Virus record (IMG/VR): IMGVR_UViG_3300037852_000415
Location: 1 to 64,000 of that record
Direction: 5' to 3' (one strand)
Length of the DNA stretch: 64,000 nt
DNA from: a virus
The position numbers and the translations under genes were made by a program. Positions within the stretch are counted from its first letter, which is position 1; each line of letters begins with the position of its first letter. This document shows, one piece after another, positions 1-64,000 of this stretch. A model generated the notes under the pieces. That model was given only the letters and a program-made list of their open reading frames with translations. It searched no databases and had not been told where the DNA came from.

Positions 1-234
1 CCGCCGTCTACGCCGCCGACGCCGCCAACGCCGCCGTCTACGCCGCCTACGCCGCCGACGCCGCCGACGCCGCCGACGCCGCCGACGCCGCCAACGCCGC
101 CGTCTACGCCGCCTACGCCGCCGACGCCGCCGACGCCGCCAACGCCGCCGTCTACGCCGCCGACGCCGCCGACGCCGCCAACGCCGCCGTCTACGCCGCC
201 GTCTACGCCGCCTACGCCGCCGTCTACGCCGCCG
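1..234 (+). repeat. Coding tandem repeat of GCCGCC(G/A/T)AC and GCCGCCGTCTAC units
   Basis: Directly visible 9- and 12-nt in-frame units. Confidence 0.95.
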
Positions 235-299
235 CGCGCGAGGAGATCAAGCGAGCTCTCATCGACGCCCTAGTCCGTATCTGCAAGGTGACCCCATGA
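1..299 (+). CDS. Partial (5'-truncated) Ala-rich repeat protein
   Basis: Frame from nt 3 reads AVYAADAANAAVYAAYAADAAD...AREEIKRALIDALVRICKVTP*; the TGA overlaps the ATG at 296. Confidence 0.75.
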   Translation, partial: AVYAADAANAAVYAAYAADAADAADAADAANAAVYAAYAADAADAANAAVYAADAADAANAAVYAAVYAAYAAVYAAAREEIKRALIDALVRICKVTP

Positions 300-1627
300 C
301 GACACTGACGCGCGCAAGTCTATCCCCGGACCAGGCCGACGCCTACGACGCTATCCTCGCTTGGCGCGACAACCCACCTATCAGCGGCTTCGGCGGACGC
401 GAAGGGCGTCAAACGCTCACCCTAGGGGGCTTTGCAGGAACCGGCAAGACGACGGTGCTTTCCGTCTTCGCCAAAGAGGCCGGCATCGCGCCTCTCGCGT
501 TCGTCGCCTTCACCGGCAAAGCCGCCAGCGTCTTAGGCAGAAAGATGAAGGCGTCCGGCGTCGACACAACGAACAAGCTCGTCTCCCCCAAAGACAGAGA
601 TGCCGGCAACTGGAGCAATAAGCCTTACTGCGGCACGATCCACTCCCTCATCTACCGCCCGTGCGACTGCATGACGCCGCGCGAGAAGGGGCAAGCGCCC
701 GTCGAGCGCCCGTGCAAGATCTGCTACGAGAAGCACTTCTGCAAGCGCTCAAGCTTGGACCGTGACTACGCGCTCATCGTCGTCGACGAGGCAAGCATGG
801 TTTCCGACGACATGCTCGACGACCTACTACACTTCGAGGTGCCGATTCTAGCCGTCGGCGACCACGGCCAGCTGCCCCCCGTCAGAGGCACCGGGAGTCT
901 GATGCGCAATCCCGAGATTCGCCTCGAAAAGATTCACCGGCAAGCCGAAGGTAACCCCATCATCGCTTTGAGCAAGGCGATTCGCGAGACGGGCGACTTC
1001 GATGCGCGCTTTGCCGACGGCACGAAGGTGCGCTTCGGCAGCTTGCGCGACATCAAACGGGAGGTGCAGTTGCACTTCAGTAGCAGCGCCGGGCAAGACT
1101 TGTTCGGCCGCGCCCTCATCTGCTACACGAACAAGCGCCGCGTGGGGCTCAATATGATGGCGCGCCAAACGCTGGGCTTGAAGGGGCCGCCGGTGAAGGG
1201 CGAGCAAGTCATCTGCCTGCGCAACATGCGCGACAAGGGTGTCTACAACGGCATGCGGGGGCGGCTCACGACAGCCTCGCTGCAAAGCGAGAAGGCGCCG
1301 TGGATCTACAGCGCTTCGATCGAGTTTCCCGACGAGGGGCTGAAGGCGCAGGGGTTCGACATGTGCGGAGCGCAGTACAATCGCGAAAAGACTTTCGACG
1401 ATGTCACCAACGCGCGCGAGGAAACGGGCATCGACGTCTACTCGTGGGATGGCTTGGGGGCGCTCTTCGACTTCGGCTACGCCATGACGTGCCATAAAAC
1501 CCAAGGGTCCGGCTTTTCCGACGTACTCGTAATCGCCGAAACCTACGGCATGCCTCTAGACACGGCCACAAGGTGGAAGTACACGGCCGTCACGAGGGCG
1601 GCGGAAAGACTGGTGGTGCTTAGATGA
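296..1627 (+). CDS. SF1B helicase, Dda/RecD2-like, with Cys-rich insertion
   Basis: GFAGTGKT Walker A, VVDEASM, GDHGQLPPV, IHRQA, YAMTCHKTQGS, YTAVTRA. Confidence 0.92.
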   Translation: MTTLTRASLSPDQADAYDAILAWRDNPPISGFGGREGRQTLTLGGFAGTGKTTVLSVFAKEAGIAPLAFVAFTGKAASVLGRKMKASGVDTTNKLVSPKDRDAGNWSNKPYCGTIHSLIYRPCDCMTPREKGQAPVERPCKICYEKHFCKRSSLDRDYALIVVDEASMVSDDMLDDLLHFEVPILAVGDHGQLPPVRGTGSLMRNPEIRLEKIHRQAEGNPIIALSKAIRETGDFDARFADGTKVRFGSLRDIKREVQLHFSSSAGQDLFGRALICYTNKRRVGLNMMARQTLGLKGPPVKGEQVICLRNMRDKGVYNGMRGRLTTASLQSEKAPWIYSASIEFPDEGLKAQGFDMCGAQYNREKTFDDVTNAREETGIDVYSWDGLGALFDFGYAMTCHKTQGSGFSDVLVIAETYGMPLDTATRWKYTAVTRAAERLVVLR

Positions 1628-4600
1628 AAAAGCTCAAAGACAAGCCGTACGTCTCCAACTACCCGCCCCTCGACGCGTGGCTGAAAGAGCACGACGGGCG
1701 CTGTAATTGGCAGCTGCCCCTCGGCGACCCCGATGAGCCCCGAGGCTACGTTGAGTGCTGGCAGGTCGGAAAGGGGCTCGCGCTCATCATCGTCCACGCC
1801 AAGCAACTCGGCTGGGAGCTCTACACGGCCCCCAATACGAATCGAATCGACGAAACACTCATAGACGCCGCGCTCAGGCTCGGCTTTCACAAGGAAGAAA
1901 AGCCATGATGTCTCCCGAAGTAATCCGCGACCTCGCCGACGACGCCGCCCGCAAAGCCGCGCGTCTCAACAAGCGCCCCTACGCCATCTTCGACGAGGCG
2001 GAACTGGCGCGCTTCGCAAAGCAGGGGAAGCTCCCCTTCCCCTTCATCGGCAGCTATCTGCCGCCCGGCTACGAGAAGTGCGGCGAGTGGTTCGTCGACG
2101 CCTCCGGCTTCGGCGCAGAAGACGAGCCCGCCATGACCCGACGCGCCGTCTTCGTCGAGCTCGAGGAGCACATGAAGCAGGGCAACCTATACTGCTACGC
2201 CATCACCGAGGCGGGGCAGTTTCAGGTCTACATCGGCATCTTCAGAAAGGTAAGCAAGTGAAACTCTCACTCATAGCTGCGCTATCGCTGGCGCTCGCGA
2301 GCGCTGCGTGCGGCGCGGCGCCTAGCGGGACGCCGGCACCGCAACCAAACCCGTGCGCGCCGGCACCCGACACTGGCATCTGTGAGCGCTACGTCGCAGC
2401 GTGCTCGGGGAAGTACCCGACGCAAGTCGAGATTCCCTCTAGCTGCCCGGAGGCGGATGTTGCCCGTATCTGCGGCGACACCGAGGCCGCTTTGCCGGAC
2501 CCGAGCGCGTCGACGGAGAACGTGTGCGCGGAGGACTACCCAAACTACTCCGCGCCATGGGCCTGGTGCTGTCGGGGCCTCGCCGTCGTCAACAAGGGGG
2601 CGCGCGGTGGCTACGAAGCTAACTAAAAACCAGCGCGCGCTTCTCGTACTTTTGCGAGAGCTTACCAGCGTAAACGCGATGAGCCTGTCCAACGTCGATA
2701 AGCGCATCGCGGCCGGCTTGCTGCACCGCAAAGAGCCGTTGGTCATAGCGGTTCCGTGGCATCAGTACGGCAACCCCTCCGGCCCGACGTACATGCTCAA
2801 TGACGCGGGGCGCGCCGCGATGAAAGAGGCGGGCGATGATTGACGACAAGCCGCAAGCGAAGCCTTTCGAGGTAGCCCCCGAGGAGGCAGCGCGTATCGC
2901 CGAGTGGCTCGCCACAAGAGGGGGCCTCGCAATCTGGCGCAGCGTCAACCTCAGTAACGCCGGGGCCACGTGGGGCACGCCGGTGAACCGCGCCGACGGC
3001 ACCCCGACGCCCGCGCCAAGTTGGGAGTGCGAGAAGACCCCGTCGCGCGTCATCACAAGCGAGGACGACATCCACGTAGTCACGCGCAAGGAGGTGAAAC
3101 GCTTCCGCGTTCGCATCCGCACCAGCACCAACGGTTTGATGACGAAGCTTCAACGGAGCAGCGCGAGCCACCTCGAAACGGTGCTTGCGAGCGTGTCGAA
3201 GAAAACGGGGTTGGAGCCCGCCTACCACTTCGACTACGACACCCAAGAAGCCGTCATCACCGTACCCTGCGACAGGGTGCCCCTGGCTACCTTCCTCAAG
3301 AGGCGCTGATGAGACACAAAAGCTGCGCATGTATCCTGCGAGCGTTGCAGGCTGCGCTAGAGATTGCTACCGTTGACGCAGCTACGACGCCGCTAGCGTC
3401 AGACGGTACCTACATCACCCAAGGGCGTCGACCGAAGAGAGCCGAATCATGTCTACTACGTTTACCATCACACGTGAGCCCGTCAGCACTATCGTCGACA
3501 ACGTCCTGATTTTGGGGAGAGACCCCCTTGGGCCGTTTGCGACGGAGGAAGACTTCGAGGCGTGGGTCGCGTACGTGAAGGTGCGCGTAGCCATCTTCAG
3601 CCAGCTTCGCATCAGAGTGGACGTGCGCAGCGTCAACGAGGCGAATCAACGCAATCTCATCGTCTGCCTCGCGAGCCTGAATGAGCTCGTCATCCACGAC
3701 GCGCTTCAGCGCATCCATCACCAATGGATGGCCCTCGGCGCCCCCCGAGCAGAGCTCGAGGACGTCGACGATGATGACTTGTACGAAAAGCCGACTATCC
3801 CCAGCATCAAGGCACCCGCTGCATGAAGCCAAACAAGCGCTCGACTATCTCCGCCTCCTCTTTCGACGAGGAGCCACCCGCCACCGTGCCGGAGCCGGTG
3901 ACGTGTAAGGTGTGTAAGGGCGAGAAGATCGAGCGCTTGCCGCCGACGGATGCCGCTGACTACCGCGCGGTGCGCTGCACGCACTGCGATGGTACTGGCC
4001 TCGAGCCCCCGGAAGACGGCCCCCCGACACCGCGGGTGGACGTCAGCGCAAAAGCAGTAGGCAAGAGCGGCGAACGCCGCAAGATGCAGCAACGACTACC
4101 GCCGCCTAAGAAGAGGAGAGACGACTAATGAATCCGCGAGACAATACGAAGAAGCCCGAAGGCAAGAAAGACACGACTGCGCCGAAGGCGAAGAAGGGGC
4201 GCGTCATCAACCGGGGGCACAACCCCTCGCGCACCTACTTCTCCAACGCCGCCACGATGGCGAGCGTTGACAAGGGCAGCCACAATCCGCATCATCGGGG
4301 CGATGCGGGCTGGGGCGTAGCCAAGCGCGAGCCCCGCTTCGCTATCTTCCGCTACGAGTACGGCACCGACAAGAACGGTACGAAGAAACTCATGCTCCTC
4401 GCCGTCCTGCGCGACGCTGTCGTGTCGCGCAAACAGCAAGAGGCGTTTCAAGTCGACTCCGACGGGCGCTCAGCGCGCGCCGCCGAAGCGCCGAAAGAGG
4501 GGAAGTGATGCGCCTCAGCGCCAATAGCGGGGGATTGAATCCACACAAGCAGTGCGCCTGCTGCGCCGTCAATGAGGACCCTCCCCCGGAGCACGGGGAT

Positions 4601-5237
4601 GCCGTCGTTCTCACGCTCATCTTCGCCGAAGTCGAGGGCAACACCGACAGCATCAAGAATTCACTGTGTGAACGGCACAAGAAGTACCTCGAAGGGGGCA
4701 CGACGCTCGCTTCGATGGTGCAAGACGGGGCCGACGAGTCTATCGTCAACAAACTGGTGGAGTCGTACCTCGGCGGCGCACCGGAAAGCGAGGAGTCGTG
4801 AGAAAGACCTACGTGCGCAAGAAGCAGCCGCTAATCGCTCTCGTCCGCGAATTGCAGGAAGCGAATCGAGACCTGCGCGGCAAACTGGGGGATGCCAATC
4901 AAGCGCGCATGGCGCTTCAAGGGGCGCTGGATGCCACCGACGAGGCTGTGAAGGCGCCGCTCGGCGCTATCTTCGCCATCGCTAGAAGTCAGAGGGGGGA
5001 GCTGTGGCAAGTCGTCGGCGACCTCGCCGGGGAGACGCTGGAAAAGTTCGAATGATTACGTTCAAGGAGATGCGTAAGTGTGTACGGCGATACGGATGCA
5101 TAGTTCTCAAGGACGGCACCGACGTGGTCGCGATCGACTTCACACTTGAGGAGCTGGACAACCTGTTCGCTCTGGCTGGTATCTCGGTAGACGACGATAC
5201 GGATATGGAAGACGGGGATGTCGGCCCGTCCGCATAA
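1624..5237 (+). other. Cluster of small, mostly coupled hypothetical genes (1624-1908, 1905-2261, 2607-2843, 2836-3309, 3449-3826, 3823-4128, 4128-4508, 4505-4801, 4798-5055)
   Basis: Start/stop overlaps (ATGA/GTGA) and GC3-rich codons; 3823-4128 has CKVCKG...CTHCDGTG DnaJ-type Zn motif. Confidence 0.7.
2258..2626 (+). CDS. Cys-rich predicted lipoprotein
   Basis: GTG start gives MKLSLIAALSLALASAAC (lipobox-like), then multiple Cys. Confidence 0.65.
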   Translation: MKLSLIAALSLALASAACGAAPSGTPAPQPNPCAPAPDTGICERYVAACSGKYPTQVEIPSSCPEADVARICGDTEAALPDPSASTENVCAEDYPNYSAPWAWCCRGLAVVNKGARGGYEAN

Positions 5238-5254
5238 CTGGGGAGAAGAAAAAC

Positions 5255-7096
5255 ATGAGCATGCGCATCCGCGACTACGGCGGGGGCGAGTGGGCTATCG
5301 AAAGTGACGCTTTCAGCCCCGCGCTCTTGAAAGAGGCGCGCGCGACGCCCGGATTGATATTCGATAGGGAGCGCCGTGTATGGGTTGGCTATCGAGACGC
5401 CGTAGCCGTCGCCACGGCGCGCCTCCGCGCCAAGGGGCTCAGGCTACAAGGCGATGTCGAGAGGATTCCACTCAACTCGCCGACGCGCGTGCAGCCTAGC
5501 TACGAGTCGTCCCGCGACTTCCAGAAGACCGCCATCGACTTCCTCGTCACACACGCCGACGAGGGCGCGCTTCTCGCCGATGACTTGGGCCTCGGCAAGA
5601 CGCACTCCGCCCTCCGCGCCGCGCGCGCCTTCAAGGAGCCGACGCTTGTAGTCTGCCCGGCGTTCGTCACGGGCATCTGGGGCGACGACGAAACTTCGGA
5701 AGTACGCAAGTGGTGGCGTGACGCTTGGCCCCCGCGCGTACTCGAGGGCATCAAGGCTGGTCCTTGGTATGTGGTGCGTGAGCAAGAGTACGATGAACTG
5801 ACGTGCGCTACGCCGCGTACTTGGTACTGGCGGGGGAACGAGTCGCTGTCGGGGCAGTGGGTGACGAAAGAGAAAGACGCGACACTCTTCTGTGCACAAG
5901 CGGACGCCGAAGACTTCATCGTACGCAAGTGGGGCCCCGGAGAGCGCGAGCGTCTCGCCCCGCAGGTGGTGCCTGCTCCGGTGGCGGCGCAACCGCTCAC
6001 TATCTGTAACTACTCTATCCTGTACGCCTGGGCGCCGCATCTCATCGGCGTCGTCAAGACGCTCATCTGCGACGAAGCGCACTTCATCAGCAACGCGAAG
6101 AGCGGTAGGAGCAAGGCGATGGCGAGTATCGCGGCTGCCTGCGCGCACAGGATTGCGCTGACAGGCACGCCTTTGACGAACCGCCCGCGAGACTTGCACA
6201 ACCTCGTCGACACTATCTCCCCCGGAAGGTTCGGGGGCTTCGTCTCCTACGGCATCCGCTACGCCAACGGACGAAAAGAGGAGATATCCGTCAAGGGCAT
6301 CCCTCGCGCGGTGTGGCGCTTCGACGGCGCGACGAATCTCGAGGAGCTGAATCAGCGCCTCTCGTACTTCATGCTTCGGCGCACGAAAAGCGAAGTCTCT
6401 TTGCAACTGCCGCCTCGTACGCTGCAGACGCTCCTCATTGACGTCAAGAAGAGCTACATCGCGGCGCCTAAGAGTATCATCAACGCCACGCGCGTTAGCG
6501 AGAAGGCGCTGAGGCGCGCGCTAGACTTAGCTGCCGACGGGAAGCTCCCGACGATTGTTGATATGGCAACAAGCCACGTTGAGGCGGGGCACAACGTTGT
6601 CGTCTTCTGCTGGCGCCGGAGCGTATGCGAATACTTGGCGCAGGCGCTCTCGCGCGTGCTGGAGCTTCCGGCGCGCGTCAACTTCATTCACGGCGGCGTC
6701 AGCTTGAAAGAACGACAGCGGCGCATAGCCTCGGATTGGCGCGTGCTTGTTGCCAACATCGACGTTACCGCAGGCGGCATATCGCTGACGCGCGCCGACG
6801 TGGGGCTCTATGCGGAATTGACGTGGGAGCCGCACGAGATTCTACAGACGATGGGGCGGCTACACCGCCCCGGGCAAACGGAGCCGACTCTATTCCAGTT
6901 CCCACTCGCACGCGGCGCCGTAGACGAGCTTCTCGCCAAGAGTCTCATCAGCAAACTCGAGGTGTTCGAGAAAGTCATCGGCAAAGTCGACGAGAAGCTG
7001 GGCGCCAGCCTAGATTCGACGCGCGAGAAGGACACTAAGGCGCAGTTGAAGAGCCTCTACGAGAGGCTGAAGAAACAACAGGAGGCAGAGGCATGA
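5255..7096 (+). CDS. SNF2-family helicase with N-terminal HARP-like domain
   Basis: LADDLGLGKT, ICDEAH, LTGTP, MLRRTK, QTMGRLHRPGQ; N-terminal ATPGLIFDRERRVW is HARP-like. Confidence 0.9.
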   Translation: MSMRIRDYGGGEWAIESDAFSPALLKEARATPGLIFDRERRVWVGYRDAVAVATARLRAKGLRLQGDVERIPLNSPTRVQPSYESSRDFQKTAIDFLVTHADEGALLADDLGLGKTHSALRAARAFKEPTLVVCPAFVTGIWGDDETSEVRKWWRDAWPPRVLEGIKAGPWYVVREQEYDELTCATPRTWYWRGNESLSGQWVTKEKDATLFCAQADAEDFIVRKWGPGERERLAPQVVPAPVAAQPLTICNYSILYAWAPHLIGVVKTLICDEAHFISNAKSGRSKAMASIAAACAHRIALTGTPLTNRPRDLHNLVDTISPGRFGGFVSYGIRYANGRKEEISVKGIPRAVWRFDGATNLEELNQRLSYFMLRRTKSEVSLQLPPRTLQTLLIDVKKSYIAAPKSIINATRVSEKALRRALDLAADGKLPTIVDMATSHVEAGHNVVVFCWRRSVCEYLAQALSRVLELPARVNFIHGGVSLKERQRRIASDWRVLVANIDVTAGGISLTRADVGLYAELTWEPHEILQTMGRLHRPGQTEPTLFQFPLARGAVDELLAKSLISKLEVFEKVIGKVDEKLGASLDSTREKDTKAQLKSLYERLKKQQEAEA

Positions 7097-7404
7097 AGAA
7101 GAAAGCTACCGTGCTCGAAGTGCTGCGCGAAGCCCGCGCCCTCATCCGCCAAGGGTGGACCAAGAACGCGGCACAAAAGAGATTGCCTAACGGCAAGATT
7201 CTGTACTGCATCGTAGGCGCTTTGGGCCGCGTGCCGGGGGCTACCGGTGTCACGTACGAGTTGGCTAAGTACGAACTAGAGTGCGCCGGCAACATCCCCA
7301 GTGTCATTGGCTTCAACGACGCCCATAAGACCACCAAGCGTCAGGTGCTCGCGCTCTTCGACAAGACAATCAAGCGGCTCATTAGGGTAGGTAAGAAGGC
7401 ATGA
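7093..7404 (+). CDS. DUF6197-like phage protein
   Basis: ARALIRQGW...YCIVGAL...FNDA...QVLALFD pattern. Confidence 0.6.
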   Translation: MKKKATVLEVLREARALIRQGWTKNAAQKRLPNGKILYCIVGALGRVPGATGVTYELAKYELECAGNIPSVIGFNDAHKTTKRQVLALFDKTIKRLIRVGKKA

Positions 7405-7800
7405 ACCAGCACTCCAACGGCAAGTTAGCCTACAGCCTCGGCGACATCGCCGACATCACCGCTAGCCTCAAGAAGGCTCGCGACGGCTCGACGCTGCCCG
7501 AAGTCTTCGAAGGCCTCGACGGCCCCGCCATTAGGCGCTGTCTCATCGCGCTCGGCGTCATCAGGCCGGGCACCCTCGACGACCCGACTCCGCAGCGTTT
7601 TCTAGAAGAGGGCGCGGCGCTGCGCCGACGCGTCTACGATCCGAAGGGCAAGACGTCAGCCTCCGCCGGCTACACCGGGCAGAAGAAGGTGTGGCGCGCG
7701 CCCCCGACTTTGCGTGTCGACCACTGGGGGCAGCGAGAGGCGCGCCGCGTGATTGCGCGAGACAACGGGCAGGCGTCGTAAGCGCGCTATACTAAAACCC

Positions 7801-8337
7801 ATGCCGCTCGCACCTCTCTATATCGGCGAAGTCGTCCATCACACCAAGCAGGGCAAGTGCCATTGGCACCCCGACGGCGCTGTCTACAGATACGCCCCCG
7901 CGCCAGCGAGCGCGCGTGAGATTGAAGACTTCGGCGCCGGTGACACCGAGGCAGTCCGTATCTTCGTCGGCTTCAACGTTGGCGGCACGCCGACACACAC
8001 GTTGAGTCAAGTTGCTGACGCCGTCTACGAGATTCGCAAGCGCCAAGGTGCCTCGGGCGACGCCAGCTTGCTGCTCCAAAGGGGTATCTACGAAAGCGAC
8101 GGGGAGCGTGTCGACGAAGACAGCGCACAGATCGTCATCCTCAACTTGAGTGGGGAGAAGAATTTCACGGCGCATATGCTCGCCTTAGCCGAGCGCCTGC
8201 GCGAACAGCTAAGCCAAGAGCGCGTCATCGTCGAGATGCAGAAGGGGGGCGTCGTGCAGCATGTCTACAGCGCTACGGACCCCGCCGTCATCGAGAGAGA
8301 GCGCCAGAAAGCCGGCGAGAAAGCCGGTGATGGATGA
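7801..8337 (+). CDS. Hypothetical protein, probably leaderless
   Basis: TATACT 7 nt before ATG 7801. Confidence 0.6.
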   Translation: MPLAPLYIGEVVHHTKQGKCHWHPDGAVYRYAPAPASAREIEDFGAGDTEAVRIFVGFNVGGTPTHTLSQVADAVYEIRKRQGASGDASLLLQRGIYESDGERVDEDSAQIVILNLSGEKNFTAHMLALAERLREQLSQERVIVEMQKGGVVQHVYSATDPAVIERERQKAGEKAGDG

Positions 8338-8695
8338 CGCCGCTACCTCGAGTATGGGAACTCGCGATGACCAAACGCTTCAAGGCGTATAAGGGCGCGC
8401 CCATCTCTATCGAGGAGGCGTACGCCATCGTCTACGAAGTCGCCGCTGAGATGGGGTTCATCGTGACTGTCCGGGGCGCCGTACGCAACGACGATAGAGG
8501 TAACATCATCATCAACGGCTGGACGTTCGCGCCGGGAATCGACGCTGGGCTAGAAGTGGCTTACCGGAAGATGATGGCGCTCGCCTGCTCAGGTAAGCCC
8601 GACAAGCCGAGTAAGCCGCACGCGCCGAAAGCTAACGATGCGTGGGTGGATATCCAGTACCTCCCCGAGCCAAACCAGTGTGCTACACCTACACC

Positions 8696-9640
8696 ATGCG
8701 CAAAAGGCATAACCAAAGCCCGCCGTACCAAGCGACGAGCAACAACAAAAGCCGCCGCAAAACCCGCGCGCAAGTCATCGCAGCCCTCATCCCGCCGCCG
8801 GTAGCGCAAGGCATCAAGAGTACCGCCTACCTACGAAGCGACTTGGTGAGTGAGACGATTGCGTACTTGAAGAGAGGTACGTCGAGCCCATCGCTGCCGC
8901 ACGTAGGAAGCGCGCCGATTCTCGATTGGAACCCCGCTGCGGGCGTCACGGTGAGCGGCGGCTTCGTCAGTGCGATTCTAGATCAGAGCGGGCACGGTAA
9001 TACCGGTACGCCGACGCCGAGCGCTATCGGGGGTACGGGCGGTACTGTCGTCGCCTCCGACGCTGCCTTTGCGGGTAAGCCCAGCATCGCTTTCAGCCAA
9101 GCCTTGGCGAAGCCGCAAGGCCTCATCGCCAATCCATTCTCGGGCTACGCATCGGGGGGCTTCACTGTCTTCATCGCGTATATTGACCTCGCGACGCCTG
9201 GCGCAGACCCCGGCGGGCTCATCTACTCAGGCAACGGTTTCCCGACCGGGCACCTGACGAGCCAAGCGTGGGACCAGCTCTCTACCGCGTCCGCCGGGGG
9301 CAACACCGACGCTCTCGTCGAAGACACGAACACGAGCAGTTTCAATATCGCCCCCGACTGGGCCCTCACGGGGGCGGGGGCGCTGTACGTCCACCAGGAC
9401 GCTGGGACCAACGCGTCTCATATCGTGAGGCTCAACGGTTCGACGAAAGCGCGCGGCTCAACGCTTAGCGCACTCGACCCCGGCCCCGGGCCTGCCGGGA
9501 CGCAGACGTGGGTACTCGCCAGCGGCCCCGGCGCTCGTCGTACAGGTAGGTTCGCGAGGGTGCTTATCTACCCTTCAGCTCTTTCGGGGGGCGACATCGC
9601 CCTAGTCGAGGCCTACTTCACCGCCAATTACGGAGTCTAA
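8696..9640 (+). CDS. Putative virion protein with LamG/concanavalin-like beta-sandwich
   Basis: ILDW...DQSGHGN...GKPSIAF...VLIYPSALS...VEAYFTANYG pattern typical of phage LamG-like domains. Confidence 0.6.
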   Translation: MRKRHNQSPPYQATSNNKSRRKTRAQVIAALIPPPVAQGIKSTAYLRSDLVSETIAYLKRGTSSPSLPHVGSAPILDWNPAAGVTVSGGFVSAILDQSGHGNTGTPTPSAIGGTGGTVVASDAAFAGKPSIAFSQALAKPQGLIANPFSGYASGGFTVFIAYIDLATPGADPGGLIYSGNGFPTGHLTSQAWDQLSTASAGGNTDALVEDTNTSSFNIAPDWALTGAGALYVHQDAGTNASHIVRLNGSTKARGSTLSALDPGPGPAGTQTWVLASGPGARRTGRFARVLIYPSALSGGDIALVEAYFTANYGV

Positions 9641-9642
9641 TC

Positions 9643-9750
9643 ATGGGTGCAGGCGGCTGGCGGGTACTATTCGGAGGGCTCGTAATAGTAGCCGCCGTCG
9701 TGGACGCCAGAAACATCGAGAAGAGCCGCAAGCGCCGACGCCGCCGCTAG
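9643..9750 (+). CDS. 35-aa membrane peptide with basic tail
   Basis: Own translation MGAGGWRVLFGGLVIVAAVVDARNIEKSRKRRRRR*. Confidence 0.55.
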   Translation: MGAGGWRVLFGGLVIVAAVVDARNIEKSRKRRRRR

Positions 9751-9818
9751 GGGCACCTCCTCTATAGAGGTGCGTAAGCCGGGTAGCGCCGCCGCCCTAC
9801 GCGTGCGATACTGGCGAC

Positions 9819-11039
9819 ATGGGTGCACTACGTAGCTCGGGCGCAATTCGTAATACAGAGCTGGCCTACCTCTCCAGCATCGAGATTCTGGCCCTAGCGC
9901 GAGCGCAGGCCGCCGAGAAGTCGATCGCTGCCGGGGCGTTCTTACAAGGGGGCAACTCCTTCGCCGCGCCTGCGGTGTTGGGCACCAACGATGCTAACCC
10001 CCTTCTCATCAGAACTAACGGTGTGACACGCGCTGAGGCGGATACCTCAGGCAATTTCTTAGCGAACTCGTTCGACACGCTAAGCGCTACAGGGCTCACC
10101 GTCGGGGGCACCAACGCTACCTCCATCACTCTCGGGGGCAGTGGCCACCCGGGACTTACGGCAACAGTAGGAGTCGTCAGCGTCACGAGTAACTCTACGG
10201 GCACCATGCTGTTCGGAGGTAACGTCAACATCGACACGACTAGTGGCAATTTGAACCTGGGCGCCGCGAGCGGCGGTATCGCCATCAACATCGGGCTGCC
10301 GTCAAACACGCTCGCCGTAGCGGCGTCGACCTACACATTTCGCGGCACCGCTACTTTCACAGACGTAAACAACAACACCTGGCTCACGAACAGCGCTGTC
10401 GCGGGCGCAGTCAACTTCGTCAATATCTCTAACAACGCCACCGGTAGCGCGCCTAAGATCGTCTCGACGGGCACTGACGCAGCGGTCGGTCTAGCCATTG
10501 CTACTAAGGGCGCAGCGATCATCAATATGACGAACGCGACGGGCGCGCAGCTCTCCGGCGCCGGCCAAAACATCGTCTTCGCCGTCATCAACAACGGCGG
10601 GGCGTCGACGAGCGGCTGCGCGACCTTCGCGGGCGGCGACAGCAGCGGCACGAGCCGTATCATCGTCGACTTCCGCGAAGCGGCGGCGCTCGGCACCGTC
10701 GTAGGCTCTATCGCCATCACGACGGCGGCAACCGCCTTCAATACGAGCTCCGACAGGCGCCTCAAGAAAGACATCGTCGACACGCAACGAGGGCTTGCCG
10801 AGATTCTCAAGATACGTGTGCGCGACTTCGGCTTCAAAGTCGACGCCGATGGTGTCGCGAAGCGCACTGGCTTCATCGCGCAGGAGCTCATCGAAGTGGT
10901 ACCGAGCGCCGTCACCGTCGAGGCCGAAGGCGCCAAGTACATGCAGGTCGACTACTCCAAGTTGACGCCCTATTGCGTACGCGCTATCCAGCAGCTGCAC
11001 GCGCGCATCGAGCAGCTAGAGTCGAAGCTAGCCGCCTAA
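9819..11039 (+). CDS. Fibre/spike protein with C-terminal peptidase S74 intramolecular chaperone
   Basis: TSSDRRLKKDI...GFIAQEL...VDYSKL plus coiled-coil end; G/T/N-rich shaft. Confidence 0.88.
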   Translation: MGALRSSGAIRNTELAYLSSIEILALARAQAAEKSIAAGAFLQGGNSFAAPAVLGTNDANPLLIRTNGVTRAEADTSGNFLANSFDTLSATGLTVGGTNATSITLGGSGHPGLTATVGVVSVTSNSTGTMLFGGNVNIDTTSGNLNLGAASGGIAINIGLPSNTLAVAASTYTFRGTATFTDVNNNTWLTNSAVAGAVNFVNISNNATGSAPKIVSTGTDAAVGLAIATKGAAIINMTNATGAQLSGAGQNIVFAVINNGGASTSGCATFAGGDSSGTSRIIVDFREAAALGTVVGSIAITTAATAFNTSSDRRLKKDIVDTQRGLAEILKIRVRDFGFKVDADGVAKRTGFIAQELIEVVPSAVTVEAEGAKYMQVDYSKLTPYCVRAIQQLHARIEQLESKLAA

Positions 11040-11065
11040 CCTCGCGCGTAAGCGCAGGTGGGATA

Positions 11066-11389
11066 ATGAAAGCGGGCACTCAGCGCCCCGGCGCCAACAG
11101 CCGGGCGCAAGAAGCGACTCTCACAGAGCTCGAGAAGTCGGAGCTGAAACGTCTAAACGAAAAGAATCAACAGCTCCAGACAAGTTGGCTTCAGCTTACT
11201 CTTAGCTTTGAGTTTCAGCGGCGCGCCTACGAGGCGCAGCGTGCGAAGCTGCTCGATGAGATTGAGCGTGCTTCGGGGGAGCTACAAAGCCGCTCTAAAG
11301 AGATTCTGCTGGCGCACAAGCTTGATACCGCTAAGAACTGGGACGTCGACTGGGGCGCGGGCACTATCAAGCTTTCTGGGCAGGCGTAA
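11066..11389 (+). CDS. Small coiled-coil protein, possible fibre chaperone
   Basis: Heptad-like Q/L/E pattern; lies between two spike genes. Confidence 0.5.
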   Translation: MKAGTQRPGANSRAQEATLTELEKSELKRLNEKNQQLQTSWLQLTLSFEFQRRAYEAQRAKLLDEIERASGELQSRSKEILLAHKLDTAKNWDVDWGAGTIKLSGQA

Positions 11390-11438
11390 CCCCCTGTATG
11401 TGTAGCCGACTGCATGCCTAAGGCGTATACTCGTACGC

Positions 11439-13118
11439 ATGGGTGCTGTAAGGAGCTCTGGCGCGATACGCAACACGTTTCTCGCCTATCTCGCGTCAGA
11501 AGTACAGCTGGCGCTAGGTAAAGCCAACGCCGCCGCTACGGCGGCGCCGTACCCGCGCGTCAGTATCAACGCACAGTACAAGGCGGCGGACGGCGCCGAC
11601 GCGGCGGGGCGCCTCAATATGGGCCCCGCCACTACGCGCGCGTTCAACGTGCTCATGTCGCTAGCTGGCGTCGGCGGTACGGCGCAGAAAGGTGCGGGGG
11701 GGTACCTGTACTTCCTGCCCGGCGCCTACTCGTGGCAGGTGGGGCAGCTCCTCGTTCTAGGCACGCCCAACAACATCGAGTTTCTAGGCATCGACGGTGA
11801 AGGCGCGACGATCTTCCCCGACTTCGCCAGTGCGGGGGGCGTACAGACTCTCCTCACAGTTGGCGGGCAGGCCGGACAGAACATCACTCTGCGGTTAGAG
11901 GATATCAACTTTGCGAGCAACAACACAGGTATCCTCACGCCCGATATCGATAAGATCTTGCTGACCTCCTCCGACATCAACGTCGAGATGGAGCGCGTAG
12001 GATTCTTCGGGTTGAACGCCACGCCGTCGCTCACAAGCGGTATGGAGGGGGCGCTGTCGCTCAACGCGTGCACCGGGCTGTACTGCCGTCAAGTCACTGT
12101 CAGCGGGTGCTCAGTCTCCAACGGAGGCCACTGGTTCGACATTATCGGTAACTCCTACAGCACGATCTTCGTGGGCTGCAACTTGCTCACGGCCGGCTAC
12201 AACGGGGGCGGTGTAGATAAGAGCTCTGCTGCCGCAGCCTCCGTAGTCCACTCGCAAGGCGGCTCGCCGTTCGGGCAATCAGCGCACCTAATATTCATCG
12301 ACGTCGCCTTTGGGCTAAACGCTCAGCGAAGCGTTTGGTCCGATACACAGGCGGGGCAGTTCAACGACTCCGTTATCTTCGACGGCTGCACATGGCTAGA
12401 CGGCAGTAACGCGGGCGTAGCCATCGACGCGCACGACACTACTAGTGTCATCGCGAACGGGTGTACATTCGGGGCCAACGCTGCGGCCGGCCTCATCGTG
12501 ACGCGTTCAACCGGCAATGTCACAAATTGGACTTTCGAGGATTGCATCTGGCTAAAGTTCGCTTTCGTCGCAGCCGATCTGCTCGGGGTCGCCAACGCCA
12601 CCTTCCGCAGGTGCACAGGGTTCACGGGTGTCAACGCCAACACGATGACACTTCGCGCCGGCAACGGGCTGCTTCTCTTTGAGCAGTGCGACGGTATCCC
12701 AGGGTTTACTATTGTCGCCAACCCGACGCAGTTGAAGTATAAGTTCTCCGCAACGACGGTGAATACTACCAACGCGGCGCAGACGGCGACGCTCCTCAGC
12801 TTCCCGGTGCTTCCGGGGATGAGCGCCCAGTGGATCGCGGACGTCGTTGCGCGCGCTACGTCCGCCCCCGCGGGCGGCGCGATAGGCGACTCCTTCTTCT
12901 TCGCAGTGCCGCAAGGCGCCAAGAACGTTGGGGGCGTTATCACTACGTACCAGGCTACCGCGGGCGCGAGCAACACGTACGGTGACGCTACGATGAATTC
13001 GGTGGCCCTCGCGGCTCCGACATCTGGGGGCGGTATCGTGAACGTGCGCGTCAATCAGGGTGCAGGTGTCGGCAACAATAATACCTGGACCGGCGATATC
13101 GAAGTCAGCGTGGGGTAA
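11439..13118 (+). CDS. Tailspike-like beta-helix (pectate-lyase-like) receptor-binding protein
   Basis: GGYLYFLPGAY, IDGEGATI, repeated xFxxCx beta-helix turns. Confidence 0.75.
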   Translation: MGAVRSSGAIRNTFLAYLASEVQLALGKANAAATAAPYPRVSINAQYKAADGADAAGRLNMGPATTRAFNVLMSLAGVGGTAQKGAGGYLYFLPGAYSWQVGQLLVLGTPNNIEFLGIDGEGATIFPDFASAGGVQTLLTVGGQAGQNITLRLEDINFASNNTGILTPDIDKILLTSSDINVEMERVGFFGLNATPSLTSGMEGALSLNACTGLYCRQVTVSGCSVSNGGHWFDIIGNSYSTIFVGCNLLTAGYNGGGVDKSSAAAASVVHSQGGSPFGQSAHLIFIDVAFGLNAQRSVWSDTQAGQFNDSVIFDGCTWLDGSNAGVAIDAHDTTSVIANGCTFGANAAAGLIVTRSTGNVTNWTFEDCIWLKFAFVAADLLGVANATFRRCTGFTGVNANTMTLRAGNGLLLFEQCDGIPGFTIVANPTQLKYKFSATTVNTTNAAQTATLLSFPVLPGMSAQWIADVVARATSAPAGGAIGDSFFFAVPQGAKNVGGVITTYQATAGASNTYGDATMNSVALAAPTSGGGIVNVRVNQGAGVGNNNTWTGDIEVSVG

Positions 13119-13121
13119 TCG

Positions 13122-14909
13122 ATGGGTGCGACAGGGTCTACCGTAAAGTCCCGCGAGGTTCTGCGGGCTAAGATATCTGATAGATCGACGCTCGCCTCCA
13201 GACTAGTCGTCAATGCCGGGGGTACGATTCCGAGCTTCGCTAACGTCGCTGCGCTCGCCGCCTTCCCATCTGCGTCGCAACCGTTCGGGCAACTCGCATT
13301 TGTACAGACCGTCCAGGCGTATTGGACGTATACGCCAGGCGCCACGGAAACACCCGACGGCATTACCATCATCAACGCGTTGGGCGGAGGGCAATGGATA
13401 CGCCTCATAGAGCCCAGTCTTTTTTGGCAAGAGCAAGTGCGTTGGGATGTCGACCCCGTAACCGGTAACGACGAGAATAACGGCATCAGTCCTGCGACAC
13501 CGCTGAAGACGGCCGCCGAGTACACACGTCGTACCGGCACCGGTGACAACCGTGTAGTCTTCGGGCAGGTGGATGTGTTTATACATAACAGCCTTCCGGC
13601 GACAGACCAGTTGCTATTCGCTGCGCACTTCCAGAGCCAATCGAGCGTGCTCAACTTCCATGGGGTACCGGCCGTAGCGCACTCGGGCACGCTATCGGGA
13701 TTCGACCAGTACAACCAGGTCGCCGGAACGGCGACGCAGATTCACGACGCCGCCGCCCTCGACTTTACCCCATTCGTAGGGCAGCAGGTGCTTATCACTA
13801 GTGGCGCCGCTGCGGGTAGCCGAGGCAATATCCTCAAGGCTGTAAGCGCCGGTATAGCGCGTCTAGATTGGCTGACGCAGCCTACCGCGGGCAATATCGT
13901 GAACCCTACCTTCATAGCGCCCAGCCCGGGCGATACGTATGAGATTCTCACACTCCCGGTGGCGCCTAACTTTGCGCAAGACACCACCGGGTTCAGTAGC
14001 GACAACGCCCTGAATGTTGCCCAAGCATTCGTGGAGTTGCTCGACTTCGGTGACGCCGTACCCCCCGACGGTATCGCGAGCTCCACGCTGCCTATCAGTA
14101 TCTACTACTGCCGCTTTCCTGGTGTGACGGAGGCTGAAGGCAGTAGCTACTTCGGCTGTCTGTTTACCGGAGGTGGATTTAGCCCGCTCATCACTTCCGC
14201 ACTAACCGTGTGCGGGGTGCTCAACAGCTTCATCTTGTCAGGCAGCGGTAATGGCGTCTTGTGCTATGGCGTCGTCCTGCAGAACAGCAACATAGCCATA
14301 CAAGAGAACGGCTTCGTCGAGGCGCATACACTAGACTTGGGTATCGGTATATTCGATAGCGATTCGGTCATCACTACTGGTGAGCCGGAGACCGGGTATT
14401 TCTTCATCGAGGGTATCCTCTGGGGATCGAACAATACGACCTTCATCTTCAGCCTCACCGCAGGAAGCCAAGTCATCTTGAGCAACTCCTTCGCTACCAC
14501 GCTCGCCGTAACGGGCGGGGGCGGAGGGTACCATGACGTCATCATCAACGGGCACACGACGTTGCCCGCATTCGATCCCTCTACGGGACTGTTCACGGCG
14601 CCAGTGGCGCTGAGCTTCGCGAATATCAAGGCGACTATCGCCGCGGGCGGCTTCAACGGCAACGTGTGGGATCCGGGCAACCCTGTTACTGGGTTCTTCT
14701 GTCCTAACGGCGCGCTGACGACTTCGCTACTCACCTCCAACGGTAATGGGAGTGCCGGAGCGGTCACACAGGCGGAAGCGACTACGGAACCTACCTCTAA
14801 CCCTACGGCGGCGGCTATCGAGTTCGTGGGCGCGGCGGGTGGCGCTAATCCCGGCGCGCGGATCAACAGGGGCCCTCTGGGTACCATCACTACAATGGCG
14901 CCGGCATAA
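13122..14909 (+). CDS. Spike/fibre protein
   Basis: PDGITII...GGGQWIR and VDPVTGNDENNG...PLKT motifs found in tailspike-like proteins. Confidence 0.7.
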   Translation: MGATGSTVKSREVLRAKISDRSTLASRLVVNAGGTIPSFANVAALAAFPSASQPFGQLAFVQTVQAYWTYTPGATETPDGITIINALGGGQWIRLIEPSLFWQEQVRWDVDPVTGNDENNGISPATPLKTAAEYTRRTGTGDNRVVFGQVDVFIHNSLPATDQLLFAAHFQSQSSVLNFHGVPAVAHSGTLSGFDQYNQVAGTATQIHDAAALDFTPFVGQQVLITSGAAAGSRGNILKAVSAGIARLDWLTQPTAGNIVNPTFIAPSPGDTYEILTLPVAPNFAQDTTGFSSDNALNVAQAFVELLDFGDAVPPDGIASSTLPISIYYCRFPGVTEAEGSSYFGCLFTGGGFSPLITSALTVCGVLNSFILSGSGNGVLCYGVVLQNSNIAIQENGFVEAHTLDLGIGIFDSDSVITTGEPETGYFFIEGILWGSNNTTFIFSLTAGSQVILSNSFATTLAVTGGGGGYHDVIINGHTTLPAFDPSTGLFTAPVALSFANIKATIAAGGFNGNVWDPGNPVTGFFCPNGALTTSLLTSNGNGSAGAVTQAEATTEPTSNPTAAAIEFVGAAGGANPGARINRGPLGTITTMAPA

Positions 14910-14912
14910 GAG

Positions 14913-15302
14913 ATGTCTCTACGATTCTGCCAACACCCGTGGCTCACCGACGTTATAGACACGACGAACGCCGTCGCTACGGCCTCTACAGCTACGCAGT
15001 TCGCGCCCCCGAGCGGTTCCGCTGGGATGATAGAGGTACGGGGCGTAGCGCGCCTCACGAGCGGCGCCTCGAGCGGGCACAGCGCTCCGTTCTACCTCGC
15101 GCAGGGGTTCAGCGACATCGGCGGCGTCGTCACGATGGAGGGGTCCGTGACGACCCTCGTCGCTATCTCATCGGGTAACGCGGCGCTGTCGACTGTCACC
15201 GTCACTATAGGGATCACGGCGAGCAAGGTAACGGTAACAGTTACGGGCATCGCGGCTACGAACATCGAGTGGCTCCTCGATGTGAGGTTTACAGGCAACT
15301 AG
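14913..15302 (+). CDS. Small beta-sandwich protein, paralogous to the C-terminus of 11439-13118
   Basis: Shared TTNA..TA, VAR, QG..D/N.GGV.T and terminal W..D motifs. Confidence 0.6.
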   Translation: MSLRFCQHPWLTDVIDTTNAVATASTATQFAPPSGSAGMIEVRGVARLTSGASSGHSAPFYLAQGFSDIGGVVTMEGSVTTLVAISSGNAALSTVTVTIGITASKVTVTVTGIAATNIEWLLDVRFTGN

Positions 15303-15718
15303 CTCTTCCGTATGCAGTGTCGACGGCGGCGCCGAGCGTGCTACTCTGCCTGAAGAGGTAGCCCATGTCTTTCGCCATCATCCCCGAATGCCAACTCGCC
15401 ATCGCCGTCACGGCGGGCGGGCGCTTCCGCTACAAGCACCGCGAGCGGTTCGTGCGTACCCTGCTCGTCTTCTACGCTGCGGCCGGGTTCAATGTTACGG
15501 GCCGTACCAACGCCAACGTCGCGGAATTGCGCGTAGGCACGCGCACCCCCGCAACACGCAACGTGTGCCTACAGCAAGGCACCATGAAGGCCCGCGGCTA
15601 ACCCTTGCGGCGCGTTTGGGGTGTGCCCCTAGACGATCTGCTTTGGTGGTACATCTTCGCCGCCGTTTCGGGTGCGGTGACGGCTTACGCCGTGGCGACT
15701 GTGTGCTAAAGTAGCCCC

Positions 15719-15973
15719 ATGAAGCTCGCACCCAGTGTTACGGTCGGTTTGGCGCAAGCGCCCGCAGCTGGGCAGCCCACAGCGGCTAGCCCCTGGTCTA
15801 CGGGGTTCGTACCGTTCCTATCCGGCGCTGTGGCGCTGGGTACGGCGGGGGCCCTCGCGGGGTACTTCATCACGAAGAAGCCTACGCGCGGCGCCGTAGC
15901 GGGGGCAGCAATCGGTATTAGCATCCCCCTCGCCGCCCACCTCTATTCGGGGCTCAGCGGGAATCAGGGGTAG
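15719..15973 (+). CDS. Small two-TM membrane protein
   Basis: Two hydrophobic segments; N-terminal VGLAQ motif. Confidence 0.7.
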   Translation: MKLAPSVTVGLAQAPAAGQPTAASPWSTGFVPFLSGAVALGTAGALAGYFITKKPTRGAVAGAAIGISIPLAAHLYSGLSGNQG

Positions 15974-15976
15974 TCG

Positions 15977-16507
15977 ATGACGGCATCTATCGCCTGCCCC
16001 CAGGGCTTCACGCTTCTACCCGACGCCGACGTCACCCCCGCAATCAGTGCACGCGCCGTAGCGCTTCTCACGCAGTGGCGGGGGCAACTCGCCGCCGGCA
16101 CCGCCGTCGTGGGCACCACGCAGAGCGTCGAGTGGACCGGCGAGATTCTCTGCGACTATCGCTTCGAGTGGCATCCCCCCGACGCGCAAAACTCAAGTGA
16201 GCACACCGGCGTCACCGTCTACTATTGCAAAGGAGCGGTAGCCTCCCCTTTAGGGCCGAGCTCGGTACCAACCTCGTCGTCGCCGCCGTGTCCTTCGCCG
16301 TCGTCGGCAGCGGCCTCGCCCTCGCCGCCTGGGTCCTCCGAAAGCCCCGCCGAGCCTGGAAACGCCTCAAGCCCGCCGGCTACTACGACTACCGGAAGCG
16401 GCGCAAGCACAGGTAGCCCCAGCGCGCCTCGGAGGCCCGTCGTCGAGGCCATCGACGCCGTCGAGCACGTCGTCGAAGCCATCATCCAAGAAGTGAAGAA
16501 GCTCTAA
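15977..16507 (+). CDS. Putative virion protein; a -1 frameshift product would end at 16416 with a TM anchor
   Basis: In-frame C CCT TTA at 16246-16252; the -1 frame encodes a TM helix and basic tail. Confidence 0.7.
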   Translation: MTASIACPQGFTLLPDADVTPAISARAVALLTQWRGQLAAGTAVVGTTQSVEWTGEILCDYRFEWHPPDAQNSSEHTGVTVYYCKGAVASPLGPSSVPTSSSPPCPSPSSAAASPSPPGSSESPAEPGNASSPPATTTTGSGASTGSPSAPRRPVVEAIDAVEHVVEAIIQEVKKL

Positions 16508-16593
16508 TGTGGCGCAAGCGCACAGGCGTTGGGTGAGGGCAGAAGCGCACGCCGGTCGGCGTCGTCGGCGAAGTCGGTTTAGGAGATTCCCCC

Positions 16594-17193
16594 GTGACAG
16601 CTCTCGACAACGCAATCGCATCTTTGGCGCAAGCGCAAGCTACGTGGAACACGTGGATGGGTGGAAGTCTCCCCGGCGACCTGCAGCATGGTGTAGCCGC
16701 CTACCAAGCCGCTGACGAAGCCAGCCTCGCTGCCGCCGCCTACGCCGCCAACCTAGCCCCCGGCACGCCCGCCGCCAACATGGCCCAGGGGAACGCCTTC
16801 GCGTGCAGTTCGGCGCGGCTAGCGCTCGATGCCGCGCTAAGCGCTTGGCTGAACCAATACGGGCAGGATGTCGCCTTCTGGCAGTCGGGGAACTACCGCC
16901 AGCAAGCGCAGACGATTCTCTTCGCTCTGGCGCCGGCCACGATTCAAGCGGCGCAGGCAGCGGTGCCGCCGGCAAGGTTCAATTTCAACTTGCCTAGAAG
17001 CAATTGGCAGCAGGGAAGAGTCGTGGCAACGAACCCTCGTAACAGCCGCGTCGGCGTGGGGCAGACGGCGGCTTCCACCTTCGCCCCCGGGGGCACCGCG
17101 ACGCCGCTCATCATCTTCTCTCTACTCGGCATCGCTGGGCTAGCGGCGATGGCAATCATCAGCGAGAAGTTCGCAAGCAAAAAGCAGAGGTAG
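16594..17193 (+). CDS. Ala-rich membrane protein with C-terminal anchor
   Basis: RVGVGQ motif, LIIFSLLGIAGLAAMAII TM, KKQR tail. Confidence 0.7.
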   Translation: MTALDNAIASLAQAQATWNTWMGGSLPGDLQHGVAAYQAADEASLAAAAYAANLAPGTPAANMAQGNAFACSSARLALDAALSAWLNQYGQDVAFWQSGNYRQQAQTILFALAPATIQAAQAAVPPARFNFNLPRSNWQQGRVVATNPRNSRVGVGQTAASTFAPGGTATPLIIFSLLGIAGLAAMAIISEKFASKKQR

Positions 17194-17195
17194 CT

Positions 17196-17753
17196 ATGGG
17201 GTGGGAGGAAGGTTACGCGCCGCTCGAGGGCTGGAGTAACTTCCAGTCGCTGTATCAAGACGCCATCAACGCCGCGCCTGCGAAAGGCGCTGTCTTCGTC
17301 GAGATGGGCGTCGCTCTCGGCCGCTCCGCCTTCATGATGGCGGATATGATTGCGAAGAGTAAGAAGGACATCACCTTCTTCGCTATCGACCTCTGGGATA
17401 CGGTGCCAGCTCGCCAGTGGGCCGGTTTTGCCAACGACTTCTTCGGGCAGTTCCTCGAAGGCGCCGTCAAGCACGCTCGGGGGCTACTGAAACACGTACG
17501 CATCCTACGCCTCGACAGCGTCGCCGCCAGTAAGGCGTTCGCAGACGCAAGTATAGACTTCTGCTTCATCGACGGAGAACACTGGTACGACCCCGTAAGA
17601 CGCGACGTTCTCACTTGGCTGCCCAAAGTGAAGCCGGGGGGAGTTATAGCGGGGCACGACTACGATCAGCCCCAGTTGAAGCGCGCCGTCATCGACATCT
17701 TCGGAGAAGGCCGTGTGGAGCCGGTGGCTACGAGTTGGCGCGTTCGCGTGTAG
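17196..17753 (+). CDS. Class I SAM methyltransferase (Methyltransf_24-like)
   Basis: FVEMGVALGRS, AIDLW, FIDGEHWY, KPGGVIAGHDY. Confidence 0.85.
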   Translation: MGWEEGYAPLEGWSNFQSLYQDAINAAPAKGAVFVEMGVALGRSAFMMADMIAKSKKDITFFAIDLWDTVPARQWAGFANDFFGQFLEGAVKHARGLLKHVRILRLDSVAASKAFADASIDFCFIDGEHWYDPVRRDVLTWLPKVKPGGVIAGHDYDQPQLKRAVIDIFGEGRVEPVATSWRVRV

Positions 17754-17924
17754 CGCGGCACTCTGCGTCGGCTGCGCTGGCTGGCAAGCGACGGCGCTCA
17801 ACACTGCGAAGACGTGGGCTAAAACTGGAAGCCTCTACAGAAGCCAGCATACGCATGTCGGCATCCGCCCCAGCTTCGATTCAGGGGTAGCTGTCGAAGT
17901 GCGCGTCACTACCGACAAGATGCC

Positions 17925-19471
17925 CTAGAGGCACGTCTGAATGACGGTGGCGAGGATGGCGCCGATGAATAGGCCAGTCACTACCAGCAACCCGAAGTTG
18001 ACATAGCTACGAATCTTCTCGGCGTGCGCCAACGTCGAGATGTCTACGTCGGTGTCGTCGCGCAGCTTCTTCGACGCGCCCCGTATAGGTACCATGCGTA
18101 CTGTCTGCTTGTTTTCCTCGGCTACCCAGAGCTCCGCGGTGCGCTTGCCGACGCGGCCGGAGCCGCCGCAGAGGGGGCAGCCCCCGCGGCACATGGGGCA
18201 ATCGACGGCGGGGCGCTTCATCATCTTACTAGTCTAGCCGATGAAGTACTCGACGCGTACCGGACACCAGGGGAGCCTGAGAAGCCAGTACCACGCGCAA
18301 AGGCGCGCTCGCCAGAATGAGGCGCAGTAGTAAACGTCACGCCCGGCCTCGCAGGCGAGCCCGCAGGCGGCGCAGCCGACGACGACACGCCACTTGCCAG
18401 GAGGCATAAGAGCGGGGGCGGCTGCGCTACGGAATGGGTGCATATTCATGGGTGGTACTTGCAGGGCAGCGCCTGCGCGCAGCTGGGGCAGAGATTCGGA
18501 TGCGCCGACTGTTTGAAAAACGCCATCATCCGAGCGCCCTCATCGACAGTCGGCGTCGTCAAGACTTCGTCGCGCACCGGCGGCGCGCTTGCCGGTGGAA
18601 ACTCCACGAGCACGAATCGCTTGCGGCTCCACCTGAAGCCGCCGACGAGCACACCGTCGATAGCCGTGTGCTTGTCGCCGGGGTAGATGGCGCCTTTCAC
18701 AAGCTCCCCGTCTGGGTCGTTGCACTTCCACCAGCCGAATTCGCCGGTGACACCTTCGTGGAATCTATCTCGGGGGTAGTCGCCGCCGGCCACAGCGTCG
18801 AGCCTAAGGCAGCACATGCAGGGGGCGATGTACTTCACACTGTAGACTTGATTCGACAGTATCGCCCCGTCAGCGCTTCCCATGCCGTCTTTCACCTTGA
18901 CGAGCATGTCAATTGCTCCCCGAGGGCATCGGCGGCGTCGACGGCGGCTCGTCTAGCGTCTCGCGGAGCTCGGCTTCCCAGTCGTTGGCGCCGCGCGTGA
19001 CGCCGAGACACAGCCCCGATACTGCTGACTTGAGTGCCGCAGAGATATCTGGCTGGCACAAGACGCAGTCGGCGAGTACCGCCACGATGCCGGATACGAC
19101 GACGTCGGAGCCTAGCCCCTCAGCGCTCTGCAAGCGCTTCACGACCTCGAAGATGGTGTCGTAGACGTACTTGATGCGCGCGCCCTCTTCGGGGGTGCTC
19201 CAGCGAATGCCCTCGCTCACTTCTTCGGCCCTTGGTGCGGCGCCGTCTCGGGTGCTTCGTTGACAGGGGCCGCTAACAGGAGCTCTCCGAGGAGCGCCTG
19301 CACGCAGATGGCCGCCGCCTTGTAGGGCTCGGGGTTGTGCCGCAACACGTTCAAGAGCGCCGTCAAGAGCGACTCAGCGAGCTCCTTGCTCGAAGCGCCT
19401 GCCTCGTGCGCGCGTCCGCACGCATCCCAGATCTCCTTGTCGAAGTCAGTCCAGTGTTCGCGAGTAGTCAT
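17925..19471 (-). other. Five small leftward hypothetical genes (17925-18224 Zn-finger plus TM, 18234-18449, 18446-18907, 18909-19220, 19217-19471)
   Basis: Tightly packed minus-strand ORFs with overlapping starts and stops. Confidence 0.65.
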
Positions 19472-19525
19472 CGGTGTCTCTCCTCTCGGCTGATGCGCAG
19501 ACGGTAGTTACGGCGCGCGCACTCG

Positions 19526-19882
19526 TCAAGTGACGAGCCCGTCATCGCTTGAAGTAACGAGCCCGCCGTCGCTTGTTGCAGCGAAGGCGGCAAATGCGCG
19601 TACGACTTCGGGGCAATATACGAGCCATTCCTTCCACCCCCGAGCACCGGGGGCGAGGTGGGTGTTGTAGTCCTGCCACTTACGCAGCTTGCGGAGCAGC
19701 GCCGCGTGCTCCTTGATGGTGCCGGCGAAGTATCCGACCAGCTTGAGGCGGGGTGCGCCGGGGCCCATCTGTTTTTGACGTTGCGCCACGCGCTCACGGG
19801 GGCTGCCGACGGCGCAAAACCCGATGACGGCGACGCCCCCCTCTTCGATGAGCCTCGCGAGGTATATAGCGCCCGTGCTCAT
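19526..19882 (-). CDS. GIY-YIG/T5orf172-like protein (divergent)
   Basis: IYL...IGF...RVAQ.Q...EW pattern. Confidence 0.5.
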   Translation of the reverse strand: MSTGAIYLARLIEEGGVAVIGFCAVGSPRERVAQRQKQMGPGAPRLKLVGYFAGTIKEHAALLRKLRKWQDYNTHLAPGARGWKEWLVYCPEVVRAFAAFAATSDGGLVTSSDDGLVT

Positions 19883-20286
19883 CGGTGTTGCCTAGCATCG
19901 TGACCTACGGCCCCGCATTGCTGACAGGTACGAACCGCTACCTCGCGTACGGGCACGCCACTCGCTTTTTTAGCTATGCGCCGCAGAGACGCGTTCTCGA
20001 TCCATGGTATCGCTTCTTTTCGGTACCACTCACCTCGGATGCGGAATCGATGTAGCGCGTTATGTAGCCTAGCTTCGTCCTTAGCCGTACCGTCGACCTC
20101 GCCCAAAAACTCCAGTACGTGCGGTGTGCCCACCTGCAGTAGCGAACGTCTAGTGCGGCTCTCCAGGGACGTCCAACCGATCTTTATGGCGCCACACCCG
20201 CACCCGCACCGCATAATGTATACGCAACCGCGTTCATCTACGCCTGTGTCTACACTCCAGTAATTAGTGCCCATTAGACCTACCAA
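19879..20286 (-). CDS. T5orf172/GIY-YIG domain protein
   Basis: CVYIM...IKIGWT...R..LQVG...EARLH...RGEWY. Confidence 0.8.
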   Translation of the reverse strand: MVGLMGTNYWSVDTGVDERGCVYIMRCGCGCGAIKIGWTSLESRTRRSLLQVGTPHVLEFLGEVDGTAKDEARLHNALHRFRIRGEWYRKEAIPWIENASLRRIAKKASGVPVREVAVRTCQQCGAVGHDARQHR

Positions 20287-20328
20287 CCCTAACCTTTGTA
20301 GTAAGTTGAAACCTCTAGCCGATATATC

Positions 20329-21783
20329 CTAGGTCGTATCTTCACCGTCGTCATCTGTGGCCTGGAGTTTACGAGTCTGGACTTTTGTTGAGGATGGTCG
20401 GCCGGAAGTGCCTTTTTCAGGCAGTTTTATCACCTGAGCTGCTTTGCCCCCCTCGGGGGCCGGCTTGGGTGGTCGAACGTACTCGTACCCGGCGTGCTCG
20501 CTCCCGATGTACACGCGGCGCCGTTCCCAGCCTAGTTTCCGCAGAATCGCGCTCACCCTCATGTGTTCGGCGCGCGTGATGCGGCTCGTATCGATCCCCA
20601 GGGGGCCGGTGAGGATGTCCTCCATTCGTACGCTTCTGCCGGGCGGCGAGAAGTGGTGTTCCTCCCCGAAGCGCTCCACGTCGAGCCCGAGCTTGAGGTA
20701 CCTCCCGATGAGAGGCTCCCAGGGGTCCAACTGGCGGCGCGCCTCCTGCTCCTTCTCGAATTCCGCGATGAGCGCCTTGTCGATAAGGTGCCACCGTTCC
20801 TTCTTCTTGTATCGTGCAACGGCTTCAGCCCAGAGCTGCTCCCTCTCCGCTTTCAGCGCTTTGATGTCGACGCGCGACACCTTGATAGGCCAGAAGCGCC
20901 GCCCCCCGGTGTCGTCCTTCAAGTACTCGTCGGCGTTCGTCGTCGCGGCAAACGCGCACCGCCGGGGGAAGTTTTCAGTAACTCTTCCGTAGCTCTTTCG
21001 GTACGTATCCTTCTGTGCGGTGATGTACGCCTTCGCTCTCGACAAGTCGCTTCGATTGAGGCTGTCCAACTCGGCGAGCTCGATGATCCACTTGCCGCGC
21101 AGAAGCTGAAAGCTGTCTTTGTTGCCGAGCTCGATGGATGTTTCGAGAAACCACTCCTCATCGGGGCAGAGCATACGCAGGAGGGTTGACTTACCAACGC
21201 CCTGAAGCCCCTCGAAGATGGGGACGGTGTCGACTTTGCACCCCGGCTCGTAGACGCGCGCCACGGCGGCGATGAGGAACTTCGCGCTGATGGCGCGGTT
21301 GACGGCGTTGTCGGTGGCGCCTGCAATGCGCACAAGCCAATCGTCAACTCTTCGCTTGTTATCCCAGCGAAGCTTCTCGAGCCACTCTTGGATGGGGTGG
21401 AAGCTGTTTTTCTTAGCGACGACAGATACCACCTCCTGCACCGTGCCGGGGGTGACACTGAGCGCGAAGGTACTGCGCGCGAGCCAGTTCGCGAGGCGCA
21501 CCGCATCGTCGTCACCCCACGGGGTGCCGAGTTGCTTACCTATGCGGTCTTCCGCGCACCACTGCGGCTCTTTGCGGAACATCACGCACCCCGCAAACTC
21601 GTCGAACGCGAGCACCCCCTTCCATGCCTCCTGGTGGCAGAGGATGATGCCTACATTGGCGCCGCAGCTTTTAGGGTACTCTCCGCTCTTCGCCTGCACC
21701 ATGACGAGAAGGTTCTGCCACCTGCCCGAAGGCTCTCTCGTGGGAGCCTTGGGCGTCTTGCCCGTCTTCGCCATCTGCACCAC
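20329..21783 (-). CDS. VapE (virulence-associated E)-family helicase ATPase with no primase domain
   Basis: FHPIQEWL..L.WD, PGCKVD, EGLQGVGKST, WIIELAEL, DDTGGRRFWPI. Confidence 0.9.
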   Translation of the reverse strand: MVQMAKTGKTPKAPTREPSGRWQNLLVMVQAKSGEYPKSCGANVGIILCHQEAWKGVLAFDEFAGCVMFRKEPQWCAEDRIGKQLGTPWGDDDAVRLANWLARSTFALSVTPGTVQEVVSVVAKKNSFHPIQEWLEKLRWDNKRRVDDWLVRIAGATDNAVNRAISAKFLIAAVARVYEPGCKVDTVPIFEGLQGVGKSTLLRMLCPDEEWFLETSIELGNKDSFQLLRGKWIIELAELDSLNRSDLSRAKAYITAQKDTYRKSYGRVTENFPRRCAFAATTNADEYLKDDTGGRRFWPIKVSRVDIKALKAEREQLWAEAVARYKKKERWHLIDKALIAEFEKEQEARRQLDPWEPLIGRYLKLGLDVERFGEEHHFSPPGRSVRMEDILTGPLGIDTSRITRAEHMRVSAILRKLGWERRRVYIGSEHAGYEYVRPPKPAPEGGKAAQVIKLPEKGTSGRPSSTKVQTRKLQATDDDGEDTT

Positions 21784-21800
21784 CTGCGAGTCGCGGAGTC

Positions 21801-21829
21801 TTGACGCGACCGTGAGTGAGATGTATACG
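21801..21829 (+). promoter_or_regulatory. Sigma70-like promoter for the rightward operon, divergent from VapE
   Basis: TTGACG-17 nt-TATACG. Confidence 0.5.
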
Positions 21830-23220
21830 TCTTTGGTGCAGGAGCCGCAAGGCTCGACAGCAGGTGGAAAGGGGAATCGGTTATGGCAGACGACATCAAG
21901 GTGGACGTCAGGACGAGTACGTCTTCAGCGAACTACAGAACGGTGCGCGTCACGAGCGACCACCGCACTATTGCGGTCACGAGCTACAACGGCGCTCTGC
22001 CGTACGTAACGCAGGAATCGCTGATGCTATCGATGGCAGACATTAGAAACTGGCCGGCTATCAGGGCCCTCGTCGACCGCGCGTTCGCCGAGTGGGAGAT
22101 TGCCTTCGCGGGGAAGCCGTGACTCGTGATCGCAAAGGTAGGCCGAGCCGCAAGGTTGTCGGCGACAACATCATCTACGTGCGCTTTGGCGAGCACGACG
22201 TAGAAGTGCGCGCTGGCTACGGCGAGAGCGTGCGTGTGCAAAACGCGATCGCACGCTGGCTCGACCAGCCTGTTTTTATCGAGAGGAAGCAGCGCGCGTG
22301 ATTCACTGGCTGCCTAAGGAGGCGCTCGATAGGGTGGTGCGCGAGCACCCACTGTTCGTAATCTGCATCCTTATCGCCGGGCTCTCGCTCGTGTCGTTTG
22401 CTGGCTGGATTCTCTGGAGCACGCCATGAAAGCGCTCTTGGTGCTTTCGTTGTTGCTACTTACATGTTGTGCGCAGACGGCGCGCGGCATCGTCGTCAGA
22501 GATGAGCAAGTCACTCGCTGCGACGGCTACGGACGTGAGGCGAACGCGTGCTGGTCTGGGCTCGTATGGGTGGGGCATGAAGTCGAGACCTGCGACTTGC
22601 GGCTGCCTCTTGCTGGCGCGCCTCGGTGGGAGAACTGCCGCGTTACTAGAACCGATAGGTGGGGCTTCACGACGACGCAATATGAAGACGGAGAGATAAG
22701 ATGACGGATGACGACATCAGGGCGCAGGCGCAGGCGGTGCGGGCACAACACCCTCGCGCCGCGGCTGCTATCGTGGAGCTCCTGCGTCAACGCGATGAGG
22801 CAAAAGAGATGCTGCGGCGAGAGACGGGCACGCTCGAGAAGATGGCTGAAGAGCATGTTGACGCGATGGCCGCACTAGAGATGAAAGTCGCGGGGGCGAC
22901 CGCGCCAGTCGACGCCTTGCGCGCGAAGCTGGCAGATGTCACACGCGTCGGTTCACTGCTCGCGAACGCCGCCTTCAACCTGAGTCAGAACGAAGAGCTC
23001 GCGGCGGAGATTACGGACCTACTGCGCAACCTGTCGAGAGAGTGGGATAGAGCCTTCGCGCGGGCCGCGGTCGCTATTGAGGCGAAGCCGTGAAGACGTG
23101 GCTCACCGAGGTATGGCGTCTACTCGAGGTTCTCGCCGGTGTCACGTTCGCCGTCACCGCGTTTCTCTTCTTCGTGTCCGTCATCTTCGCTATCTGGGAA
23201 CACCGCGAGCGAGACAAGCG

Positions 23221-24357
23221 ATGAGCGCCGACGTCGACAACCTCGACATGGTCGAAGTCAGGCCCACTATGTCGAAGACGGATGCGCTCTTAGCGTGTGC
23301 TTGGAGATGGGGCCGAAAAGCCCCCAGAGACCCCGGGGGCGAGCCTGCACGCTTCGGCACCGCCTGCCACGAGGTCTACGCCGCCATCGCGAGTAGTTCG
23401 CTCGACGGCAAAGAGCTTCGCGCCGCGTGCGTAGCGGCAGCGGATAGGCAGAAGGTGGATTGGAAAGAGGTGTACGGCCTCGTCACCGCCAGCTGGCCCG
23501 CATTCGAGAAGTGGATGTCTAGAGGCAATCCGTGGAAGAAGGACTTCCTCGACGCCGGCATGCTGAAGCTCGAGTACAGCGTCGCCTACGACGTCTTGAA
23601 GGGCAAGGCGAGGGAGTGCGAATCGCCCGATGAGGCAACGCACGAGTACCGCGATTGCGACTTCAACGAGCTCCCCGGCACCGCCGATATCGTCATGTGG
23701 CGCCGCAACGAATACCTCGTCGTGCTCGACTACAAGACCGGCGCCGACGTGCCGGAACCCTCGCAGTCGGGGCAGATGAAGAGCCTCGCTTTGGCGCTGA
23801 GCCTCATGTACAAGGCGCCCCTCGTCATCGTCGGCTTGATGCACGCGCCCCGAAGCGCTGGCGGGCTCCCATCAGTATATGCCGACACCCTCACCGAGAA
23901 AGACTTGAGGGCGCACCGCGCGGCGCTCAAGGATGCGTGGCTCCGACGCGGCACCTCGATGACGCCGGGGCAGTATTGTCAGTATTGCCCCTGCCTTACG
24001 ACGTGCCCCACGCAAAGCAGCATGCTCGTTGAGTTGAAACGCGGAAGTCAGGGATTGGCGCTTACCCCCGAGCGTGTCGGCGCCATCCACATGGCGCTCG
24101 CGCAGTACGACGCTCTGAAGGAGCAGCTACAAGCGCAGCTGAAAAGCTGGGTAGTGAAGAACGGCCCCGCGCCTCGCCCCGACGGCAAGCTCCTCGACAT
24201 CGTCGAGCGGCAGTACGAGACGCTCTCAAAAAGCTCCGTGACTAAGGCGCTAGGCGAAGTCGAAGGCGCGAAGGAACTAGAGCGCCTACGCAAAAAAGGG
24301 TGCCTCGTCACCAGCACGCGCGAGGAGCTGCGTGCCGAAGCGGAGAAGATGCGGTAA
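23221..24357 (+). CDS. PD-(D/E)XK (Cas4/RecB-like) exonuclease
   Basis: GTACH, PGTADIV, VLDYKTG, Q...A, CQYCPCLTTCP. Confidence 0.85.
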   Translation: MSADVDNLDMVEVRPTMSKTDALLACAWRWGRKAPRDPGGEPARFGTACHEVYAAIASSSLDGKELRAACVAAADRQKVDWKEVYGLVTASWPAFEKWMSRGNPWKKDFLDAGMLKLEYSVAYDVLKGKARECESPDEATHEYRDCDFNELPGTADIVMWRRNEYLVVLDYKTGADVPEPSQSGQMKSLALALSLMYKAPLVIVGLMHAPRSAGGLPSVYADTLTEKDLRAHRAALKDAWLRRGTSMTPGQYCQYCPCLTTCPTQSSMLVELKRGSQGLALTPERVGAIHMALAQYDALKEQLQAQLKSWVVKNGPAPRPDGKLLDIVERQYETLSKSSVTKALGEVEGAKELERLRKKGCLVTSTREELRAEAEKMR

Positions 24358-24366
24358 GGTACAGCT

Positions 24367-24705
24367 ATGAGGTGCCTCGCAGTCGCGCTGTTTCTCGTGG
24401 GCTGCGGCGCGTCGTACGAACTGCCAACTACCGATGCCGGCGCCGTCGCGGGGGCTGAGGCCGCCCCGTGGGCGACGGGTGACGCTGCATCGAAGCCGCC
24501 CCCGAACTACGGCGGTGGCGCTAACGAGAGAACCGCGTGCGGCTCCCAGGGATGCCCCCCACTGGCGCCGCACCAGGGTGTGCTCTCCCCGACAGACCCC
24601 GGTGACGAAGATAGCGCTGAAGGCGCGTACCCGTGCAGCCAGGACATGTACCAGCCGAATTGCGGATGGTCTCCTCCGCAGACCGTCCCAACTGAGTCTA
24701 AGTAG
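24367..24705 (+). CDS. Predicted lipoprotein
   Basis: MRCLAVALFLVGC lipobox. Confidence 0.6.
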   Translation: MRCLAVALFLVGCGASYELPTTDAGAVAGAEAAPWATGDAASKPPPNYGGGANERTACGSQGCPPLAPHQGVLSPTDPGDEDSAEGAYPCSQDMYQPNCGWSPPQTVPTESK

Positions 24706-24752
24706 TCGTCGGCGGTTGCGGCCATAATGGCTGAGGCTTAGCTTGCATCGTA

Positions 24753-25295
24753 ATGACAGCACGTCGTGCAGTGCGGGCGGCGTTCGGGGCAATGTGGATA
24801 GTACTCATAGGCGCCATCCTGCTGCTCTCGTGCGGCGCCTGCGCTGCGCAGAGGTACTACATCACGTCGGCTAGCTACCACACGTTTGGTTACAGCATCG
24901 ACGGGGCCTTCTCGGCGAGCGAGGTTGCCGACATCGACTCCGGCGTCAAGGCGTGGGTAGAAGCCTCACACGGGCATCTCGAGATGCACGAAGACCTCGC
25001 GATCTACTCCTACTTCCACTTCATGAAGCGCGCCGAGGGCACGATGGGGCGCTCCAAAGACGACAGCCGTGTAATCGTAGGTGAGTATCACTACGACACG
25101 GGCATCGTCAACGTTGTGCCGGGGCCCAGGACGCGTGCTATCGTCATCCACGAACTTGGTCACGCGTGGCGGTTAGACCACAACGATTGGGACAGAGACA
25201 GCTTCATGCAGAGCGATATCACCAACGTCAGCGCCCCGTTCGGGCCGGTCATGGAGGTAGACATCAAAGTCGCCTGCGGGGTGCTTGGATGCTGA
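24753..25295 (+). CDS. Exported matrixin/M10-like zinc metallopeptidase
   Basis: HELGHAWRLDH (HExxHxxxxxH) plus SFM Met-turn; hydrophobic N-terminus. Confidence 0.8.
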   Translation: MTARRAVRAAFGAMWIVLIGAILLLSCGACAAQRYYITSASYHTFGYSIDGAFSASEVADIDSGVKAWVEASHGHLEMHEDLAIYSYFHFMKRAEGTMGRSKDDSRVIVGEYHYDTGIVNVVPGPRTRAIVIHELGHAWRLDHNDWDRDSFMQSDITNVSAPFGPVMEVDIKVACGVLGC

Positions 25296-25902
25296 AGCCC
25301 CCCACTGACTTTCAGCGGCACTTCGTCGCGCGGGGGCGATGGTTTACTGCGTGCGCCTACGACGCCGGCACCTGCTGGGAGTACTACGCCAGCGAAGACG
25401 TAAAGCGCGGTACCTCGGGGGGCATCGTCGTCGGGCCCGTTACGAGTTTCGCTGCGCTTGTCGAAGCCGCCTCGGAAAGGTTGAAGCAACTCGATGGCTG
25501 ACAACGCGCGCGCTCTCGACGTCTTGAAGCAGCTCGTAGCGGCTCTCGCAGACGTCGAGCGGTGCCGCTTCTGCTGCGTCGCTGCCGACGAGGATTGCCA
25601 CAAGGATGCCTTCGATGCCGCCGTCAGGCGCGCGAAGGCGTTTCTGAAGAAGGAGCGCGAGGAGGCGCTGATGAAACCCTCATGATGCTCAAGTGGATTG
25701 TACTCGGCTACATGCTCCCCGGATGTCTCCTCATAGCAGGGCACGCAAAGCAGTGGCTGCGCGAGCTAGACGCCTGCATCGAAAAGTACGGGCGCTGGCC
25801 GGTGCTGCTCGCGCTCCCGTTCGATCTGCTGATTGACGTACTGCTCTGGCCCCGGGCTGCCTGGAAGCTCTGGTGCCTACGGCGCGTCGGCGGGAAGCTT
25901 CC

Positions 25903-26346
25903 GTGAGCCCCGCCTTTATCACGCTCCTCATGATGGCGCTCGGCGTCGACAAGGTCGGCTACGCCTCCAGCTTCGCCGCGGCGATTGCGCGAGTCGCAAG
26001 CGAAGACGCGCCGCCCTCAGGCTACAACCGCGAAGAGGGCGCCGCGATGCTAGTAGTTAGCCTCTACGAAGAGGGCCGCTTCTGCATCGGCGCTTCGTGT
26101 GGCAGGGGCGACAAGGGGAAGTCAGTGTGCAGCGGGCAGGTGAGGGCTTTCAACGAGGCGCATGCGCGACAACTCGAGCTGTCGCCGCTAGCGTGCGCTC
26201 GAGGCGCCTACGCCATCATCAGAGGAGGGGCTGCTATCTGCCCCGATGCGCCCTTGGCGCCGTACTGTGGGGGCTGCAACGCGCACCCAGCAAGGGAGAT
26301 GGCGGAGCGCCGATGGCGTAAGGCTGAGTGGCTTTTTGCCAACTAG
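25903..26346 (+). CDS. Lysozyme/SLT-like protein (divergent)
   Basis: LYEEGRF...GDKGKSVCSGQV resembles the ES-F...GD.G.S.GL.Q transglycosylase motif. Confidence 0.5.
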   Translation: MSPAFITLLMMALGVDKVGYASSFAAAIARVASEDAPPSGYNREEGAAMLVVSLYEEGRFCIGASCGRGDKGKSVCSGQVRAFNEAHARQLELSPLACARGAYAIIRGGAAICPDAPLAPYCGGCNAHPAREMAERRWRKAEWLFAN

Positions 26347-26366
26347 TGGCGTAAGATAACCCACGC

Positions 26367-26726
26367 ATGGCCGACTTCCTCCCCGACAGTCGCAGCCGAC
26401 GGCGCACCGGCGCCGTTAGAAGCTCAACCGGTACGCAAGTGCCCGTCTACTGCGCCAACTGCGGGCGCGAATGGGGCTTCGTGCCGGAGGACGCTATTAC
26501 TTTCGCCTTCGCGCTCTGTAACGAGTGCGCTGAAAAGCACGGTGACATCGCGCACACCTACAGCGAGCCGGATAGCGTTTTCTGGGAGCGGATTGCGAAT
26601 GCGCAGCTCGAAGAGGCGGGGCGCGCTTTCACCCCCCTCGAGTTGGTGCTCGCCGTCGAAGATACATCGAGCCCGCTAGCAAAGCTTGCAAATGAGTGGG
26701 CCGCCTACGTGAGAAGGAGCAGCTAG
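26367..26726 (+). CDS. Zn-finger protein
   Basis: CANC...CNEC. Confidence 0.7.
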   Translation: MADFLPDSRSRRRTGAVRSSTGTQVPVYCANCGREWGFVPEDAITFAFALCNECAEKHGDIAHTYSEPDSVFWERIANAQLEEAGRAFTPLELVLAVEDTSSPLAKLANEWAAYVRRSS

Positions 26727-26728
26727 AG

Positions 26729-26965
26729 ATGTCTACGGCAGCCAAAGCAGACACCCCCAAGTGCGACGTGCCGGGGTGCGGGCGCTACGCCTCATTCTGT
26801 ACCGACGGCACTGAGAAGGACATCGCCGTACGCGGCGGTGAGCCGTTGAATCGTAAGCCGCTCGTCAACATCAACGTGTGCGCAGCGCACTCGAATTGGC
26901 CGTTCTCCGACGATGCCAAGACGTGGGTTGCCGCCAACGCAGCCATCTACGAGAAGAGGAAGTAA
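26729..26965 (+). CDS. Small Cys/His protein
   Basis: CDVPGC...CAAH. Confidence 0.65.
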   Translation: MSTAAKADTPKCDVPGCGRYASFCTDGTEKDIAVRGGEPLNRKPLVNINVCAAHSNWPFSDDAKTWVAANAAIYEKRK

Positions 26966-26969
26966 GCCG

Positions 26970-27452
26970 ATGCCGCTCTTTTACACCGACGTCCCGGGCG
27001 CTACGCAGACGACCAACGCCGCCCCCAATACGCCCAACGACTGCTTCTTCATCGCCCCCGGCGCGACGCGCACGGTGTGGCTCAACGCCATCTACCCCAC
27101 AGGCCGCGGCGCAACGCTCACCTCCATCAGCGGTATCAGCTACCGCCTCGAGAAGTGGACGACGACGGCATCAAGCGGCGGCACCGCGATTACGCCCTCC
27201 CCGAACGACCCGGGGTACCAGGCTGCGAAGCACGCCGCCGGCTTCAGCGCCGCCACCGTCACCAGCGGCACCGGCGGGCCGACGCTGATGCTCTCTATCG
27301 GCAGCGGCACCACCTCACCTGGTAACTGGATTGCACCCACGCCCGACCAGGGGTACTCACTGCAGGCGGCGGCGACGCAGAGCCTCGACATCTTCAACGT
27401 CGCCGGTGCGGCGTCGCTCGTCTTCGAGATGAGCGTCGGCACTTGGGAGTAA
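26970..27452 (+). CDS. Putative small beta-sandwich (jelly-roll-like) structural protein
   Basis: T/G/A/S-rich, alternating beta pattern, terminal strand FEMSVGTWE; strong C-ending codon bias. Confidence 0.6.
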   Translation: MPLFYTDVPGATQTTNAAPNTPNDCFFIAPGATRTVWLNAIYPTGRGATLTSISGISYRLEKWTTTASSGGTAITPSPNDPGYQAAKHAAGFSAATVTSGTGGPTLMLSIGSGTTSPGNWIAPTPDQGYSLQAAATQSLDIFNVAGAASLVFEMSVGTWE

Positions 27453-27456
27453 GCGC

Positions 27457-27744
27457 ATGAACCAGCCGACGGCTAATTACGCATTCGATTTCATCTACGA
27501 TGGCGCGTCCGCCACAGTCGTAATAGATCTGCGCAAAGGGCCGGGGGTTTTCTCGCTCCCTAGCTTTACAGGCGCGCTGCCCCCAATGTTCTTCTCGCAG
27601 AACCCGATCAGCGTAGATAGAGCAGCCGTAAGCGACGTACCCACTACAGCATCTGTCGCTGGCGAGCTGTTGACCGTCGATATCCCCGCGGGTACGTCGG
27701 CTGGGCTAAACTACGCTACGGTATTTCTCTATTACACCTTCTAG
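27457..27744 (+). CDS. Hypothetical beta-rich protein
   Basis: In operon with flanking genes. Confidence 0.55.
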   Translation: MNQPTANYAFDFIYDGASATVVIDLRKGPGVFSLPSFTGALPPMFFSQNPISVDRAAVSDVPTTASVAGELLTVDIPAGTSAGLNYATVFLYYTF

Positions 27745-27753
27745 GCACGAACC

Positions 27754-28110
27754 ATGTCGGACGGTACTCTACTCAATCCAGTACAAGCTACAGGCGGCGA
27801 CCTCGTCAGTGACGAAGACATGACGGGGCAGGTGCGTCTATCTTCGTTGGTGCCGCAACTCGGCGCCGTCAACGCCTCCTACAAGATCGAGCGTACTAAG
27901 ATCGCCATCGGCGATTACGACACCGACCGCGGCGACATCTCGAGCGACGGCGGGCGCCCGCTGCCGGTGGAGACCTTCGTCGAGCGTCGACTTCAAGAAG
28001 AGCAGTACCTCCGCGCCACCGAGGCCCAATACGCCAAGTTGACGCGGCGTACTAGCGAGCGCCCGCCTACGCTGTTCTTCAGCCGCACTGGGCGCGAGGG
28101 GAGAATCTAA
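27754..28110 (+). CDS. Hypothetical structural protein
   Basis: In operon; TAATG overlap with the next gene. Confidence 0.6.
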   Translation: MSDGTLLNPVQATGGDLVSDEDMTGQVRLSSLVPQLGAVNASYKIERTKIAIGDYDTDRGDISSDGGRPLPVETFVERRLQEEQYLRATEAQYAKLTRRTSERPPTLFFSRTGREGRI

Positions 28111-28763
28111 TGCTATTCGAAGCCATCGTCCGAAGATTCCCGGCGCTGAAGACGCTCAGCGAGGCGACAGTCGGCGGGCGTCTTACTGGTCTACTCAGCC
28201 TAGCCGTTGCTCAAGTCGAAGACGAGTTCACCGAGATGACTCGTGCCGGTAGGCGCTTCAACGGCATCTTCGGGACTGTGGGTATCCAGTCGGTACAGGC
28301 AGTACCAACCACCGCTGCGGCGTGGGCTCTGTTCAACGCAGATAAGAATCGATCATATGTCATTGACTCCGTGACAACGTTTTTTCTGTCGGGCACTGCC
28401 GGTATCGGCGGTACGTTGGTGGGTATAGTGTCGCCCATCACCTCCACGATACCGGCAGCAGCCGCAACAGCGACGGTCGGTAACTGTAGCGCCAGCGGGT
28501 TGGTCAGTAAAGCTGCCCTCGCCGTCAACTACACACTCCCCACACCGTCTGGAATGATTCAGTGGGGCATTCTGCCGGGCTTCCAAGGGCAGACCACAGG
28601 TGTTGCGCCAGGGTTAGGGGGCGCCTACAGTGCCGACGTGCGCGGGCGTCTGATCATTCCGCCCGGAGATGTATTGGGGCTATCGCTCATCACCGTGGCC
28701 GGTACTACGCCGCTGTTCATCATGGGCGTCGCTTGGCACGAAGTAGAGCTAGATCTCGAGTAG
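28110..28763 (+). CDS. Putative jelly-roll-like structural protein
   Basis: LFN...SYVIDSV...GRLIIPPGDVLGL...GVAWHE beta-sandwich pattern. Confidence 0.6.
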   Translation: MLFEAIVRRFPALKTLSEATVGGRLTGLLSLAVAQVEDEFTEMTRAGRRFNGIFGTVGIQSVQAVPTTAAAWALFNADKNRSYVIDSVTTFFLSGTAGIGGTLVGIVSPITSTIPAAAATATVGNCSASGLVSKAALAVNYTLPTPSGMIQWGILPGFQGQTTGVAPGLGGAYSADVRGRLIIPPGDVLGLSLITVAGTTPLFIMGVAWHEVELDLE

Positions 28764-28774
28764 TCTGAGGCGCC

Positions 28775-31165
28775 GTGCGCCTAGCTCTCATAGCCGGCAT
28801 CGCCGCGGCTCTCGAAGAGCCCGGCATAAGCCAACAGCCGATAGCGCCCGACGTAGCCGTTGTCGTAGCGTCTGTCGGCGAAGACTTCGCCGGCTCGCTG
28901 GCCGCAGATGAAGCTCCCGGCGTCGTCGCTGTCGTCGTTGACATCGCGGCTGCTTACGCAACCGTACCGGAAGACTTCGCCGGCTCTCTACCTCGTGAAG
29001 AGCCCCCTGGCGCAACGGCGACAGTCGCCCCCGACGTACCGTCCGCGCCCACCGCGCCGGAGGACTTCGCCGGAAGCCTTCCCCTCGAAGAGCCGCCAAG
29101 CATCGCAGCACCGGCGAGCGCCGATGTCTCTTTCTTCAGCGTACCGCAGGCGCCCGAAGACTTCGCCGGCTCCTTGCCGCTCGAGGAGAACGGGTTCATC
29201 TCGCTGCCGCCGGCTGTCGACATCTTCGGCGCCCCGCCGCCGCAGCAAGAAGACTTCGTTGCGCCTGTTGCTGCCCTCGTCGCCGAAGACGTCTTCGCCG
29301 TCGCGCCAGCATCGCTCGACGTCGCATCGCCGCAACCGCCACAAGCTGAAGACTTCCCCGGCGCTGCCACGGGGCTCGAGGAGAATGCCTTCGTCGCTTT
29401 CACACCGGCTGTCGACATCTGGCTTACACCCTCTATCGATGAAGGCTTCTGGGGCGCGTACTCTTCTGAAGAGAACGGCTTCGTCTCGCCGCCTATCGGC
29501 GTGCAGCTCGACTTCACCATTGTCACGCCGTCTGTCGACGAGGGCTTCTGGGGCGCCTATTCGAGCGAAGAGCCCGCCGCGGCTACGGCAATCGTCGTAG
29601 ACGTCATCGTTGTCACGCCGAGCGGCGGCGAAGACTTCGGCGGCGCGCATCCGACAGAGGAGACGTCGCCGCTTCAAACAACTATCGCAGACATCTGGTA
29701 TCCGCAAGCGCCTGTCGCTGAAGACTTCGCGGGCAGTCTGCCGCTCGAGGAGTTGGGGAGTACGGCAATAGGCGCTGCCCCCGACGCGCCCACCGCCCTC
29801 AGCGCAGCGTCTGAAGAATTCGGTGGGGCGCACCCAACAGAAGAGCAGCCCGGTGCCGCCGCGCAAGTCGACTTCGTCTTCTTCGCTTCGCTACCGGCGC
29901 AGCGAGAAGACTTCGCCGGCAGCGCGGTGTTCGGGGGCGAAGAGACCTCTACCCCCGCCATCGCGCCCTTCATCGACATTCTTCCCGCGCTCCCGACGAT
30001 GTCGGAGGAGGTCTTTGCCGGAAGCGCGCCCTTCGGGGGCGAAGAGACTTCTACGCCTGCGATTGCGCCTTTCGTCGCCGACGCTCAACTGCCCGCGGCG
30101 CCCAGCGCCGAGGAGTTCGGCGGCGCTCACCCCACTGAGGAGCAGCCCGGCGCAGTAGTGATAGTAGACATCTTGCCGCTACTGCAAGCGGCACCGCAAC
30201 AGGAGGACTTCGCCGGAAGCCTTCCGTTTGAGGAGGCTACGTCGATACCGCCGCTCTCTGTAGAGGCGCCTTGGCTCGGTATCGCCGTAGGCGTTAGTGA
30301 AGACTTTGCGGGAAGCTTGCCGCAAGAGGAATCGACTAGCCCCACTGTCACCTACGTGCTTCTCGAGCCCCAATCGTCGCTAGCTGCGCCAGAAGACTTC
30401 GCCGGAAGCGCGCCTATCGAAGAGGTACACGGCGAACCTAACGCTCCTCTTTTCATTCAGCGCGTCGTACCCCCGTGGTTGACAATCAGCACCCCCGAGG
30501 AATCGCCGCCAACTCCGGTGACGCCCCCGACACCACCGTACGTGCCGGTGTACGTGCCGCCCGTGCCCCAAACAGGCGGAGGCGGGGGCGCTGGGGCGCT
30601 CGGCTTCGGGCCCCCGGCGGTGCCCGTAGCGCCGCAGTGTGACTACGCTCTCTTGCACGATCCGAATGCCGCCGAAGTGAAGGCGATTGCCGCAGGCGTC
30701 GTTGAACACTTCTTTGATCCCAAAGGGGGCTTCTCGCTCGTCATCACCGCAGACGACGGTACGCGCTACTTCTATGCGAAGCTCGGGTGCTACGTCGGGA
30801 AGTCGGGGCGGCGCGTGAAACCCGGTGAAGTCGTCGCCAAGATGAAAGGGCCGGCAGTGCCTACAGTGCAGCTGCCCCCCAAGCCGGCGGTCGGTTTGGA
30901 AGCTTTAGCGCTGCCTGAGGCGCCGAAGCCTACGGTGGTGGTGCCTATCTACGTAGCCCCCGCGCCTGCGCCTGCGCCTGTGCCCGCACCGATTCCGGCT
31001 CCTATGCCGCCTGCGCCATTGGCGAAGCCGCAGAGTATCGTGCCGGCGCTCATCATCACGGGGCTCGTGGCGACGGGCCTCGTGCTCGTAGTCGCGCTTG
31101 TACTCGACGACAAGCCTAAGCGTAAACGCGGCAAGAAGAAGCGAAGGCGCAGGCTAAGGCGTTAG
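28775..31165 (+). CDS. Acidic repeat protein with degenerate M23 domain, C-terminal TM and basic tail
   Basis: 17 E[DE]F[AG]G....EE-type repeats; VKAIAAGVV...GGFSLVI..DDG..YFYAKL; TM then KPKRKRGKKKRRRRLRR. Confidence 0.8.
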   Translation: MRLALIAGIAAALEEPGISQQPIAPDVAVVVASVGEDFAGSLAADEAPGVVAVVVDIAAAYATVPEDFAGSLPREEPPGATATVAPDVPSAPTAPEDFAGSLPLEEPPSIAAPASADVSFFSVPQAPEDFAGSLPLEENGFISLPPAVDIFGAPPPQQEDFVAPVAALVAEDVFAVAPASLDVASPQPPQAEDFPGAATGLEENAFVAFTPAVDIWLTPSIDEGFWGAYSSEENGFVSPPIGVQLDFTIVTPSVDEGFWGAYSSEEPAAATAIVVDVIVVTPSGGEDFGGAHPTEETSPLQTTIADIWYPQAPVAEDFAGSLPLEELGSTAIGAAPDAPTALSAASEEFGGAHPTEEQPGAAAQVDFVFFASLPAQREDFAGSAVFGGEETSTPAIAPFIDILPALPTMSEEVFAGSAPFGGEETSTPAIAPFVADAQLPAAPSAEEFGGAHPTEEQPGAVVIVDILPLLQAAPQQEDFAGSLPFEEATSIPPLSVEAPWLGIAVGVSEDFAGSLPQEESTSPTVTYVLLEPQSSLAAPEDFAGSAPIEEVHGEPNAPLFIQRVVPPWLTISTPEESPPTPVTPPTPPYVPVYVPPVPQTGGGGGAGALGFGPPAVPVAPQCDYALLHDPNAAEVKAIAAGVVEHFFDPKGGFSLVITADDGTRYFYAKLGCYVGKSGRRVKPGEVVAKMKGPAVPTVQLPPKPAVGLEALALPEAPKPTVVVPIYVAPAPAPAPVPAPIPAPMPPAPLAKPQSIVPALIITGLVATGLVLVVALVLDDKPKRKRGKKKRRRRLRR
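28877..30430 (+). repeat. 17 degenerate coding repeats of about 90-100 nt (core GAAGACTTCGCCGG)
   Basis: Counted in the translation. Confidence 0.85.
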
Positions 31166-31267
31166 GTAGTGCCCCAGCGCCCACGTGCCGTACGCGACTG
31201 CGGCGACAGCGAGCGCGAAGAGCAGGAGCTCGATGCTGATATGCAGCTTCGGCGACGAGGGCTTCAC
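31154..31267 (-). CDS. 37-aa membrane peptide
   Basis: Own translation MKPSSPKLHISIELLLFALAVAAVAYGTWALGHYLTP*. Confidence 0.5.
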   Translation of the reverse strand: MKPSSPKLHISIELLLFALAVAAVAYGTWALGHYLTP

Positions 31268-31818
31268 TAGATTGCGCCGTAGAGCAACGTATGGAGTGTG
31301 CCGGCAGTCGATTGAATCAGCCCGCTACCGACGCCGCCGGGCGCCGTGTTGCCCGGAATAGACGATACGTACATCGACACGACCTGGCTGAGCGAGTCGG
31401 TAATCTGCTCGGAGCCGTTGGCAATCCACACGACCCAGAACGGAGCATCTGCGGGAGGAACGGGAAATCCCATCGAGGCGGGCAGCGCGGGGCCGGCCTG
31501 ACCGTTGGTGATAAGCCCCGCCAGCGCGGTGGCCTGCGCCTGCGTCTGCACCTCGGCGATGTACATATACCCGGCTTGCGTCGAGTGGTAGGTGCCGGAG
31601 GCGTCGGGAGTCACCTTGGTCCACGTGAGGCCCGGGAATGGATTGGGGGGCGGGGGCTGAGGAGTCGGAGGCGGAGGCGTAGGAGGTGTCGGCGCCGGAT
31701 TGGGGCTCGGCGTCGAGCCCTTCGAGCCCCCGGCGAGCGCGACGCCGCCAATCAGCGCCGCTGCCGCCGCGAGCCCGCCGGCAACCCACCACACACGCGG
31801 ATCTGTCTTCTTCGCCAT
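31267..31818 (-). CDS. N-terminally anchored membrane protein with Pro-rich linker
   Basis: WWVAGGLAAAAALIGGVALA TM. Confidence 0.7.
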   Translation of the reverse strand: MAKKTDPRVWWVAGGLAAAAALIGGVALAGGSKGSTPSPNPAPTPPTPPPPTPQPPPPNPFPGLTWTKVTPDASGTYHSTQAGYMYIAEVQTQAQATALAGLITNGQAGPALPASMGFPVPPADAPFWVVWIANGSEQITDSLSQVVSMYVSSIPGNTAPGGVGSGLIQSTAGTLHTLLYGAI

Positions 31819-31832
31819 CGTCTTCTAGCCTC

Positions 31833-32273
31833 CTAGGCCTTTTGCGTAATCCACCACGCAGCCGCGAGCGATGCGGCTACGATTGTCATTGCGACGAGCA
31901 CGCCGCCGGCTGTCGGCTTCTGCAATCCAATTCCTGGTACCGCCGCCGGCCCGTAAGGGCGTAGGTACTGGGTGTAGGCGCCGGAGTTGAACGTGCTCCA
32001 GGGAGCCCAGTTTCGCCCCCCGCTGCTGATGGCGAGTGCCGCCAGCGCGTTGTACGCCGGGTCGAAGAGGGAAGCCCTGTTGTACGAGGGGTGCGCCTTC
32101 AAGTTCACCTGCCAGAGGCCGATGCTGCCCCCCGGCGTAATCTGTAGGTCGCCGACGGCGTTGGGGTTGCCCCCAGACTCCGCCATCGCCACCGCCGCCG
32201 CTGTCGGCACGGCGCTCACCGGGAATCCCGCCGCCGCCGCGATGCCCTGTAGCTGTGCAATACTGAACGCCAC
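31833..32273 (-). CDS. Membrane-anchored lytic transglycosylase (SLT-like), candidate virion entry enzyme
   Basis: AMAESGGNPNA, SIGLWQVN, LFDPAYNA, WAPWST; C-terminal TM; GTG start after TGcTAATCT. Confidence 0.85.
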   Translation of the reverse strand: MAFSIAQLQGIAAAAGFPVSAVPTAAAVAMAESGGNPNAVGDLQITPGGSIGLWQVNLKAHPSYNRASLFDPAYNALAALAISSGGRNWAPWSTFNSGAYTQYLRPYGPAAVPGIGLQKPTAGGVLVAMTIVAASLAAAWWITQKA

Positions 32274-32321
32274 GGCTTTCGACAGATTAGCATGTAGCGT
32301 CGCGGTGGTATACTGAGCCTC

Positions 32322-32960
32322 ATGGTTGTACAGCAAGCGCGCGCAGGCGCATGGGGCTGCGACACCGACACGAAGCTGACAGCCACCAGCGCCGCGGCGC
32401 TCTGCAAGGCGGGCATCGTCTTCTGCATCAGGTACCTCAGCCTAGGTAGCGAGAATCCCGGCGACTTGAATCAAGCCGAAGTAGCTGCGGTTCTGGGCGC
32501 CGGGCTGGCACTCATGGCCGTCCAACACGTGCGGGAGCCGGGGTGGCTGCCCAGCCTCGCGCAAGGCGCGTCTGACGGCTCCCACGCGGCAGGAAACGCC
32601 GTCGCCGCCGGCATGCCCGCCGGAGCCACCGTTTGGCTAGATCTAGAGGGGGTATCGACTGCCGCGCCCGCTGACGTCGTCATCGCCTACTGCAACGCCT
32701 GGAATTCCGCAGTAGCCCAAGATGGCTACGACACCGGGCTCTACGTAGGTGCGATGCAACCCCTCGACGAGAATCAGCTTTTTAGTCTCAATGTGCAGCG
32801 CTATTGGCGTAGCCAATCGCTGGTGCCCAACGTGGCGCGCCGGGGGTACTGCATGTACCAGGCGTACCCCTCGCAGACGCTGGCGGGCATCAGCGTCGAC
32901 TTCAACATGGTGTCGGAAGACGCCCTGGGCGGGCTTCCCCGCTGGGCAATCGCTGCTTGA
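32322..32960 (+). CDS. DUF1906/GH25-like glycoside hydrolase, candidate endolysin
   Basis: GCDT...FCIRYL...GATVWLDLE...GLYVG...VDFN. Confidence 0.8.
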   Translation: MVVQQARAGAWGCDTDTKLTATSAAALCKAGIVFCIRYLSLGSENPGDLNQAEVAAVLGAGLALMAVQHVREPGWLPSLAQGASDGSHAAGNAVAAGMPAGATVWLDLEGVSTAAPADVVIAYCNAWNSAVAQDGYDTGLYVGAMQPLDENQLFSLNVQRYWRSQSLVPNVARRGYCMYQAYPSQTLAGISVDFNMVSEDALGGLPRWAIAA

Positions 32961-32982
32961 AGCCGCCGCTACCGCATATCTC

Positions 32983-33010
32983 TTGACGCGCCAGGCAAGC
33001 CTGCTAGCCT
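32983..33010 (+). promoter_or_regulatory. Sigma70-like promoter with extended -10
   Basis: TTGACG-16 nt-(TGc)TAGCCT. Confidence 0.5.
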
Positions 33011-33015
33011 CCTAG

Positions 33016-33097
33016 TGATTCCTCGCTCCCCCAGCGAGGCTTCCACCTGCACGGCTCCGGCCCCCGGCGATTCTCCTCCCCGGGGGCCGTAGTTTTT
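33016..33097 (+). ncRNA. Candidate sRNA of about 80 nt with two C-rich-loop hairpins
   Basis: CCTCGCT-ccccc-AGCGAGG and CGGCCCCCGG-cgattctcctcc-CCGGGGGCCG between a promoter and a U-tract. Confidence 0.5.
33058..33097 (+). terminator. Intrinsic terminator
   Basis: 10-bp GC stem followed by TAGTTTTT. Confidence 0.65.
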
Positions 33098-33220
33098 CTG
33101 GCGCAGGCACTTGCGCGGCTTCATCGCCGGGCTTATGTCTATCCGGCGCGGTTGATTCCGCGTAGAGGCGCTGTCGGTTACACCCACCGCGTCTCTTTGC
33201 TAGGTGGAAGGTGGAACGAG

Positions 33221-34021
33221 ATGGCGCTACCCGCCAGTGCGCTCGAGAAGTCGCAGTATCTCCGACTCCTGCTCATGGGCCAGGCGAAAGTCGGCAAAAC
33301 CAGTACATGTGTGGCCACCTCACCCGGGCCCGTTAGGGTACTGCTCGCCGAAGATGACTCCGCACTGCTCTACGCGAAAGAGTTGACCGACGATTTCTCT
33401 TTCGATCGCATCAAGGGGTGGAATTCGATGCAGCAGGCACTGACGGAGGCGAAGCAAGACGCCGCCGCCGGGAAGTTGAAGACTGTTATCGTCGATCCGC
33501 TGTCCGATTTCGCGTATAGGCTCGAGGAGGAGTGCCTGGCGCTCACCGATAGCGGTAGCGGCCCCGACGGGCGTAGGGCGTACCCTGAGTACAATAAGCG
33601 GCTACGGCACATGCTCGAAAGACTCTTCATGCTCCCGTGCCACGTAGTGGTTATCACGCACTACATCGAGACGGGCGGCGAAGTCTCCGATACCCAAACG
33701 CAGAAGACTGGCGAAGGTATCGTTCCGCTCCTCGCCGGCAAAGCAAGAGCGCTCGTCGCCGCGAAGTTCGCCGACGTCGTGTGGATGGAGATGAGAAAGG
33801 GCGAGCGCATCTTCGTCACCGGCCCCGAAGGTCGCTGGGGCCCCGGCTGCCGCAACATCGACGGCACCAAGATTCTTCCGGCCGACATCGGCCAGCTTCT
33901 GAAAGCTTTCAAAAATCGCGGTAAAGATCTTCGGGCACCGGAAGCAGGCTCGCCTGCTAACGGCGCTACGCAAACGCCACGTCGCGCCGAGAGCGCGCCG
34001 CAAAGACAGGTGAGACGATGA
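33221..34021 (+). CDS. Sak4-like / AAA_24 ATPase (recombinase)
   Basis: LLMGQAKVGKT, TVIVDPLS, HVVVITH; near SSB-like gene. Confidence 0.8.
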   Translation: MALPASALEKSQYLRLLLMGQAKVGKTSTCVATSPGPVRVLLAEDDSALLYAKELTDDFSFDRIKGWNSMQQALTEAKQDAAAGKLKTVIVDPLSDFAYRLEEECLALTDSGSGPDGRRAYPEYNKRLRHMLERLFMLPCHVVVITHYIETGGEVSDTQTQKTGEGIVPLLAGKARALVAAKFADVVWMEMRKGERIFVTGPEGRWGPGCRNIDGTKILPADIGQLLKAFKNRGKDLRAPEAGSPANGATQTPRRAESAPQRQVRR

Positions 34022-34047
34022 AGAAAAGACAGGTGAGACGATGAAGA
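34002..34047 (+). repeat. Perfect 23-bp tandem duplication
   Basis: AAAGACAGGTGAGACGATGAAGA x2. Confidence 0.95.
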
Positions 34048-34397
34048 AGCGTACTAAGAAGTGTCCTGCGCCCTCGGCAATAGTGATGGCGGGAGTTATC
34101 CCTCGGTACCAAGAAGATGACGTGGCCTTCGTGATGCAGGAGCTGCCGAAATACGAGCCGTGCTCTATAGGCGGTTTCACTGAGGCCATAGGGGCCAACG
34201 TGCGATGGACATGCCCGTCCGGTACGATGCCCTCCAAAGAGTACAACCGTATGTACGCAGCTTTCCTCGATGCCCAGCGTCGAGGTCTTATCATCAAGCC
34301 GGCCGGTAGAAGTAGCTGGCGAGTCTTAGGCGGAAGTAGGGGCGAAGGTACTAGATGGGCGCCTACAGCCCCGACTGAGTGGGCCCCGAAATCGTAG
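34041..34397 (+). CDS. Hypothetical protein
   Basis: AGGTGAG RBS before ATG. Confidence 0.5.
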   Translation: MKKRTKKCPAPSAIVMAGVIPRYQEDDVAFVMQELPKYEPCSIGGFTEAIGANVRWTCPSGTMPSKEYNRMYAAFLDAQRRGLIIKPAGRSSWRVLGGSRGEGTRWAPTAPTEWAPKS

Positions 34398-34441
34398 CTT
34401 TTTTTCGTTTCGTGAACCAGCAACAGGAAGGAAGCCTAACA

Positions 34442-35035
34442 ATGGCCTCTACTCAGAATCACACCAACAGTAACGGCAAGGGCGCCTACGACTTCAAGCC
34501 CGTCGACTTCGACAAGACCATCGAGCCCGATGCGGCCCCCGGGCAGTACAAGGCGACTCTCGAGGACGTCAAGGTGTCCAAGACGAGCCGCGATGAGTAC
34601 CCGATGCTCATCCTCGAGTGGCAGCTCACCGAATCGCTCGGTGACAGCCCCGAACAGGAGAAGAGCGTCGGCGCGACGGTCACCGGCTTCCTCGTCTTCC
34701 CCCCGAACCAGGCGAAGGGCGCCTCGCTTCAGAAGCGCACCTACGCGCAGCTCTGCGAGCTGATCGGTGTCGACACGGACCTCGTGCCGACGCGCCTCAC
34801 GTCGAAGGCGGACTTCCTCGACTTCATCAAGGAAGTGAAGGGCGGAAGCGCCGAGATCTGGGTCTCCCACCGAGCCGACAAGTCGACCGGCGAGATGCGC
34901 ATCAACGTCAACTACACCGCGCCGCGCGGTGCGATGGCGCCGATGCCTTCTGGCTCGGAAGACGAGCCGGAGGAGGCGCACAACCGCTCGCGTTCGCGTA
35001 GCGGTGGCGCTAAGGGGCGTTCGGCGCGCCGCTAG
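34442..35035 (+). CDS. DUF669-like single-stranded DNA-binding protein
   Basis: PGQYKATLEDV..SK....PMLILEW OB-fold pattern; follows Sak4; strong codon bias. Confidence 0.7.
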   Translation: MASTQNHTNSNGKGAYDFKPVDFDKTIEPDAAPGQYKATLEDVKVSKTSRDEYPMLILEWQLTESLGDSPEQEKSVGATVTGFLVFPPNQAKGASLQKRTYAQLCELIGVDTDLVPTRLTSKADFLDFIKEVKGGSAEIWVSHRADKSTGEMRINVNYTAPRGAMAPMPSGSEDEPEEAHNRSRSRSGGAKGRSARR

Positions 35036-35049
35036 TCGGCGCCAAAGAC

Positions 35050-35124
35050 TTAGCGGCCCACGGTAGGTGCGGAAACACCATAAAGCTGTCGGACCTCCTG
35101 CCGACAGTCACCGTGGGCCGCTGA
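35050..35124 (+). ncRNA. Candidate structured RNA (three-way junction)
   Basis: 13-bp stem AGCGGCCCACGGT/ACCGTGGGCCGCT enclosing two hairpins. Confidence 0.5.
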
Positions 35125-35227
35125 GGCTACTTCGGGGCGTCTTGGCGAAGTGGCGGAGACGTATCGGGGCGATGGGCCCCGTGTACGTTGCGCTTACTGT
35201 AGGTTCGATTCCTACCCGCTCCACCAG

Positions 35228-35440
35228 ATGAAAAGCAAAGACGAGACACTGTCTATCGATAACTGCCGCTGCACGAAGGAGACTTCGTTCGCGATTCTCG
35301 TACTCAGCGACTTCTTCGACAAGGGCGAGGAGTGGATTCCGCAGAGCCAGATTCACGACGACAGCGAGGTGTACCGCGAAGGCACCGAGGGCACTCTAGT
35401 GGTGTCGGCGTGGCTTGCGCAAAAGCGAGGATGGCTATGA
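35228..35440 (+). CDS. Small conserved-type phage protein
   Basis: WIPQSQI...WLAQKRG motif. Confidence 0.6.
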   Translation: MKSKDETLSIDNCRCTKETSFAILVLSDFFDKGEEWIPQSQIHDDSEVYREGTEGTLVVSAWLAQKRGWL

Positions 35441-35636
35441 GCGACGGGATGTCTGACGCCAACGCCGTGGGCGCCTTGGCCGGTAAGCTGAGAAATGCTG
35501 CTTACGAACTGCGTGATGCTATCAAGGCCGCGCGTGATGGGCGCCGGGGACTTTCGGTGGCGGTGCTGGCAGAAGTCAACGAAGTGCTCGACGGCTCCGG
35601 CTACCATCTCGCCGTGACGTGGGAGGAGCGCCCCCA

Positions 35637-36047
35637 ATGAAGCGTCGCGTCTACGTAGCCGGAGCCTTCGCCGAGATGCGACGCGCCAAAACGGCGATGC
35701 GCATCGTTCAAGAGCTCGGCTACCACCTCAATCTCGACTGGACGGCATCGATAGACGCCGTCGCTGGCGTCGCTGATAGAGACCTGCCCGCCGAAGCCGC
35801 CCGGCGCTACGCCGACGGTGACATCAACGGCGTCCTCGGGTGCGACGTCTTCTGGTTTCTAGTGCCACCCGACGGCAAGGGCCGCGGCGCCTGGGTGGAG
35901 CTCGGGGCCGCCATCGCTTCGCCGCGATGCCAGATCATCGCGAGCGGCGACGCGAAGAGCTCCATCTTTCTCACGTTGGTAGATAAGCTATTCGCCACCG
36001 ACGAAGAGGCGGCGGCGTGGCTAAAGGAGACGAAGCGCGATGGCTAA
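35637..36047 (+). CDS. Nucleoside 2-deoxyribosyltransferase-like protein
   Basis: VYVAG...DINGVLGCD...GAWVELGAA. Confidence 0.75.
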   Translation: MKRRVYVAGAFAEMRRAKTAMRIVQELGYHLNLDWTASIDAVAGVADRDLPAEAARRYADGDINGVLGCDVFWFLVPPDGKGRGAWVELGAAIASPRCQIIASGDAKSSIFLTLVDKLFATDEEAAAWLKETKRDG

Positions 36048-36322
36048 AGTACGTAAACACGTGCGCAAGCCGATAAGACGGCATCATCGCTGCGAGCCGC
36101 GAGAGAGCGAGCTGACAATCTGCATACCATGCAAGATGGGCACACATCAAGCGCTGGCGACTATGACCGCCGTCGATGGCGGGCTGTACTTTCGCGTCGT
36201 GGACGTGCAGGGTTCATGCGGAGCTACGGAGTACATCAGCATCAACGGCCTCGAGCTGCATACCGCGCTTCATGCGCTCGGCTTCGTGCGCCTCAACGAC
36301 AGAGACGGGTGGGGCTGAGACT

Positions 36323-36676
36323 ATGCGCGTTCTCGTCTGCGGCGGGCGCGACTACGAAGACTGCTTCGCCGTCTTCAAGACGCTTGACGACTTCCACAAG
36401 AAGGAGGCGCGCATTATTTGGCTCATCAACGGCGGCGCAAGTGGCGCCGACGAGTTCGCTCGTCAGTGGGCCGAAAGCAATTCCGTGCCTGTCACCGTCT
36501 TCAAGCCCGACTGGAAGCTATACGGCAGATCCGCGGGGCCGAAGAAGAATGGCGAGATGCTCTACAAAGGGCGCCCCGATATCGTCCTCGCCTTCCCCGG
36601 GGGCGCCGGCACGCGCAACATGATGCGCCAGGCCGAACTATTCGGCGTCGCGACGCGTCGCTGTGGTAGACTCTAG
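36323..36676 (+). CDS. SLOG family (YspA/DUF2493) protein
   Basis: MRVLVCGGRDY, GGASGAD, AGPKKN, AFPGGAGT. Confidence 0.85.
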   Translation: MRVLVCGGRDYEDCFAVFKTLDDFHKKEARIIWLINGGASGADEFARQWAESNSVPVTVFKPDWKLYGRSAGPKKNGEMLYKGRPDIVLAFPGGAGTRNMMRQAELFGVATRRCGRL

Positions 36677-36932
36677 CTTCCGATGTTTGGTGACGTGATG
36701 GGGGAAGTGCTCGAGGAGTTTGCCGAGGCGCAGCAGAGAGTACCCCTGCGCTTCCTCACCGCCGGTATGCGGCGACGCGGCGAGCCCGAGGCAGAGTTGG
36801 CTAAGCTAAAGGCATGGGCGCGTGATAACCCCGAGAGGGCGCGCGCATCTGTACGTGCGTGGCAGCACGCCAATCGCGCACGGTGCACGGAGATGAAGCG
36901 GTTGTGGCGCGCTAGGCAGAAGGCGCTCGGCG

Positions 36933-39482
36933 ATGCCGCAGCCGAGTAGCTACGAGCCGCGCGACTTCGGCGCCAAGTGCGACTCTTGCCCCCTCAAAGG
37001 CAGTACCGTCGTGCCGCCCACGCCAAGCTTCGGCAAGACACGGCTTGCTATCGTAGGCGAGGCGCCGGGGAAGCTCGAAGTGAGGGAGAAGCGCGGCTTC
37101 GTCGGGCCTTCGGGGAAGCTTCTCGACCAAGTGCTTGCCGACGCCGACTTCGATAGGCGCGACGCTTGGATTACTAACGCGTGTCTGTGCCGCCTCGATG
37201 ACGAGCGCGACCTCCCCCGAGCGGCGGCGTGCTGCTCGATGCGCCTCGCAAACGAACTGGCGGCGCTTCCCGCCGAGGCGCCTATTCTCGCCCTCGGCGC
37301 AAGCGCTGCGAAGGCCGTCATCGGCAAGGGCGGCATCCTCAAGGCGCGCGGCTTCATCTGGAAAATAGACGCTATCAAAGCGGCTGCGTTGAAAGGCGCC
37401 CAGCGCGTCGTCAACAAGCGCCGGGCGACGCGCAAGACAGTCGTCAACGACGAGCGCCTCGCGAAAGCTGAATCGAGCCTCTGGCTTCTGCAAGCGCGCG
37501 ACAAGCTCGAGGGGCGCATCGTCATTCCGTCGATTCACCCCGCCTTCCTCCTGCGCGGCGCCGATGCGTGGATGCCGCTCTTGCGTATCGACGTCAACAG
37601 AGCTGTACGTTATAGCCACCATCCCCTGAAGCTCGAGAGCGACGTGCGCTTCATCGAGACGGACAACCTCGTCGTAGTGAAGCGGCAGCTAGCCAAGCTG
37701 CCCAAGCACGTATCGATTGACGTTGAGAGCGATGGGCCCGATCCACTCCACTGTAAGCTCGATTGTGTGGGCATCATCGGATTCGACCCCGAGAAGGGCG
37801 TACTCGTCGGGCCGGCTTTGATTATGAGCCCGTGGCGCAAGAAGTTCAGCAAACTGCTCAACGAGGCACTTCGCGAGCGCGTGTCCGTCGGACACAACCT
37901 GATCTCCTTCGACGAGACGGTGCTGCGGCGATACGGCGTCCGCATGCCGCAGAGAGAGGATACGCTCCTCGCGCACCATGCCTTCGCCTCTCACGTGCGC
38001 CAGGGGCTAGATCACGTAGCCAGCGTCTACACCGACGCCGAGCCTTGGAAGCAGATTCACAAGGCGCGCGGCAACGATGAAAAGGGCCAGGGGTTCGCCG
38101 TCAAAGAGCTAGCGAGGTACAACGCCAGCGACGTAGGTTTGACGGCGCTTGCGTGGATGCGCATGGCGCCGGACCTCGAGCCGGAGCACGAAGTATACGA
38201 GGCTGACAAGAAGCTCGCCGAGCTATGCTGCAAGATGCAGCGCGCCGGAGTGCGCGTCGACATAGAGCGCCGTGACTATCTCGCGCGGAAGCTTCGCTCG
38301 AGAGCTGCGGGCTTGAAGGGGGAGATGAGGAAGCTTCTGCGCAAACCGAGCTTCAACCCCAATAAGCCCGGCGATATCAGGCAGGCCCTCTTCACGACGC
38401 TGCGAGCCCCTATCATGTCTCTGACGCCCACAGGGCTCCCGTCGACAGCCAGCGGTACTCTCGAGGCGCTCCAAAAGTCCGAGTCGCGAGCGGGCACGCT
38501 GAGTGACTTGATTATCCGCTATCGCGCATGCGGCAAAACGGTAAGCACCTTCCTCGATGGTATCGACATCGCCCCCGACGGCCGGGTGCATTCATCGTGG
38601 CGCGCCTTCGGTACCCGCACCGGTAGGCTATCTTCCCAACACCCAAACATGCAAAACGCGACGAGAAGAGTGCTTCGAGACGAGCTGAAAAAGGCTACGA
38701 AGGAGCGTATCAAGGAATTGGGCGATGAAGCGTACGAGCTAGAGACACGGGTTCGTGAGATCTATGTCGCATCGCCCGAGTGCGCGTTAGTGTACTTCGA
38801 TCTTTCGCAGAGCGAGATGAGAGGGGCTGCGTATCTGAGCGGGGACCCAAACTTCATCAAGAGCTGTGAGTCGGGCGACGTACACACGGCCAACGCGCGC
38901 ATTCTGTTCCCGTGGGCGTCAGAGGAGCTGAAGGACCCGAAGGGCGCTGGTAAAAAGTACCGAGATGTAACGAAGTCGTGTGGGTTCGGGGTACTGTACC
39001 TAGCCGAGACGCAAACGATCTTCAGCTACCTCCAGGGGCAGGGCTTCGATGTTAGCTTGGCGGACGTCGAAGCTATGTTCAACGAGATTCACCAGACGTA
39101 CTCGCGCTATTACGAGTACTGCGAAGAGAACTACGAAGCGTGTCGCAAGACGGGTATGCTGCGCACGGCACTGGCCGGTCGGGCTATGCACCTGTCTTTC
39201 TATCCGAAGCCGCAGGAGTGTGCGAACGCTATGGTACAGAGCTTCATCGCAGACTTGATGAACGAGCGTCTGGTGTATCTGAACGAGCTGCTCCCCAAAG
39301 GTGCGCGTATCTTGATGCAGGTGCACGACTCGGCCATCATCGAGGCGCCCGTCGGATTAGTAGATGATGTAAAAGCTATTGTTCAGAGCGTTTGGGCGCA
39401 AAAGATCCACGTGCCGACGTCAGGGTTAGACTTCGTGCTCCCTATCGACTTGAAGATGGGGGAAAGGCTAAGCGACTTCTAG
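36933..39482 (+). CDS. DNA polymerase family A with N-terminal family-4 uracil-DNA glycosylase and 3'-5' exonuclease domains
   Basis: UDG: CDSC, GEAPG, FVGPSG, HPAFLLR; exo: DVE, GHN..FD, YNASD; pol: TGRLSS..PNMQN, DLSQSEMR, K...FG..Y, QVHDS. Confidence 0.93.
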   Translation: MPQPSSYEPRDFGAKCDSCPLKGSTVVPPTPSFGKTRLAIVGEAPGKLEVREKRGFVGPSGKLLDQVLADADFDRRDAWITNACLCRLDDERDLPRAAACCSMRLANELAALPAEAPILALGASAAKAVIGKGGILKARGFIWKIDAIKAAALKGAQRVVNKRRATRKTVVNDERLAKAESSLWLLQARDKLEGRIVIPSIHPAFLLRGADAWMPLLRIDVNRAVRYSHHPLKLESDVRFIETDNLVVVKRQLAKLPKHVSIDVESDGPDPLHCKLDCVGIIGFDPEKGVLVGPALIMSPWRKKFSKLLNEALRERVSVGHNLISFDETVLRRYGVRMPQREDTLLAHHAFASHVRQGLDHVASVYTDAEPWKQIHKARGNDEKGQGFAVKELARYNASDVGLTALAWMRMAPDLEPEHEVYEADKKLAELCCKMQRAGVRVDIERRDYLARKLRSRAAGLKGEMRKLLRKPSFNPNKPGDIRQALFTTLRAPIMSLTPTGLPSTASGTLEALQKSESRAGTLSDLIIRYRACGKTVSTFLDGIDIAPDGRVHSSWRAFGTRTGRLSSQHPNMQNATRRVLRDELKKATKERIKELGDEAYELETRVREIYVASPECALVYFDLSQSEMRGAAYLSGDPNFIKSCESGDVHTANARILFPWASEELKDPKGAGKKYRDVTKSCGFGVLYLAETQTIFSYLQGQGFDVSLADVEAMFNEIHQTYSRYYEYCEENYEACRKTGMLRTALAGRAMHLSFYPKPQECANAMVQSFIADLMNERLVYLNELLPKGARILMQVHDSAIIEAPVGLVDDVKAIVQSVWAQKIHVPTSGLDFVLPIDLKMGERLSDF

Positions 39483-40162
39483 TGTGGGCTCACGAGTACA
39501 TAGGTCTGCGGTTCAACAGGCTCCTGGTCGTGGGTGTCAGGCGTCGTAACGGCACCAACGTACTCGAGTGCAAGTGCGACTGCGGCAACACCTCTATACA
39601 AGAACTGGGAAACATACGCAGGGTTATGTCATGCGGCTGCTTTCGAGATGAGGGCTGGCGGCACGGTGACTGTAAGCGGAGCGAGAAGGCCCCAGAGTAC
39701 GCTATCTGGGTATCTATGATTCAGCGCTGCACCAACAAGAGATGCGCTGCGTACAAGTTATACGGCGCTCGTGGAATCACAGTAGCCAGACGTTGGTACG
39801 ACTACCGCAACTTCATAGCCGACGTGGGCGAGCGCCCGTCTGAAGACTTGTCTCTAGAGAGAATCGACAACGATAAAGGGTACGAGCCAGGCAACGTGCG
39901 TTGGGCCACCACGCACGATCAGAACCGCAACCGCCGCGGGAATTGGAAGATCACTTACCGGGACGAGATAAGGTGCATCGTCGACTGGGCCAACGACCCA
40001 GAGTGCGTAGTCTCTGTCACGACGCTGCGTAAGCGCCTTCTCGCAGGCTGGAAGATGAAGGACGCGATGCAGACACCTCCGAAAAAGGTGGGGCGCTGGC
40101 TTTGGGCAGCGGATAGGGGCTTGCCTTCCGCCAAGCGCAGCCCAACGATAGAGGCTCAATGA
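39482..40162 (+). CDS. Free-standing HNH homing-endonuclease-like protein
   Basis: CKCDCG, SCGC, YGARGITV, SLERIDNDKGYEPGNVRWAT..QNRN. Confidence 0.85.
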   Translation: MWAHEYIGLRFNRLLVVGVRRRNGTNVLECKCDCGNTSIQELGNIRRVMSCGCFRDEGWRHGDCKRSEKAPEYAIWVSMIQRCTNKRCAAYKLYGARGITVARRWYDYRNFIADVGERPSEDLSLERIDNDKGYEPGNVRWATTHDQNRNRRGNWKITYRDEIRCIVDWANDPECVVSVTTLRKRLLAGWKMKDAMQTPPKKVGRWLWAADRGLPSAKRSPTIEAQ

Positions 40163-40420
40163 GCTACGATCTGCTCATCAGCGCCATCTGGAATATGGCA
40201 GGCTTCGGTGCTCTGCCCCCACTGTACGGGCCAGGTTCCTCCATCCCCGCTATCCGCTGCGATGACGACGACGACGACGGAGTCGTCTCGACAGCGCCGC
40301 CGCCGAAGAAGAAGCCGCGAGACCCGAAGGATTGGCTCTACAAGCACCAGCTCGTCTTCTGTCCGAAGTGCAGGTGCATCTACTCGTTGACGTGCACGGA
40401 ACACGGGGTCAAGTGGAACG

Positions 40421-41086
40421 ATGGCGACTAAGAGCGTAAGCGGCTTCGTATCGCTGGCGCAACGCATCGTGCGCCTCGTCAGCTTCGAGCATCTGCAGTG
40501 GCGCCACCACGGCCTCGGCATGATGCAAGCGGAGCTCGACGATAGTGTGCGCATACACGTGTGGCACCCTGACTTGCGCACGATTCCGGCGACGAACCTG
40601 AGGTGCGTGCACGACCACCGCTTCAACCTCGAGAGCGCCGTCATCGTTGGCTGCATCATCGACACGCCCTACATCGTTCTCATTGGCGAACAGCCGTTCC
40701 TGTCGACGCGCAACGCGACGCCCGAGTTCTTCAAGACGGAAGCGTTTGCCATCAGGCACGCGAAGGTGCAGGGGCACTTCGCCGCACCGCTGAGCGGTGA
40801 CGTCACGCAAGACAGAGATGTCTTCGACAGCGTCTCGCTCGGCGAGGCGTGGGCAAAAGAAGCACCATCTATCAGGCGCAAGGCGGGCACCAGCTACAGC
40901 ATCGCGCGCCGCGACTGGCACATGACGCGCGTCGAGGCGCTTGCGGTGACCGTCGTCTATCGCTACGACTTCGACGACAGACCGGCGCGCATCCTGGGCA
41001 ACGGCAAGAGTGGCATCGTCAAGAATTCCGACAAGGCGCTCGTGAAGCGGATACTGTCTGAAGCATCAGACTTGGTGCGGAGGTAG
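40421..41086 (+). CDS. Cupin-like protein
   Basis: RIHVWHP...VHDHRFNLES...WH. Confidence 0.55.
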   Translation: MATKSVSGFVSLAQRIVRLVSFEHLQWRHHGLGMMQAELDDSVRIHVWHPDLRTIPATNLRCVHDHRFNLESAVIVGCIIDTPYIVLIGEQPFLSTRNATPEFFKTEAFAIRHAKVQGHFAAPLSGDVTQDRDVFDSVSLGEAWAKEAPSIRRKAGTSYSIARRDWHMTRVEALAVTVVYRYDFDDRPARILGNGKSGIVKNSDKALVKRILSEASDLVRR

Positions 41087-41280
41087 GCCGTGTGGGTTAT
41101 CAAGCGATATAACAGAGCAGGTAGTGTGCCTTCGTGTGAGTACTACACTCCTGTCAACAACTGGAGCTCGCTGCAGGCGTACGCTTTGGTGTACGGTAAG
41201 CGAGATCAAGCCCTCGGTGTAGCGCTGTGGCTGCGCGCACTCGGTGAGCCGGCTCGCGTCTACAGGCTGCAGGCGAAGAC

Positions 41281-41667
41281 GTGAAGCGCGCCGTTCTCCT
41301 CTTTACGCCATCCAACGCGCGGCTCAACGTCGAAGTAGCGTCTACGCCCAGCGAGATTGCGCAAGGCCTATCGTTCCGCAGAGACTTGGCGGCTGATGCC
41401 GGTATGCTCTTCATCATGCCCGGCGAGAAGGCATGGAGAATGTGGATGAAAGATTGCCTATTCTCGCTTGACCTTGTTTTCGCCAATGCGCAGGGTATCG
41501 TTGTCGGTACCATCGAGCAGGTGCCGAGGCCGCCGCCGCTTGTAACGTGGGGTGTCGACGAGCCGAGTCAGTGGGTGATTGAGGCGCGTGCGGGGTGGGT
41601 GAGGAGCGTAGGTGTGAAGGTGGGAAGCCGTGTCTTTACAGAATCGGGGGGCTTCGGCAATGGCTAG
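41281..41667 (+). CDS. DUF192 family protein
   Basis: VEVA.T.....GL..R......GMLF...WMK....LD.VF...VIE. Confidence 0.88.
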   Translation: MKRAVLLFTPSNARLNVEVASTPSEIAQGLSFRRDLAADAGMLFIMPGEKAWRMWMKDCLFSLDLVFANAQGIVVGTIEQVPRPPPLVTWGVDEPSQWVIEARAGWVRSVGVKVGSRVFTESGGFGNG

Positions 41668-42529
41668 TGGTTTTGGGATTACGTCTGGGGCAATGCGTTG
41701 GTACTGCCGGCATGCAGCGGTGGGTGTGGCGATGAGTGCGCATATCGGTGACGTCGCCGGCTTCGCTGTGTGGGTGTCGCGCGGCGGCGTGGAGGTGCAC
41801 GGTGACATCACTACCAATCGCCGCGACCTCACGCCCGTAGAGGCGCGCAACCTCGCGGCGCTTCTCGTGCGCGCTGGTGACGAGGTGGAACGTATGAGGG
41901 AAAGGAATCGAGTCAATGAGTAACGGTTACAGCATGCTGCCCGGCGGCTTCCAGCCCCCCGGTAGGCTCGACAAGCTCCGCAAAGAAGTCGAAGACGCCG
42001 AACGCGCCAGCGCCCCCAAGCGCGCGCTCTTGGCTGGGCGCCTCATCAAGCCGCCCCGCAAGTGCTTCTGGGGACTGAAGCTAGTCAAGCACTCGGACAG
42101 CGGCGTCGGCATCGTCACGAGTACGTGGCTCACGTACTCCGCCGGGGGGCTCCAGCGGTTCTACACCGTCGAGGCGGCGCAGAATCAAGCCGATACGATT
42201 CACGCATCGCTAGGTGGCGGCACCGGCAAGCGCATGTGGATGCCTGTCAGGATCGGCTTCTTCGCGGCGTGGTACGACACGCTCGCAAGCGCTTTGAGAC
42301 GTCTCGCCTGGTGGAGGAAGTAAGTCATGTGCATCAGCCTGTGCAAAGACGTCGAGGCTAGCATCGACGGTATCATCGCGAAGCTGCCTACTAGAGATGC
42401 GCGCCTGGCGTGCCTCGAGCGCCTTTATCGTGACTTGGAGCACGCGAAGGCGTCGCTTCCGCACATGCTCGCGGAGCACGTCTTCATCATGGAGAACGCC
42501 GAAGCGTTGAAGAAGAAAGACATGAGTCG

Positions 42530-43240
42530 ATGACGACGACGCGCGTGCAGGTGCTAGATTCGGGGTACGTCGAGATTGTTGAATCGTGGGGTTCCGATGA
42601 GCGCATCATCGAAGCGGCTCGCCAATCGGTAGGTGGCGGCTTCGTTAGCTGGGATGCGTACGAGGGCCGCCCCAAAGGTGACGCTGGGCTGCTCCGCTAT
42701 CTCTACGAGCACAAACACTCTACACCCTTCGAGATGGCTGGCGCCGTCTTCGAGGTGAAGGCCCCCATCTTCGTCTTTAGGGAATGGCACAGACACCGCA
42801 CTCAGAGCTACTCCGAGGCGAGTGCGCGTTACGCGCCGCTACCCGATGAGAACTACGTTCCCTCCATCGGGCGCTTGATGCTGTCGTCGAATACGAACGG
42901 CCAGGCCGGCAGCGCTAAAGGCGCCGATGAGTTGACGCGCGATAGCGCCGAGGCGTTTCAGAACGCGCTCAAAGCTACCTACGCTGCCGCCGAGGGTGTC
43001 TACCAGCTCGCCCTGAAGCGTGGGGTGTCGAAGGAGCTTGCGCGTCTCGTACTTCCCGTCGGGCGCTATTCGCGGATGCGCGCCAGCGCGAATCTGCGCA
43101 ACTGGCTCGGGTTTTTGACTCTGAGACTTGACTCCAACGCGCAATTCGAGATTCGCCAATATGCCCATGCGGTAGACGCGATGCTCTGTCGGTGCTTTCC
43201 GCGTACGATGCAGCTGTTTGCCAAGGGGGCGAAAGCATGA
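42530..43240 (+). CDS. thyX: Flavin-dependent thymidylate synthase
   Basis: HSTPFE, APIFVFREWHRHR..SYSEASARY, ELARLVLP, AQFEIR. Confidence 0.95.
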   Translation: MTTTRVQVLDSGYVEIVESWGSDERIIEAARQSVGGGFVSWDAYEGRPKGDAGLLRYLYEHKHSTPFEMAGAVFEVKAPIFVFREWHRHRTQSYSEASARYAPLPDENYVPSIGRLMLSSNTNGQAGSAKGADELTRDSAEAFQNALKATYAAAEGVYQLALKRGVSKELARLVLPVGRYSRMRASANLRNWLGFLTLRLDSNAQFEIRQYAHAVDAMLCRCFPRTMQLFAKGAKA

Positions 43241-43614
43241 GTGACGTCAAACGCGTACCCGTCGACTTCCGCTACGACGCCATCAACCCCGACTTTTTGA
43301 AGAGGCTGGCGCGCATCGGCCACTACGCCGCCGAGAAGTACGGCTCTTGGGAGCAATACACCCCTGCGCGGCTCACGGGCGAGAAGTCGTGCATCAATCA
43401 TGTCTACGAGCACCTTCGGCAGTACCAGCTCGGCGAACCGCACGACAAGTTCGGTGACGTGCGTATGCACCTGGTAGCCGCAGCCTACAATCTGATGATG
43501 GAGCACTTCTACTGCTCCAAATTCGGGCACGTGAAGCATCCGCTCCACGTAGAGGAGAAGGTCGATGGCGAAAAAGCAAGCAAAGAGCGCGGCGGAGAAA
43601 CTGCAGCTAAGTGA
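43237..43614 (+). CDS. dATP/dGTP diphosphohydrolase-like (DUF5664)
   Basis: RYD...AEKYG.W...INHVYEHL...HLVAAAYNLMM. Confidence 0.65.
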   Translation: MSDVKRVPVDFRYDAINPDFLKRLARIGHYAAEKYGSWEQYTPARLTGEKSCINHVYEHLRQYQLGEPHDKFGDVRMHLVAAAYNLMMEHFYCSKFGHVKHPLHVEEKVDGEKASKERGGETAAK

Positions 43615-44021
43615 CGACGCCGTCGCCATCTGCGGCACCGGCGCCGCCAGTTTTATGCAGATGGTCGCTTTGATGACGCCGAAGCAACGGCAACTCGTCG
43701 TGAGCGGCCTGCGTGCGCTGGCGGATGACGTCGAGTTTTTGGGCGAAGACACACGATGACGCCGCCTCGTAAGCCGTGGTACTGGCTACTGTCTAAGCGA
43801 TGGCGAGATTACGCCGCGATGGAACGCACCGCCTTGCCTGACGGCACGCGTGTGCGCCTGGTGTGTAACTGCCAGGGCTTCTCCACTCACGAAGGCGTGT
43901 GGGTTACGAGCTGGACGCCGCGAAGGATGGGCGACATCGACGGGCCCAACGACTACCGTCTGACGCGCGAGGGCGACGGGGATACCACCTACGCCACTCG
44001 CGGCGCGTTGGAGGTAGTGCG

Positions 44022-44753
44022 GTGAACGCGCCGCGCTACGGCGAGGAAGTCAACTACGAGCTCGCCGCGATGCTCTCTCGTGAGCCCCCCACGAATGCGG
44101 TGCTCGACGTCGGTTGCGGCGCCGGCCAGAATGGTGCCATCGCCGCCGCCAACGGCGCTTTCGTCATCGGGCTCGAGAATTGGCATCCGTCGGCAGTCAT
44201 CGCGCGCAAGCGTCTCGCGAAGGTGCTCGAAGTCGACATCGAAGATGATGTTAGCTTCGCTAATGTGTACCTTCTCGGCTACGACACCATCATCTTCGGC
44301 GACGTCTTGGAACATGTGAGAGAGCCTCTCGAGGTGCTGCGGCGATTCTTGCCGTGGATGAAGCCCGGCGGCCGGGTGTTGGTATCGCTCCCCAACGTCG
44401 CCGCGTGGCCCGTACGCTTCGCATTGCTGTTCGGCAGCTTCGAGTACGCCTCGAAGGGGATACTGGATTCAACCCACCTGCGCTTCTTCACGCGCGCTTC
44501 GGCAATTCGGTTGGTGCGCACAGCGGGCTTGCGCGTAGTGCGGGTGCGCAGCAATCCGCTAGTGCTGCGCCCGGTGCTCGAGGCGCTGCGGCGGATTCTC
44601 GACGGCGCCGACTCTAGTTGGCACCGGCGGCTCGATAAGTGGCTCTACAAGAACTACCTGCGCTTCGTGCGGCCTGTAGAGGGAGCGCTCGTGGAGCTCA
44701 CTTGGCCCGAGCTGCTGTCGTTTCAGACCGTCATCGAAGCGGAATTGCCCTAG
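44022..44753 (+). CDS. Class I SAM methyltransferase (glycan-associated type)
   Basis: VLDVGCGAG, DVLEHV..P, SLPNVA, GILDSTHLRFFT. Confidence 0.85.
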   Translation: MNAPRYGEEVNYELAAMLSREPPTNAVLDVGCGAGQNGAIAAANGAFVIGLENWHPSAVIARKRLAKVLEVDIEDDVSFANVYLLGYDTIIFGDVLEHVREPLEVLRRFLPWMKPGGRVLVSLPNVAAWPVRFALLFGSFEYASKGILDSTHLRFFTRASAIRLVRTAGLRVVRVRSNPLVLRPVLEALRRILDGADSSWHRRLDKWLYKNYLRFVRPVEGALVELTWPELLSFQTVIEAELP

Positions 44754-44786
44754 CACGGCTGTAGGCTGAGGTGCTAGACTCTCGGC

Positions 44787-45791
44787 ATGGCTCGAGTACC
44801 TGTGGTCTACGAGGTTCCGGCTCAAGAGTGCCCGGCGGGCGGCGGCTGCCCGCATAGCCACCCCTCGAGTGTGCCGACGCTCCCGTGCCCTACGTGCGGC
44901 GCCGAGGACTACGTACCTAAGGGTCCCGACGGTAAGCCCGTGGGCAATAAGACGCCTTCCTACTACGACGCCAAGCGCGAGGCGCAGAAGCACAACGGCT
45001 ACGTCGAGTACGTCGACGAGAAGCGCGGCGCCGAGGCGCTACGGCGCAAGACGGTTCGCCTCAAGTGGCATCGTGATAAGAGTGACGGGCTCTATGCGGT
45101 AGGCGCCCTCGGGCGCTACAGCATCCACCGCCCCGAGCGCGTCAAGAGGAGTGCCGGCGTCTATCGGTGGGTGATTACGCTCGGTGGCTCGATGTTGCCG
45201 AAGAGCTTCGACGAGATCGCCAAGGCGAAGGCGTATGCCCAGCGCTACGACATGAAGGCGCCTTCGGTGCCGCAAGCGCCTGACTTGCCGGCGCCCTACG
45301 CGATGCCGCGCCCCCCCGACTTGCCCGGCTGCGCCCCTTTCACGACCACCACGCGCGACGAGGCGAAGTTCTCGGCGTGCATGGCGCTCGCGCAGCAGAT
45401 CGGGCCTATTACGACGCCGACGGCTGTCTACAAGCTCCTGAAAGACTACTGCGTTCGACAGGACCAGGAGGTGTTCCTAGTCGTCAGCCTCGACCTGCAC
45501 GGCCACTTACGCGGTATAGACGAGGTCGCCAAAGGACAGCGAGACCGCGTAAGCGTAGGCGTAGCGGATGTTATCCGTGCCGCACTCGATCGGGGCGCGA
45601 AGGGATTCATCGTTTGCCATACACACCCAAGCGGGAAAGCGCGTCCATCGCAAGCGGACAGAGACTTGACGAGGGCAATCATCAAAGCGCGTGCGCCATT
45701 CGGCAGTGATTGTGTGTTCGTAGACCACATAGTTCTAGGGCTGAACGAGTTCGCCTCAATCAAGCGTCGCAAGCTCTTTAGGGCACGCTAA
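44787..45791 (+). CDS. RadC-like JAB/MPN domain protein with long N-terminal extension
   Basis: QEVFLVVSLD...HTHPSG...PSQAD...VDHIVLG. Confidence 0.88.
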   Translation: MARVPVVYEVPAQECPAGGGCPHSHPSSVPTLPCPTCGAEDYVPKGPDGKPVGNKTPSYYDAKREAQKHNGYVEYVDEKRGAEALRRKTVRLKWHRDKSDGLYAVGALGRYSIHRPERVKRSAGVYRWVITLGGSMLPKSFDEIAKAKAYAQRYDMKAPSVPQAPDLPAPYAMPRPPDLPGCAPFTTTTRDEAKFSACMALAQQIGPITTPTAVYKLLKDYCVRQDQEVFLVVSLDLHGHLRGIDEVAKGQRDRVSVGVADVIRAALDRGAKGFIVCHTHPSGKARPSQADRDLTRAIIKARAPFGSDCVFVDHIVLGLNEFASIKRRKLFRAR

Positions 45792-45822
45792 AGTGCGAAG
45801 GGGGTTGCGCTAAAGGGCGTAG

Positions 45823-46464
45823 GTGACTACGCTCTCCCCCATGACCCAGCCCGCAGGCGAAGCGGCTGTCGCCCAGGTGGTGCCGACAGCCGAAATGCAG
45901 ACCACTGCCCCCGTTACCGGCGTCGCCGCGACGCCCACGCCGTCGCACGTCGACATCAAGACATTGACCACGCAGGTGCGTGAGATGGCCGGTGTCGAGA
46001 ACATGAACGACCTTCGCAAGTTGCTCCAGTTCAACTGGCTCACCCTAGAAGGTGAGAAGGTGTGGGCGTGGGGTAAGCCCGCTCCCCTCAACAAGCTCTA
46101 CACCGTCATCGCGATGTTCATGATGGAGCGCGAGGTGCGCGTCTACGCCGCGCCCACCGAAAAAGGGCCGTATCTGTGTTGGCGGCTCAACAAGGACGCC
46201 CCCTCCTACGGCGTCGAGGGCATGACGCTCGAAGTCTTCAAGCAGGAGCTCGCAGACGAGCTGACGAGCCTGGCCGAGGACATGGAGATTCGCGACATCG
46301 GCCGCGCCGAGGGGCTCGCCGACGCCGCCGATTACATCAAGACGCTAGTGGCTGCCGGAGGGTTGGATAAGGCGGGCAATCAGATGTCGCTTCAGCAGAT
46401 TGCCGACGCCATCGAGAACGACGCTATCGACGGCGAAGGCGCCGACGAAGAGGAAGGCGAGTAA
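45823..46464 (+). CDS. Hypothetical acidic protein
   Basis: Strong codon bias; in operon. Confidence 0.65.
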   Translation: MTTLSPMTQPAGEAAVAQVVPTAEMQTTAPVTGVAATPTPSHVDIKTLTTQVREMAGVENMNDLRKLLQFNWLTLEGEKVWAWGKPAPLNKLYTVIAMFMMEREVRVYAAPTEKGPYLCWRLNKDAPSYGVEGMTLEVFKQELADELTSLAEDMEIRDIGRAEGLADAADYIKTLVAAGGLDKAGNQMSLQQIADAIENDAIDGEGADEEEGE

Positions 46465-46467
46465 GCG

Positions 46468-47262
46468 ATGTCTTCCCTCGTCGACCTGAAGTACAACATC
46501 TACCCCAAGGGCCCGCTGACGGCCGCGCAAATCGTCACTGCGTTGTCGTCCTTCGCGGTGACACCCTACCCCATCGACCTCTTCAACAAGGTGGGGCTGG
46601 TGCTCAATACCATCGCGACGTCGGGCACCAATCCGGTAGTGTTGGATTTACAGTTTTTCCTGCGCCCCAACCCCAACGGAGCCATGACAGCCGCTATCAC
46701 CCAGGGCGGCAGCATCGACGCGCTCACAGGCCTAACGATTGGTACCAAGGGCCACCCATGGGCCGAGCCGCCCATCATCAGTTTCAACCCCGGCTTGACG
46801 CCCCCGGCACGCGCGGCACAAGCTAGGGCTACCCTCGATGTTCTCGCTGCCAACATCGTCTTGCCGGGTACCGGCTACACCGCCCCGGTAGTCACCGCCG
46901 TCGGGGGCCTCGGGCCTGGCGGGGTGGCGGCTACATTCTCCGCTACCGAAGCCGCGGGCGCCATCAACAACGTTACCGTGCTGACTAACGGCAGCGGCTA
47001 CATCAGCCAACCGTTTCTGGTCGTCACCGACCCGACCGGCAAGGGCGCGCTCGTCACGCCATTTATGGAATTGAATGCTGTGTCTGTTGTCGACGGCGGC
47101 GGCGGCGGCTACGTCGCGGCACCGACAGTCGTACTGACGGCCGGATTCCAGTACCGCTTCCCCAACAATCCCGCCGCCCCCTTCGTCAACATGCTGACGA
47201 ACCTGCTCAAAGCGACTCTTGGGGCGCCGGTCACCGCGCAGATTCCTTCGTACACGCCGTAA
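46468..47262 (+). CDS. Putative virion fibre protein
   Basis: Repeated V..(P/N/G)G.GY..P.V units seen in phage structural proteins. Confidence 0.6.
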   Translation: MSSLVDLKYNIYPKGPLTAAQIVTALSSFAVTPYPIDLFNKVGLVLNTIATSGTNPVVLDLQFFLRPNPNGAMTAAITQGGSIDALTGLTIGTKGHPWAEPPIISFNPGLTPPARAAQARATLDVLAANIVLPGTGYTAPVVTAVGGLGPGGVAATFSATEAAGAINNVTVLTNGSGYISQPFLVVTDPTGKGALVTPFMELNAVSVVDGGGGGYVAAPTVVLTAGFQYRFPNNPAAPFVNMLTNLLKATLGAPVTAQIPSYTP

Positions 47263-47273
47263 CAAGGAGCATC

Positions 47274-48803
47274 ATGGCTACAGCAGAAAACGACGGCCTG
47301 GAGGCCTTCGAGGAGTCGAGTATCGAGGAAGAGACTGAAGAGGAAGAGGCTGGTGAAGAAGAGCCCGAAGAGGTGCCCGCCCCGCCCGCGCCTGTGCACC
47401 TCGCCAAGACTAAGACGCCCGGCGCGGCTGCCGATAAGAAGCGAAAGCCCCGCAACGACAAGGGCGGCACCCACGCTGCGCCCGGTGAGGGGTGGACCAA
47501 TCGCGAGGCAGACCTCATGTGGCCCGAGATGCTTCAACGCATCGGGCGGCTCAATCCCCCGCGTACGCCGTACGACCTCAGCATCCAAGTGATTCGGTTG
47601 TCGCCATCAGCGGTGACGTTGCCGAACCAGATCGACGGCGCCTACGTCGTCGGCGACAAGCGCCGTTCACCGGGTGACGCGCTCAGGGAAGCCGTCATCG
47701 ACTACTACCACCTGCCCGCCAACTGCGGCCCCGAAGAGTACGAGCTACGTTTCGTATGGAAGCAGACCGGGCGCGTCTACGGCAGGGGGAAGCTCACTCT
47801 CCCCTCCTGCGAAGAGATCATCGGCTACAGGCAGGCTGCCGAGCGCATGCGGCGCCGCCCCAGACAGGCTCACGGAGGCATGGCGAATCCGGCGCTCGAC
47901 GATGCGCCGTACGATGAATTCGAGCCGCCCCAGGCGCCGCGCAGGACCCCCGTAGGCTACGGCGCTGCGCCGCCGCAAGCGCCGGTGTTTGCGCCTGCGC
48001 CGTCGGCGTCGGCTGCGGACGCCTCTGGCGAGGTTGGCTACCTGCGACAGCAAGTAGGCTACTTGAGCGGGCAGCTGCAGCAGCTGATGGGTCTCATGGG
48101 CAAGCCTGGCTTCGGCGCCGCGCCGCCGTCGACGGCGCCAACCGGTGTCGCTGCAGCGCCGATGCCTGCGCCGCAAGCGCCGCCTGCCTCCTTAGAGGAG
48201 GCGATTGAGCGCGCCGCCGAGCGCATCCTAGCGCGCGCCGGCATCAAGCCGGGTATGCCGGGTGTCGGCACCGCCGGTACGCCCCCGCCTACCCCCGCAA
48301 GTGCCACTAACGAGCTTCACGCCGGCATCAACGCCTTCCGCACCTTCGTCGGTTTGGGCAAAGAGCTCCGACATCTCGCGAAGGAATTGAACAACGACTT
48401 CGGCGAAGGCGCCGGGGGCGCCGACGAAGAGCCGCAGCAGCTCATAGCGGAGCCCGTCGTCACTCCACCTAGCCCCGAGGATAAGCTCCCTTTCGAGGTG
48501 GTGCCCATTCCCGAGACAGACTTCCTCGGACACCCCGCAAAGTACGCCATCGATAAGGAGACGGGCGGCTTCTCGAGGGAGGGCTTCTTCATGGCGAACC
48601 CCGGTCTCGCTGAAAAAGCCATCGAAGTTGGCGGCAAGCTTGTCGAGGCGCTTAGCCGTATCGGTAAGGGCGGGGCCCCCCAGCAAGCTGCGGCGGAAGT
48701 CGTGCGCGAGATTCCTAGGGGTGCAGTAGACGCAGGCGTCGCCGGCAACGGTGGCGGCAGTAACGATGGCGGTGAAGTGCCGGACGGTAACGGAGGACTC
48801 TAG
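47274..48803 (+). CDS. Acidic/Pro-rich putative morphogenesis or scaffold protein
   Basis: Poly-E N-terminus; low-complexity centre punctuated by GYGA, GFGA, GVAA, GVGT. Confidence 0.65.
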   Translation: MATAENDGLEAFEESSIEEETEEEEAGEEEPEEVPAPPAPVHLAKTKTPGAAADKKRKPRNDKGGTHAAPGEGWTNREADLMWPEMLQRIGRLNPPRTPYDLSIQVIRLSPSAVTLPNQIDGAYVVGDKRRSPGDALREAVIDYYHLPANCGPEEYELRFVWKQTGRVYGRGKLTLPSCEEIIGYRQAAERMRRRPRQAHGGMANPALDDAPYDEFEPPQAPRRTPVGYGAAPPQAPVFAPAPSASAADASGEVGYLRQQVGYLSGQLQQLMGLMGKPGFGAAPPSTAPTGVAAAPMPAPQAPPASLEEAIERAAERILARAGIKPGMPGVGTAGTPPPTPASATNELHAGINAFRTFVGLGKELRHLAKELNNDFGEGAGGADEEPQQLIAEPVVTPPSPEDKLPFEVVPIPETDFLGHPAKYAIDKETGGFSREGFFMANPGLAEKAIEVGGKLVEALSRIGKGGAPQQAAAEVVREIPRGAVDAGVAGNGGGSNDGGEVPDGNGGL

Positions 48804-48805
48804 TC

Positions 48806-49123
48806 ATGGCTAAGAAGCAAAAGTCGACGGCGTCGGAAGCTTTCAAGAACACCCCGAAGACGCGCGTCATGCGCCCCGGTAGAAAGCCGACGAAGTACTG
48901 GCTCGACATCGACGCCGCGCTTACCATCGACGACAATACGAGTTTCGCGTTCAAGTTCCACGGGCTCGCGCCGAAGTTCGGAGGCCTCAGGCCGGAGGAG
49001 CTGCCTACGCTCCTGCGCGACCTAGCCGCGCAGCTAGAGAGCCAAGTGTCCACGTTCGATCTTGGCGCTATGGCCGGCGAAGCGGCCGCAGCCAAGGCGA
49101 CATCGAAGAAACAGCCGAACTAG
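48806..49123 (+). CDS. Hypothetical protein
   Basis: Follows 47274-48803 directly. Confidence 0.6.
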   Translation: MAKKQKSTASEAFKNTPKTRVMRPGRKPTKYWLDIDAALTIDDNTSFAFKFHGLAPKFGGLRPEELPTLLRDLAAQLESQVSTFDLGAMAGEAAAAKATSKKQPN

Positions 49124-50256
49124 GGCGCGGCGCTGACGACGACCGTCATCATGAACACCAGGTTCACGACGTTATTGCCGGAGTTGTCCAAGCCGTAGCG
49201 CGAGAAGACCAACGTGCCCCTGCCGGGCGACGTAGCTTGGAACGTGATGACGCCTTGGTCGGCTGCTTGTGAGGCCGCCGACTCCTGCCCCGCCATCGTG
49301 GTGATGGGCATCTGGCCGCCGTCGAGGGCGGCCGCGCCCCACGTGTTGCCGCTTGCGTCGACCCACCCGGTGTACCAGGAGTTGCAGTACACCCCCGGCG
49401 TGCTCGTGCTGCCCGAGGCGAAGACACCGCCGCGTGAATCCTGCGAGTTTTGCGGCGCCTGGGGCACGCACATGGGCGTCGCCGTCGGGTCGTTGAAGAT
49501 GAACGACACCACGTCCCCGACGTTCAGCGCGATGGGGTTACCGATCTGCTTGCCGTAGGTCGATACCGACTGGTTGACCCCGTTCGGCCAGCTGACTGCG
49601 TAGCTCTTGGGCACGTAGGGGGGCGCCTGCTGAGCGCCGCCGCCGTGCGGGTTGAAGACGACGACGCCCCCGCCCCCGTTGCTGCCGGGCTTGATCGTGG
49701 CGCCGCCGGTGTTCTTCGCGCCCCCGCCTTGGTTGACGACGAAACCGCCGCCGGTAAAGACGCCTGTGTTGGCGCCTTTCTGCGTAGCACCTGCTTGGTT
49801 GGACCCGCTACCGCCGCCCTGGTTGACGCCGCCGATAGCAGCGCTGACAGTTACCGTAGCGCTCAGCGACGGCACCCCCGAGACGGGCTGCCCCGTCGAG
49901 CTCGAGTAGAGCGTCGCGGCAATCATCGACGCGCCGACCTGCAGCCCCGTGAGGGTGAAGCTGTGGAGTGCCGGGCTTCCGACGCCGCCGCCCGTCGTGC
50001 CGACGTCGACGATGCTTACGACGGCGTTATTCTTCGCTTGCATCACCCACGCACTGCCGAGCATCTCGGGAAGCGTCACGCGCACCGGCACCCCGATGAC
50101 GAGTGGAATCGACGCGGGTAGAGACGCGCCGTTGTTGGCGGCGCCGCCCCCGCTTGTCGACGCTGCCGGCTTGTTACCGAGCAGTAGAAAACCGCCGACG
50201 CCAAGAATCGCCGCGGCGGCGCCGATGCCAACCCAAACCTTCGTCGACTCTTTCAT
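49120..50256 (-). CDS. N-anchored membrane protein with two Ig-like domains and Gly-rich linker
   Basis: N-terminal TM; FTLTGLQVGAS and FQATSPGRGTLVF Ig/chagasin-like strands. Confidence 0.7.
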   Translation of the reverse strand: MKESTKVWVGIGAAAAILGVGGFLLLGNKPAASTSGGGAANNGASLPASIPLVIGVPVRVTLPEMLGSAWVMQAKNNAVVSIVDVGTTGGGVGSPALHSFTLTGLQVGASMIAATLYSSSTGQPVSGVPSLSATVTVSAAIGGVNQGGGSGSNQAGATQKGANTGVFTGGGFVVNQGGGAKNTGGATIKPGSNGGGGVVVFNPHGGGAQQAPPYVPKSYAVSWPNGVNQSVSTYGKQIGNPIALNVGDVVSFIFNDPTATPMCVPQAPQNSQDSRGGVFASGSTSTPGVYCNSWYTGWVDASGNTWGAAALDGGQMPITTMAGQESAASQAADQGVITFQATSPGRGTLVFSRYGLDNSGNNVVNLVFMMTVVVSAAP

Positions 50257-50516
50257 CGTCTTTTCCTAGTTGCCAGCGTTGCCGCCGCCACCGGCGCTGC
50301 TGGCGCCGCTATTCGGGCCGCCGCCTTGGGAGCCTCCTGGGGCGACACCGCTGGAGCCGCCCCCACTCGAGCCTCCGCCACCACCAGAGGGCGGTTGAGG
50401 CGGTGCCGGGGCAGTTGCGTTTGCTGCGCGGCGTTGGCGCTGTTCGCCCAGAGAGCCACGCCCACAATCGCGGCTACGGCCCCGACGCCGAGCAGGATCT
50501 TCGTGGACTTCTTCAT
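50253..50516 (-). CDS. Small N-anchored membrane protein, possibly frameshifted
   Basis: MKKSTKILLGVGAVAAIVGVALW; the -1 frame gives a G/S-rich tail ending at 50266. Confidence 0.55.
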   Translation of the reverse strand: MKKSTKILLGVGAVAAIVGVALWANSANAAQQTQLPRHRLNRPLVVAEARVGAAPAVSPQEAPKAAARIAAPAAPVAAATLATRKRR

Positions 50517-50594
50517 CTTGCCGCCACGGCGGCTTCTGCTGCGGTGTCTCATAGGGGGTAGCTTACTCCAACGTCATACTGTAGGCTACAGCTT

Positions 50595-51719
50595 ATGCGC
50601 AGCGCGCGTGACGCAGAGCTGATGCTGATGCCCCACTTGCGGCGCGGCGTCGGGCAGCTTTCAGACTCGGCGCAGATTCAAAGCGTACTCGGAGGCATCC
50701 CAGGCGTCAGCCAAGGCCAAGTCAATCAAGCCATTACGACGTACAACGGGCTAACTTCGGCGGCGACCGGGAGCATCCTCGGCATCCTCAATGGCGGCCC
50801 CATCAACGCCGCTACGCTTGGGCCGGTTGTGGCGTCTGGGATGGCTTTGTTAGGCGCTACGGCGCCCGAGATTGCTGCAGTGGCGATCGGCTTGTCGGTG
50901 CTCGGCGCTTTCGCCTCCTTGTTCGCCCCGGCGCCTCAGAACTGTAGTTGGCGTGTCGCCAACAAGTGTTTCAACGCCAACCGCCCTTCGGGCCCCGGCG
51001 ACCCAGCGTGGATGACGTGGGGTCAATTCGCCCAGAACCCGCTCGACGTCGCGGCGGCGTTCCCTTGGTACTACGTGCAGGCGTGCGACCTCGGCGCCAT
51101 CAACTCGACGCCTACGCCATCACCGCAGCTGCAGTTTCTGAAGACGTACTACGCTGCGTGGCAAGCGAACGCCGAGTATCTCATCAACGGGTATCAGGCG
51201 ATTGACGATTGCGCCCTCCTGACGATTGTGGCTAACGCGTGGAACAACGGGCACGACGGGAGCTCTACGTATACATTCCAACCGACGCCCGCTTTCGGTC
51301 TTCAATCTGAGTGGGATTCGAGCTTCCCTGGCGGCATTCCCCGTGCGGTGCAGTGCCCCGGAGACCAAAACCTGCCCCCATTCGTTCCCGGCGCGCCGCC
51401 GACAGCTAGGAGCTACGTCGGCCTCTTGATGGATGGTGACATCACCGCTACGCGATGCAGCGCCCAGGGGCTTCCCATCAACACGGGCGGGGCGTTCTTG
51501 ACGAGCCACTTCATCCTGCCCCCCAAGGGCCCATCGGTGCCATCGACGACGTCAACAGGCGCGAAGGTTGCACTCGGAGGCGCCGCAGTCGTTGGCGCCG
51601 GGCTGTTGGGGATTGGCTTGTTGGCGCTTATCAAGGGGTGGGGCTTCGGTAAGGCAGTCGACTACGTGTGGGGTAAGACGGGCAAACCCGCCATCGCCTA
51701 CGTCAAGAAACACGTCTAA
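50595..51719 (+). CDS. Putative virion membrane protein
   Basis: RRGVGQ near N-terminus; internal and C-terminal hydrophobic helices. Confidence 0.7.
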   Translation: MRSARDAELMLMPHLRRGVGQLSDSAQIQSVLGGIPGVSQGQVNQAITTYNGLTSAATGSILGILNGGPINAATLGPVVASGMALLGATAPEIAAVAIGLSVLGAFASLFAPAPQNCSWRVANKCFNANRPSGPGDPAWMTWGQFAQNPLDVAAAFPWYYVQACDLGAINSTPTPSPQLQFLKTYYAAWQANAEYLINGYQAIDDCALLTIVANAWNNGHDGSSTYTFQPTPAFGLQSEWDSSFPGGIPRAVQCPGDQNLPPFVPGAPPTARSYVGLLMDGDITATRCSAQGLPINTGGAFLTSHFILPPKGPSVPSTTSTGAKVALGGAAVVGAGLLGIGLLALIKGWGFGKAVDYVWGKTGKPAIAYVKKHV

Positions 51720-51725
51720 GGAGTT

Positions 51726-52061
51726 GTGATGAGATCTTCAGTCGCAGCCGGAATTGTCCAAGGCGTGATCGGCGCGGCGGTTGTGACCGCTAGTGGGGCG
51801 GCCGTAGGCGCAGCGACAGCGGCGCCGTGCGGCTCTCATCCCGGTGAGTTGCTAGGCGATCTGTTCTGCGGCGCCGCCGGGGGCGCGCGGCTAGGGGCCG
51901 GCTACGGGCTATTGGCCAGCGGTGCTGTCGGTATTGGAGTCGCGCTGCTCTCCTCTAGATACCGCGCCGCTGGGCTAACCATGGCGGGCATTACGGTGGC
52001 TTTGGCTATACCCGGCGTAATATCGCAGGCCCTCAAACCGCCGCCCCCAACGACGACGTAG
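51726..52061 (+). CDS. Small multi-TM Gly/Ala-rich protein
   Basis: Three hydrophobic segments. Confidence 0.6.
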   Translation: MMRSSVAAGIVQGVIGAAVVTASGAAVGAATAAPCGSHPGELLGDLFCGAAGGARLGAGYGLLASGAVGIGVALLSSRYRAAGLTMAGITVALAIPGVISQALKPPPPTTT

Positions 52062-52093
52062 AATGCGCGACGTGCTCGTTCGGTGGATGAGCC

Positions 52094-52378
52094 ATGCAGT
52101 CTGAACTCGTCGGTCTCCTTTCTGGCGTCCTTGGCGACTCTCTGGCAAGGCGGTTGTTCTCGCTGATCGCCGAGCGTGGAAAGATGCGGCTACGCGACCT
52201 TGCCGAGGAGACCTCAGACGAACCCGAACCTGACATTGCGGCTGCGAGGCGAAGGTTGGATCAGCTCACACGGGCGGGCTTGATCGAAGAGGCTCCGGCG
52301 TCGATTCCTGACTGGAGCGTCTACTACATCACCTCGCGCGGCCTGACTACCTTCCGGCAACTTGGGCTCACCGCATAA
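52094..52378 (+). CDS. Winged-helix DNA-binding protein
   Basis: LRDLA...RRLDQLTRAGLIE...YYITSRG. Confidence 0.75.
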   Translation: MQSELVGLLSGVLGDSLARRLFSLIAERGKMRLRDLAEETSDEPEPDIAAARRRLDQLTRAGLIEEAPASIPDWSVYYITSRGLTTFRQLGLTA

Positions 52379-52380
52379 CC

Positions 52381-52950
52381 GTGCTCGCCGCCGCCCTCTT
52401 TGCTGTCGGCGGAAGCCTGATCCTTGGTGCCATTGAGGTGTTCGCTCGGCTAGGCTTGGCGCAGACGCCTCCGACAACTGTCGGTGTGCACATTGATTGG
52501 GTACAGCTTCCGAGCGGTCAAGACGTCCAAGTTACTAAGGGCTATGCCTACGCGGGCATCGTCAGTATCAAGAAGACTCGTACTAAAACAGACATAGCGG
52601 CCTTCCTGTTGAAGCGCGGACTGTCGATATCCGATTATGCCGAGCAAGGGCAGCGCCCCGATATCCCCGTCGACCCAGACCCGGACTACAAGACGGTCAC
52701 GTTGATGACGGCGGTAGCCGTAGCCAGCGACGGAACGATCCCCTGGCAGATGCCCGCGCTGCTCTCAGGGAGAGACCACGCCATCATTGTATGGGCCGGC
52801 ACGCCGAGCGGCTCTGGACTGCCGCCGGAACCGCCGGCTCCGCCTACTCCGGTGTGGCCGTATGTGGTAGGCGCCGTAGTCGTAGTGGGCTGCGGGTTGA
52901 CTGTGTGGGAGGTGTATCGCCGAGAGACGTCGAAAAGACGAGGCGCCTAG
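52381..52950 (+). CDS. Membrane protein with C-terminal anchor
   Basis: N- and C-terminal TMs, RLGLAQ motif, basic tail. Confidence 0.65.
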   Translation: MLAAALFAVGGSLILGAIEVFARLGLAQTPPTTVGVHIDWVQLPSGQDVQVTKGYAYAGIVSIKKTRTKTDIAAFLLKRGLSISDYAEQGQRPDIPVDPDPDYKTVTLMTAVAVASDGTIPWQMPALLSGRDHAIIVWAGTPSGSGLPPEPPAPPTPVWPYVVGAVVVVGCGLTVWEVYRRETSKRRGA

Positions 52951-53305
52951 CGCGAAGCTGCTTAGTCTGCGGAGCTATGTACTACCTCCTCTGCGAAAAG
53001 CACCGCATCAACAACTACTTCAAGTCGCGCCCACCGAGCGGTTCCGGCGCTGTCGCTACCTTCTGGTTCTTTGACTGCACCAACCTGAAGAGCGTCGAGC
53101 ACGCCTTCAACGATGCGCTCGCGTCAGGGAAGAAGTTCAGCGTCTTTCGCCCCTTCCCCATCGCGGGGAGCTGGTTCGGCTGCGACATCGTGGGGTACAC
53201 CCACAGGCCCAATGTCGGCATACACTCTGATGAGGCGGAAGCTGAGCGCCGGGGCGATATGCTCCACGAGTGGATCGAGACGCGAGCGCTGCGCATGGTG
53301 TAGAT

Positions 53306-53416
53306 ATGCTTGATGTTTTCGACACTATCCCGCCCGATGCGCACGCTCTACTGGTGCTTGTCGCCGTCGGCATGTTGCTGTTCGGTGCTGGCCTCTTGGC
53401 GATGCGTAAGCGCTAA
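53306..53416 (+). CDS. 36-aa membrane peptide
   Basis: Own translation MLDVFDTIPPDAHALLVLVAVGMLLFGAGLLAMRKR*. Confidence 0.55.
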   Translation: MLDVFDTIPPDAHALLVLVAVGMLLFGAGLLAMRKR

Positions 53417-53476
53417 CGCAGTTGCGCACACGAGTACGCAGCGGTAACCTATCGTAGTCAAAAGGAGACTACCAAG

Positions 53477-53992
53477 ATGGGCTGCTGCTCCAACTGTGAC
53501 AAAGGCCTGCCGTGCGCCGACGGTAATGGCGACCTGAACCCCGCTGTAGCTGCCGGTATCGCGGGCAGCGGTATGGGCGCTACCGCCATCGAGATGCAGG
53601 CCCTGCTAAAGTCTCGAGCGATGTCGCCGGCCCAGCGCGCGATGCAGGGCCACGTGCTGATTCAGCAGATGATGAGCGGTCGGCCGATCCGAGGTTTCGG
53701 CCAAGCCGGGGCCGTGCCCGCGAAGACGTGCTGCGGTGGCGGCACCATTATCGACGCGAACGGCAACTGCGTCCCCGCCTGTGTGAGCTCGGTGGGTGGC
53801 GCCGCCGGCAGCGTCGCCGCTAGCATACCGTCGGTAAACGGCCTCTGCCCCCAAGGCTTCCAGCTCGCGCCCCAGGGCATCGCCGACTACTGGTGCCAGG
53901 CGTCGACTACGGCGAAGGTCGCTGTCGTTGCCGGCGGCGTCGGCGTCGTCGGCCTGGGCGCCTGGCTCTTGATGCGCAAGAAGAGGAAGTAG
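53477..53992 (+). CDS. Cys-rich membrane protein with C-terminal anchor
   Basis: AGGAG RBS; GMGA and GFGQ motifs; TM then RKKRK. Confidence 0.75.
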   Translation: MGCCSNCDKGLPCADGNGDLNPAVAAGIAGSGMGATAIEMQALLKSRAMSPAQRAMQGHVLIQQMMSGRPIRGFGQAGAVPAKTCCGGGTIIDANGNCVPACVSSVGGAAGSVAASIPSVNGLCPQGFQLAPQGIADYWCQASTTAKVAVVAGGVGVVGLGAWLLMRKKRK

Positions 53993-54430
53993 ATGCCCCC
54001 CACCAACCAAGGGCGCGCGCTCGTCGCGCGCATGTACCGTGGGCTCGGTCAAGCCTCGAACGCGGCGCTGCCCCCGGGTACCGTAGCGAACCCCACCTAC
54101 GACCCTAACGCCGCCGCCGGTACGCACAACGCGTTTACGTGGGTGTCACAAGTCAGTGGGCTCAACGACGGCGACTGTTCGCAGAGCGCAGTCATCGACC
54201 CCATCACCGGCCAGTGCGCGAATCTCTGCCCCGACAACTCTCGGCCAGCGAACGGCTGCCCGCCCGCGACAGGCATTCCGCTCTGGTGGGGCCTCCTCCC
54301 CATGTGGCAGAAGGTTGCCGTCGGCGCGGGCGGCGCGGCGGTGGTGCTCGGCGGCGGATACATGCTGCTTCACAAGAGTAAGCCCGCCGCGCGACACGCG
54401 AAACGCCGCGCTAAGCATCGCAGAAGGTAG
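53993..54430 (+). CDS. Cys-containing membrane protein with C-terminal anchor
   Basis: YRGLGQ motif; TM then basic tail. Confidence 0.75.
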   Translation: MPPTNQGRALVARMYRGLGQASNAALPPGTVANPTYDPNAAAGTHNAFTWVSQVSGLNDGDCSQSAVIDPITGQCANLCPDNSRPANGCPPATGIPLWWGLLPMWQKVAVGAGGAAVVLGGGYMLLHKSKPAARHAKRRAKHRRR

Positions 54431-54433
54431 CAA

Positions 54434-54946
54434 GTGGATAGGCGCCTCGCTTGGGCACTTGGCGCAGTCGCGGTCGCAGGTGCGGCCGTCGGAGCGCTAA
54501 TCTTAGCGAGCGGCAGCAAGCCATCTGCGCCGAGCGGCGGCGTCACGCCGGCACCGGGCGGCGGCAATGGGGGCTCCGGTGTGAAACCCTCCTCCGACCC
54601 GTGGGGCGACCTGAAGACGCAGATTCAGATTCTCGACTTGAGCGCGAATAACCTCCGCGCCGACACGTTCGTCAATCACCCTACCGTGTGGGCGGTGTGG
54701 GTGGATGCGGGTACCGTCATGGACGACGCTAACAACCTGATGACGAATCCCGCCGGGCAGCCGCTAAAGCCCCCGGCATCCGCGGCGGGCCTCGCGACGC
54801 TCAACACCGACGTCACGAAGCTCTTTCAAGATTCCGCCGCGGCATCAACGGCTACATTGGTGCCTGCGTCGACGAAGGTGCTCGTCGCGGCTGTTGCGGC
54901 GGCGACGCTGGGCGTGTCGCGAGCCGCGTCTACCGCTGGTGTCTAA
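54434..54946 (+). CDS. N-anchored membrane protein
   Basis: TM then G/S/P linker. Confidence 0.65.
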   Translation: MDRRLAWALGAVAVAGAAVGALILASGSKPSAPSGGVTPAPGGGNGGSGVKPSSDPWGDLKTQIQILDLSANNLRADTFVNHPTVWAVWVDAGTVMDDANNLMTNPAGQPLKPPASAAGLATLNTDVTKLFQDSAAASTATLVPASTKVLVAAVAAATLGVSRAASTAGV

Positions 54947-55268
54947 ACCGCGTCTTGCGTCTGGCTGAGGGCGTCTCTATGTTGAGACGGTACCTAGAGT
55001 CGGCGACCGCTGAGTTGCGTCGCGCCGTCATGGGAGACGCGGCTTGAAGTCAGGATGAAGGGAGGTTAGGGTGTCAAAGCGAAAGGTGATGCGGGCGAAG
55101 CGGGTGACATGGGGAGGGGTAGACCCCGCTTCGACAGAGTACAGGCGACGGGTTTTGTTGGCGGCGTTTGAGGCGTTGTCGACCGCATTCGAGGGAGTGT
55201 CAGTGGAGCGGATCGAGCTTGTAGTCTCAAGACGGAAACCTGAAGTGAGGTGAATCCAAGGCGGGAGG

Positions 55269-55616
55269 TTGAGACGAATGGGTTATACGATCTGGCCGGA
55301 TGGCGTGGGCGGAGACGTGCTCCAGGAGATTCATCGGGAGCGGTTTCGACAAGAGGACTTGCAGCCCAAGGGAAAGTTTCCTTGGACGTGCGCGGCGCCG
55401 AGCGTGTCGGACGAAGCGAAGCTCGCGGTGCTGGCGGAGGAGTTTGGCGAGGTGGCTCGCGAGGTCACGGAGCAACTCATTGACCGTGGGCGACGGGTAC
55501 GGGACGAGGACGAGATCGAGGCGCGGGCGCTCGCGGCATCTCGTCGGAAGATTCGGGAGGAGTTGATCCGGGTGGCCGCGGTGGCGGCGGCGTGGGCTGA
55601 ATCGCTTACGAAGTGA
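55269..55616 (+). CDS. MazG-like NTP pyrophosphohydrolase
   Basis: VLAEEFGEVA...REELIRVAAVAAAW. Confidence 0.75.
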   Translation: MRRMGYTIWPDGVGGDVLQEIHRERFRQEDLQPKGKFPWTCAAPSVSDEAKLAVLAEEFGEVAREVTEQLIDRGRRVRDEDEIEARALAASRRKIREELIRVAAVAAAWAESLTK

Positions 55617-55686
55617 ATTGGGCGAGACGGGCAGAGTACGTCGCCAAGTGTGAGGGCTGAGGTTCACTGAGTCCAAGGCGAGGAGG

Positions 55687-56049
55687 TTGAGAGGCGTGGG
55701 TGCGAAGACTTTCGAGATGCTGAAGGACGAGGCGCATTACGCGTGGCTCGTATGGTGTCCAGCGTGCAACGAGCCCCATCTCTTCGACGGCCGTTGGACG
55801 TTCAATGGCAATCATGAGCAGCCAAGTTTCCAAGCTTCGATGCTCGTACACGGGTTCCCGGACGAAAAGCCCTCACCGGAGCATCCGCGATGCCACTCGT
55901 TCCTTACGGATGGCGTGTGGAACTACTGCGCCGATTCGACGCACGAGCATGCGGGCAAGTCGCTTCCGGCTCCAGATTGGGCCGATACACGATGGTCTCG
56001 CATGCGACCGGATGGCGTGGTGCCGGCACCGGACGGAGACGCGACCTAG
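55687..56049 (+). CDS. DUF6527-like Cys/His protein
   Basis: CPAC...H...WTFNG....PSF..S...CHSFLTDG....DSTH. Confidence 0.6.
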   Translation: MRGVGAKTFEMLKDEAHYAWLVWCPACNEPHLFDGRWTFNGNHEQPSFQASMLVHGFPDEKPSPEHPRCHSFLTDGVWNYCADSTHEHAGKSLPAPDWADTRWSRMRPDGVVPAPDGDAT

Positions 56050-56073
56050 GGTTTCCAACAACAGAGGAGTGTT

Positions 56074-56484
56074 ATGGATAACGGAGACGTGAGTGGCGCG
56101 TTCGTGCGCAAGGCGTGGCTTCAACAGGTCAACATCGTCGGCTTCCAGCTGACCACCGAAGGCGTCTTCGCGCCTCTGGTAGCCGTCGAGCCCTCCGAAG
56201 ACGAGAACGCGAAAGCCGCCGCCGCTATCCCGACGGGCCCGTACTGGTTTTGGCACAGCGGCATGGGCGCTGTCTGCCTCCCCGGCCCTCAGGGCTTCAT
56301 CGGCTTCAAGGCGCGAGACTTGAAGGAAGCGGGTTGGCGAATTGATGAAGTCGAGCTCGCGCGGCTTTTGCCCCGAGTGCCGGGAAGCGGGCTGGCTTCC
56401 GGCGCTGGCGGAGACGTGAAAGCCGAAGCAGAAGCCGCGCGCCGCCGCGCGCTCATCGATAGGGGCCTCAAGGGCCGGCGATAA
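56074..56484 (+). CDS. Hypothetical protein
   Basis: GAGGAG RBS. Confidence 0.6.
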   Translation: MDNGDVSGAFVRKAWLQQVNIVGFQLTTEGVFAPLVAVEPSEDENAKAAAAIPTGPYWFWHSGMGAVCLPGPQGFIGFKARDLKEAGWRIDEVELARLLPRVPGSGLASGAGGDVKAEAEAARRRALIDRGLKGRR

Positions 56485-56538
56485 GCGACGGCAGTGCGGC
56501 GGTAGCCTCAACCGTCGCCTGAGTGCTATGCTTGCCGC

Positions 56539-56994
56539 ATGGGACGGCCCCCGAAAACACCTGAGGAGCATGCCGCACGTAACGCGTACAGACGAGCACA
56601 CTACGCTGCGCACAAAGATGAGATAAACGCTCGGCGGCGCGCCCCTGAGGCACTTGAGCGATCGCGGGCCGCCGGCCGCGCGCGGTACGCTGCACACAGA
56701 GACGACCCCGGCTTCAAAGAAGAGAATAGGGCTAGGGCGCGTGCGTACGTGGGGGCGCACAAAGACGATCCCGAATTCATCCTAATCTGTTCTCGCTTGA
56801 TGGCTGTGGGTGGTGGACGTGGAGGGCGCGGCAACAATACCGCTCACGTAGACCACGATCATGTTACCGGTGAAGTGCGCGGGCTCTTGTGCCACGCATG
56901 CAATATAGGCATCGGAGGGTTGAGAGACAGCATCGCGCTACTGAAGAACGCCGTCGCGTACCTAGAGAGCGGGCCATCATGCGTACTGGCGTAG
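56539..56994 (+). CDS. Endonuclease VII-like protein, possibly internally deleted
   Basis: HVDHDHVTGEVRGLLCHACNIGIG; first CxxC reduced to ILIC. Confidence 0.75.
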   Translation: MGRPPKTPEEHAARNAYRRAHYAAHKDEINARRRAPEALERSRAAGRARYAAHRDDPGFKEENRARARAYVGAHKDDPEFILICSRLMAVGGGRGGRGNNTAHVDHDHVTGEVRGLLCHACNIGIGGLRDSIALLKNAVAYLESGPSCVLA

Positions 56995-58625
56995 GAAGCG
57001 ATTCGTTCAATCCTGGCGTCAACAGGATGCGCGCAGCCGGCGTGAAGGTCGACGTGCAACCTTACAGCGACGGCCCCGCGGGTGTCGGCCAGAGCCTCGA
57101 CGTCATCGCCCAGAAGATTCGCGAAGGCGCTGCTGACAGTGACCTGCAGGGATGGAGTGCCGAGAAGCTTCGCGCCGCCGGGTTCGACGGGCGCGCCAAG
57201 ACGCCGACGGTACAGCAGCTCTGCGAAGTTCTTCTGGCCGCCTATCGGCAGGAAGTAATCTATGCCAGTGATCCGGCGCGCACCGAGCAGATCCAATCGC
57301 CCGCCGCGACATTGTGCTTACGCCCGGGGCTGTGCCTTCGACGTGGTGACTGCGACGACGGAGTCGTCGCTCTCGGCGCGGCCATTCTGTCGTACGCTGT
57401 GCCCGTGCGGGTTATAAAACAGCCATACGCTCAGCAAGAGCACGTATTGCTGGGCGTCATCGACGACAGCGGCACAGTCTTGTACGTCGATACCGCTAAC
57501 AACCTGTATAAGGTAGGGCCTGGCGGTTCACCGGGGTGTCCGCCTAAGGTGCCTGGCGAAACCTATGTCGACCCCATGAATAGCGCCCCTGCCGGCCCCG
57601 CCGGCACCTCTGGCGCCCAGCTTATCACCCTCGGAGCCTCGCCCAAGATGCAATCTCAATCGCAGTCGTCTCAAGCCGTCTATAGGCACAACAGATGGTG
57701 GCGCCTCAGCGCCGGCTGCGGCGGCAACCTCGAAGTTCACGAAGGCGGCAACTGGTACAGAGTCGGCACCGGCCAGGCCCCCGCGGCGCCGAGCGACTTC
57801 GCAGCTCTGAAGGCGGCGCAGGATGCGCAGTGGAGCCAGGTGTCGGCGCAGATTCAAGCCTGCAGCTCTGGATTGACGGCATCTTCGCAGTCGGCGTTCG
57901 CCTCCGACTATGCCACGTGGCAAGCCTTTGCGGCGTCGACTACGGCGACGGCGGACGACTACACGCGCCTTCGCGCCTTCAACAGCATCCTTCAGGTGTG
58001 GCAGCTGAAGGCGCAGGTCTACTGCAACGCCGCATCGAACCCCGGCGGCGCCGTCGGCGTCGGCGCGATTCACGTGCCGGGCATCAACTGCAACATCGAC
58101 GACTTGAAGGGGCAGAAGTTGCGCCTCCTCGGGCCCTGGACGCAGCTCGGAAACGACGTCGACAACTGCCCGCTCTGCAAAGACGACCGAAGCCTCTGCG
58201 CCGCGACGAGCGCGTATCCCAACGGGGCCCCGAACGGGATGACGCTGACGCAGAAAACCGACTTCCTCCAAGACTTCCTCACGTTTCAGAACTGGTACAA
58301 CGCCGACTTCCCCATCTGCGACGCCGATGCCGAGATAAACCAGGGGCGCGATCTAGAGCAGCGCTACGACAGGTGGCGGAAGATTGTCACCCAATTCTGC
58401 ACCGGCGCGAATCTGCCGGGGGTGCAGTCGCCTGACTTGCCCCCGCTCCGCAATGACGACCCCCGAAGCCCCAACTACGTACCCCCGGCCGGCCCCGGCG
58501 ACATCGCAGCAAGCATCGCGAAGAGTGTCGCCGTCGTCGGCGTCGCAGCCGCCGCGATCTACGGTATGTACATCATCGCCCCGGCGGCGCGGAACCTCTT
58601 CGATAGAGTCACCAAGAAGAAGTAG
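56979..58625 (+). CDS. Transglutaminase-like (Cys-His-Asp) enzyme with C-terminal membrane anchor, candidate maturation protease
   Basis: Y..DP...EQIQSP...GDCDD...EHV...YVD; C-terminal TM plus KKK; likely start MRTGVGS. Confidence 0.8.
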   Translation: MRTGVGSDSFNPGVNRMRAAGVKVDVQPYSDGPAGVGQSLDVIAQKIREGAADSDLQGWSAEKLRAAGFDGRAKTPTVQQLCEVLLAAYRQEVIYASDPARTEQIQSPAATLCLRPGLCLRRGDCDDGVVALGAAILSYAVPVRVIKQPYAQQEHVLLGVIDDSGTVLYVDTANNLYKVGPGGSPGCPPKVPGETYVDPMNSAPAGPAGTSGAQLITLGASPKMQSQSQSSQAVYRHNRWWRLSAGCGGNLEVHEGGNWYRVGTGQAPAAPSDFAALKAAQDAQWSQVSAQIQACSSGLTASSQSAFASDYATWQAFAASTTATADDYTRLRAFNSILQVWQLKAQVYCNAASNPGGAVGVGAIHVPGINCNIDDLKGQKLRLLGPWTQLGNDVDNCPLCKDDRSLCAATSAYPNGAPNGMTLTQKTDFLQDFLTFQNWYNADFPICDADAEINQGRDLEQRYDRWRKIVTQFCTGANLPGVQSPDLPPLRNDDPRSPNYVPPAGPGDIAASIAKSVAVVGVAAAAIYGMYIIAPAARNLFDRVTKKK

Positions 58626-58632
58626 GTGCCTC

Positions 58633-59097
58633 TTGAAGCGCCTCATTGCAAAGGGCACCGAGGTGCTCTTCGAGATGCACGACGGGCGCGACATCGAGCC
58701 GCGAAGTAGGTACGCTTTGCTGCACGACCCCGACGGCGTCGTCTGGGCCAAGTGCTCACTTTTGGTGATGCCTTTCGACAGAGGGGGCGCGCCGCTTTCG
58801 GATGACGACGCTGACAGCCGCGACTACTTCGGCGCCGCCTACGTGCGAAAAGTCGGCAGCGTCGACACGCCGCCTAGCGACTTGACGGAGTGGCAAGAGG
58901 TAGGGGCCGTGCGGCGCATCTATTACTACCGCGATGGTGTGAAGTACCCGGGTGACTTCAAGCACACTTTCGGCAAGCGCAGTATCGCCTCACTCTTCAG
59001 AAGCGGCGAGGCGGTACTCCACAAGCGCGGCAGCCTCTATCGCCTCGAGCTCCCCGACTGGTGCTCCGTCGACGACCGCGGTATCGTCGCTCCTTAG
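58633..59097 (+). CDS. Hypothetical protein in capsid module
   Basis: TTG start after AGGTG; good codon usage. Confidence 0.55.
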   Translation: MKRLIAKGTEVLFEMHDGRDIEPRSRYALLHDPDGVVWAKCSLLVMPFDRGGAPLSDDDADSRDYFGAAYVRKVGSVDTPPSDLTEWQEVGAVRRIYYYRDGVKYPGDFKHTFGKRSIASLFRSGEAVLHKRGSLYRLELPDWCSVDDRGIVAP

Positions 59098-59152
59098 AGA
59101 AGTGCGCGTGGCACTTCGCGCGTAACGCGCTACGCTCTCTCTGCGTAAGCCG

Positions 59153-60820
59153 ATGTCTGACTACATCGACATCATGCAGCAGGAGACCGGAGACGACATG
59201 GCAGCCAGCCGACGCCGAAGCCGCCGCGCCAAAAGCGGCAAAAAGTCGAAGAATCGCGCGGCATTCGAGCGCGCCAGGCGCATCGCGAAGAAGCGCCCCG
59301 CTCCGAAGCGGCGCAGCGCACGCAGAGGCGCAAAAGAAGCTTCACGCGCGAAAAGTCGTACCCGCCGCTTGACAAAAGCGCGTAGGGCAGTGCACACTTC
59401 CCGAAGTGCAGGGGAGTCTCGGGGAAAACGAAGGAACCGACGTCGCAAACAGCGAGTTTCCAGGGAGACCCCGTCAATGGCCCGTAAACGAAAGCGCAGC
59501 TGCAAGTACGGTAAGCTCAAGGTGAAGCGCGGGCGGCGCCGGTGTAAGAAGCCGGCGGCGGTGCACGCTCGCCGGAAGAGCGCGAAGCGCGTGGCGGCTG
59601 GCCGGAAGGCCGCCCGCACCCGCAAGCGCCGCGCCGGTCGGGGGAGCCCCTCCCACGGTATGCACTCTGCGTGGGAAGCTCCGAAGCGCAAGCGTAGCAA
59701 GAAGCGCGGCAAGAAGCGCAGCCGCGCTAGCTACAAGCGCAAGCGTCCGGGCCATCGCAAGCACAGCGTGAGGGGCTACTACCGCAAGAAGAGCCGCGGT
59801 AGCCGCAAGCGCGTCTACGTCAGGGGCCATCGGAGCCATGAGGCCCCGAAGCGTCGTCGACGCCGCCGGCATCACGCCGCCGCAAAGCGCCACTCGCGTC
59901 GCCACTACCACCGTCGCTCTCGGGCGATGGAGAACCCCATCTCCGTGATGGACGGCGTGGTCGGCGGCGTTTGCGGCCTCATCGGCTACGGCGCGGCTGA
60001 AGTCGTGGACCGCCTCCTCGCCACCCACGCCCTCACCGACACGAACACCAAGGACGCGAACGGGGTGGAACTCTACACCGACCCCGCCGACTCGAGCGGT
60101 CACTGGAATGCCACCTACGTGCTCGGGCCCATGAGCCTCGGCAGGTGGGCGGCAGGCCTCGGCATCGCAATCGTCCCGCTCTTGGCTGGCGGGATGATCA
60201 AGAAGCCTGCGCTGCGCTCCTGCGTGCAGTTCTTCGGCTTCGGCGCGTTGATTCGCACCGGCGGAAAGGGCCTCACGGATCTGCTCGCCTACGTCTCGCG
60301 CAAAACCGCGGTCGGCCAGCGCCTCTTCATCCCCGAAGACAGCGCCCAGTCCGCGCTCAGCGCCGGCAAGTACGACACGACGCTCCCGGGCATCGCGCCC
60401 GGACCTACCGGCCTCGCGGGGCTTCCCCCCGCCGGCTGCGGGTGCGTCAACTGCAAGACGGGCGTCGGCGCTTGCTGCGGCAAGACGACCATCGCTCAGC
60501 TTCAGCAGGGCACCATCCAGCGCGCCACGGGGCAGCCCCAGACGGGCTCTGTCGCCAACCCCACCGTCAACACCGGCGAGACGGTAGGCACTCCGGCTCA
60601 GCAGCCTCCGGGCGGCGCGAACCAGGGCGGCACCCCTGTCGGCGTCGCCAATCCGCCCTCGCCGTCGCCAGTCGGCGTCGTCTTCGGTGGCGGTGGCATC
60701 GTGCCCTCTACTTCACCTGGACCCCTCCGCGGGGCCCCGCTTGGCTCGGGTGCAGGCCGCTCCCCGGCAATGCCCGTCCTTTACAACCCCAACATTCGGC
60801 GCATGGCCGAAGGAAACTAG
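59153..60820 (+). CDS. Protamine-like Arg/Lys-rich protein fused to a membrane domain, candidate DNA-condensing core protein
   Basis: About 240 aa dominated by R/K/S/H, then hydrophobic helices and a Cys cluster; directly upstream of the capsid candidate. Confidence 0.75.
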   Translation: MSDYIDIMQQETGDDMAASRRRSRRAKSGKKSKNRAAFERARRIAKKRPAPKRRSARRGAKEASRAKSRTRRLTKARRAVHTSRSAGESRGKRRNRRRKQRVSRETPSMARKRKRSCKYGKLKVKRGRRRCKKPAAVHARRKSAKRVAAGRKAARTRKRRAGRGSPSHGMHSAWEAPKRKRSKKRGKKRSRASYKRKRPGHRKHSVRGYYRKKSRGSRKRVYVRGHRSHEAPKRRRRRRHHAAAKRHSRRHYHRRSRAMENPISVMDGVVGGVCGLIGYGAAEVVDRLLATHALTDTNTKDANGVELYTDPADSSGHWNATYVLGPMSLGRWAAGLGIAIVPLLAGGMIKKPALRSCVQFFGFGALIRTGGKGLTDLLAYVSRKTAVGQRLFIPEDSAQSALSAGKYDTTLPGIAPGPTGLAGLPPAGCGCVNCKTGVGACCGKTTIAQLQQGTIQRATGQPQTGSVANPTVNTGETVGTPAQQPPGGANQGGTPVGVANPPSPSPVGVVFGGGGIVPSTSPGPLRGAPLGSGAGRSPAMPVLYNPNIRRMAEGN

Positions 60821-60873
60821 CTCAAGGGGTGGTGCCCGCAGGGACACCCTGAGAATCTAGGAAGGCAAACATC

Positions 60874-62157
60874 ATGGCTGGTCGTCTCGCAAAACCCACT
60901 CAGAAGAACCCGCGGCTGACGCTCGGCGTCGGCCAGGGCACGCCCAACTCGGACATCGTCAACCTCTTCAAGAGCGCGACGAGCTGCCCCATCTACGCTT
61001 TGCCGACGGTGGCGAAGCGCCAGTGGGAGTTCGAGGGCCCGGTGTCGCAGGCCAACGTTCAGCGAAGCCTCGGCAACCAGATCGACATCCTCGGCGGCAG
61101 CAACGCCACGGCGCCCGACAACGTCTACCAGACCGACGGGCTCATCAACGGTGAATTCCAGACGTACGTCCTCGCGTGCGCCGTCGGAATGCACCTCGAG
61201 CCGGAACCCATGTGCTGGACGGCGCAGGGCAACGCGATTCTCGTGCCGGGCTCGTCCATCCCGATGCCGAACAGCCCCGACGACTACACCGTGCTCGACC
61301 AGAGCAACTTGGTGTACGGCGGTGCGACGCAGTCTGTGCCTCAGGTGCAGACGAGCATGCGGCGTGCGGTGCTCGAGTGGGGCTGGTGGGCGAACTACGC
61401 CTTCTGGCACCTCGTCCGCGGGTACAACCTCCGTTGGACCTACGGCTCCCTCATCAACATCATGGACGAGCAGCTGCGCGACACCGCGTACACGCCGCCC
61501 AACGCTCAGGAAGGCTCTGCCTCTTCGAGCCAGGTTGCTATCTGCGACTTCGTGCAGCGCACGAACCAGCGGTACATCTCGACGCTCGCCGCGACGCGCA
61601 TGTTCCTCTGGCAGAACCTCGTTCGCGTCGGCACCCTCGGCGCGACGACCACGTCGACCGAGACGCAGGGCAAGTTCCGGCCCTTCGACGACGTCCTCGT
61701 GGACGCCACCTACGGAGGCATGGATCTGCGAAGCATGCTGCGTAACAACAGCGAGTTCCGCACCCTCGAGCAGCCGTACATCCTGAAGCCGGGCGTTCCG
61801 CCGGGCCTCATCCTCGAAGCGAACGGCGACAACGCCGAGCAGGCGCTCTTCCAGGCGCAGTTCGACGCGTCGGGCGGCTTCACGGGCGCGACCCCGCCTT
61901 ACTCGTTGACCCCCTTCGGCACGCTCATCGCGAACGGCGCCGGCCAGGTGTTCGACGAGCTCTCGGCGGACAACGTCGATGTTCTCCAGCAGGTCAACAC
62001 CGAGCACTACGTGTTCAAGGGCGGAACGGCGCTCATGAGCATGGAGATCAAGGGCTACGAGATCACCGAGCCCCTCGCGGACCAGATCAAGAGCGACCCC
62101 ACGCTCCAGGCTCAGATCTGCTCCGAGTGCGGCTGCGCGGTCGGCTGGGCCTCGTAA
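60874..62157 (+). CDS. Candidate major capsid protein (single jelly roll with insertions)
   Basis: Extreme C/G-ending codon bias; YVLACAVGMHL, QPYILKPGVPPGLIL and terminal MSMEIKGYE strands. Confidence 0.55.
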   Translation: MAGRLAKPTQKNPRLTLGVGQGTPNSDIVNLFKSATSCPIYALPTVAKRQWEFEGPVSQANVQRSLGNQIDILGGSNATAPDNVYQTDGLINGEFQTYVLACAVGMHLEPEPMCWTAQGNAILVPGSSIPMPNSPDDYTVLDQSNLVYGGATQSVPQVQTSMRRAVLEWGWWANYAFWHLVRGYNLRWTYGSLINIMDEQLRDTAYTPPNAQEGSASSSQVAICDFVQRTNQRYISTLAATRMFLWQNLVRVGTLGATTTSTETQGKFRPFDDVLVDATYGGMDLRSMLRNNSEFRTLEQPYILKPGVPPGLILEANGDNAEQALFQAQFDASGGFTGATPPYSLTPFGTLIANGAGQVFDELSADNVDVLQQVNTEHYVFKGGTALMSMEIKGYEITEPLADQIKSDPTLQAQICSECGCAVGWAS

Positions 62158-62254
62158 TCGGCGGAAGCTGATTCACGGCAGGGCAGCGCAAGCTGCCTCG
62201 CCGTCGACAGCCTCGCTGTGAGAGCGGTGCTGTCGACGACGAAAGGCGTGAGAG

Positions 62255-62893
62255 ATGGCTGACGAGACGAAAGAGCTGAAGGAAGGCGTCGGAAGCTGCG
62301 GTAACCCCAGCCAGTGCTGCGGGCCCGCCGTCGAGGACGTCCGCCAGATGCTTGCGCTCGGCTCACCGAGACTCGCGCTAGCGAAAGCGCTCGGCGTGCC
62401 CCTCGCACCCTGGGCGTTCACCATCACTGCCACGTTCACCAGCGTCAGCCAGAACCTCGTCGCCGACCAGGGCCAAAACGTGAAGCTGGTGCAGGACATC
62501 ATCGTCGATGACATCCGCTACCAGATCGACACGCAAGTGACGCCGAGCGGCGACTTCGACAACTTCAATTACGCCTGCTTCGCACAACAGAGCAATATCG
62601 AAGCGAACCTCCGCGTCAGCGGCGCGCCCCGATACGACGTGTACTCGCAGTTCACGCCGCTCGCGATGATTCGCCGGCCCACGCAAGGGTGGGTTCTCCA
62701 GCAGACGAACGGCGTCTTGATGTCCTTCCAGAGCAACGTTCCCCTTCAGAATGTGCCCATCAAGATCTCCTTCGTCTTCGAGTGCCGGACCACGCACTGG
62801 GCGAAGCTCATCGACATGAAGCAGCGCGAAGCGGTGCAGATGCTCTGCAAGCTCGGGTACGACGTCGGGTCTTACACAGAGCTCTACTGCTAA
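62255..62893 (+). CDS. Candidate second single-jelly-roll capsid protein
   Basis: FTITATF, DIIVDDIRYQI, IEANLRV, TPLAMI, GWVLQQTNGVLMSF, IKISFVFECR strand pattern. Confidence 0.55.
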   Translation: MADETKELKEGVGSCGNPSQCCGPAVEDVRQMLALGSPRLALAKALGVPLAPWAFTITATFTSVSQNLVADQGQNVKLVQDIIVDDIRYQIDTQVTPSGDFDNFNYACFAQQSNIEANLRVSGAPRYDVYSQFTPLAMIRRPTQGWVLQQTNGVLMSFQSNVPLQNVPIKISFVFECRTTHWAKLIDMKQREAVQMLCKLGYDVGSYTELYC

Positions 62894-62907
62894 GGGAGGT
62901 GCCCTAG

Positions 62908-63801
62908 ATGGCGCCTCGCCAAAAAGAGTACCAGAGCTGGGGCATCGACCAGAGCGCTGCGTTCGTCGAGACGGACCCGTTTGGCGGGCTCTCGAGCCTC
63001 GGCGTCAAGGTACCGACACTCTCGACAGCCGCGCTGCCCTCGGCGAATCCGCCGACGCTCGGGTACAACAGTCGCTACCTCTTTCACCTCGCGAGCTTCC
63101 ACGTGCCCGAGAGTGGCGGGTGTGCGCGCATCACCGGCTACCGGCTGAACGTCCAGATCTGGGCGTTGCAGTCTGGCGAGGGCGGCAACCGGTACGTCAA
63201 GCAAACCGTCTACGACCCCGCCTTCAGCTTCCAAGACGGCAACTGGAGCTGGCACCTGCGCTTCATCCCCGATGTCGGGATGAACGGCATCAGAGTGAGC
63301 CCCCCTCTGCCCGTCAATCAGAATGACGGCACGACGGCAAACCTCGATGGCACTGCGTACCGATGGGCTGACACGCCCGCGATTCTCTATGAGAACATGC
63401 TCGTCGCCGCCGGAGATCCCTTCTACGTCGATCTGTTGGATTACACACCCCCGAATAGCGGCAGGCCTTGGGGAGAGCCCCTCGCCGGCATGGGCACATT
63501 CTACGGCGTGAGCACGCCTTGGAATACGCACGGCGCATGGAGCGCGCTCGATATCGAGTGCGATGCGCCAGGCACCTACGCCCTCTTCTGCAGCGTTAGG
63601 CAAACGAATAGCTCTACGCGAACCCCGCTGACGCCGCCTGGCACCTTCTTCGGTAACGGTCTCTCCGCCGAAGAGCAGTTCCTCTTGAACTTCCCCGGCG
63701 CCTGGATCGGCTCTGTTGGGGGGAGCCTCGTAGTCACCTCCGACGACGGCGACTGCGGCGACCAGTTCGGCAATCGTGAGAAGGAAGGGCCCTGCTCCTA
63801 A
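62908..63801 (+). CDS. Candidate minor capsid/penton-like beta protein
   Basis: Beta-rich (ARITGYRL, WSWHLRFI, YALFCSVRQT); follows the capsid candidates. Confidence 0.45.
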   Translation: MAPRQKEYQSWGIDQSAAFVETDPFGGLSSLGVKVPTLSTAALPSANPPTLGYNSRYLFHLASFHVPESGGCARITGYRLNVQIWALQSGEGGNRYVKQTVYDPAFSFQDGNWSWHLRFIPDVGMNGIRVSPPLPVNQNDGTTANLDGTAYRWADTPAILYENMLVAAGDPFYVDLLDYTPPNSGRPWGEPLAGMGTFYGVSTPWNTHGAWSALDIECDAPGTYALFCSVRQTNSSTRTPLTPPGTFFGNGLSAEEQFLLNFPGAWIGSVGGSLVVTSDDGDCGDQFGNREKEGPCS

Positions 63802-64000
63802 TGGCTACTTCGGCATCGATGATTCGACACTCTGAGGGCGTTGCCGGCGGGCAAGCGGCCCCACCTGGCAGTGGCGGCGGGCAATCCGCGCGCCCCGCGC
63901 CCGGGAGCGACGGGGACATCGCGACGCGCCCCGGTGACGCAGGCGGCGGTGGGCATTCGACCCACGGCGCTACGCAGCAAGGCGCGCCTCTAGTCGCTAA
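63801..64000 (+). CDS. Partial (3'-truncated) Gly-rich protein
   Basis: TAATG overlap; frame open to the window end. Confidence 0.55.
   Translation, partial: MATSASMIRHSEGVAGGQAAPPGSGGGQSARPAPGSDGDIATRPGDAGGGGHSTHGATQQGAPLVA

Follow-up and report, generated by a model that had tools for sequence, protein, structure and literature searches.

A viral gene in which a probable −1 ribosomal frameshift would exchange a soluble tail for a membrane anchor

The gene at positions 15977–16507 of the viral DNA analysed here probably uses programmed −1 ribosomal frameshifting, and would thus be read out as two proteins that share an N-terminal domain and differ in what follows it, a disordered linker with an amphipathic helix in the one and a membrane anchor in the other. 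The site combines an in-phase slippery heptamer, conserved in position and phase, with a −1 open reading frame that is under selection and has no conserved start codon. That ribosomes slip here, and how often they do so, we infer from these features. The DNA is the first 64 kb (hereafter the window; G+C ~63%) of a 77,344-bp IMG/VR virus record that has direct terminal repeats and is rated complete.

The slippery heptamer C_CCT_TTA occupies positions 16246–16252 of the + strand, on which all parts of the gene lie, and stands in X_XXY_YYZ phase, with CCU in the P site and the rare codon UUA in the A site. The frame-0 codons at the site are TCC CCT TTA and, counted from the ATG at 15977, the heptamer is in phase 2. 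The N-terminal domain is encoded in frame 0 by 15977–16252 (residues 1–92), the slippery codons included. Frame 0 continues as a disordered linker rich in Ser, Pro, Ala and Thr (16253–16435) and ends in an amphipathic helix (residues 154–175), which together with the stop codon TAA (16505–16507) spans 16436–16507. The −1 reading (16252–16416) consists of a short link, a membrane helix of ~26 hydrophobic residues (~16261–16338) and a poly-basic, K/R-rich tail of ~25 residues (~16339–16413), followed by the stop codon TAG at 16414–16416. The predicted products are therefore a frame-0 protein of 176 aa and a frameshift protein of 92 + 54 = 146 aa.

A first-pass annotation of this DNA, made from the letters alone, had proposed the in-frame heptamer and an AGGAG 10 nt upstream of it, and we find both where it had placed them. 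Its description of the −1 frame as a transmembrane segment plus basic tail ending at 16416 can be read directly in the sequence, and its product lengths, ~146 and 176 aa, were the same when recomputed. Its version of the −1 junction (...F-R-A-E...) has to be corrected, as tandem slippage would give ...S-P-L-R-A-E... instead. Heptamers of this kind are rare in the window: in 17 of its long ORFs, taken as genes, in-phase X_XXY_YYZ heptamers are found at 0.3% of codons, and the frequency falls to 0.06% when the second triplet has to consist of A or T. The sequence CCCTTTA itself is present on the + strand of the window in this one copy only.

We compared the coding signatures of the two frames along the gene. 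The GC3 maximum lies in frame 0 up to ~16240, moves to the −1 frame (0.90–0.93) up to 16416, and is back in frame 0 from 16420 to the stop; the last frame-0 segment has a typical coding pattern (GC1/2/3 of 0.70/0.33/0.80). The same switches were seen with the codon model, which was trained on the 17 window genes and gives log-odds per codon: frame 0 scored +0.45 and the −1 frame −0.48 in the N-terminal part, −0.29 and +0.58, respectively, in the overlap (16253–16413), and +0.87 and −1.03 in the last 29 codons. The coding-frame change is confined to a stretch of ~20 codons, and the heptamer falls inside that stretch. The richness of the frame-0 linker in Ser, Pro, Ala and Thr arises because C occupies the third positions of the −1 codons.

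In the AlphaFold2 model of the 176-aa product, a confidently predicted domain at residues ~8–88 (pLDDT ~89 to >90; one helix and three strands) is followed by a disordered stretch at residues 90–152 (pLDDT 41–51) and by a confident C-terminal helix at residues 154–175 (pLDDT ~88) with a heptad-like pattern. GC3, the codon model and AlphaFold2 thus agree with the earlier description of frame 0 as a Ser/Pro-rich shadow of the −1 sequence that runs into a well-coded amphipathic helix. From 16253 to the last few codons, frame 0 contains no ATG, GTG or TTG, so the full frame-0 product is the only one that can end in the conserved C-terminal helix.

We aligned Logan contigs from three sequencing runs to the window. 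Contigs of two runs, which may be the source data, match exactly across the gene stretch. The third run (X3), from a different study, contains a 2,051-bp contig with 96 differences; the gene is without an indel in it, and indels start at 16962. The protein called on this contig, P0003, has 176 aa and is 98% identical. Contigs from three runs, one of them an independent 98% variant, therefore show no indel in the gene, which answers the concern, raised at first pass, that the frame change might be an assembly artefact: an assembly indel is excluded.

The substitutions in X3 follow the coding signatures; their counts are a lower bound, with 57 further differences over the 1,501 bases compared. 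The 11 changes listed between 15977 and 16245 all fall on third positions of frame 0. Those at 16260 and 16266 hit second positions of frame 0, where they alter the frame-0 residue and are synonymous in the −1 frame, and the same applies to a change at 16308 inferred from an A-to-V difference in P0003. A change at 16375 falls on a −1 first position and replaces A with T in the variable part of the tail. After the −1 stop, the changes at 16423, 16432 and 16474 are again at frame-0 third positions, and that at 16439 is V to I. P0003 fixes the complete set of frame-0 amino-acid changes, which are four. The heptamer is free of change among the differences listed, and P0003 keeps S-P-L. Composition, the codon model and the variant's substitutions all give the order 0, −1, 0, in line with the first-pass impression that both frames are selected. 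Both frames thus bear signs of selection, and the first switch between them coincides with the heptamer.

A second phage provides a comparison at a larger distance. L002, a 69.6-kb contig also in IMG/VR, encodes a homologue that is 60% identical in the domain, and is syntenic with the window: the homologue comes after a tail-fibre-like gene and small membrane genes, and is followed by an anchor protein and by a methyltransferase that shares 85% identity with the one in the window. The identical C_CCT_TTA is present at 4261–4267 in the same phase, inside nine identical bases with diverged flanks and a 6-nt indel. After it, the −1 frame encodes L-G-T, a membrane helix and a poly-Arg tail, and frame 0 a Ser/Pro-rich stretch followed by a C-terminal amphipathic helix. 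The heptamer and both frames, whose conservation had been named as a check on the proposal, are thus kept in L002, one diverged relative at the DNA level. Moreover, L002 has a free-standing 44-aa gene (3482–3613) that encodes a membrane helix together with the tail motif of the window's −1 frame. The motif AWKRLKP..DYR..RK.R-stop is common to this gene and the −1 ORF of the window, and its codons differ synonymously; its retention under synonymous differences points to translation of the −1 frame as far as the stop codon.

Could frame 0 alone be translated, with the membrane-like −1 frame as a mere compositional shadow of the Ser/Pro-rich linker? It is true that NCN-rich codons in frame 0 by themselves entail −1 residues that are hydrophobic or small. 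However, between 16253 and 16413 the −1 frame has a better codon-model score and a higher GC3 than frame 0, and the variant's changes of frame-0 residues in the overlap are all synonymous in the −1 frame. The basic tail motif, conserved in the 44-aa gene of L002 although the codons differ synonymously, is likewise hard to reconcile with a shadow, as is the length of the open −1 frame, which runs from 16201 to the TAG at 16414–16416 (71 codons in the window, 78 in L002). We therefore consider translation of frame 0 alone very unlikely.

Further relatives were compared at the protein level. The frame-0 build is shared by P0004 (175 aa) and P0005 (164 aa), both with a comparable C-terminal helix, and in each the single Leu before the helix stands in a ‘P-L' at the position equivalent to the heptamer. 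Judged from the proteins, their tails would be compatible with a membrane helix and an Arg-rich tail in the −1 frame. In P0008 (116 aa), the domain is followed in a single frame by a hydrophobic stretch of ~21 residues and a short basic end, so a protein of the kind that the slip would yield is encoded elsewhere in the ordinary way. L003 (62% identical) stops after a short Pro-rich tail.

The single-frame form seen in P0008 could also be taken to mean that the gene of the window was once a domain-plus-anchor gene of this kind, now split by an assembly or sequencing indel or by a recent inactivating frameshift. The DNA is a metagenome assembly, and there are C4 and T3 runs at the site. Against this, the same frames were found in contigs of three runs, including the independent 98% variant, and the same arrangement of frames is present in a different phage, L002. 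Frame-0 products of 164–176 aa have been called in further assemblies (P0003, P0004 and P0005), and the frame-0 C-terminal helix is strongly coding and conserved, unlike dead read-through. An indel or a recent inactivation is, thus, extremely improbable.

The most serious alternative is that the −1 frame is an embedded, separately initiated gene for a small membrane protein, comparable to Rz1 within Rz, that starts at TTG 16225 (63 aa) or GTG 16288 (43 aa), and that the heptamer is incidental. Both candidate starts are present in the window, the free-standing 44-aa gene of L002 resembles the −1 ORF of the window from GTG 16288 on, and the virus has other very small ORFs that encode a helix plus a basic tail, such as 9643–9750. 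The 44-aa gene also shows that small membrane peptides of this type can arise independently of a larger product. The starts, however, are not kept. TTG 16225, the only −1-frame start upstream of the heptamer in the window, is CTG in the 98% variant (16225 T>C). The equivalent of GTG 16288 is ATC in L002, where the −1 frame after the heptamer has no ATG, GTG or TTG. The sole upstream −1 start of L002 is a GTG 84 nt upstream, within conserved E-W-H codons, and the same E-W-H GTG in the window runs into TGA. Comparison of the window, X3 and L002 establishes, at the level of sequence, that no −1-frame start codon is conserved across the three. In addition, the conserved L-G-T of the −1 frame and the −1-synonymous changes at 16260 and 16266 precede GTG 16288. 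Neither candidate start has a Shine–Dalgarno sequence, and the strong Shine–Dalgarno-like element has no start after it. An embedded gene would also leave the identical in-phase heptamer of both phages unexplained, and P0008 shows that the fused architecture exists. On this evidence, separate initiation seems unlikely.

We analysed the surroundings of the heptamer for elements that could stimulate a slip. The Shine–Dalgarno-like AGGAG at 16231–16235 of the + strand, 10 nt before the heptamer, is the proposed 5′ stimulator. In X3, a change at 16234 (A>G) turns it into AGGGG, and L002 has GGGGGU 14 nt upstream of its heptamer. When the 17 nt upstream were paired with a generic anti-Shine–Dalgarno sequence, which may not be that of the host, the energy was −8.3 kcal/mol for the window (top 4% of in-gene sequence windows), −8.0 kcal/mol for the variant (top 4.5%) and −9.9 kcal/mol for L002 (top 1%). 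These runs are stronger than the Shine–Dalgarno sequences of neighbouring gene starts, and no start codon stands at initiation distance after them, in the window in any frame. The spacings of 10 nt in the window and 14 nt in L002 fall within the 9–14 nt described for stimulation of −1 frameshifting by such sequences (PMC5009743).

A weak downstream hairpin, GCCG-AGCT-CGGT, had also been noted at first pass. It exists (~−7 kcal/mol); however, it starts 2–3 nt past the heptamer, which is too close, as a 3′ stimulator would be expected 5–9 nt downstream, it is matched by shuffled sequence, and it has no counterpart in L002. More generally, six folds of 60–100 nt downstream of the heptamer were no better than those of shuffles (positive z-scores) and were not shared by the window and L002, and a 3′ hairpin or pseudoknot is therefore not supported as a stimulator. 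The site had been called ‘dnaX-style', and, since a downstream hairpin lacks support, the term holds for the upstream Shine–Dalgarno-like element alone.

As for the heptamer itself, C_CC.U_UU.A is one of 18 heptamers that are reported to be under-represented in enterobacterial genes and, even unstimulated, to cause frameshifting above 0.10% in E. coli; the top class does not include it, and its class is weaker in E. coli than X_XXA_AAG or X_XXU_UUY (PMC4066793). The heptamer allows re-pairing from CCU to CCC and from UUA to UUU, the latter being near-cognate. TTA is the rarest Leu codon in the window genes (14/653; 2.1%) and the 77-kb genome has no tRNA genes, which makes a pause with UUA in the A site plausible. 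Transcriptional slippage was rejected because the runs of C4 and T3 are too short.

We searched for relatives of the N-terminal domain. The gene at 15977–16507 has no Pfam or PHROG match, and its protein is without a Glyco_hydro_25 domain. There are 142 relatives of the N-terminal domain in soil metagenome contigs, and 55 representative proteins. Most are stand-alone proteins of ~71–85 aa in MAGs of Polyangia (Polyangiaceae, Kofleriaceae, Haliangiales). Others are the N-terminal module of GH25 muramidases, with or without PG_binding_1, of an Rv2525c-like hydrolase or of a PG_binding_1 protein, and one copy is embedded in a protein of 1,913 aa in which SpoIID is present too. H66, D69, N72, H76 and G78 are invariant. 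From this company, we read the domain as an accessory module of cell-wall hydrolases, possibly binding or regulatory, although a catalytic role is also possible. As GH25 follows the shared domain in relatives only, and the window protein gives no Pfam hit, we rejected the idea that it is itself a GH25 endolysin.

Wider searches added little. A Foldseek search of the domain against the PDB gave no hit at E ≤ 0.001, and the best Z in a wide search with VIA-align was 4.3, which is not meaningful. IMG/VR scans with the domain returned nothing, and a scan with the methyltransferase recovered only the contig of L002. A scan of GTDB genomes with the close clade likewise gave nothing, and one with the wider family found only stand-alone copies, in Polyangia MAGs. 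To judge from where the domain family occurs, the virus probably infects a soil myxobacterium belonging to the Polyangia.

The gene follows a group of fibre-like genes. Upstream of it are an S74 chaperone fibre (9819–11039; Pfam/PHROG), an ORF with a weak beta-helix match below the Pfam cut-off (11439–13118) and an ORF without a family match that is tail-fibre- or spike-like by its position and size (13122–14909); helicases are also encoded upstream (Pfam/PHROG). Among 20 further ORFs, no capsid, portal or terminase was recognised by Pfam or PHROG. The immediate upstream neighbour (15719–15973, + strand), taken from the ORF list, encodes an 84-aa protein with hydrophobic segments and has no PHROG hit. 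The downstream neighbour (16594–17193, + strand) encodes a 199-aa protein whose end is built like that of the −1 product, with a membrane helix and then a short basic tail, and its C-terminal part matches L002:4593–4724. The gene order is thus small membrane-protein genes, the gene studied here, the 199-aa anchor protein and the methyltransferase. At least nine ORFs of the virus end in a membrane helix plus a basic tail. A blastn search of 15300–17800 against phage GenBank gave no match, and none of the listed sequencing runs that contain the sequence is an RNA run.

The above results suggest the following scheme. Most ribosomes would stay in frame 0 and make a soluble protein of 176 aa, composed of an 88-residue alpha/beta domain, a disordered linker of ~60 residues and a 22-residue amphipathic helix. 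The helix probably serves self-association or docking, and the linker may act as a flexible tether. Some ribosomes would slip by −1 at C_CCU_UUA when CCU occupies the P site and the rare UUA has entered the A site, probably helped by pairing of the Shine–Dalgarno-like sequence 10 nt upstream with 16S rRNA. These would then read 54 codons of the −1 frame and finish a 146-aa protein in which the domain is joined to a membrane helix and a strongly basic tail. The positive-inside rule would keep the tail on the cytoplasmic or DNA side, with the domain turned towards the cell wall. As C_CCU_UUA shows only moderate shiftiness in E. coli, the slipping ribosomes are probably a minority; likewise, as no 3′ structure is supported, we expect a modest efficiency and the anchored protein as the minor product. 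If the domain is indeed an accessory module of hydrolases, the phage would make a free and a tethered form of a cell-wall-directed protein in a fixed ratio. Given the nine or more viral ORFs with a helix plus basic tail, the anchored form would join an existing set of tail-anchored proteins. The membrane concerned may be that of the host or an internal one of the virion; the first-pass annotation had spoken of virion membrane proteins.

We also considered that the slip might be tuned by the rare UUA codon. Scarcity of the host tRNA-Leu(UAA) would leave the A site empty, and peptidyl-tRNA-Pro would slip alone from CCU to CCC, giving the junction S-P-F-R and not S-P-L-R. The ratio of anchored to free protein would then report on host physiology, and could time the attack on the wall, or the loading of a virion membrane, in a phage of Polyangia-type myxobacteria. 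The control of genes by bldA-dependent TTA codons in Streptomyces is a parallel. We regard such tuning as doubtful.

If programmed frameshifting at this gene is confirmed, it would decide the location of a cell-wall-directed module, free or tethered to a membrane. The overlap of 55 dual-coding codons would be unusual, both frames ending in different conserved pieces. The analysis also brings to notice an unannotated domain of ~80 residues that is common in soil Polyangia. Gene callers report the 176-aa frame-0 ORF alone, and the anchored form, probably together with similar ones elsewhere, would accordingly be absent from protein databases.

Programmed −1 frameshifting is well known in phages, from tail chaperones and capsid decorations. 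In the literature searched, we came across no account of a lysis-associated protein whose anchoring is controlled by frameshifting. The heptamer itself has a precedent, as CCCUUUA is the −1 slip site of the gag-pol of Giardia lamblia virus. That virus is unlike the present case in being a eukaryotic dsRNA virus, in its downstream structure and in making a polymerase fusion, and it shows only that tRNAs can re-pair on this sequence.

The Rz/Rz1 genes of lambda resemble the present gene in having two frames of the late region that are both coding, one product being Pro-rich and one membrane-anchored. Rz1, however, has its own start, a lipoprotein signal and the +1 frame; here the second frame is −1, without a conserved start or a lipobox, and the two products would share their N-terminal domain. 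Since the N-terminal Cys of the outer ORF is also without a hydrophobic signal, we rejected a spanin pair of the Rz/Rz1 type.

With dnaX of E. coli, which makes tau and gamma, the gene shares two products with a common N-terminal part, an in-phase X_XXY_YYZ heptamer and a frameshift product that is the shorter one. An internal Shine–Dalgarno-like sequence lies ~10 nt upstream in dnaX too (PMC5009743). Unlike here, the dnaX heptamer is A_AAA_AAG in place of C_CCU_UUA, the −1 frame stops after one codon, whereas the present gene adds a module of 54 residues, and a 3′ stem-loop, supported in dnaX, is not supported here; the gene families are unrelated. With the heptamer, the stem-loop and the 54-codon −1 run all different and the Shine–Dalgarno-like element alone in common, the site is not a cassette of the dnaX type.

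The other close comparison is the G/GT pair of lambda, which slips on G_GGA_AAG. The GT product is longer than G, and its gene lies between those for the tail tube and the tape measure; the gene described here comes after three tail-fibre or spike genes and before a methyltransferase, has a domain that groups with peptidoglycan hydrolases, and contains frames that overlap over 55 codons. This gene position, together with the absence of a Pfam or PHROG hit, bears out the first-pass remark that the gene does not resemble a tail assembly chaperone. In both systems, nonetheless, a −1 slip in a late gene fixes, or here would fix, the ratio of two proteins with a common N terminus, and both are recognised by a conserved heptamer and the conservation of both frames rather than by sequence similarity.

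Hydrophobic helices followed by K/R-rich tails, as read in the -1 ORF that follows the slippery heptamer (16246-16252), also form the C-terminal ends of at least nine further + strand ORFs in the window (9643-9750, 16594-17193, 28775-31165, 50595-51719, 52381-52950, 53246-53416, 53477-53992, 53993-54430 and 56889-58625). This combination is a C-terminal anchor device that the virus uses repeatedly. In L002, the syntenic contig of a second phage, a free-standing 44-aa gene (L002:3482-3613) has a GTG start, a membrane helix and the tail AWKRLKP...RKR-stop. The window -1 ORF carries the same tail motif, whereas L002's own -1 ORF ends in poly-Arg, unlike the 44-aa gene. This distribution suggests that anchor tails are swapped between genes.

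The N-terminal domain preceding the heptamer (15977-16240), which has relatives in the soil-metagenome loci L004-L130, represents an unannotated family with the consensus ...VTPAMT.WAV.IL...ARVEWHPPDFQN..HRGVTLY; Pfam lacks a model for it, and no solved fold matched it convincingly. In Polyangia MAGs the domain is common as a protein of ~71-85 aa, and its fusion partners include GH25, Rv2525c-like, PG_binding_1 and SpoIID modules. We noted that the anchor-tailed ORF 53417-53992 contains C-P-Q-G-F-Q-L-A-P-Q-G, which resembles C-P-Q-G-F-T-L-L-P at the start of the domain; this motif may thereby occur twice in the virus, the second time in diverged form.

The 12-mer TGGCGCAAGCGC has three exact + strand copies within 900 nt around the gene (15750-15761, 16510-16521 and 16625-16636). 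Two of the three lie within coding sequence and are translated as L-A-Q-A; the remaining copy is directly past the frame-0 stop. When up to one mismatch was allowed, seven matches were observed versus 1.8 expected.

Among the large late-region ORFs tested (46468-63801 and 26913-28763), none matched a capsid, portal or terminase family in Pfam or PHROG, the sole hit being a sub-threshold M23 domain in 28775-31165. No virion module of the 77-kb virus was recognised among these ORFs.

A sister lineage, represented by the proteins P0001 and P0006, lacks the 'P-L' residues that occupy the heptamer position in the window protein. Instead, 'C-P-K' directly follows the domain, and a Pro/Ser/Gly-rich tail comes after it. 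From the protein sequences, it is possible to speculate that 'C-P-K', if encoded by TGC CCA AAG, would constitute the classic C_CCA_AAG slippery site.

Follow-up and report, generated by a model that had tools for sequence, protein, structure and literature searches.

A polycationic, membrane-type protein of an uncultured soil virus: a candidate DNA-neutralizing core protein with conserved Glu sites and a nested start

The open reading frame at 59153..60820 (+ strand, 555 aa, stop included) of the window, the whole stretch of 64,000 nucleotides analyzed here, may encode a structural core protein of a large, nontailed, probably membrane-containing jelly-roll virus, one that neutralizes DNA and is anchored in the virion membrane; we give this reading about an even chance. 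The source is an uncultured soil virus with a complete genome of 77,344 bp. The frame, which corresponds to the long isoform of the protein and has a GC3 of 0.80, encodes in order a basic N-terminal region of 258 aa, a three-helix membrane-type domain, a cysteine cluster, and a disordered proline- and glycine-rich tail (Table 1). We infer the binding of DNA, the location in the virion, the tethering, and the topology relative to the DNA.

Table 1. Coordinates of features in the core protein gene and its two neighbors
Feature	Position	Strand	Basis or remark
N-terminal leader, acidic/hydrophobic, MSDYIDIMQQETGDDMAA, net -5	59153..59206	+	conserved pattern
Basic block I, aa 19-108, net +37, long isoform only, holds promoter-like box and RBS	59207..59476	+	dN/dS 0.25-0.51
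TTGACA, -35-like hexamer, codons Leu73-Thr74	59369..59374	+	
CACACT, weak -10-like hexamer, 18-nt spacing to the -35-like box	59393..59398	+	
SRETP, site 1, overlaps Shine-Dalgarno (SD)	59459..59473	+	
AGGGAG, SD-like, 9 nt before ATG 59477, includes Glu105 codon	59462..59467	+	
Internal in-frame ATG, Met109, start of 447-aa short isoform (MARKRKR...)	59477..59479	+	
Basic block II, aa 109-258, net +67, 12 His	59477..59926	+	dN/dS 0.27-0.37
KRVAAGRKAARTRKRR motif, conserved, within basic block II	59585-59632	+	alignment
AWEAP, site 2	59669..59683	+	
Repeated family module H.V[RK]GYY...V.V[RK].H.S.E, aa 204-230, ends in SHE/AP	59762..59842	+	
SHEAP, site 3	59834..59848	+	
AMENP, site 4, junction of basic region and membrane-type domain	59924..59938	+	alignment
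Helix 1, aa 265-290, Gly-rich hydrophobic, ends in invariant D286-R287	59945..60022	+	AF2, hydropathy
Helix 2, aa 329-346, most hydrophobic segment (Kyte-Doolittle 1.59)	60137..60190	+	AF2, hydropathy
Helix 3, aa 352-381, QFFGFG...R...GK	60206..60295	+	AF2; R368, G371, K372 conserved
Cys cluster CGCVNCKTGVGACC, aa 429-442	60437..60478	+	GCGC..C..G.G.CC in most homologs
Disordered Pro/Gly-rich C-terminal tail, aa 407-555	60371..60817	+	pLDDT <55, alignment
578-aa conserved protein, DCDD...HV...D core, C-terminal TM anchor	56889..58625	+	conserved motif; upstream neighbor
427-aa conserved putative jelly-roll protein, major capsid candidate, GC3 0.91	60874..62157	+	downstream neighbor

Residues 1 to 258 are 28% arginine and 15% lysine, with a net charge of +99 by composition count, and the extremely basic blocks separated by RETP, WEAP, HEAP, and MENP that the original prediction described were all found where it had placed them. 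What is conserved in this region is its net charge (~+90 to +100), not its sequence; among relatives the charge ranges from +52 to +123, and the repeated histidine-containing module is present in 1 to 3 copies per homolog. At the extreme N terminus, ~25 divergent relatives share the leader pattern M..DY[IL][DE].[LM]....AA[ST], which places the start of the frame at 59153. Because this leader is conserved and dN/dS is 0.25 to 0.5, the basic part is, on the evidence of sequence comparison, translated. In comparisons with the relatives L003 and L004, dN/dS was <0.51 in all four segments of the frame (0.25 to 0.51 in the basic region), and every locus that includes the 5' part has an intact frame, with no stop between the basic and hydrophobic parts. 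The leader, the open frame, and the dN/dS values counter the possibility that the basic region is untranslated and the protein begins at MENP. Met259 of AMENP was rejected as a start: no SD-like site precedes it in the window, and some relatives have L, R, A, or K at its position; homolog gene calls that begin at this Met are taken as choices of the callers, the frame being open in every locus with upstream DNA.

The fusion of the basic region to a hydrophobic domain is kept in ~27 nonredundant relatives. An AF2 model of aa 257 to 406 has pLDDT >90 and contains the three helices listed in Table 1; structural neighbors of the bundle are nearly all integral membrane proteins, and its loop charges match a 3-TM topology under the positive-inside rule. 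Hydrophobic helices do follow the basic region, as proposed, in a predicted membrane-type domain that is always joined to it. Past the cysteine cluster, the tail has a conserved end, which reads LYNPNIRR here and NPYxWG in most relatives.

Nine viral genomes of 69 to 78 kb share a conserved run of genes, 578aa-TARGET-427aa-212aa-297aa, to which this gene belongs. Its downstream neighbor, a candidate capsid protein with a putative jelly-roll fold, is the most codon-biased conserved structural protein; Foldseek against the PDB returned only nonsignificant papillomavirus L1 rows (TM ~0.1), and the phage records and PDB sequences yielded nothing for it. Upstream, the 578-aa protein has ESM Atlas neighbors that carry Transglut_core (score, 0.90) and no Pfam or PDB sequence match, a profile search against the PDB also being empty, and we treat its transglutaminase- or cysteine-protease-like character as a lead. 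At least 10 neighboring virion-module proteins combine a TM segment with a polybasic C-terminal tail. The complete genome gave no match for TerL, Terminase_6N, portal, or HK97 capsid (PF05065, PF04860, PF03354, and PF03237), all matched in control genomes, and none for the FtsK/HerA ATPases (PF01580 and PF01935), matched in 14/14 controls. A Walker A scan found only the helicase, the primase (VapE), Sak4, and one small 157-aa protein. The genome also encodes tail-fiber-like genes (Peptidase_S74 chaperone domain and PHROG tail-fiber families), a JAB-domain protein (44787-45791), and unusually acidic proteins, namely, a 796-aa acidic-repeat protein (28775-31165) and a 509-aa scaffold-like protein with an acidic N terminus (47274-48803). 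The genomic setting fits a nontailed, membrane-containing virus with a jelly-roll capsid candidate and no match to a packaging ATPase.

In the arrangement that we propose, the disordered N-terminal polycation (~+100 per copy) would bind and neutralize packaged double-stranded DNA, while the three-helix domain from AMENP onward would sit in the virion membrane. The polycation would share one membrane face with loop 2, which is short and basic (KK); loop 1, which is acidic, would lie with the Cys cluster and the Pro-rich tail on the opposite, capsid-side face. With polycation and tail on opposite faces, the protein would connect DNA, membrane, and shell. We envisage two nested products, a minor full-length form of 555 aa that starts at 59153 and carries the conserved leader and a form of 447 aa that starts at Met109 and would use a separate ribosome-binding site and a conserved -35-like box inside the gene; this box probably serves the downstream capsid genes as well. 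Maturation cleavage may take place at the [A/S]-x-E-[A/T]-P-[R/K] sites, the last of which lies at the domain junction, and cutting at these candidate sites would free basic peptides of 17 to 70 aa from the anchor.

These Glu sites are not a by-product of composition. The window protein has 4 [AS]xExP sites versus 0.064 expected from 20,000 residue shuffles, and A or S stands at -2 of all 7 glutamates of the basic region (1.6 expected). When motif conservation was checked at 140 internal glutamates of 28 nonredundant relatives, P3 was A or S in 63% (background, 22%) and P2' was Pro in 31% (background, 4%), giving a family-wide motif of [A/S]-x-E-[A/T]-P-[R/K]; the ExP punctuation that had been noted is therefore real. 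At the junction, Asn261 of AMENP is invariant in a 27-sequence alignment, and the variants KRNPS, IKNPI, and AMENA occur at the AMENP position. The RETP site owes its form at least in part to a nucleotide-level signal, because its Glu codon belongs to the SD sequence of the internal start. Asn-Pro self-cleavage at Asn261, of the kind in reovirus mu1, was considered as a further possibility; 2A-type ribosome skipping at ENP was ruled out by the absence of NPGP, and Ser phosphorylation at S-x-E was rejected as the main reading since Ala is twice as common as Ser there.

The sites of the basic region correspond to the motif cut by prohead proteases of the T4 gp21/phiKZ gp175 type, in which Glu occupies P1 and P3 is small or aliphatic (A/S/G-X-E or L/I-X-E; definition in PMC5694885); the SPN3US and phiKZ enzymes cleave at A-X-E and S-X-E (PMC5694885). 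A search of the complete genome (77,344 bp) for the S77 (gp21-like) protease PF03420 was empty at E<=1, M23 was the only protease family found in proteome-wide Pfam scans, no Glu-specific protease was found in the virus genome, and the [A/S]-x-E-x-P motif was not enriched in other virion proteins. Judged from these sequences, cleavage at the Glu sites is plausible, if short of an even chance.

Among the internal signals that had been proposed, the SD-preceded ATG at 59477 is conserved. The homologous Met has an SD-like tetramer 5 to 13 nt upstream in 25 of 26 loci (background, 19%), and at this site the encoded residues vary among loci while the GGAG/AGGA/GAGG core is kept. The context of Met109 is conserved as M-[AT]-[KR]-[KR], and gene callers started several homologs (P0001 and P0003) at the equivalent position. 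Farther upstream, an in-frame TTGAC[AG] lies 90 to 135 nt before the internal ATG in 22 of 27 loci, with varying flanking residues, and the remaining 5 have TTGC-type hexamers at the same distance. TTG accounts for 10.9% of Leu codons, and TTGACA consists of rare Leu-Thr codons. Since the genome has many single TTGAC[AG] hexamers (40 and 69 on the two strands versus 23 expected), it is conservation across genomes that gives TTGACA its weight. The proposed TTGACA-18-CACACT promoter held up in its -35-like half; the -10-like hexamer is weak and partly conserved (CACACT, TCACTT, and TCAATT), and a sigma-70 consensus scan of 56000-64000 called no promoter. The other proposed start, the ATG of M16 at 59198, is present in frame with AGGAG 12 nt upstream and was ruled out as a start because the position is not Met in the closest relatives, L003 and L004.

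The conserved signals point to an intragenic promoter, ribosome site, and start that would yield the nested 447-aa form. The -35-like box and the ribosome-binding site are evidently kept at the nucleotide level within a disordered coding region, where they shape the motifs RLTK and RETP, and the gene illustrates overlapping codes clearly. A nested internal start likewise occurs in the T4 gp21 gene (PMC9026906, PMC5694885), and the conserved in-frame start with its own ribosome-binding site found here is like that of gp21/gp21s. RNA-library contigs from soil metatranscriptomes (four RNA runs) cover parts of the frame (59418-59764) and of the capsid gene, with the proviso that RNA libraries can contain DNA; 58600-59417 has no such contig, the first starting at 59418, a little downstream of the proposed promoter, and contigs cannot show transcript starts, nor do gaps prove anything.

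Basic proteins that condense the genome occur in adenoviruses, baculoviruses, giant viruses, and some archaeal viruses, though few of the latter. Adenovirus pVII and pre-mu (pX) are Arg-rich, protamine-like proteins that condense and neutralize double-stranded DNA in a jelly-roll capsid, and their precursors contain short cleavage motifs. The protein described here resembles them in its extreme Arg/Lys content (+99 over 258 aa), and its gene lies beside that of a candidate jelly-roll capsid protein; the adenoviral proteins are cut by a cysteine protease, and a close neighbor here is, as a lead, cysteine-protease/transglutaminase-like. However, there is no detected relationship in sequence or fold, and neither Pfam nor PHROG searches linked this protein to pVII, mu, or protamines by sequence or profile. 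The adenoviral core proteins are soluble and cut at sites of the (M/I/L)XGX-G type, whereas this protein has a predicted membrane anchor and candidate sites after Glu, and adenovirus has a packaging ATPase and lacks an internal membrane. Charge conserved over sequence in a disordered polycationic extension is also a property of the Arg-rich arms by which capsid proteins neutralize the genome, among them the C-terminal domain of the hepatitis B core and the arms of many small icosahedral viruses (PMC7096446); those arms span 10 to 50 residues of a capsid protein, in contrast to ~240 residues on a membrane-type protein of a large double-stranded DNA virus here. Sulfolobus polyhedral virus 1 (SPV1, Portogloboviridae) differs in having an archaeal host, a 20-kb genome, and a separate soluble DNA-coating protein, to which no homology was detected; an FtsK/HerA-type packaging ATPase is found in PRD1-like viruses and sphaerolipoviruses and is absent in Portogloboviridae, and none was matched here.

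The protein might instead have the same location and DNA-binding role and never be cleaved, the [A/S]-x-E-x-P sites being structural punctuation, which we think rather unlikely. Each site would then end a beta-hairpin-like module (H.V.GY...V.V..H.S.E) and cap the N terminus of the next basic helix (E-x-P-K/R-K/R), thereby splitting the polycation into DNA-wrapping segments, and Pro at N1 and an acidic residue ahead of a helix start are indeed common helix-capping features. The conserved context of >10 residues ([VI][KR].H[MR]S.E.P[KR]) suits a module more than a minimal protease site, and the lack of a detected Glu-specific protease in the genome and of the motif as a common feature of other virion proteins speaks for the same view. 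Yet the best-conserved copy, AMENP, stands exactly at the boundary of two unrelated domains, where release makes functional sense, the A/S-x-E form equals known viral maturation sites, and the conserved upstream neighbor is transglutaminase/cysteine-protease-like. An improbable option is a genome delivery (pilot or ejection) protein, carried DNA bound in the particle without condensing the DNA, whose helical domain would enter the host membrane at infection and form or join a conduit while the polycation escorts DNA into the cell. This would account for the combination of a predicted membrane-active helical domain with a putative nucleic-acid-binding region and for conserved charged residues inside the helices (D286, R287, R368, and K372), which suit an oligomeric channel over a simple anchor; membrane-containing phages of the PRD1 type deliver DNA through a membrane-derived tube (PMC6356626). 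Pilot proteins are low-copy, however, and a charge of ~+100 per copy, together with co-location and probable co-transcription with the most codon-biased capsid gene, suggests a high copy number; the many other tail-anchored proteins with basic tails also point to a general charged membrane face.

Less probable still is an assembly factor whose polycation binds anionic lipids or the hyper-acidic proteins of the virus (the 796-aa protein and the 509-aa protein N terminus) rather than DNA, recruiting or curving membrane in assembly before being degraded at the Glu sites. The genome does encode such acidic partners, and multiple cleavage-like sites would yield small fragments, like the scaffold propeptides of giant phages. 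Topology also bears on this option: if the membrane forms by PRD1-like invagination of the cell membrane, the polycation would lie outside the vesicle, and, as a point against the core protein reading, cytoplasm-facing basic domains would face the capsid, not the DNA. Against it, net charge rather than sequence is conserved, as expected for bulk neutralization of DNA charge, and there is no packaging ATPase to load naked DNA, so that some condensing agent is needed. We give very little credence to a highly divergent tailed phage in which this would be an internal head protein comparable to the T4 internal proteins or T7 core proteins, with its leader as the targeting signal and with trimming by a prohead protease that escaped detection. 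T4 IPI to IPIII are basic, are packed with DNA at ~360 copies each, and have an N-terminal targeting leader of 10 to 19 residues; their processing takes place after Glu, as does that of phiKZ and SPN3US head proteins, whose motif has a small residue at P3 (PMC9026906, PMC5694885). The earlier statement that tailed phages generally lack such proteins must accordingly allow for the T4 internal proteins as an exception (PMC9026906). An acidic/hydrophobic leader before basic sequence and A/S-x-E sites, as in T4 and phiKZ-like phages, tail-fiber-like genes, and a genome size and replication genes typical of tailed phages all favor that assignment. But T4, phiKZ, and SPN3US are HK97/portal/terminase viruses with an S77 protease, and terminase, portal, HK97 capsid, and S77 protease were all without a match in the complete genome while controls matched; there is no spare Walker A protein, the most codon-biased conserved structural protein is a putative jelly roll, and the T4 internal proteins lack a membrane domain and carry much less charge than the protein here.

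In known membrane-containing phages, an ATPase pumps naked DNA into a preformed particle. We know of no description, for bacterial viruses, of a design in which a polycation holds viral DNA against an inner membrane. A conserved membrane-anchored polycation of this kind, if real, would point to motor-free DNA encapsidation in prokaryotic viruses, because it adjoins a putative jelly-roll capsid gene in complete bacterial-type genomes of 70 to 80 kb without a packaging ATPase. Carried further, the core protein reading becomes a more tentative and somewhat doubtful proposal: that the virus belongs to an undescribed lineage of large (60 to 80 kb and more) tailless soil viruses without any packaging motor and that this protein is their "protamine." Loading would then proceed by co-condensation of the genome onto the membrane-anchored polycation, which a virion protease would cut after Glu into free basic peptides, and a promoter inside the coding sequence would set the amounts of the isoforms.

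Searches with the protein found nothing in PDB sequences, BFVD (Foldseek), INPHARED phage records, or the ESM Atlas and no match in PHROGs, and no Pfam family was found at E<=0.1 for it or for 26 relatives. Its family comprises 391 clusters in public metagenomes, which are without annotation. Two short MAG-binned contigs, Polyangiaceae and Chloroflexota, turned up in the host search.

The source record is a complete 77,344-bp IMG/VR virus with 62-bp terminal repeats, the first 64 kb of which form the window. Every element named in the original prediction was found in place, and the observation is confirmed and extended: architecture, translation of the basic region, a nested start, a -35-like box, and a Glu motif are solid results of comparison among related loci. 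The interpretation is partly supported; condensation of the DNA, its tethering to a viral membrane, and cleavage are what we infer.

Features of the target gene and of the virion module (window coordinates unless stated)
Feature	Position	Strand	Remarks
Target ORF	59153-60820	+	555 aa; GC3 0.80, similar to remaining genes
Acidic/hydrophobic leader	aa 1-18		net charge -5
Basic region	aa 19-258		28% Arg, 15% Lys; aa 1-258 combined net +99
Glu sites of basic region			AFE39, AKE62, AGE88, SRE105, AWE175, SHE230, AME260
Neutral region	aa 259-406		three hydrophobic Gly-rich segments
Cys cluster CGCVNCKTGVGACC	aa 429-442, 60437-60478		then Pro/Gly-rich tail
578-aa upstream neighbor, conserved	56889-58625	+	invariant C..C....DCDD...HV...D core; C-terminal TM anchor; KKK tail
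Small ORF between 578-aa gene and target	58626-59097	+	about 140 aa from internal ATG; contains MHDGRDIEPRSRY
427-aa capsid candidate	60874-62157	+	GC3 0.91; 188 homologues
TM + polybasic-tail proteins	16225-16416, 16594-17193, 28775-31165, 50253-50552, 50595-51719, 53270-53416, 53477-53992, 53993-54430, 56889-58625; genome 64310-65146		
Short Cys clusters in unrelated virion-module proteins	60437-60478, 62110-62150, 62285-62325, 53477-53520		include CSECGCAVGW (C terminus of capsid candidate), SCGNPSQCCGP (N terminus of 212-aa protein), MGCCSNCDKGLPC (171-aa protein)
796-aa protein	28775-31165	+	long acidic repeat region, nearly Lys/Arg-free; strong TM segment, polybasic tail; weak Peptidase_M23 match (E 7.7e-5)
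84-aa protein	L002 (genome beyond window):2332-2583; genome 65831-66085	+	KGG-type repeats (Pfam KGG, E 3.4e-10); downstream of capsid block; kept in 9/9 related viral loci

A search with the C-terminal part recovered 27 relatives and a profile search 391 target-family clusters at 50% identity; none of the relatives carries a name or Pfam family. Among the loci compared (9 viral and 36 metagenomic), the frame is open for 185 to 340 codons upstream of the conserved domain in every locus holding the 5' side and starts with one shared leader pattern, M..DY[IL][DE].[LM]...AA[ST]. The basic regions are barely alignable but still carry net charges of +52 to +123, mostly 90 to 105. Against the two closest genomes (dS about 0.8 to 1.2), dN/dS is 0.25 to 0.51 for aa 1-108, 0.27 to 0.37 for aa 109-258, and 0.10 to 0.30 for the helical domain. 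Open frame, shared leader, charge, and dN/dS together rule out translation from MENP only, the outcome that would have left the basic region untranslated. Homologue starts annotated at MARKRKR or MENP are gene-caller choices, the upstream frame being kept open. Near-identical soil metatranscriptome contigs cover 59418-59764, 59839-60053, and 60191-60641, although RNA libraries can hold DNA and transcript ends are not readable from these contigs. The first ATG (59153) has no Shine-Dalgarno (SD)-like site, AGGAGG standing at that place in two relatives (L005 and L008); a small palindrome, GCGCG-TAA-CGCGC, lies directly upstream (within 59098-59152). The stretch 58626-59097 is kept in L003, one of the closest related loci, where tblastn detected a match on the opposite frame.

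Two in-frame ATGs preceded by SD-like sites had been proposed as nested starts. The one at 59198 is not conserved; that at 59477 (Met109) has a Met counterpart in almost every relative, as M-[AT]-[KR]-[KR], with an SD-like tetramer 5 to 13 nt upstream in 25 of 26 nonredundant loci, against backgrounds of 19% at random codon positions of the same regions and about 1/7 at other internal Met codons. In the target this site, AGGGAG, includes the Glu codon of RETP, and the residues encoded there differ among relatives (SRETPS, LQGKPP, SSRKAP, SKETVH, KQGIHK, and others), so constraint acts on the nucleotides. Of the promoter-like TTGACA-18-CACACT predicted inside the ORF, the upstream half stood: TTGAC[AG], in frame as Leu-Thr, lies 90 to 135 nt upstream of the internal ATG in 22 of 27 loci, the other five having TTGC-type hexamers at equal distance. 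Its neighbors vary (RRLTKA, KSLTSR, RGLTYH, GGLTGA, HHLTKT), its Thr is nowhere encoded by ACC or ACT, and TTG accounts for just 10.9% of the Leu codons of these ORFs; 20 box-bearing loci of one comparison set fall into at least seven clusters at 60% identity. Single copies of TTGAC[AG] are frequent in the genome, and the box gains its weight from the comparative evidence only. The -10-like element 18 nt downstream is loosely kept (CACACT, TCACTT, TCAATT) and was not called by a consensus promoter scan. We read these conserved signals as a probable promoter inside the gene, followed by a ribosome site and start of its own, which would yield a 447-aa form. This short form and the capsid genes probably share one transcript; the gap between them is 53 nt and holds no promoter-like site. 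Read-through transcripts would supply the full-length product, which includes the leader and block I (aa 19-108).

The hydrophobic half is classed here as a membrane-type domain and is probably embedded. An AF2 model built with a 54-sequence alignment gave pLDDT above 90 for aa 257-406, with helices at 265-290, 329-346, and 352-381 and a beta-hairpin at 295-309; everything beyond aa 406 is disordered. Hydropathy peaks at 1.59, a moderate value, and D286, R287, R368, and K372, all conserved, lie in or at helices. The N terminus and short loop 2 (KK) are basic and loop 1 is acidic, a pattern that fits a three-TM topology in which the polycation would lie on the face opposite the Cys cluster and Pro-rich tail.

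The ExP punctuation, suggested earlier to be a cleavage motif, is enriched family-wide. In the window, [AS]xExP occurs four times against 0.064 expected from shuffles, and Ala or Ser stands at -2 in 7/7 Glu of the basic region against 1.6 predicted. Across 140 internal Glu of 28 nonredundant relatives, P3 is Ala in 43% and Ser in 20% (background, 14% and 8%), P2' Pro in 31% (4%), and P3' Arg in 44% (27%), giving the consensus [A/S]-x-E-[A/T]-P-[R/K]. Conservation is strongest for the copy at the junction, A-M-E-N-P, where Asn261 alone is invariant (variants KRNPS, IKNPI, ENA). The prohead proteases of SPN3US and phiKZ are documented to cleave at A-X-E and S-X-E, and T4 gp21 likewise cleaves after Glu (PMC5694885). 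The target's sites have the same form, but no S77 protease matched in the complete genome and the virus's other virion proteins show no enrichment of the motif; cleavage is for these reasons a reasonable hypothesis only. The main rival is a structural role at module ends and helix caps, and many copies do end a repeated module, H.V[RK]GY...V.V[RK].H[MR]S.E. Were cleavage to occur, the 578-aa gene would be the obvious protease candidate: ESM Atlas neighbors of its product belong to the viral Transglut_core proteins (score 0.90, no more than a lead), and the product may be a transglutaminase or cysteine protease of the virion.

Nine genomes of 69 to 78 kb share the block 578aa-target-427aa-212aa-297aa in synteny, and the 427-aa protein has a confidently predicted jelly-roll fold (pLDDT 86.9). 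Proteome-wide Pfam and PHROG scans found replication genes, tail-fiber-like proteins, M23, and integrase but no head genes; gene content includes PolA-UDG, VapE, SNF2, Dda-like helicase, Sak4, ThyX, integrase, and tail-fiber-like genes. TerL_ATPase, Terminase_6N, Phage_capsid, Phage_portal, FtsK_SpoIIIE, and HerA (DUF87) had no six-frame match in the complete genome, while control genomes did give matches, and Walker A motifs are confined to the Dda-like helicase, VapE, Sak4, and a 157-aa protein. These findings are consistent with a large virus that has a membrane but neither a tail nor a recognizable packaging motor, a setting in which a condensing polycation would make sense. At least ten module proteins are tail anchored with polybasic C termini (LLMRKKRK, RHAKRRAKHRRR, YYKKKHGRRR, and RGKKKRRRRLRR, for example), suggesting a membrane that is strongly cationic on one side.

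The recurring Cys clusters may serve in metal binding, disulfide formation, or lipidation, and the polycation could conceivably have its counter-ion or chaperone in the 796-aa acidic-repeat protein. Four soil metatranscriptome runs of different studies gave contigs that match the gene of the capsid candidate at ≥99% identity. Such libraries can include DNA; the virus itself or a close relative seems to be active or abundant across several soils.

Follow-up and report, generated by a model that had tools for sequence, protein, structure and literature searches.

The adjacent genes g076 and g077, probably together with g078, most likely encode jelly-roll shell proteins of a complete 77-kb soil bacterial virus; no head, portal or DNA-packaging genes of ordinary tailed phages are detectable in this genome, and such a build has so far been described only for viruses two to four times smaller. 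The window analyzed here is a 64,000-nucleotide stretch (positions 1 to 64,000) of IMG/VR record IMGVR_UViG_3300037852_000415, a complete 77,344-bp virus record with a 62-bp terminal repeat and a CheckV completeness of 100. The best reading is that these are the coat proteins of an uncultured lineage of large, temperate, tailless and probably membrane-containing soil viruses, in design closest to SPV1 (Portogloboviridae) and to the two-coat-protein viruses (P23-77, SH1, SSIP-1); this reading is favored over its alternatives, though with no more than moderate confidence, as the structural matches are weak and no sequence link to any known virus was found.

Organization of the gene block

The block and the associated genes discussed below are as follows.
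47274..48803, + strand: g062, 509 aa, acidic and largely low-complexity protein with a coiled-coil stretch, scaffold-like
49120..54946: g064-g071, cluster of small membrane-anchored proteins
56889..58625, + strand: g074, 578 aa, conserved protein with a predicted C-terminal membrane anchor
59153..60820, + strand: g075, 555 aa, protamine-like basic domain joined to a glycine-rich hydrophobic domain and a G/P-rich tail
60874..62157, + strand: g076, 427 aa, large predicted jelly-roll protein, candidate major capsid protein
62158..62254, + strand: structured intergenic spacer after g076
62255..62893, + strand: g077, 212 aa, small predicted single jelly-roll protein, candidate second coat or vertex protein
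62908..63801, + strand: g078, 297 aa, conserved third protein of the block

The initial annotation described g076, g077 and g078 as strongly codon-biased, beta-rich adjacent genes in a window free of HK97, portal and terminase motifs, and this observation is confirmed, with the beta-richness shown for the two modeled proteins, g076 and g077. The third-position GC of the three genes is 0.91, 0.85 and 0.80, compared to about 0.72-0.83 for most genes of the genome; g076 has the highest third-position GC and the second-highest codon-usage score of all 99 called genes, which is by far the highest per residue. An AGGAAGG ribosome-binding site lies 8 nt upstream of g076. The spacer that follows g076 folds with -56.5 kcal/mol (z -5.6), and 0 of 200 shuffles fold as well; it contains no U tract, and a role as a transcript stabilizer or attenuator is inferred. 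Pieces of g076 at 99% identity or more occur in contigs of four soil RNA libraries; this is weak evidence, as those runs were chosen with this gene, the libraries may contain DNA, the contigs cannot rank genes, and parts of the stretch without cover carry no meaning.

The order g074-g075-g076-g077-g078 is kept in 11 related viral loci from contigs of 38-79 kb. Within the block g076 is the best-conserved protein, with 35-78% identity compared to 30-61% for g077; g078 is conserved at 34-63% identity in all 11 loci and always follows g077, while g077 always lies directly after g076 and g075 directly upstream of g076. The five genes of the block, with g059, g062 and g083, are the only ones found in all four complete relatives (76-79 kb), while the replication genes vary. 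A total of 188 homologs of g076 and 197 clusters at 50% identity were found.

The protein g075 has a pI of 11.9; about 260 residues dominated by R and K are followed by hydrophobic glycine-zipper stretches, and DNA condensation by this protein is an inference. In g074 a membrane segment is predicted at residues 538-567, and a Cys-His-Asp motif of transglutaminase type is seen by eye only; neither Pfam nor PHROGs returned a match. The alignment of g062 shows short conserved domains between P/Q/G-rich linkers and no family matches; the scaffold role is inferred, while a portal or terminase identity was rejected, as the protein is mostly low-complexity with a coiled coil. Seven of the eight genes of the g064-g071 cluster have predicted membrane segments; counting g074 and the genes after g078 that run past the end of the window (g079-g082, g085), 13 of the 22 genes g064-g085 have them.

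Predicted structures of the candidate coat proteins

The AlphaFold model of g076 (pLDDT 85.8, pTM 0.85) features 19 strands with three long helices between strand groups and shows a jelly-roll core; neither it nor the model of g077 has an HK97 fold. Jelly-roll capsid proteins are among its best structural matches, namely those of HCIV-1 (Z 5.4), SPV1 (Z 5.4), HHIV-2 (4.8), PRD1 P3 (4.5-4.7) and P23-77 VP16/VP17 (4.4/4.3); about 110-170 residues align and these span residues about 20-420, so the core carries large insertions. The model of g077 (pLDDT 81.8, pTM 0.72) contains exactly eight strands in residues 50-180 plus flanking helices, and an invariant GSPRLALAKALG helix precedes the barrel; its matches include a PBCV-1 capsid chain (Z 7.8), the SPV1 coat (6.7-7.2), HHIV-2 (6.3-6.7), HCIV-1 (5.6) and SH1 (5.5), and Foldseek gives a probability of 0.95 for SPV1 and 0.89 for SH1. 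These scores do not stand above those of cellular jelly rolls such as PHM, GOLD and nucleoplasmin domains, and by the guidance of the comparison method a Z under 8 may reflect only a common fold; Foldseek returned no hit at E 0.001 or below against PDB for either model, or against BFVD for g076. For g078 the available Atlas model is unusable (pLDDT 0.32); by inspection only, the sequence has no long helix-like stretch. Hetero-oligomer modeling of g076 with g077 returned a score of 0.00 (mark 0.32), which counts neither for nor against binding.

The initial annotation also described the genes as tandem single-jelly-roll capsid genes with a shared late-strand pattern. The motifs are present and in the models fall on β-strands (296-304, 312-316 and 386-397 of g076; 146-148, 153-160 and 169-180 of g077), however the shared pattern is not statistically supported; hhalign comparison of the three family profiles gives probabilities of only 0.2-2.4%, the proteins are not detectable paralogs, and a reading as tandem duplicates was rejected. 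The only local match does pair the two C-terminal strand-plus-helix stretches in question (g076 377-424 with g077 160-205, E 0.03).

No sequence or profile link to any known capsid protein was found. Pfam, PHROGs, profiles against PDB sequences and tblastn against 50,697 phage records gave nothing meaningful for g074 and g076-g078, and g076 scored 0.78 to picobirna- and partitivirus capsid clusters in the Protein Atlas, below the level that carries meaning.

An alternative is that g076 is a strongly derived double jelly-roll coat protein of the PRD1/PM2 kind, with g077 and/or g078 as single jelly-roll penton proteins, which would make the virus an outsized member of the double jelly-roll viruses. 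The 427 aa of g076 are in the size range of such coats, its 19 strands fall into groups separated by helices, and PRD1 P3, PR772, STIV, FLiP, faustovirus and PBCV-1 coats appear among its matches; furthermore, the best match of g077 is a PBCV-1 capsid chain, and the STIV penton protein A223 scores 6.5. The matches of g076 to double jelly-roll coats are however poor (Z 3.7-4.7, rmsd 6-9 Å; for PRD1 P3 and STIV, Z 4.5-4.7 and 4.3 with rmsd of 5-9 Å, from a model of more than 400 residues searched as one chain), aligning only one barrel's worth of residues (about 130-170) spread over the whole chain, where true double jelly rolls usually match strongly. Foldseek gives no hit with E below 0.04 and no A32/FtsK-type ATPase, a hallmark of that group, was found; this alternative is considered unlikely.

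Genome content and the lack of detected tailed-phage hallmark genes

The genome carries its own family A polymerase, helicases and primase. All proteins over 200 aa were scanned against Pfam, and the unexplained ones against PHROGs; none matched a terminase, portal, HK97 capsid or tail tube. Six-frame searches at E 0.01 found no Terminase_6N or TerL_ATPase in five related records (four complete), and no Terminase_3 or Phage_portal in five complete genomes (this one and its four complete relatives); six-frame searches of the same five genomes also found no Phage_capsid (PF05065, the one HK97 family searched in this way), FtsK_SpoIIIE or Pox_A32; the absence of HK97, portal and terminase genes thus holds for the entire 77,344-bp record, although it rests on sequence profiles, which can miss extreme divergence. 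A DUF87/HerA match occurs only in one relative (G004), far from its coat genes. Walker A motifs occur only in a helicase, the VapE primase-helicase and the Sak4-like protein g045; the latter was rejected as a packaging motor as it matches PHROG 124 (E 1e-14), lies with the replication genes and is missing from G004. The lack of a detectable packaging ATPase weighs against the favored reading, as every well-studied bacterial membrane-containing icosahedral dsDNA virus has one.

It is possible, though unlikely, that this is a very divergent tailed phage whose HK97 capsid, portal and terminase have drifted beyond profile detection, with g076 and g077 acting as jelly-roll decoration, cement or receptor-binding proteins. 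The genome size and replication genes (family A polymerase, VapE, Sak4, ThyX) are typical of tailed phages, as are the integrase, the fiber with a Peptidase_S74 chaperone domain and the beta-helix protein; g061 shares a domain with baseplate and virion proteins in PHROGs, and jelly-roll cement and fiber proteins of tailed phages (Pam1, KHP40 and phage 7-7-1) appear among the matches of g077. Large terminase is however the best-conserved phage gene, and it was not found in the complete genomes searched with three Pfam families, whole-Pfam scans and PHROGs; among the genes found in all complete relatives that have no family match, none is long enough, free of a membrane anchor and free of low complexity to be a portal or terminase. 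The dense cluster of membrane-anchored proteins is also unusual for a tailed phage.

It is considered very unlikely that the block is a cell-surface or compartment-forming system carried by an integrative element wrongly classed as viral. No virion has been seen, jelly rolls are common in non-viral proteins, and an integrase and a repressor-like HTH protein are present; however, terminal repeats and the near-constant size (76-79 kb) of independent records are as expected of a packaged genome, and a lysin-type hydrolase, an M23 peptidase and fiber-type proteins are present. A scan of 185,579 species genomes gave only two short MAG contigs, from Polyangiaceae and Chloroflexota; the block is not a common chromosomal island, and this is too little to name a host.

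Comparison with known viruses

The initial annotation proposed a large relative of the sphaerolipovirus-type viruses with its own replisome, and this interpretation is partly supported: the predicted jelly-roll cores, the replication genes, the absence of recognizable tailed-phage hallmarks and the richness in membrane anchors are upheld, while kinship with sphaerolipoviruses is not supported. [quoted passage not shown] Both g076 and g077 have predicted jelly-roll cores, g076 with about 280 extra residues, and coat proteins of these viruses are among their matches, but at a Z of only 4.3-6.7, in the range of common folds. The Halopanivirales genomes are 16-31 kb and have a conserved FtsK/HerA-type packaging ATPase next to the coat genes, which was not found here, and no sequence similarity between the coat proteins was detected.

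The design is at least as close to archaeal Sulfolobus polyhedral virus 1 (SPV1; Portogloboviridae; PDB 6OJ0). SPV1 has an outer shell of two single jelly-roll proteins, one hexameric and one pentameric, an inner lipid layer with many membrane proteins, and circular dsDNA wound with a basic protein into a nucleoprotein core; no ATPase is named in its ICTV profile (PMC8459092). The SPV1 coat is among the top structural matches of both g076 and g077, though with scores in the range of common folds and no sequence similarity. SPV1 infects hyperthermophilic archaea, has a genome of about 20 kb and encodes no polymerase, while the 77-kb genome described here is from soil, has bacterial-type genes (KGG repeat, Rv2525c-like hydrolase and GroES) and carries its own replication and lysogeny modules; its large candidate coat protein is more than twice the size of SPV1 VP4.

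SSIP-1 is the largest cultured bacterial virus of this build, with circular dsDNA of 44 kb, a 100-nm T=49 shell, an internal membrane, two coat protein types and almost no database similarity (PMC6356626, PMC6260650). The only BFVD match of g076 with high probability (0.87) is a 211-residue unnamed viral protein, I1ZBH9, whose length equals that of SSIP-1 gp46, although this does not establish its identity. Profiles of g076, g077, g078 and g062 score about zero bits against all SSIP-1 proteins, and tblastn of g074 and g076-g078 finds nothing in it; SSIP-1 is a halophile phage with half the genome size. The double jelly-roll membrane phages (PRD1, PM2 and FLiP; Tectiliviricetes) are tailless with an internal membrane, many small membrane proteins, vertex spikes and virion-associated lytic enzymes, however they have a single double jelly-roll coat, an A32/FtsK-type ATPase and genomes of 9-15 kb. 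No description of the lineage was found in a full-text literature search, which did not cover most subscription journals.

Proposed virion and implications

In the favored model g076 would be the major coat protein of a tailless icosahedral virus of a soil bacterium, a single jelly-roll core carrying about 280 extra residues that probably form an outward-facing domain; g077 would be a small single jelly roll, either completing the capsomers or forming the vertices. The neighbors g074, g075 and the many membrane-anchored proteins would line an internal membrane, the protamine-like half of g075 would condense the circular 77-kb genome against that membrane, and the particle would then assemble around condensed DNA rather than being filled by a motor; the S74 and beta-helix proteins could serve as vertex spikes. 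Of this model, the analysis itself demonstrates the jelly-roll folds of g076 and g077 (as confident models), the conservation and order of the block, the completeness of the genome and the lack of detected tailed-phage hallmark genes or packaging ATPases; the shell role of the proteins, any arrangement of their barrels in a shell, the membrane, DNA condensation by g075 and motor-free assembly are inferred without particle, lipid or proteome data.

More tentatively, and with somewhat less than even likelihood, the block may mark an undescribed, widespread lineage, at family level or above, of large (about 64-87 kb) temperate, tailless soil bacterial viruses that build a shell of single jelly-roll proteins over an internal membrane and enclose a genome condensed by a protamine-like membrane protein, with no packaging motor of either known kind; this would be a third way, for bacteria, of making a large dsDNA virion.

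Such viruses carry no Pfam or PHROG marker in their virion genes, so marker-based annotation cannot place them; the family is not rare, given its 197 clusters and its complete relatives of similar genome size. Every cultured bacterial dsDNA virus above about 45 kb is a tailed phage with an HK97 capsid, a portal and a terminase, while membrane-containing jelly-roll phages are small, at 9-44 kb; a complete 77-kb genome with its own replication genes, an integrase, jelly-roll coat candidates and no packaging motor would roughly double the size range of that build. It would also raise the question of how so much DNA is enclosed without an ATPase, for which the nearest model is archaeal SPV1.

Gene content and codon bias of the locus

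Three adjacent ORFs on the + strand fill the locus; most genes of this 63% GC genome have third-position GC of about 0.72-0.83.

Coordinates and third-position GC of the three ORFs (window positions)
60874-62157, + strand: g076, 427 aa, third-position GC 0.91
62255-62893, + strand: g077, 212 aa, third-position GC 0.85
62908-63801, + strand: g078, 297 aa, third-position GC 0.80

In a codon-usage score trained on the long genes, g076 ranks second of 99 called genes, behind only the 849-aa polymerase, and is far the highest per residue; it is also preceded by a good ribosome-binding site, AGGAAGG, 8 nt before the ATG. None of the three proteins matches Pfam or PHROGs, and neither do the products of the upstream neighbours g074 and g075. 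The 97-nt spacer that follows g076 (window 62158-62254) folds into nested hairpins (-56.5 kcal/mol, z -5.6, with 0 of 200 shuffles as good) and has no U tract; RNA contigs of two soil runs (X8 and X10) both end at 62148, just before it. The spacer may be a transcript-stabilising or attenuating element that raises coat mRNA over the downstream genes.

The complete genome

The window is bases 1-64000 of a 77,344-bp IMG/VR virus record with a 62-bp direct terminal repeat, which CheckV rates as 100% complete; the question raised in the initial annotation of what the remaining contig might encode can therefore be settled. A total of 99 genes was called; every protein over 200 aa was scanned against Pfam, and the unexplained large ones against PHROGs. 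In these scans no protein matches a terminase, portal, HK97 capsid, tail tube, sheath or tape measure.

Recognisable genes of the 77,344-bp genome
g001: SF1 helicase
g009: SNF2 helicase
g014: fibre-type protein with a Peptidase_S74 chaperone domain
g015: beta-helix protein
g028: VapE primase-helicase
g032: PD-(D/E)XK nuclease
g041 (window 28775-31165): 796-aa protein with a weak M23 peptidase match
g044: Rv2525c-like hydrolase
g045: Sak4-like ATPase
g050: UDG-family A polymerase fusion
g056: ThyX
g058: methyltransferase
g059 (window 44787-45791): RadC/JAB protein
g083 (genome 65831-66082, beyond the window; 7831-8082 of locus L002): KGG-repeat protein
g084: GroES homologue
g091: HTH regulator
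g092: tyrosine integrase

The g041 protein is very acidic (pI 4.1) with membrane segments at both ends, and is conserved only in the nearest relative; it may be a virion-borne wall-degrading or entry protein. The longest gene-free gap of the genome (1.2 kb; genome 72469-73681, beyond the window) lies next to the integrase gene and has been flagged as a possible structured RNA.

Predicted folds of g076 and g077

The g076 protein has 188 homologues, all unnamed, which lie mostly on contigs of 60-140 kb where the contig is long. A 56-sequence alignment gave a confident model (pLDDT 85.8, pTM 0.85) with 19 strands. Foldseek found nothing at E 0.001 or below, however its weak list is dominated by jelly-roll capsids, namely those of papillomavirus L1, STIV, SPV1 and Providence virus. 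Exhaustive structural alignment placed HCIV-1 (Z 5.4, 134 residues), SPV1 (Z 5.4, 146 residues) and HHIV-2 (4.8) on top; PRD1 P3 (4.5), P23-77 VP16 and VP17 (4.4 and 4.3) and PBCV-1 (4.4) rank lower, interleaved with cellular proteins. The aligned residues amount to one barrel, but span residues about 20-420; the simplest reading is one jelly-roll core carrying about 280 extra residues, a domain layout that is inferred from the alignment ranges alone.

The g077 protein was modelled from 25 sequences (pLDDT 81.8, pTM 0.72) and is predicted to be a clean eight-stranded sandwich in residues 50-180, flanked by N- and C-terminal helices. Its best matches are a PBCV-1 capsid chain (Z 7.8), EhV-201 (7.5), the SPV1 coat (6.7-7.2), the faustovirus coat (6.9), phiCjT23 (6.7), HHIV-2 (6.3-6.7), STIV A223 (6.5), HCIV-1 (5.6, 18% identity) and SH1 (5.5); Foldseek gives SPV1 a probability of 0.95 and SH1 0.89. 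All of these scores, for g076 and g077 alike, lie in the range that the alignment tool itself calls common, and cellular jelly rolls (PHM, GOLD, nucleoplasmin, discoidin) as well as jelly-roll cement or fibre proteins of tailed phages (Pam1, KHP40, 7-7-1) sit among them. The fold class is therefore established, and kinship with a particular virus family is not. The initial annotation had presented the three genes as a tandem set, however the three families are not detectable paralogues; for g078, the Atlas model is unusable.

Conservation of the block and its neighbours

Eleven related viral loci, with g076 identity of 35-78%, come from contigs of 38-79 kb, and all keep the order g074-g075-g076-g077-g078. 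In four complete relatives (75.6-78.6 kb; three with terminal repeats) the genes found in all are g059, g062, g074-g078 and g083, with the GroES homologue g084 in three. The polymerase, helicases and Sak4-like ATPase are missing from the most distant of these relatives, G004, which has swapped the replication module (no polymerase A, SF1 helicase or Sak4 homologues were found in it by BLAST). The virion-type block, not the replication module, therefore defines the lineage.

Of the conserved neighbours, g075 (window 59153-60820) is striking; about 260 of its residues are almost pure Arg and Lys, resembling a protamine (pI 11.9 overall), and are followed by glycine-rich hydrophobic segments and a G/P-rich tail. 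It lies directly upstream of the candidate coat gene g076 in all 11 relatives. The g074 protein (window 56889-58625) has a Cys-rich middle part and ends in a membrane anchor; it carries a GDCDD...H...D pattern that looks by eye like a transglutaminase or cysteine-protease core, however Pfam and PHROGs give no match and the enzyme assignment is therefore unsupported. A link between this protein and G-x-G-Q motifs in virion proteins has also been suggested. The g062 protein is acidic and mostly low-complexity with a coiled-coil stretch, and looks scaffold-like. The RadC-like JAB metalloprotease gene g059 heads the conserved run g059-g062, and its product may be a maturation or assembly protease rather than a DNA-repair protein. 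The g083 protein is an 84-aa basic protein with two KGG stress-protein repeats (Pfam E 3e-10), shares 45-69% identity with its counterparts in the complete relatives, and is encoded next to g084. Of the 22 genes g064-g085, 13 have predicted membrane segments, mostly C-terminal anchors; as general background, such density is typical of internal-membrane viruses and unusual in tailed phages.

Search for hallmark genes in the lineage

Six-frame family searches gave no match, while the control genomes did. Terminase_3, Phage_portal, Phage_capsid, FtsK_SpoIIIE and Pox_A32 were searched in this genome and the four complete relatives; Terminase_6N and TerL_ATPase were searched in five related records that did not include this genome. 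DUF87/HerA matched only a 605-codon frame in G004 (locus L033, G004:33183-36323), far from its coat genes; G004 alone carries this HerA/DUF87-type ATPase of about 600 aa. Canonical Walker A motifs in the genome under study occur only in g001, g028 and g045, plus one chance-like site. The virus thus lacks both known kinds of dsDNA packaging motor, as far as sequence profiles can see.

Distribution

A profile search of 1.84 billion representative proteins found 197 clusters at E 0.001 or below, and 89 at 1e-30 or below; the full-length ones are nearly all 400-490 aa. The stretch occurs in many soil metagenomes. Pieces of g076 at 99% identity or more also occur in contigs of four soil RNA libraries; this is considered weak evidence, as those runs were chosen with this gene and the libraries may contain DNA. 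No bacterial genome gave a usable host clue.

Comparison with known viruses and proposed virion architecture

In design the nearest systems are SPV1, the two-coat-protein single-barrel viruses, and SSIP-1, which is the largest cultured bacterial example at 44 kb and T=49 (PMC6356626, PMC6260650). None shares detectable sequence with this virus, and the ATPase that defines the single-barrel and double-barrel groups was not found. The virus is therefore considered a variation on an existing virion design and not a member of any named family; no description of it was found in the literature, within an incomplete collection of papers.

The observation of the initial annotation is confirmed. Its interpretation is supported only in part: a tailless jelly-roll virus is likely, while the proposed relationship to the sphaerolipoviruses is not shown. 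The explanation favored here is held with moderate confidence, and of its elements only the folds, the conservation and the absences rest on the analysis itself; the remainder is inferred by analogy. In this view g076 would form the bulk of an icosahedral shell, with its insertion facing out, and g077 would either complete mixed capsomers, as VP16 does with VP17 in P23-77 (PMC4958249), or form pentons, as VP10 does in SPV1 (PMC8459092); g078 would be a further shell or vertex component. The fibre-type g014 and beta-helix g015 proteins would be vertex fibres, while g041 and g044 would breach the wall on entry and exit; the integrase and HTH protein indicate a temperate life. The membrane-anchored proteins would populate an inner lipid layer, and the basic half of g075 would condense the genome on that membrane, so that shell and membrane would close around pre-condensed DNA.
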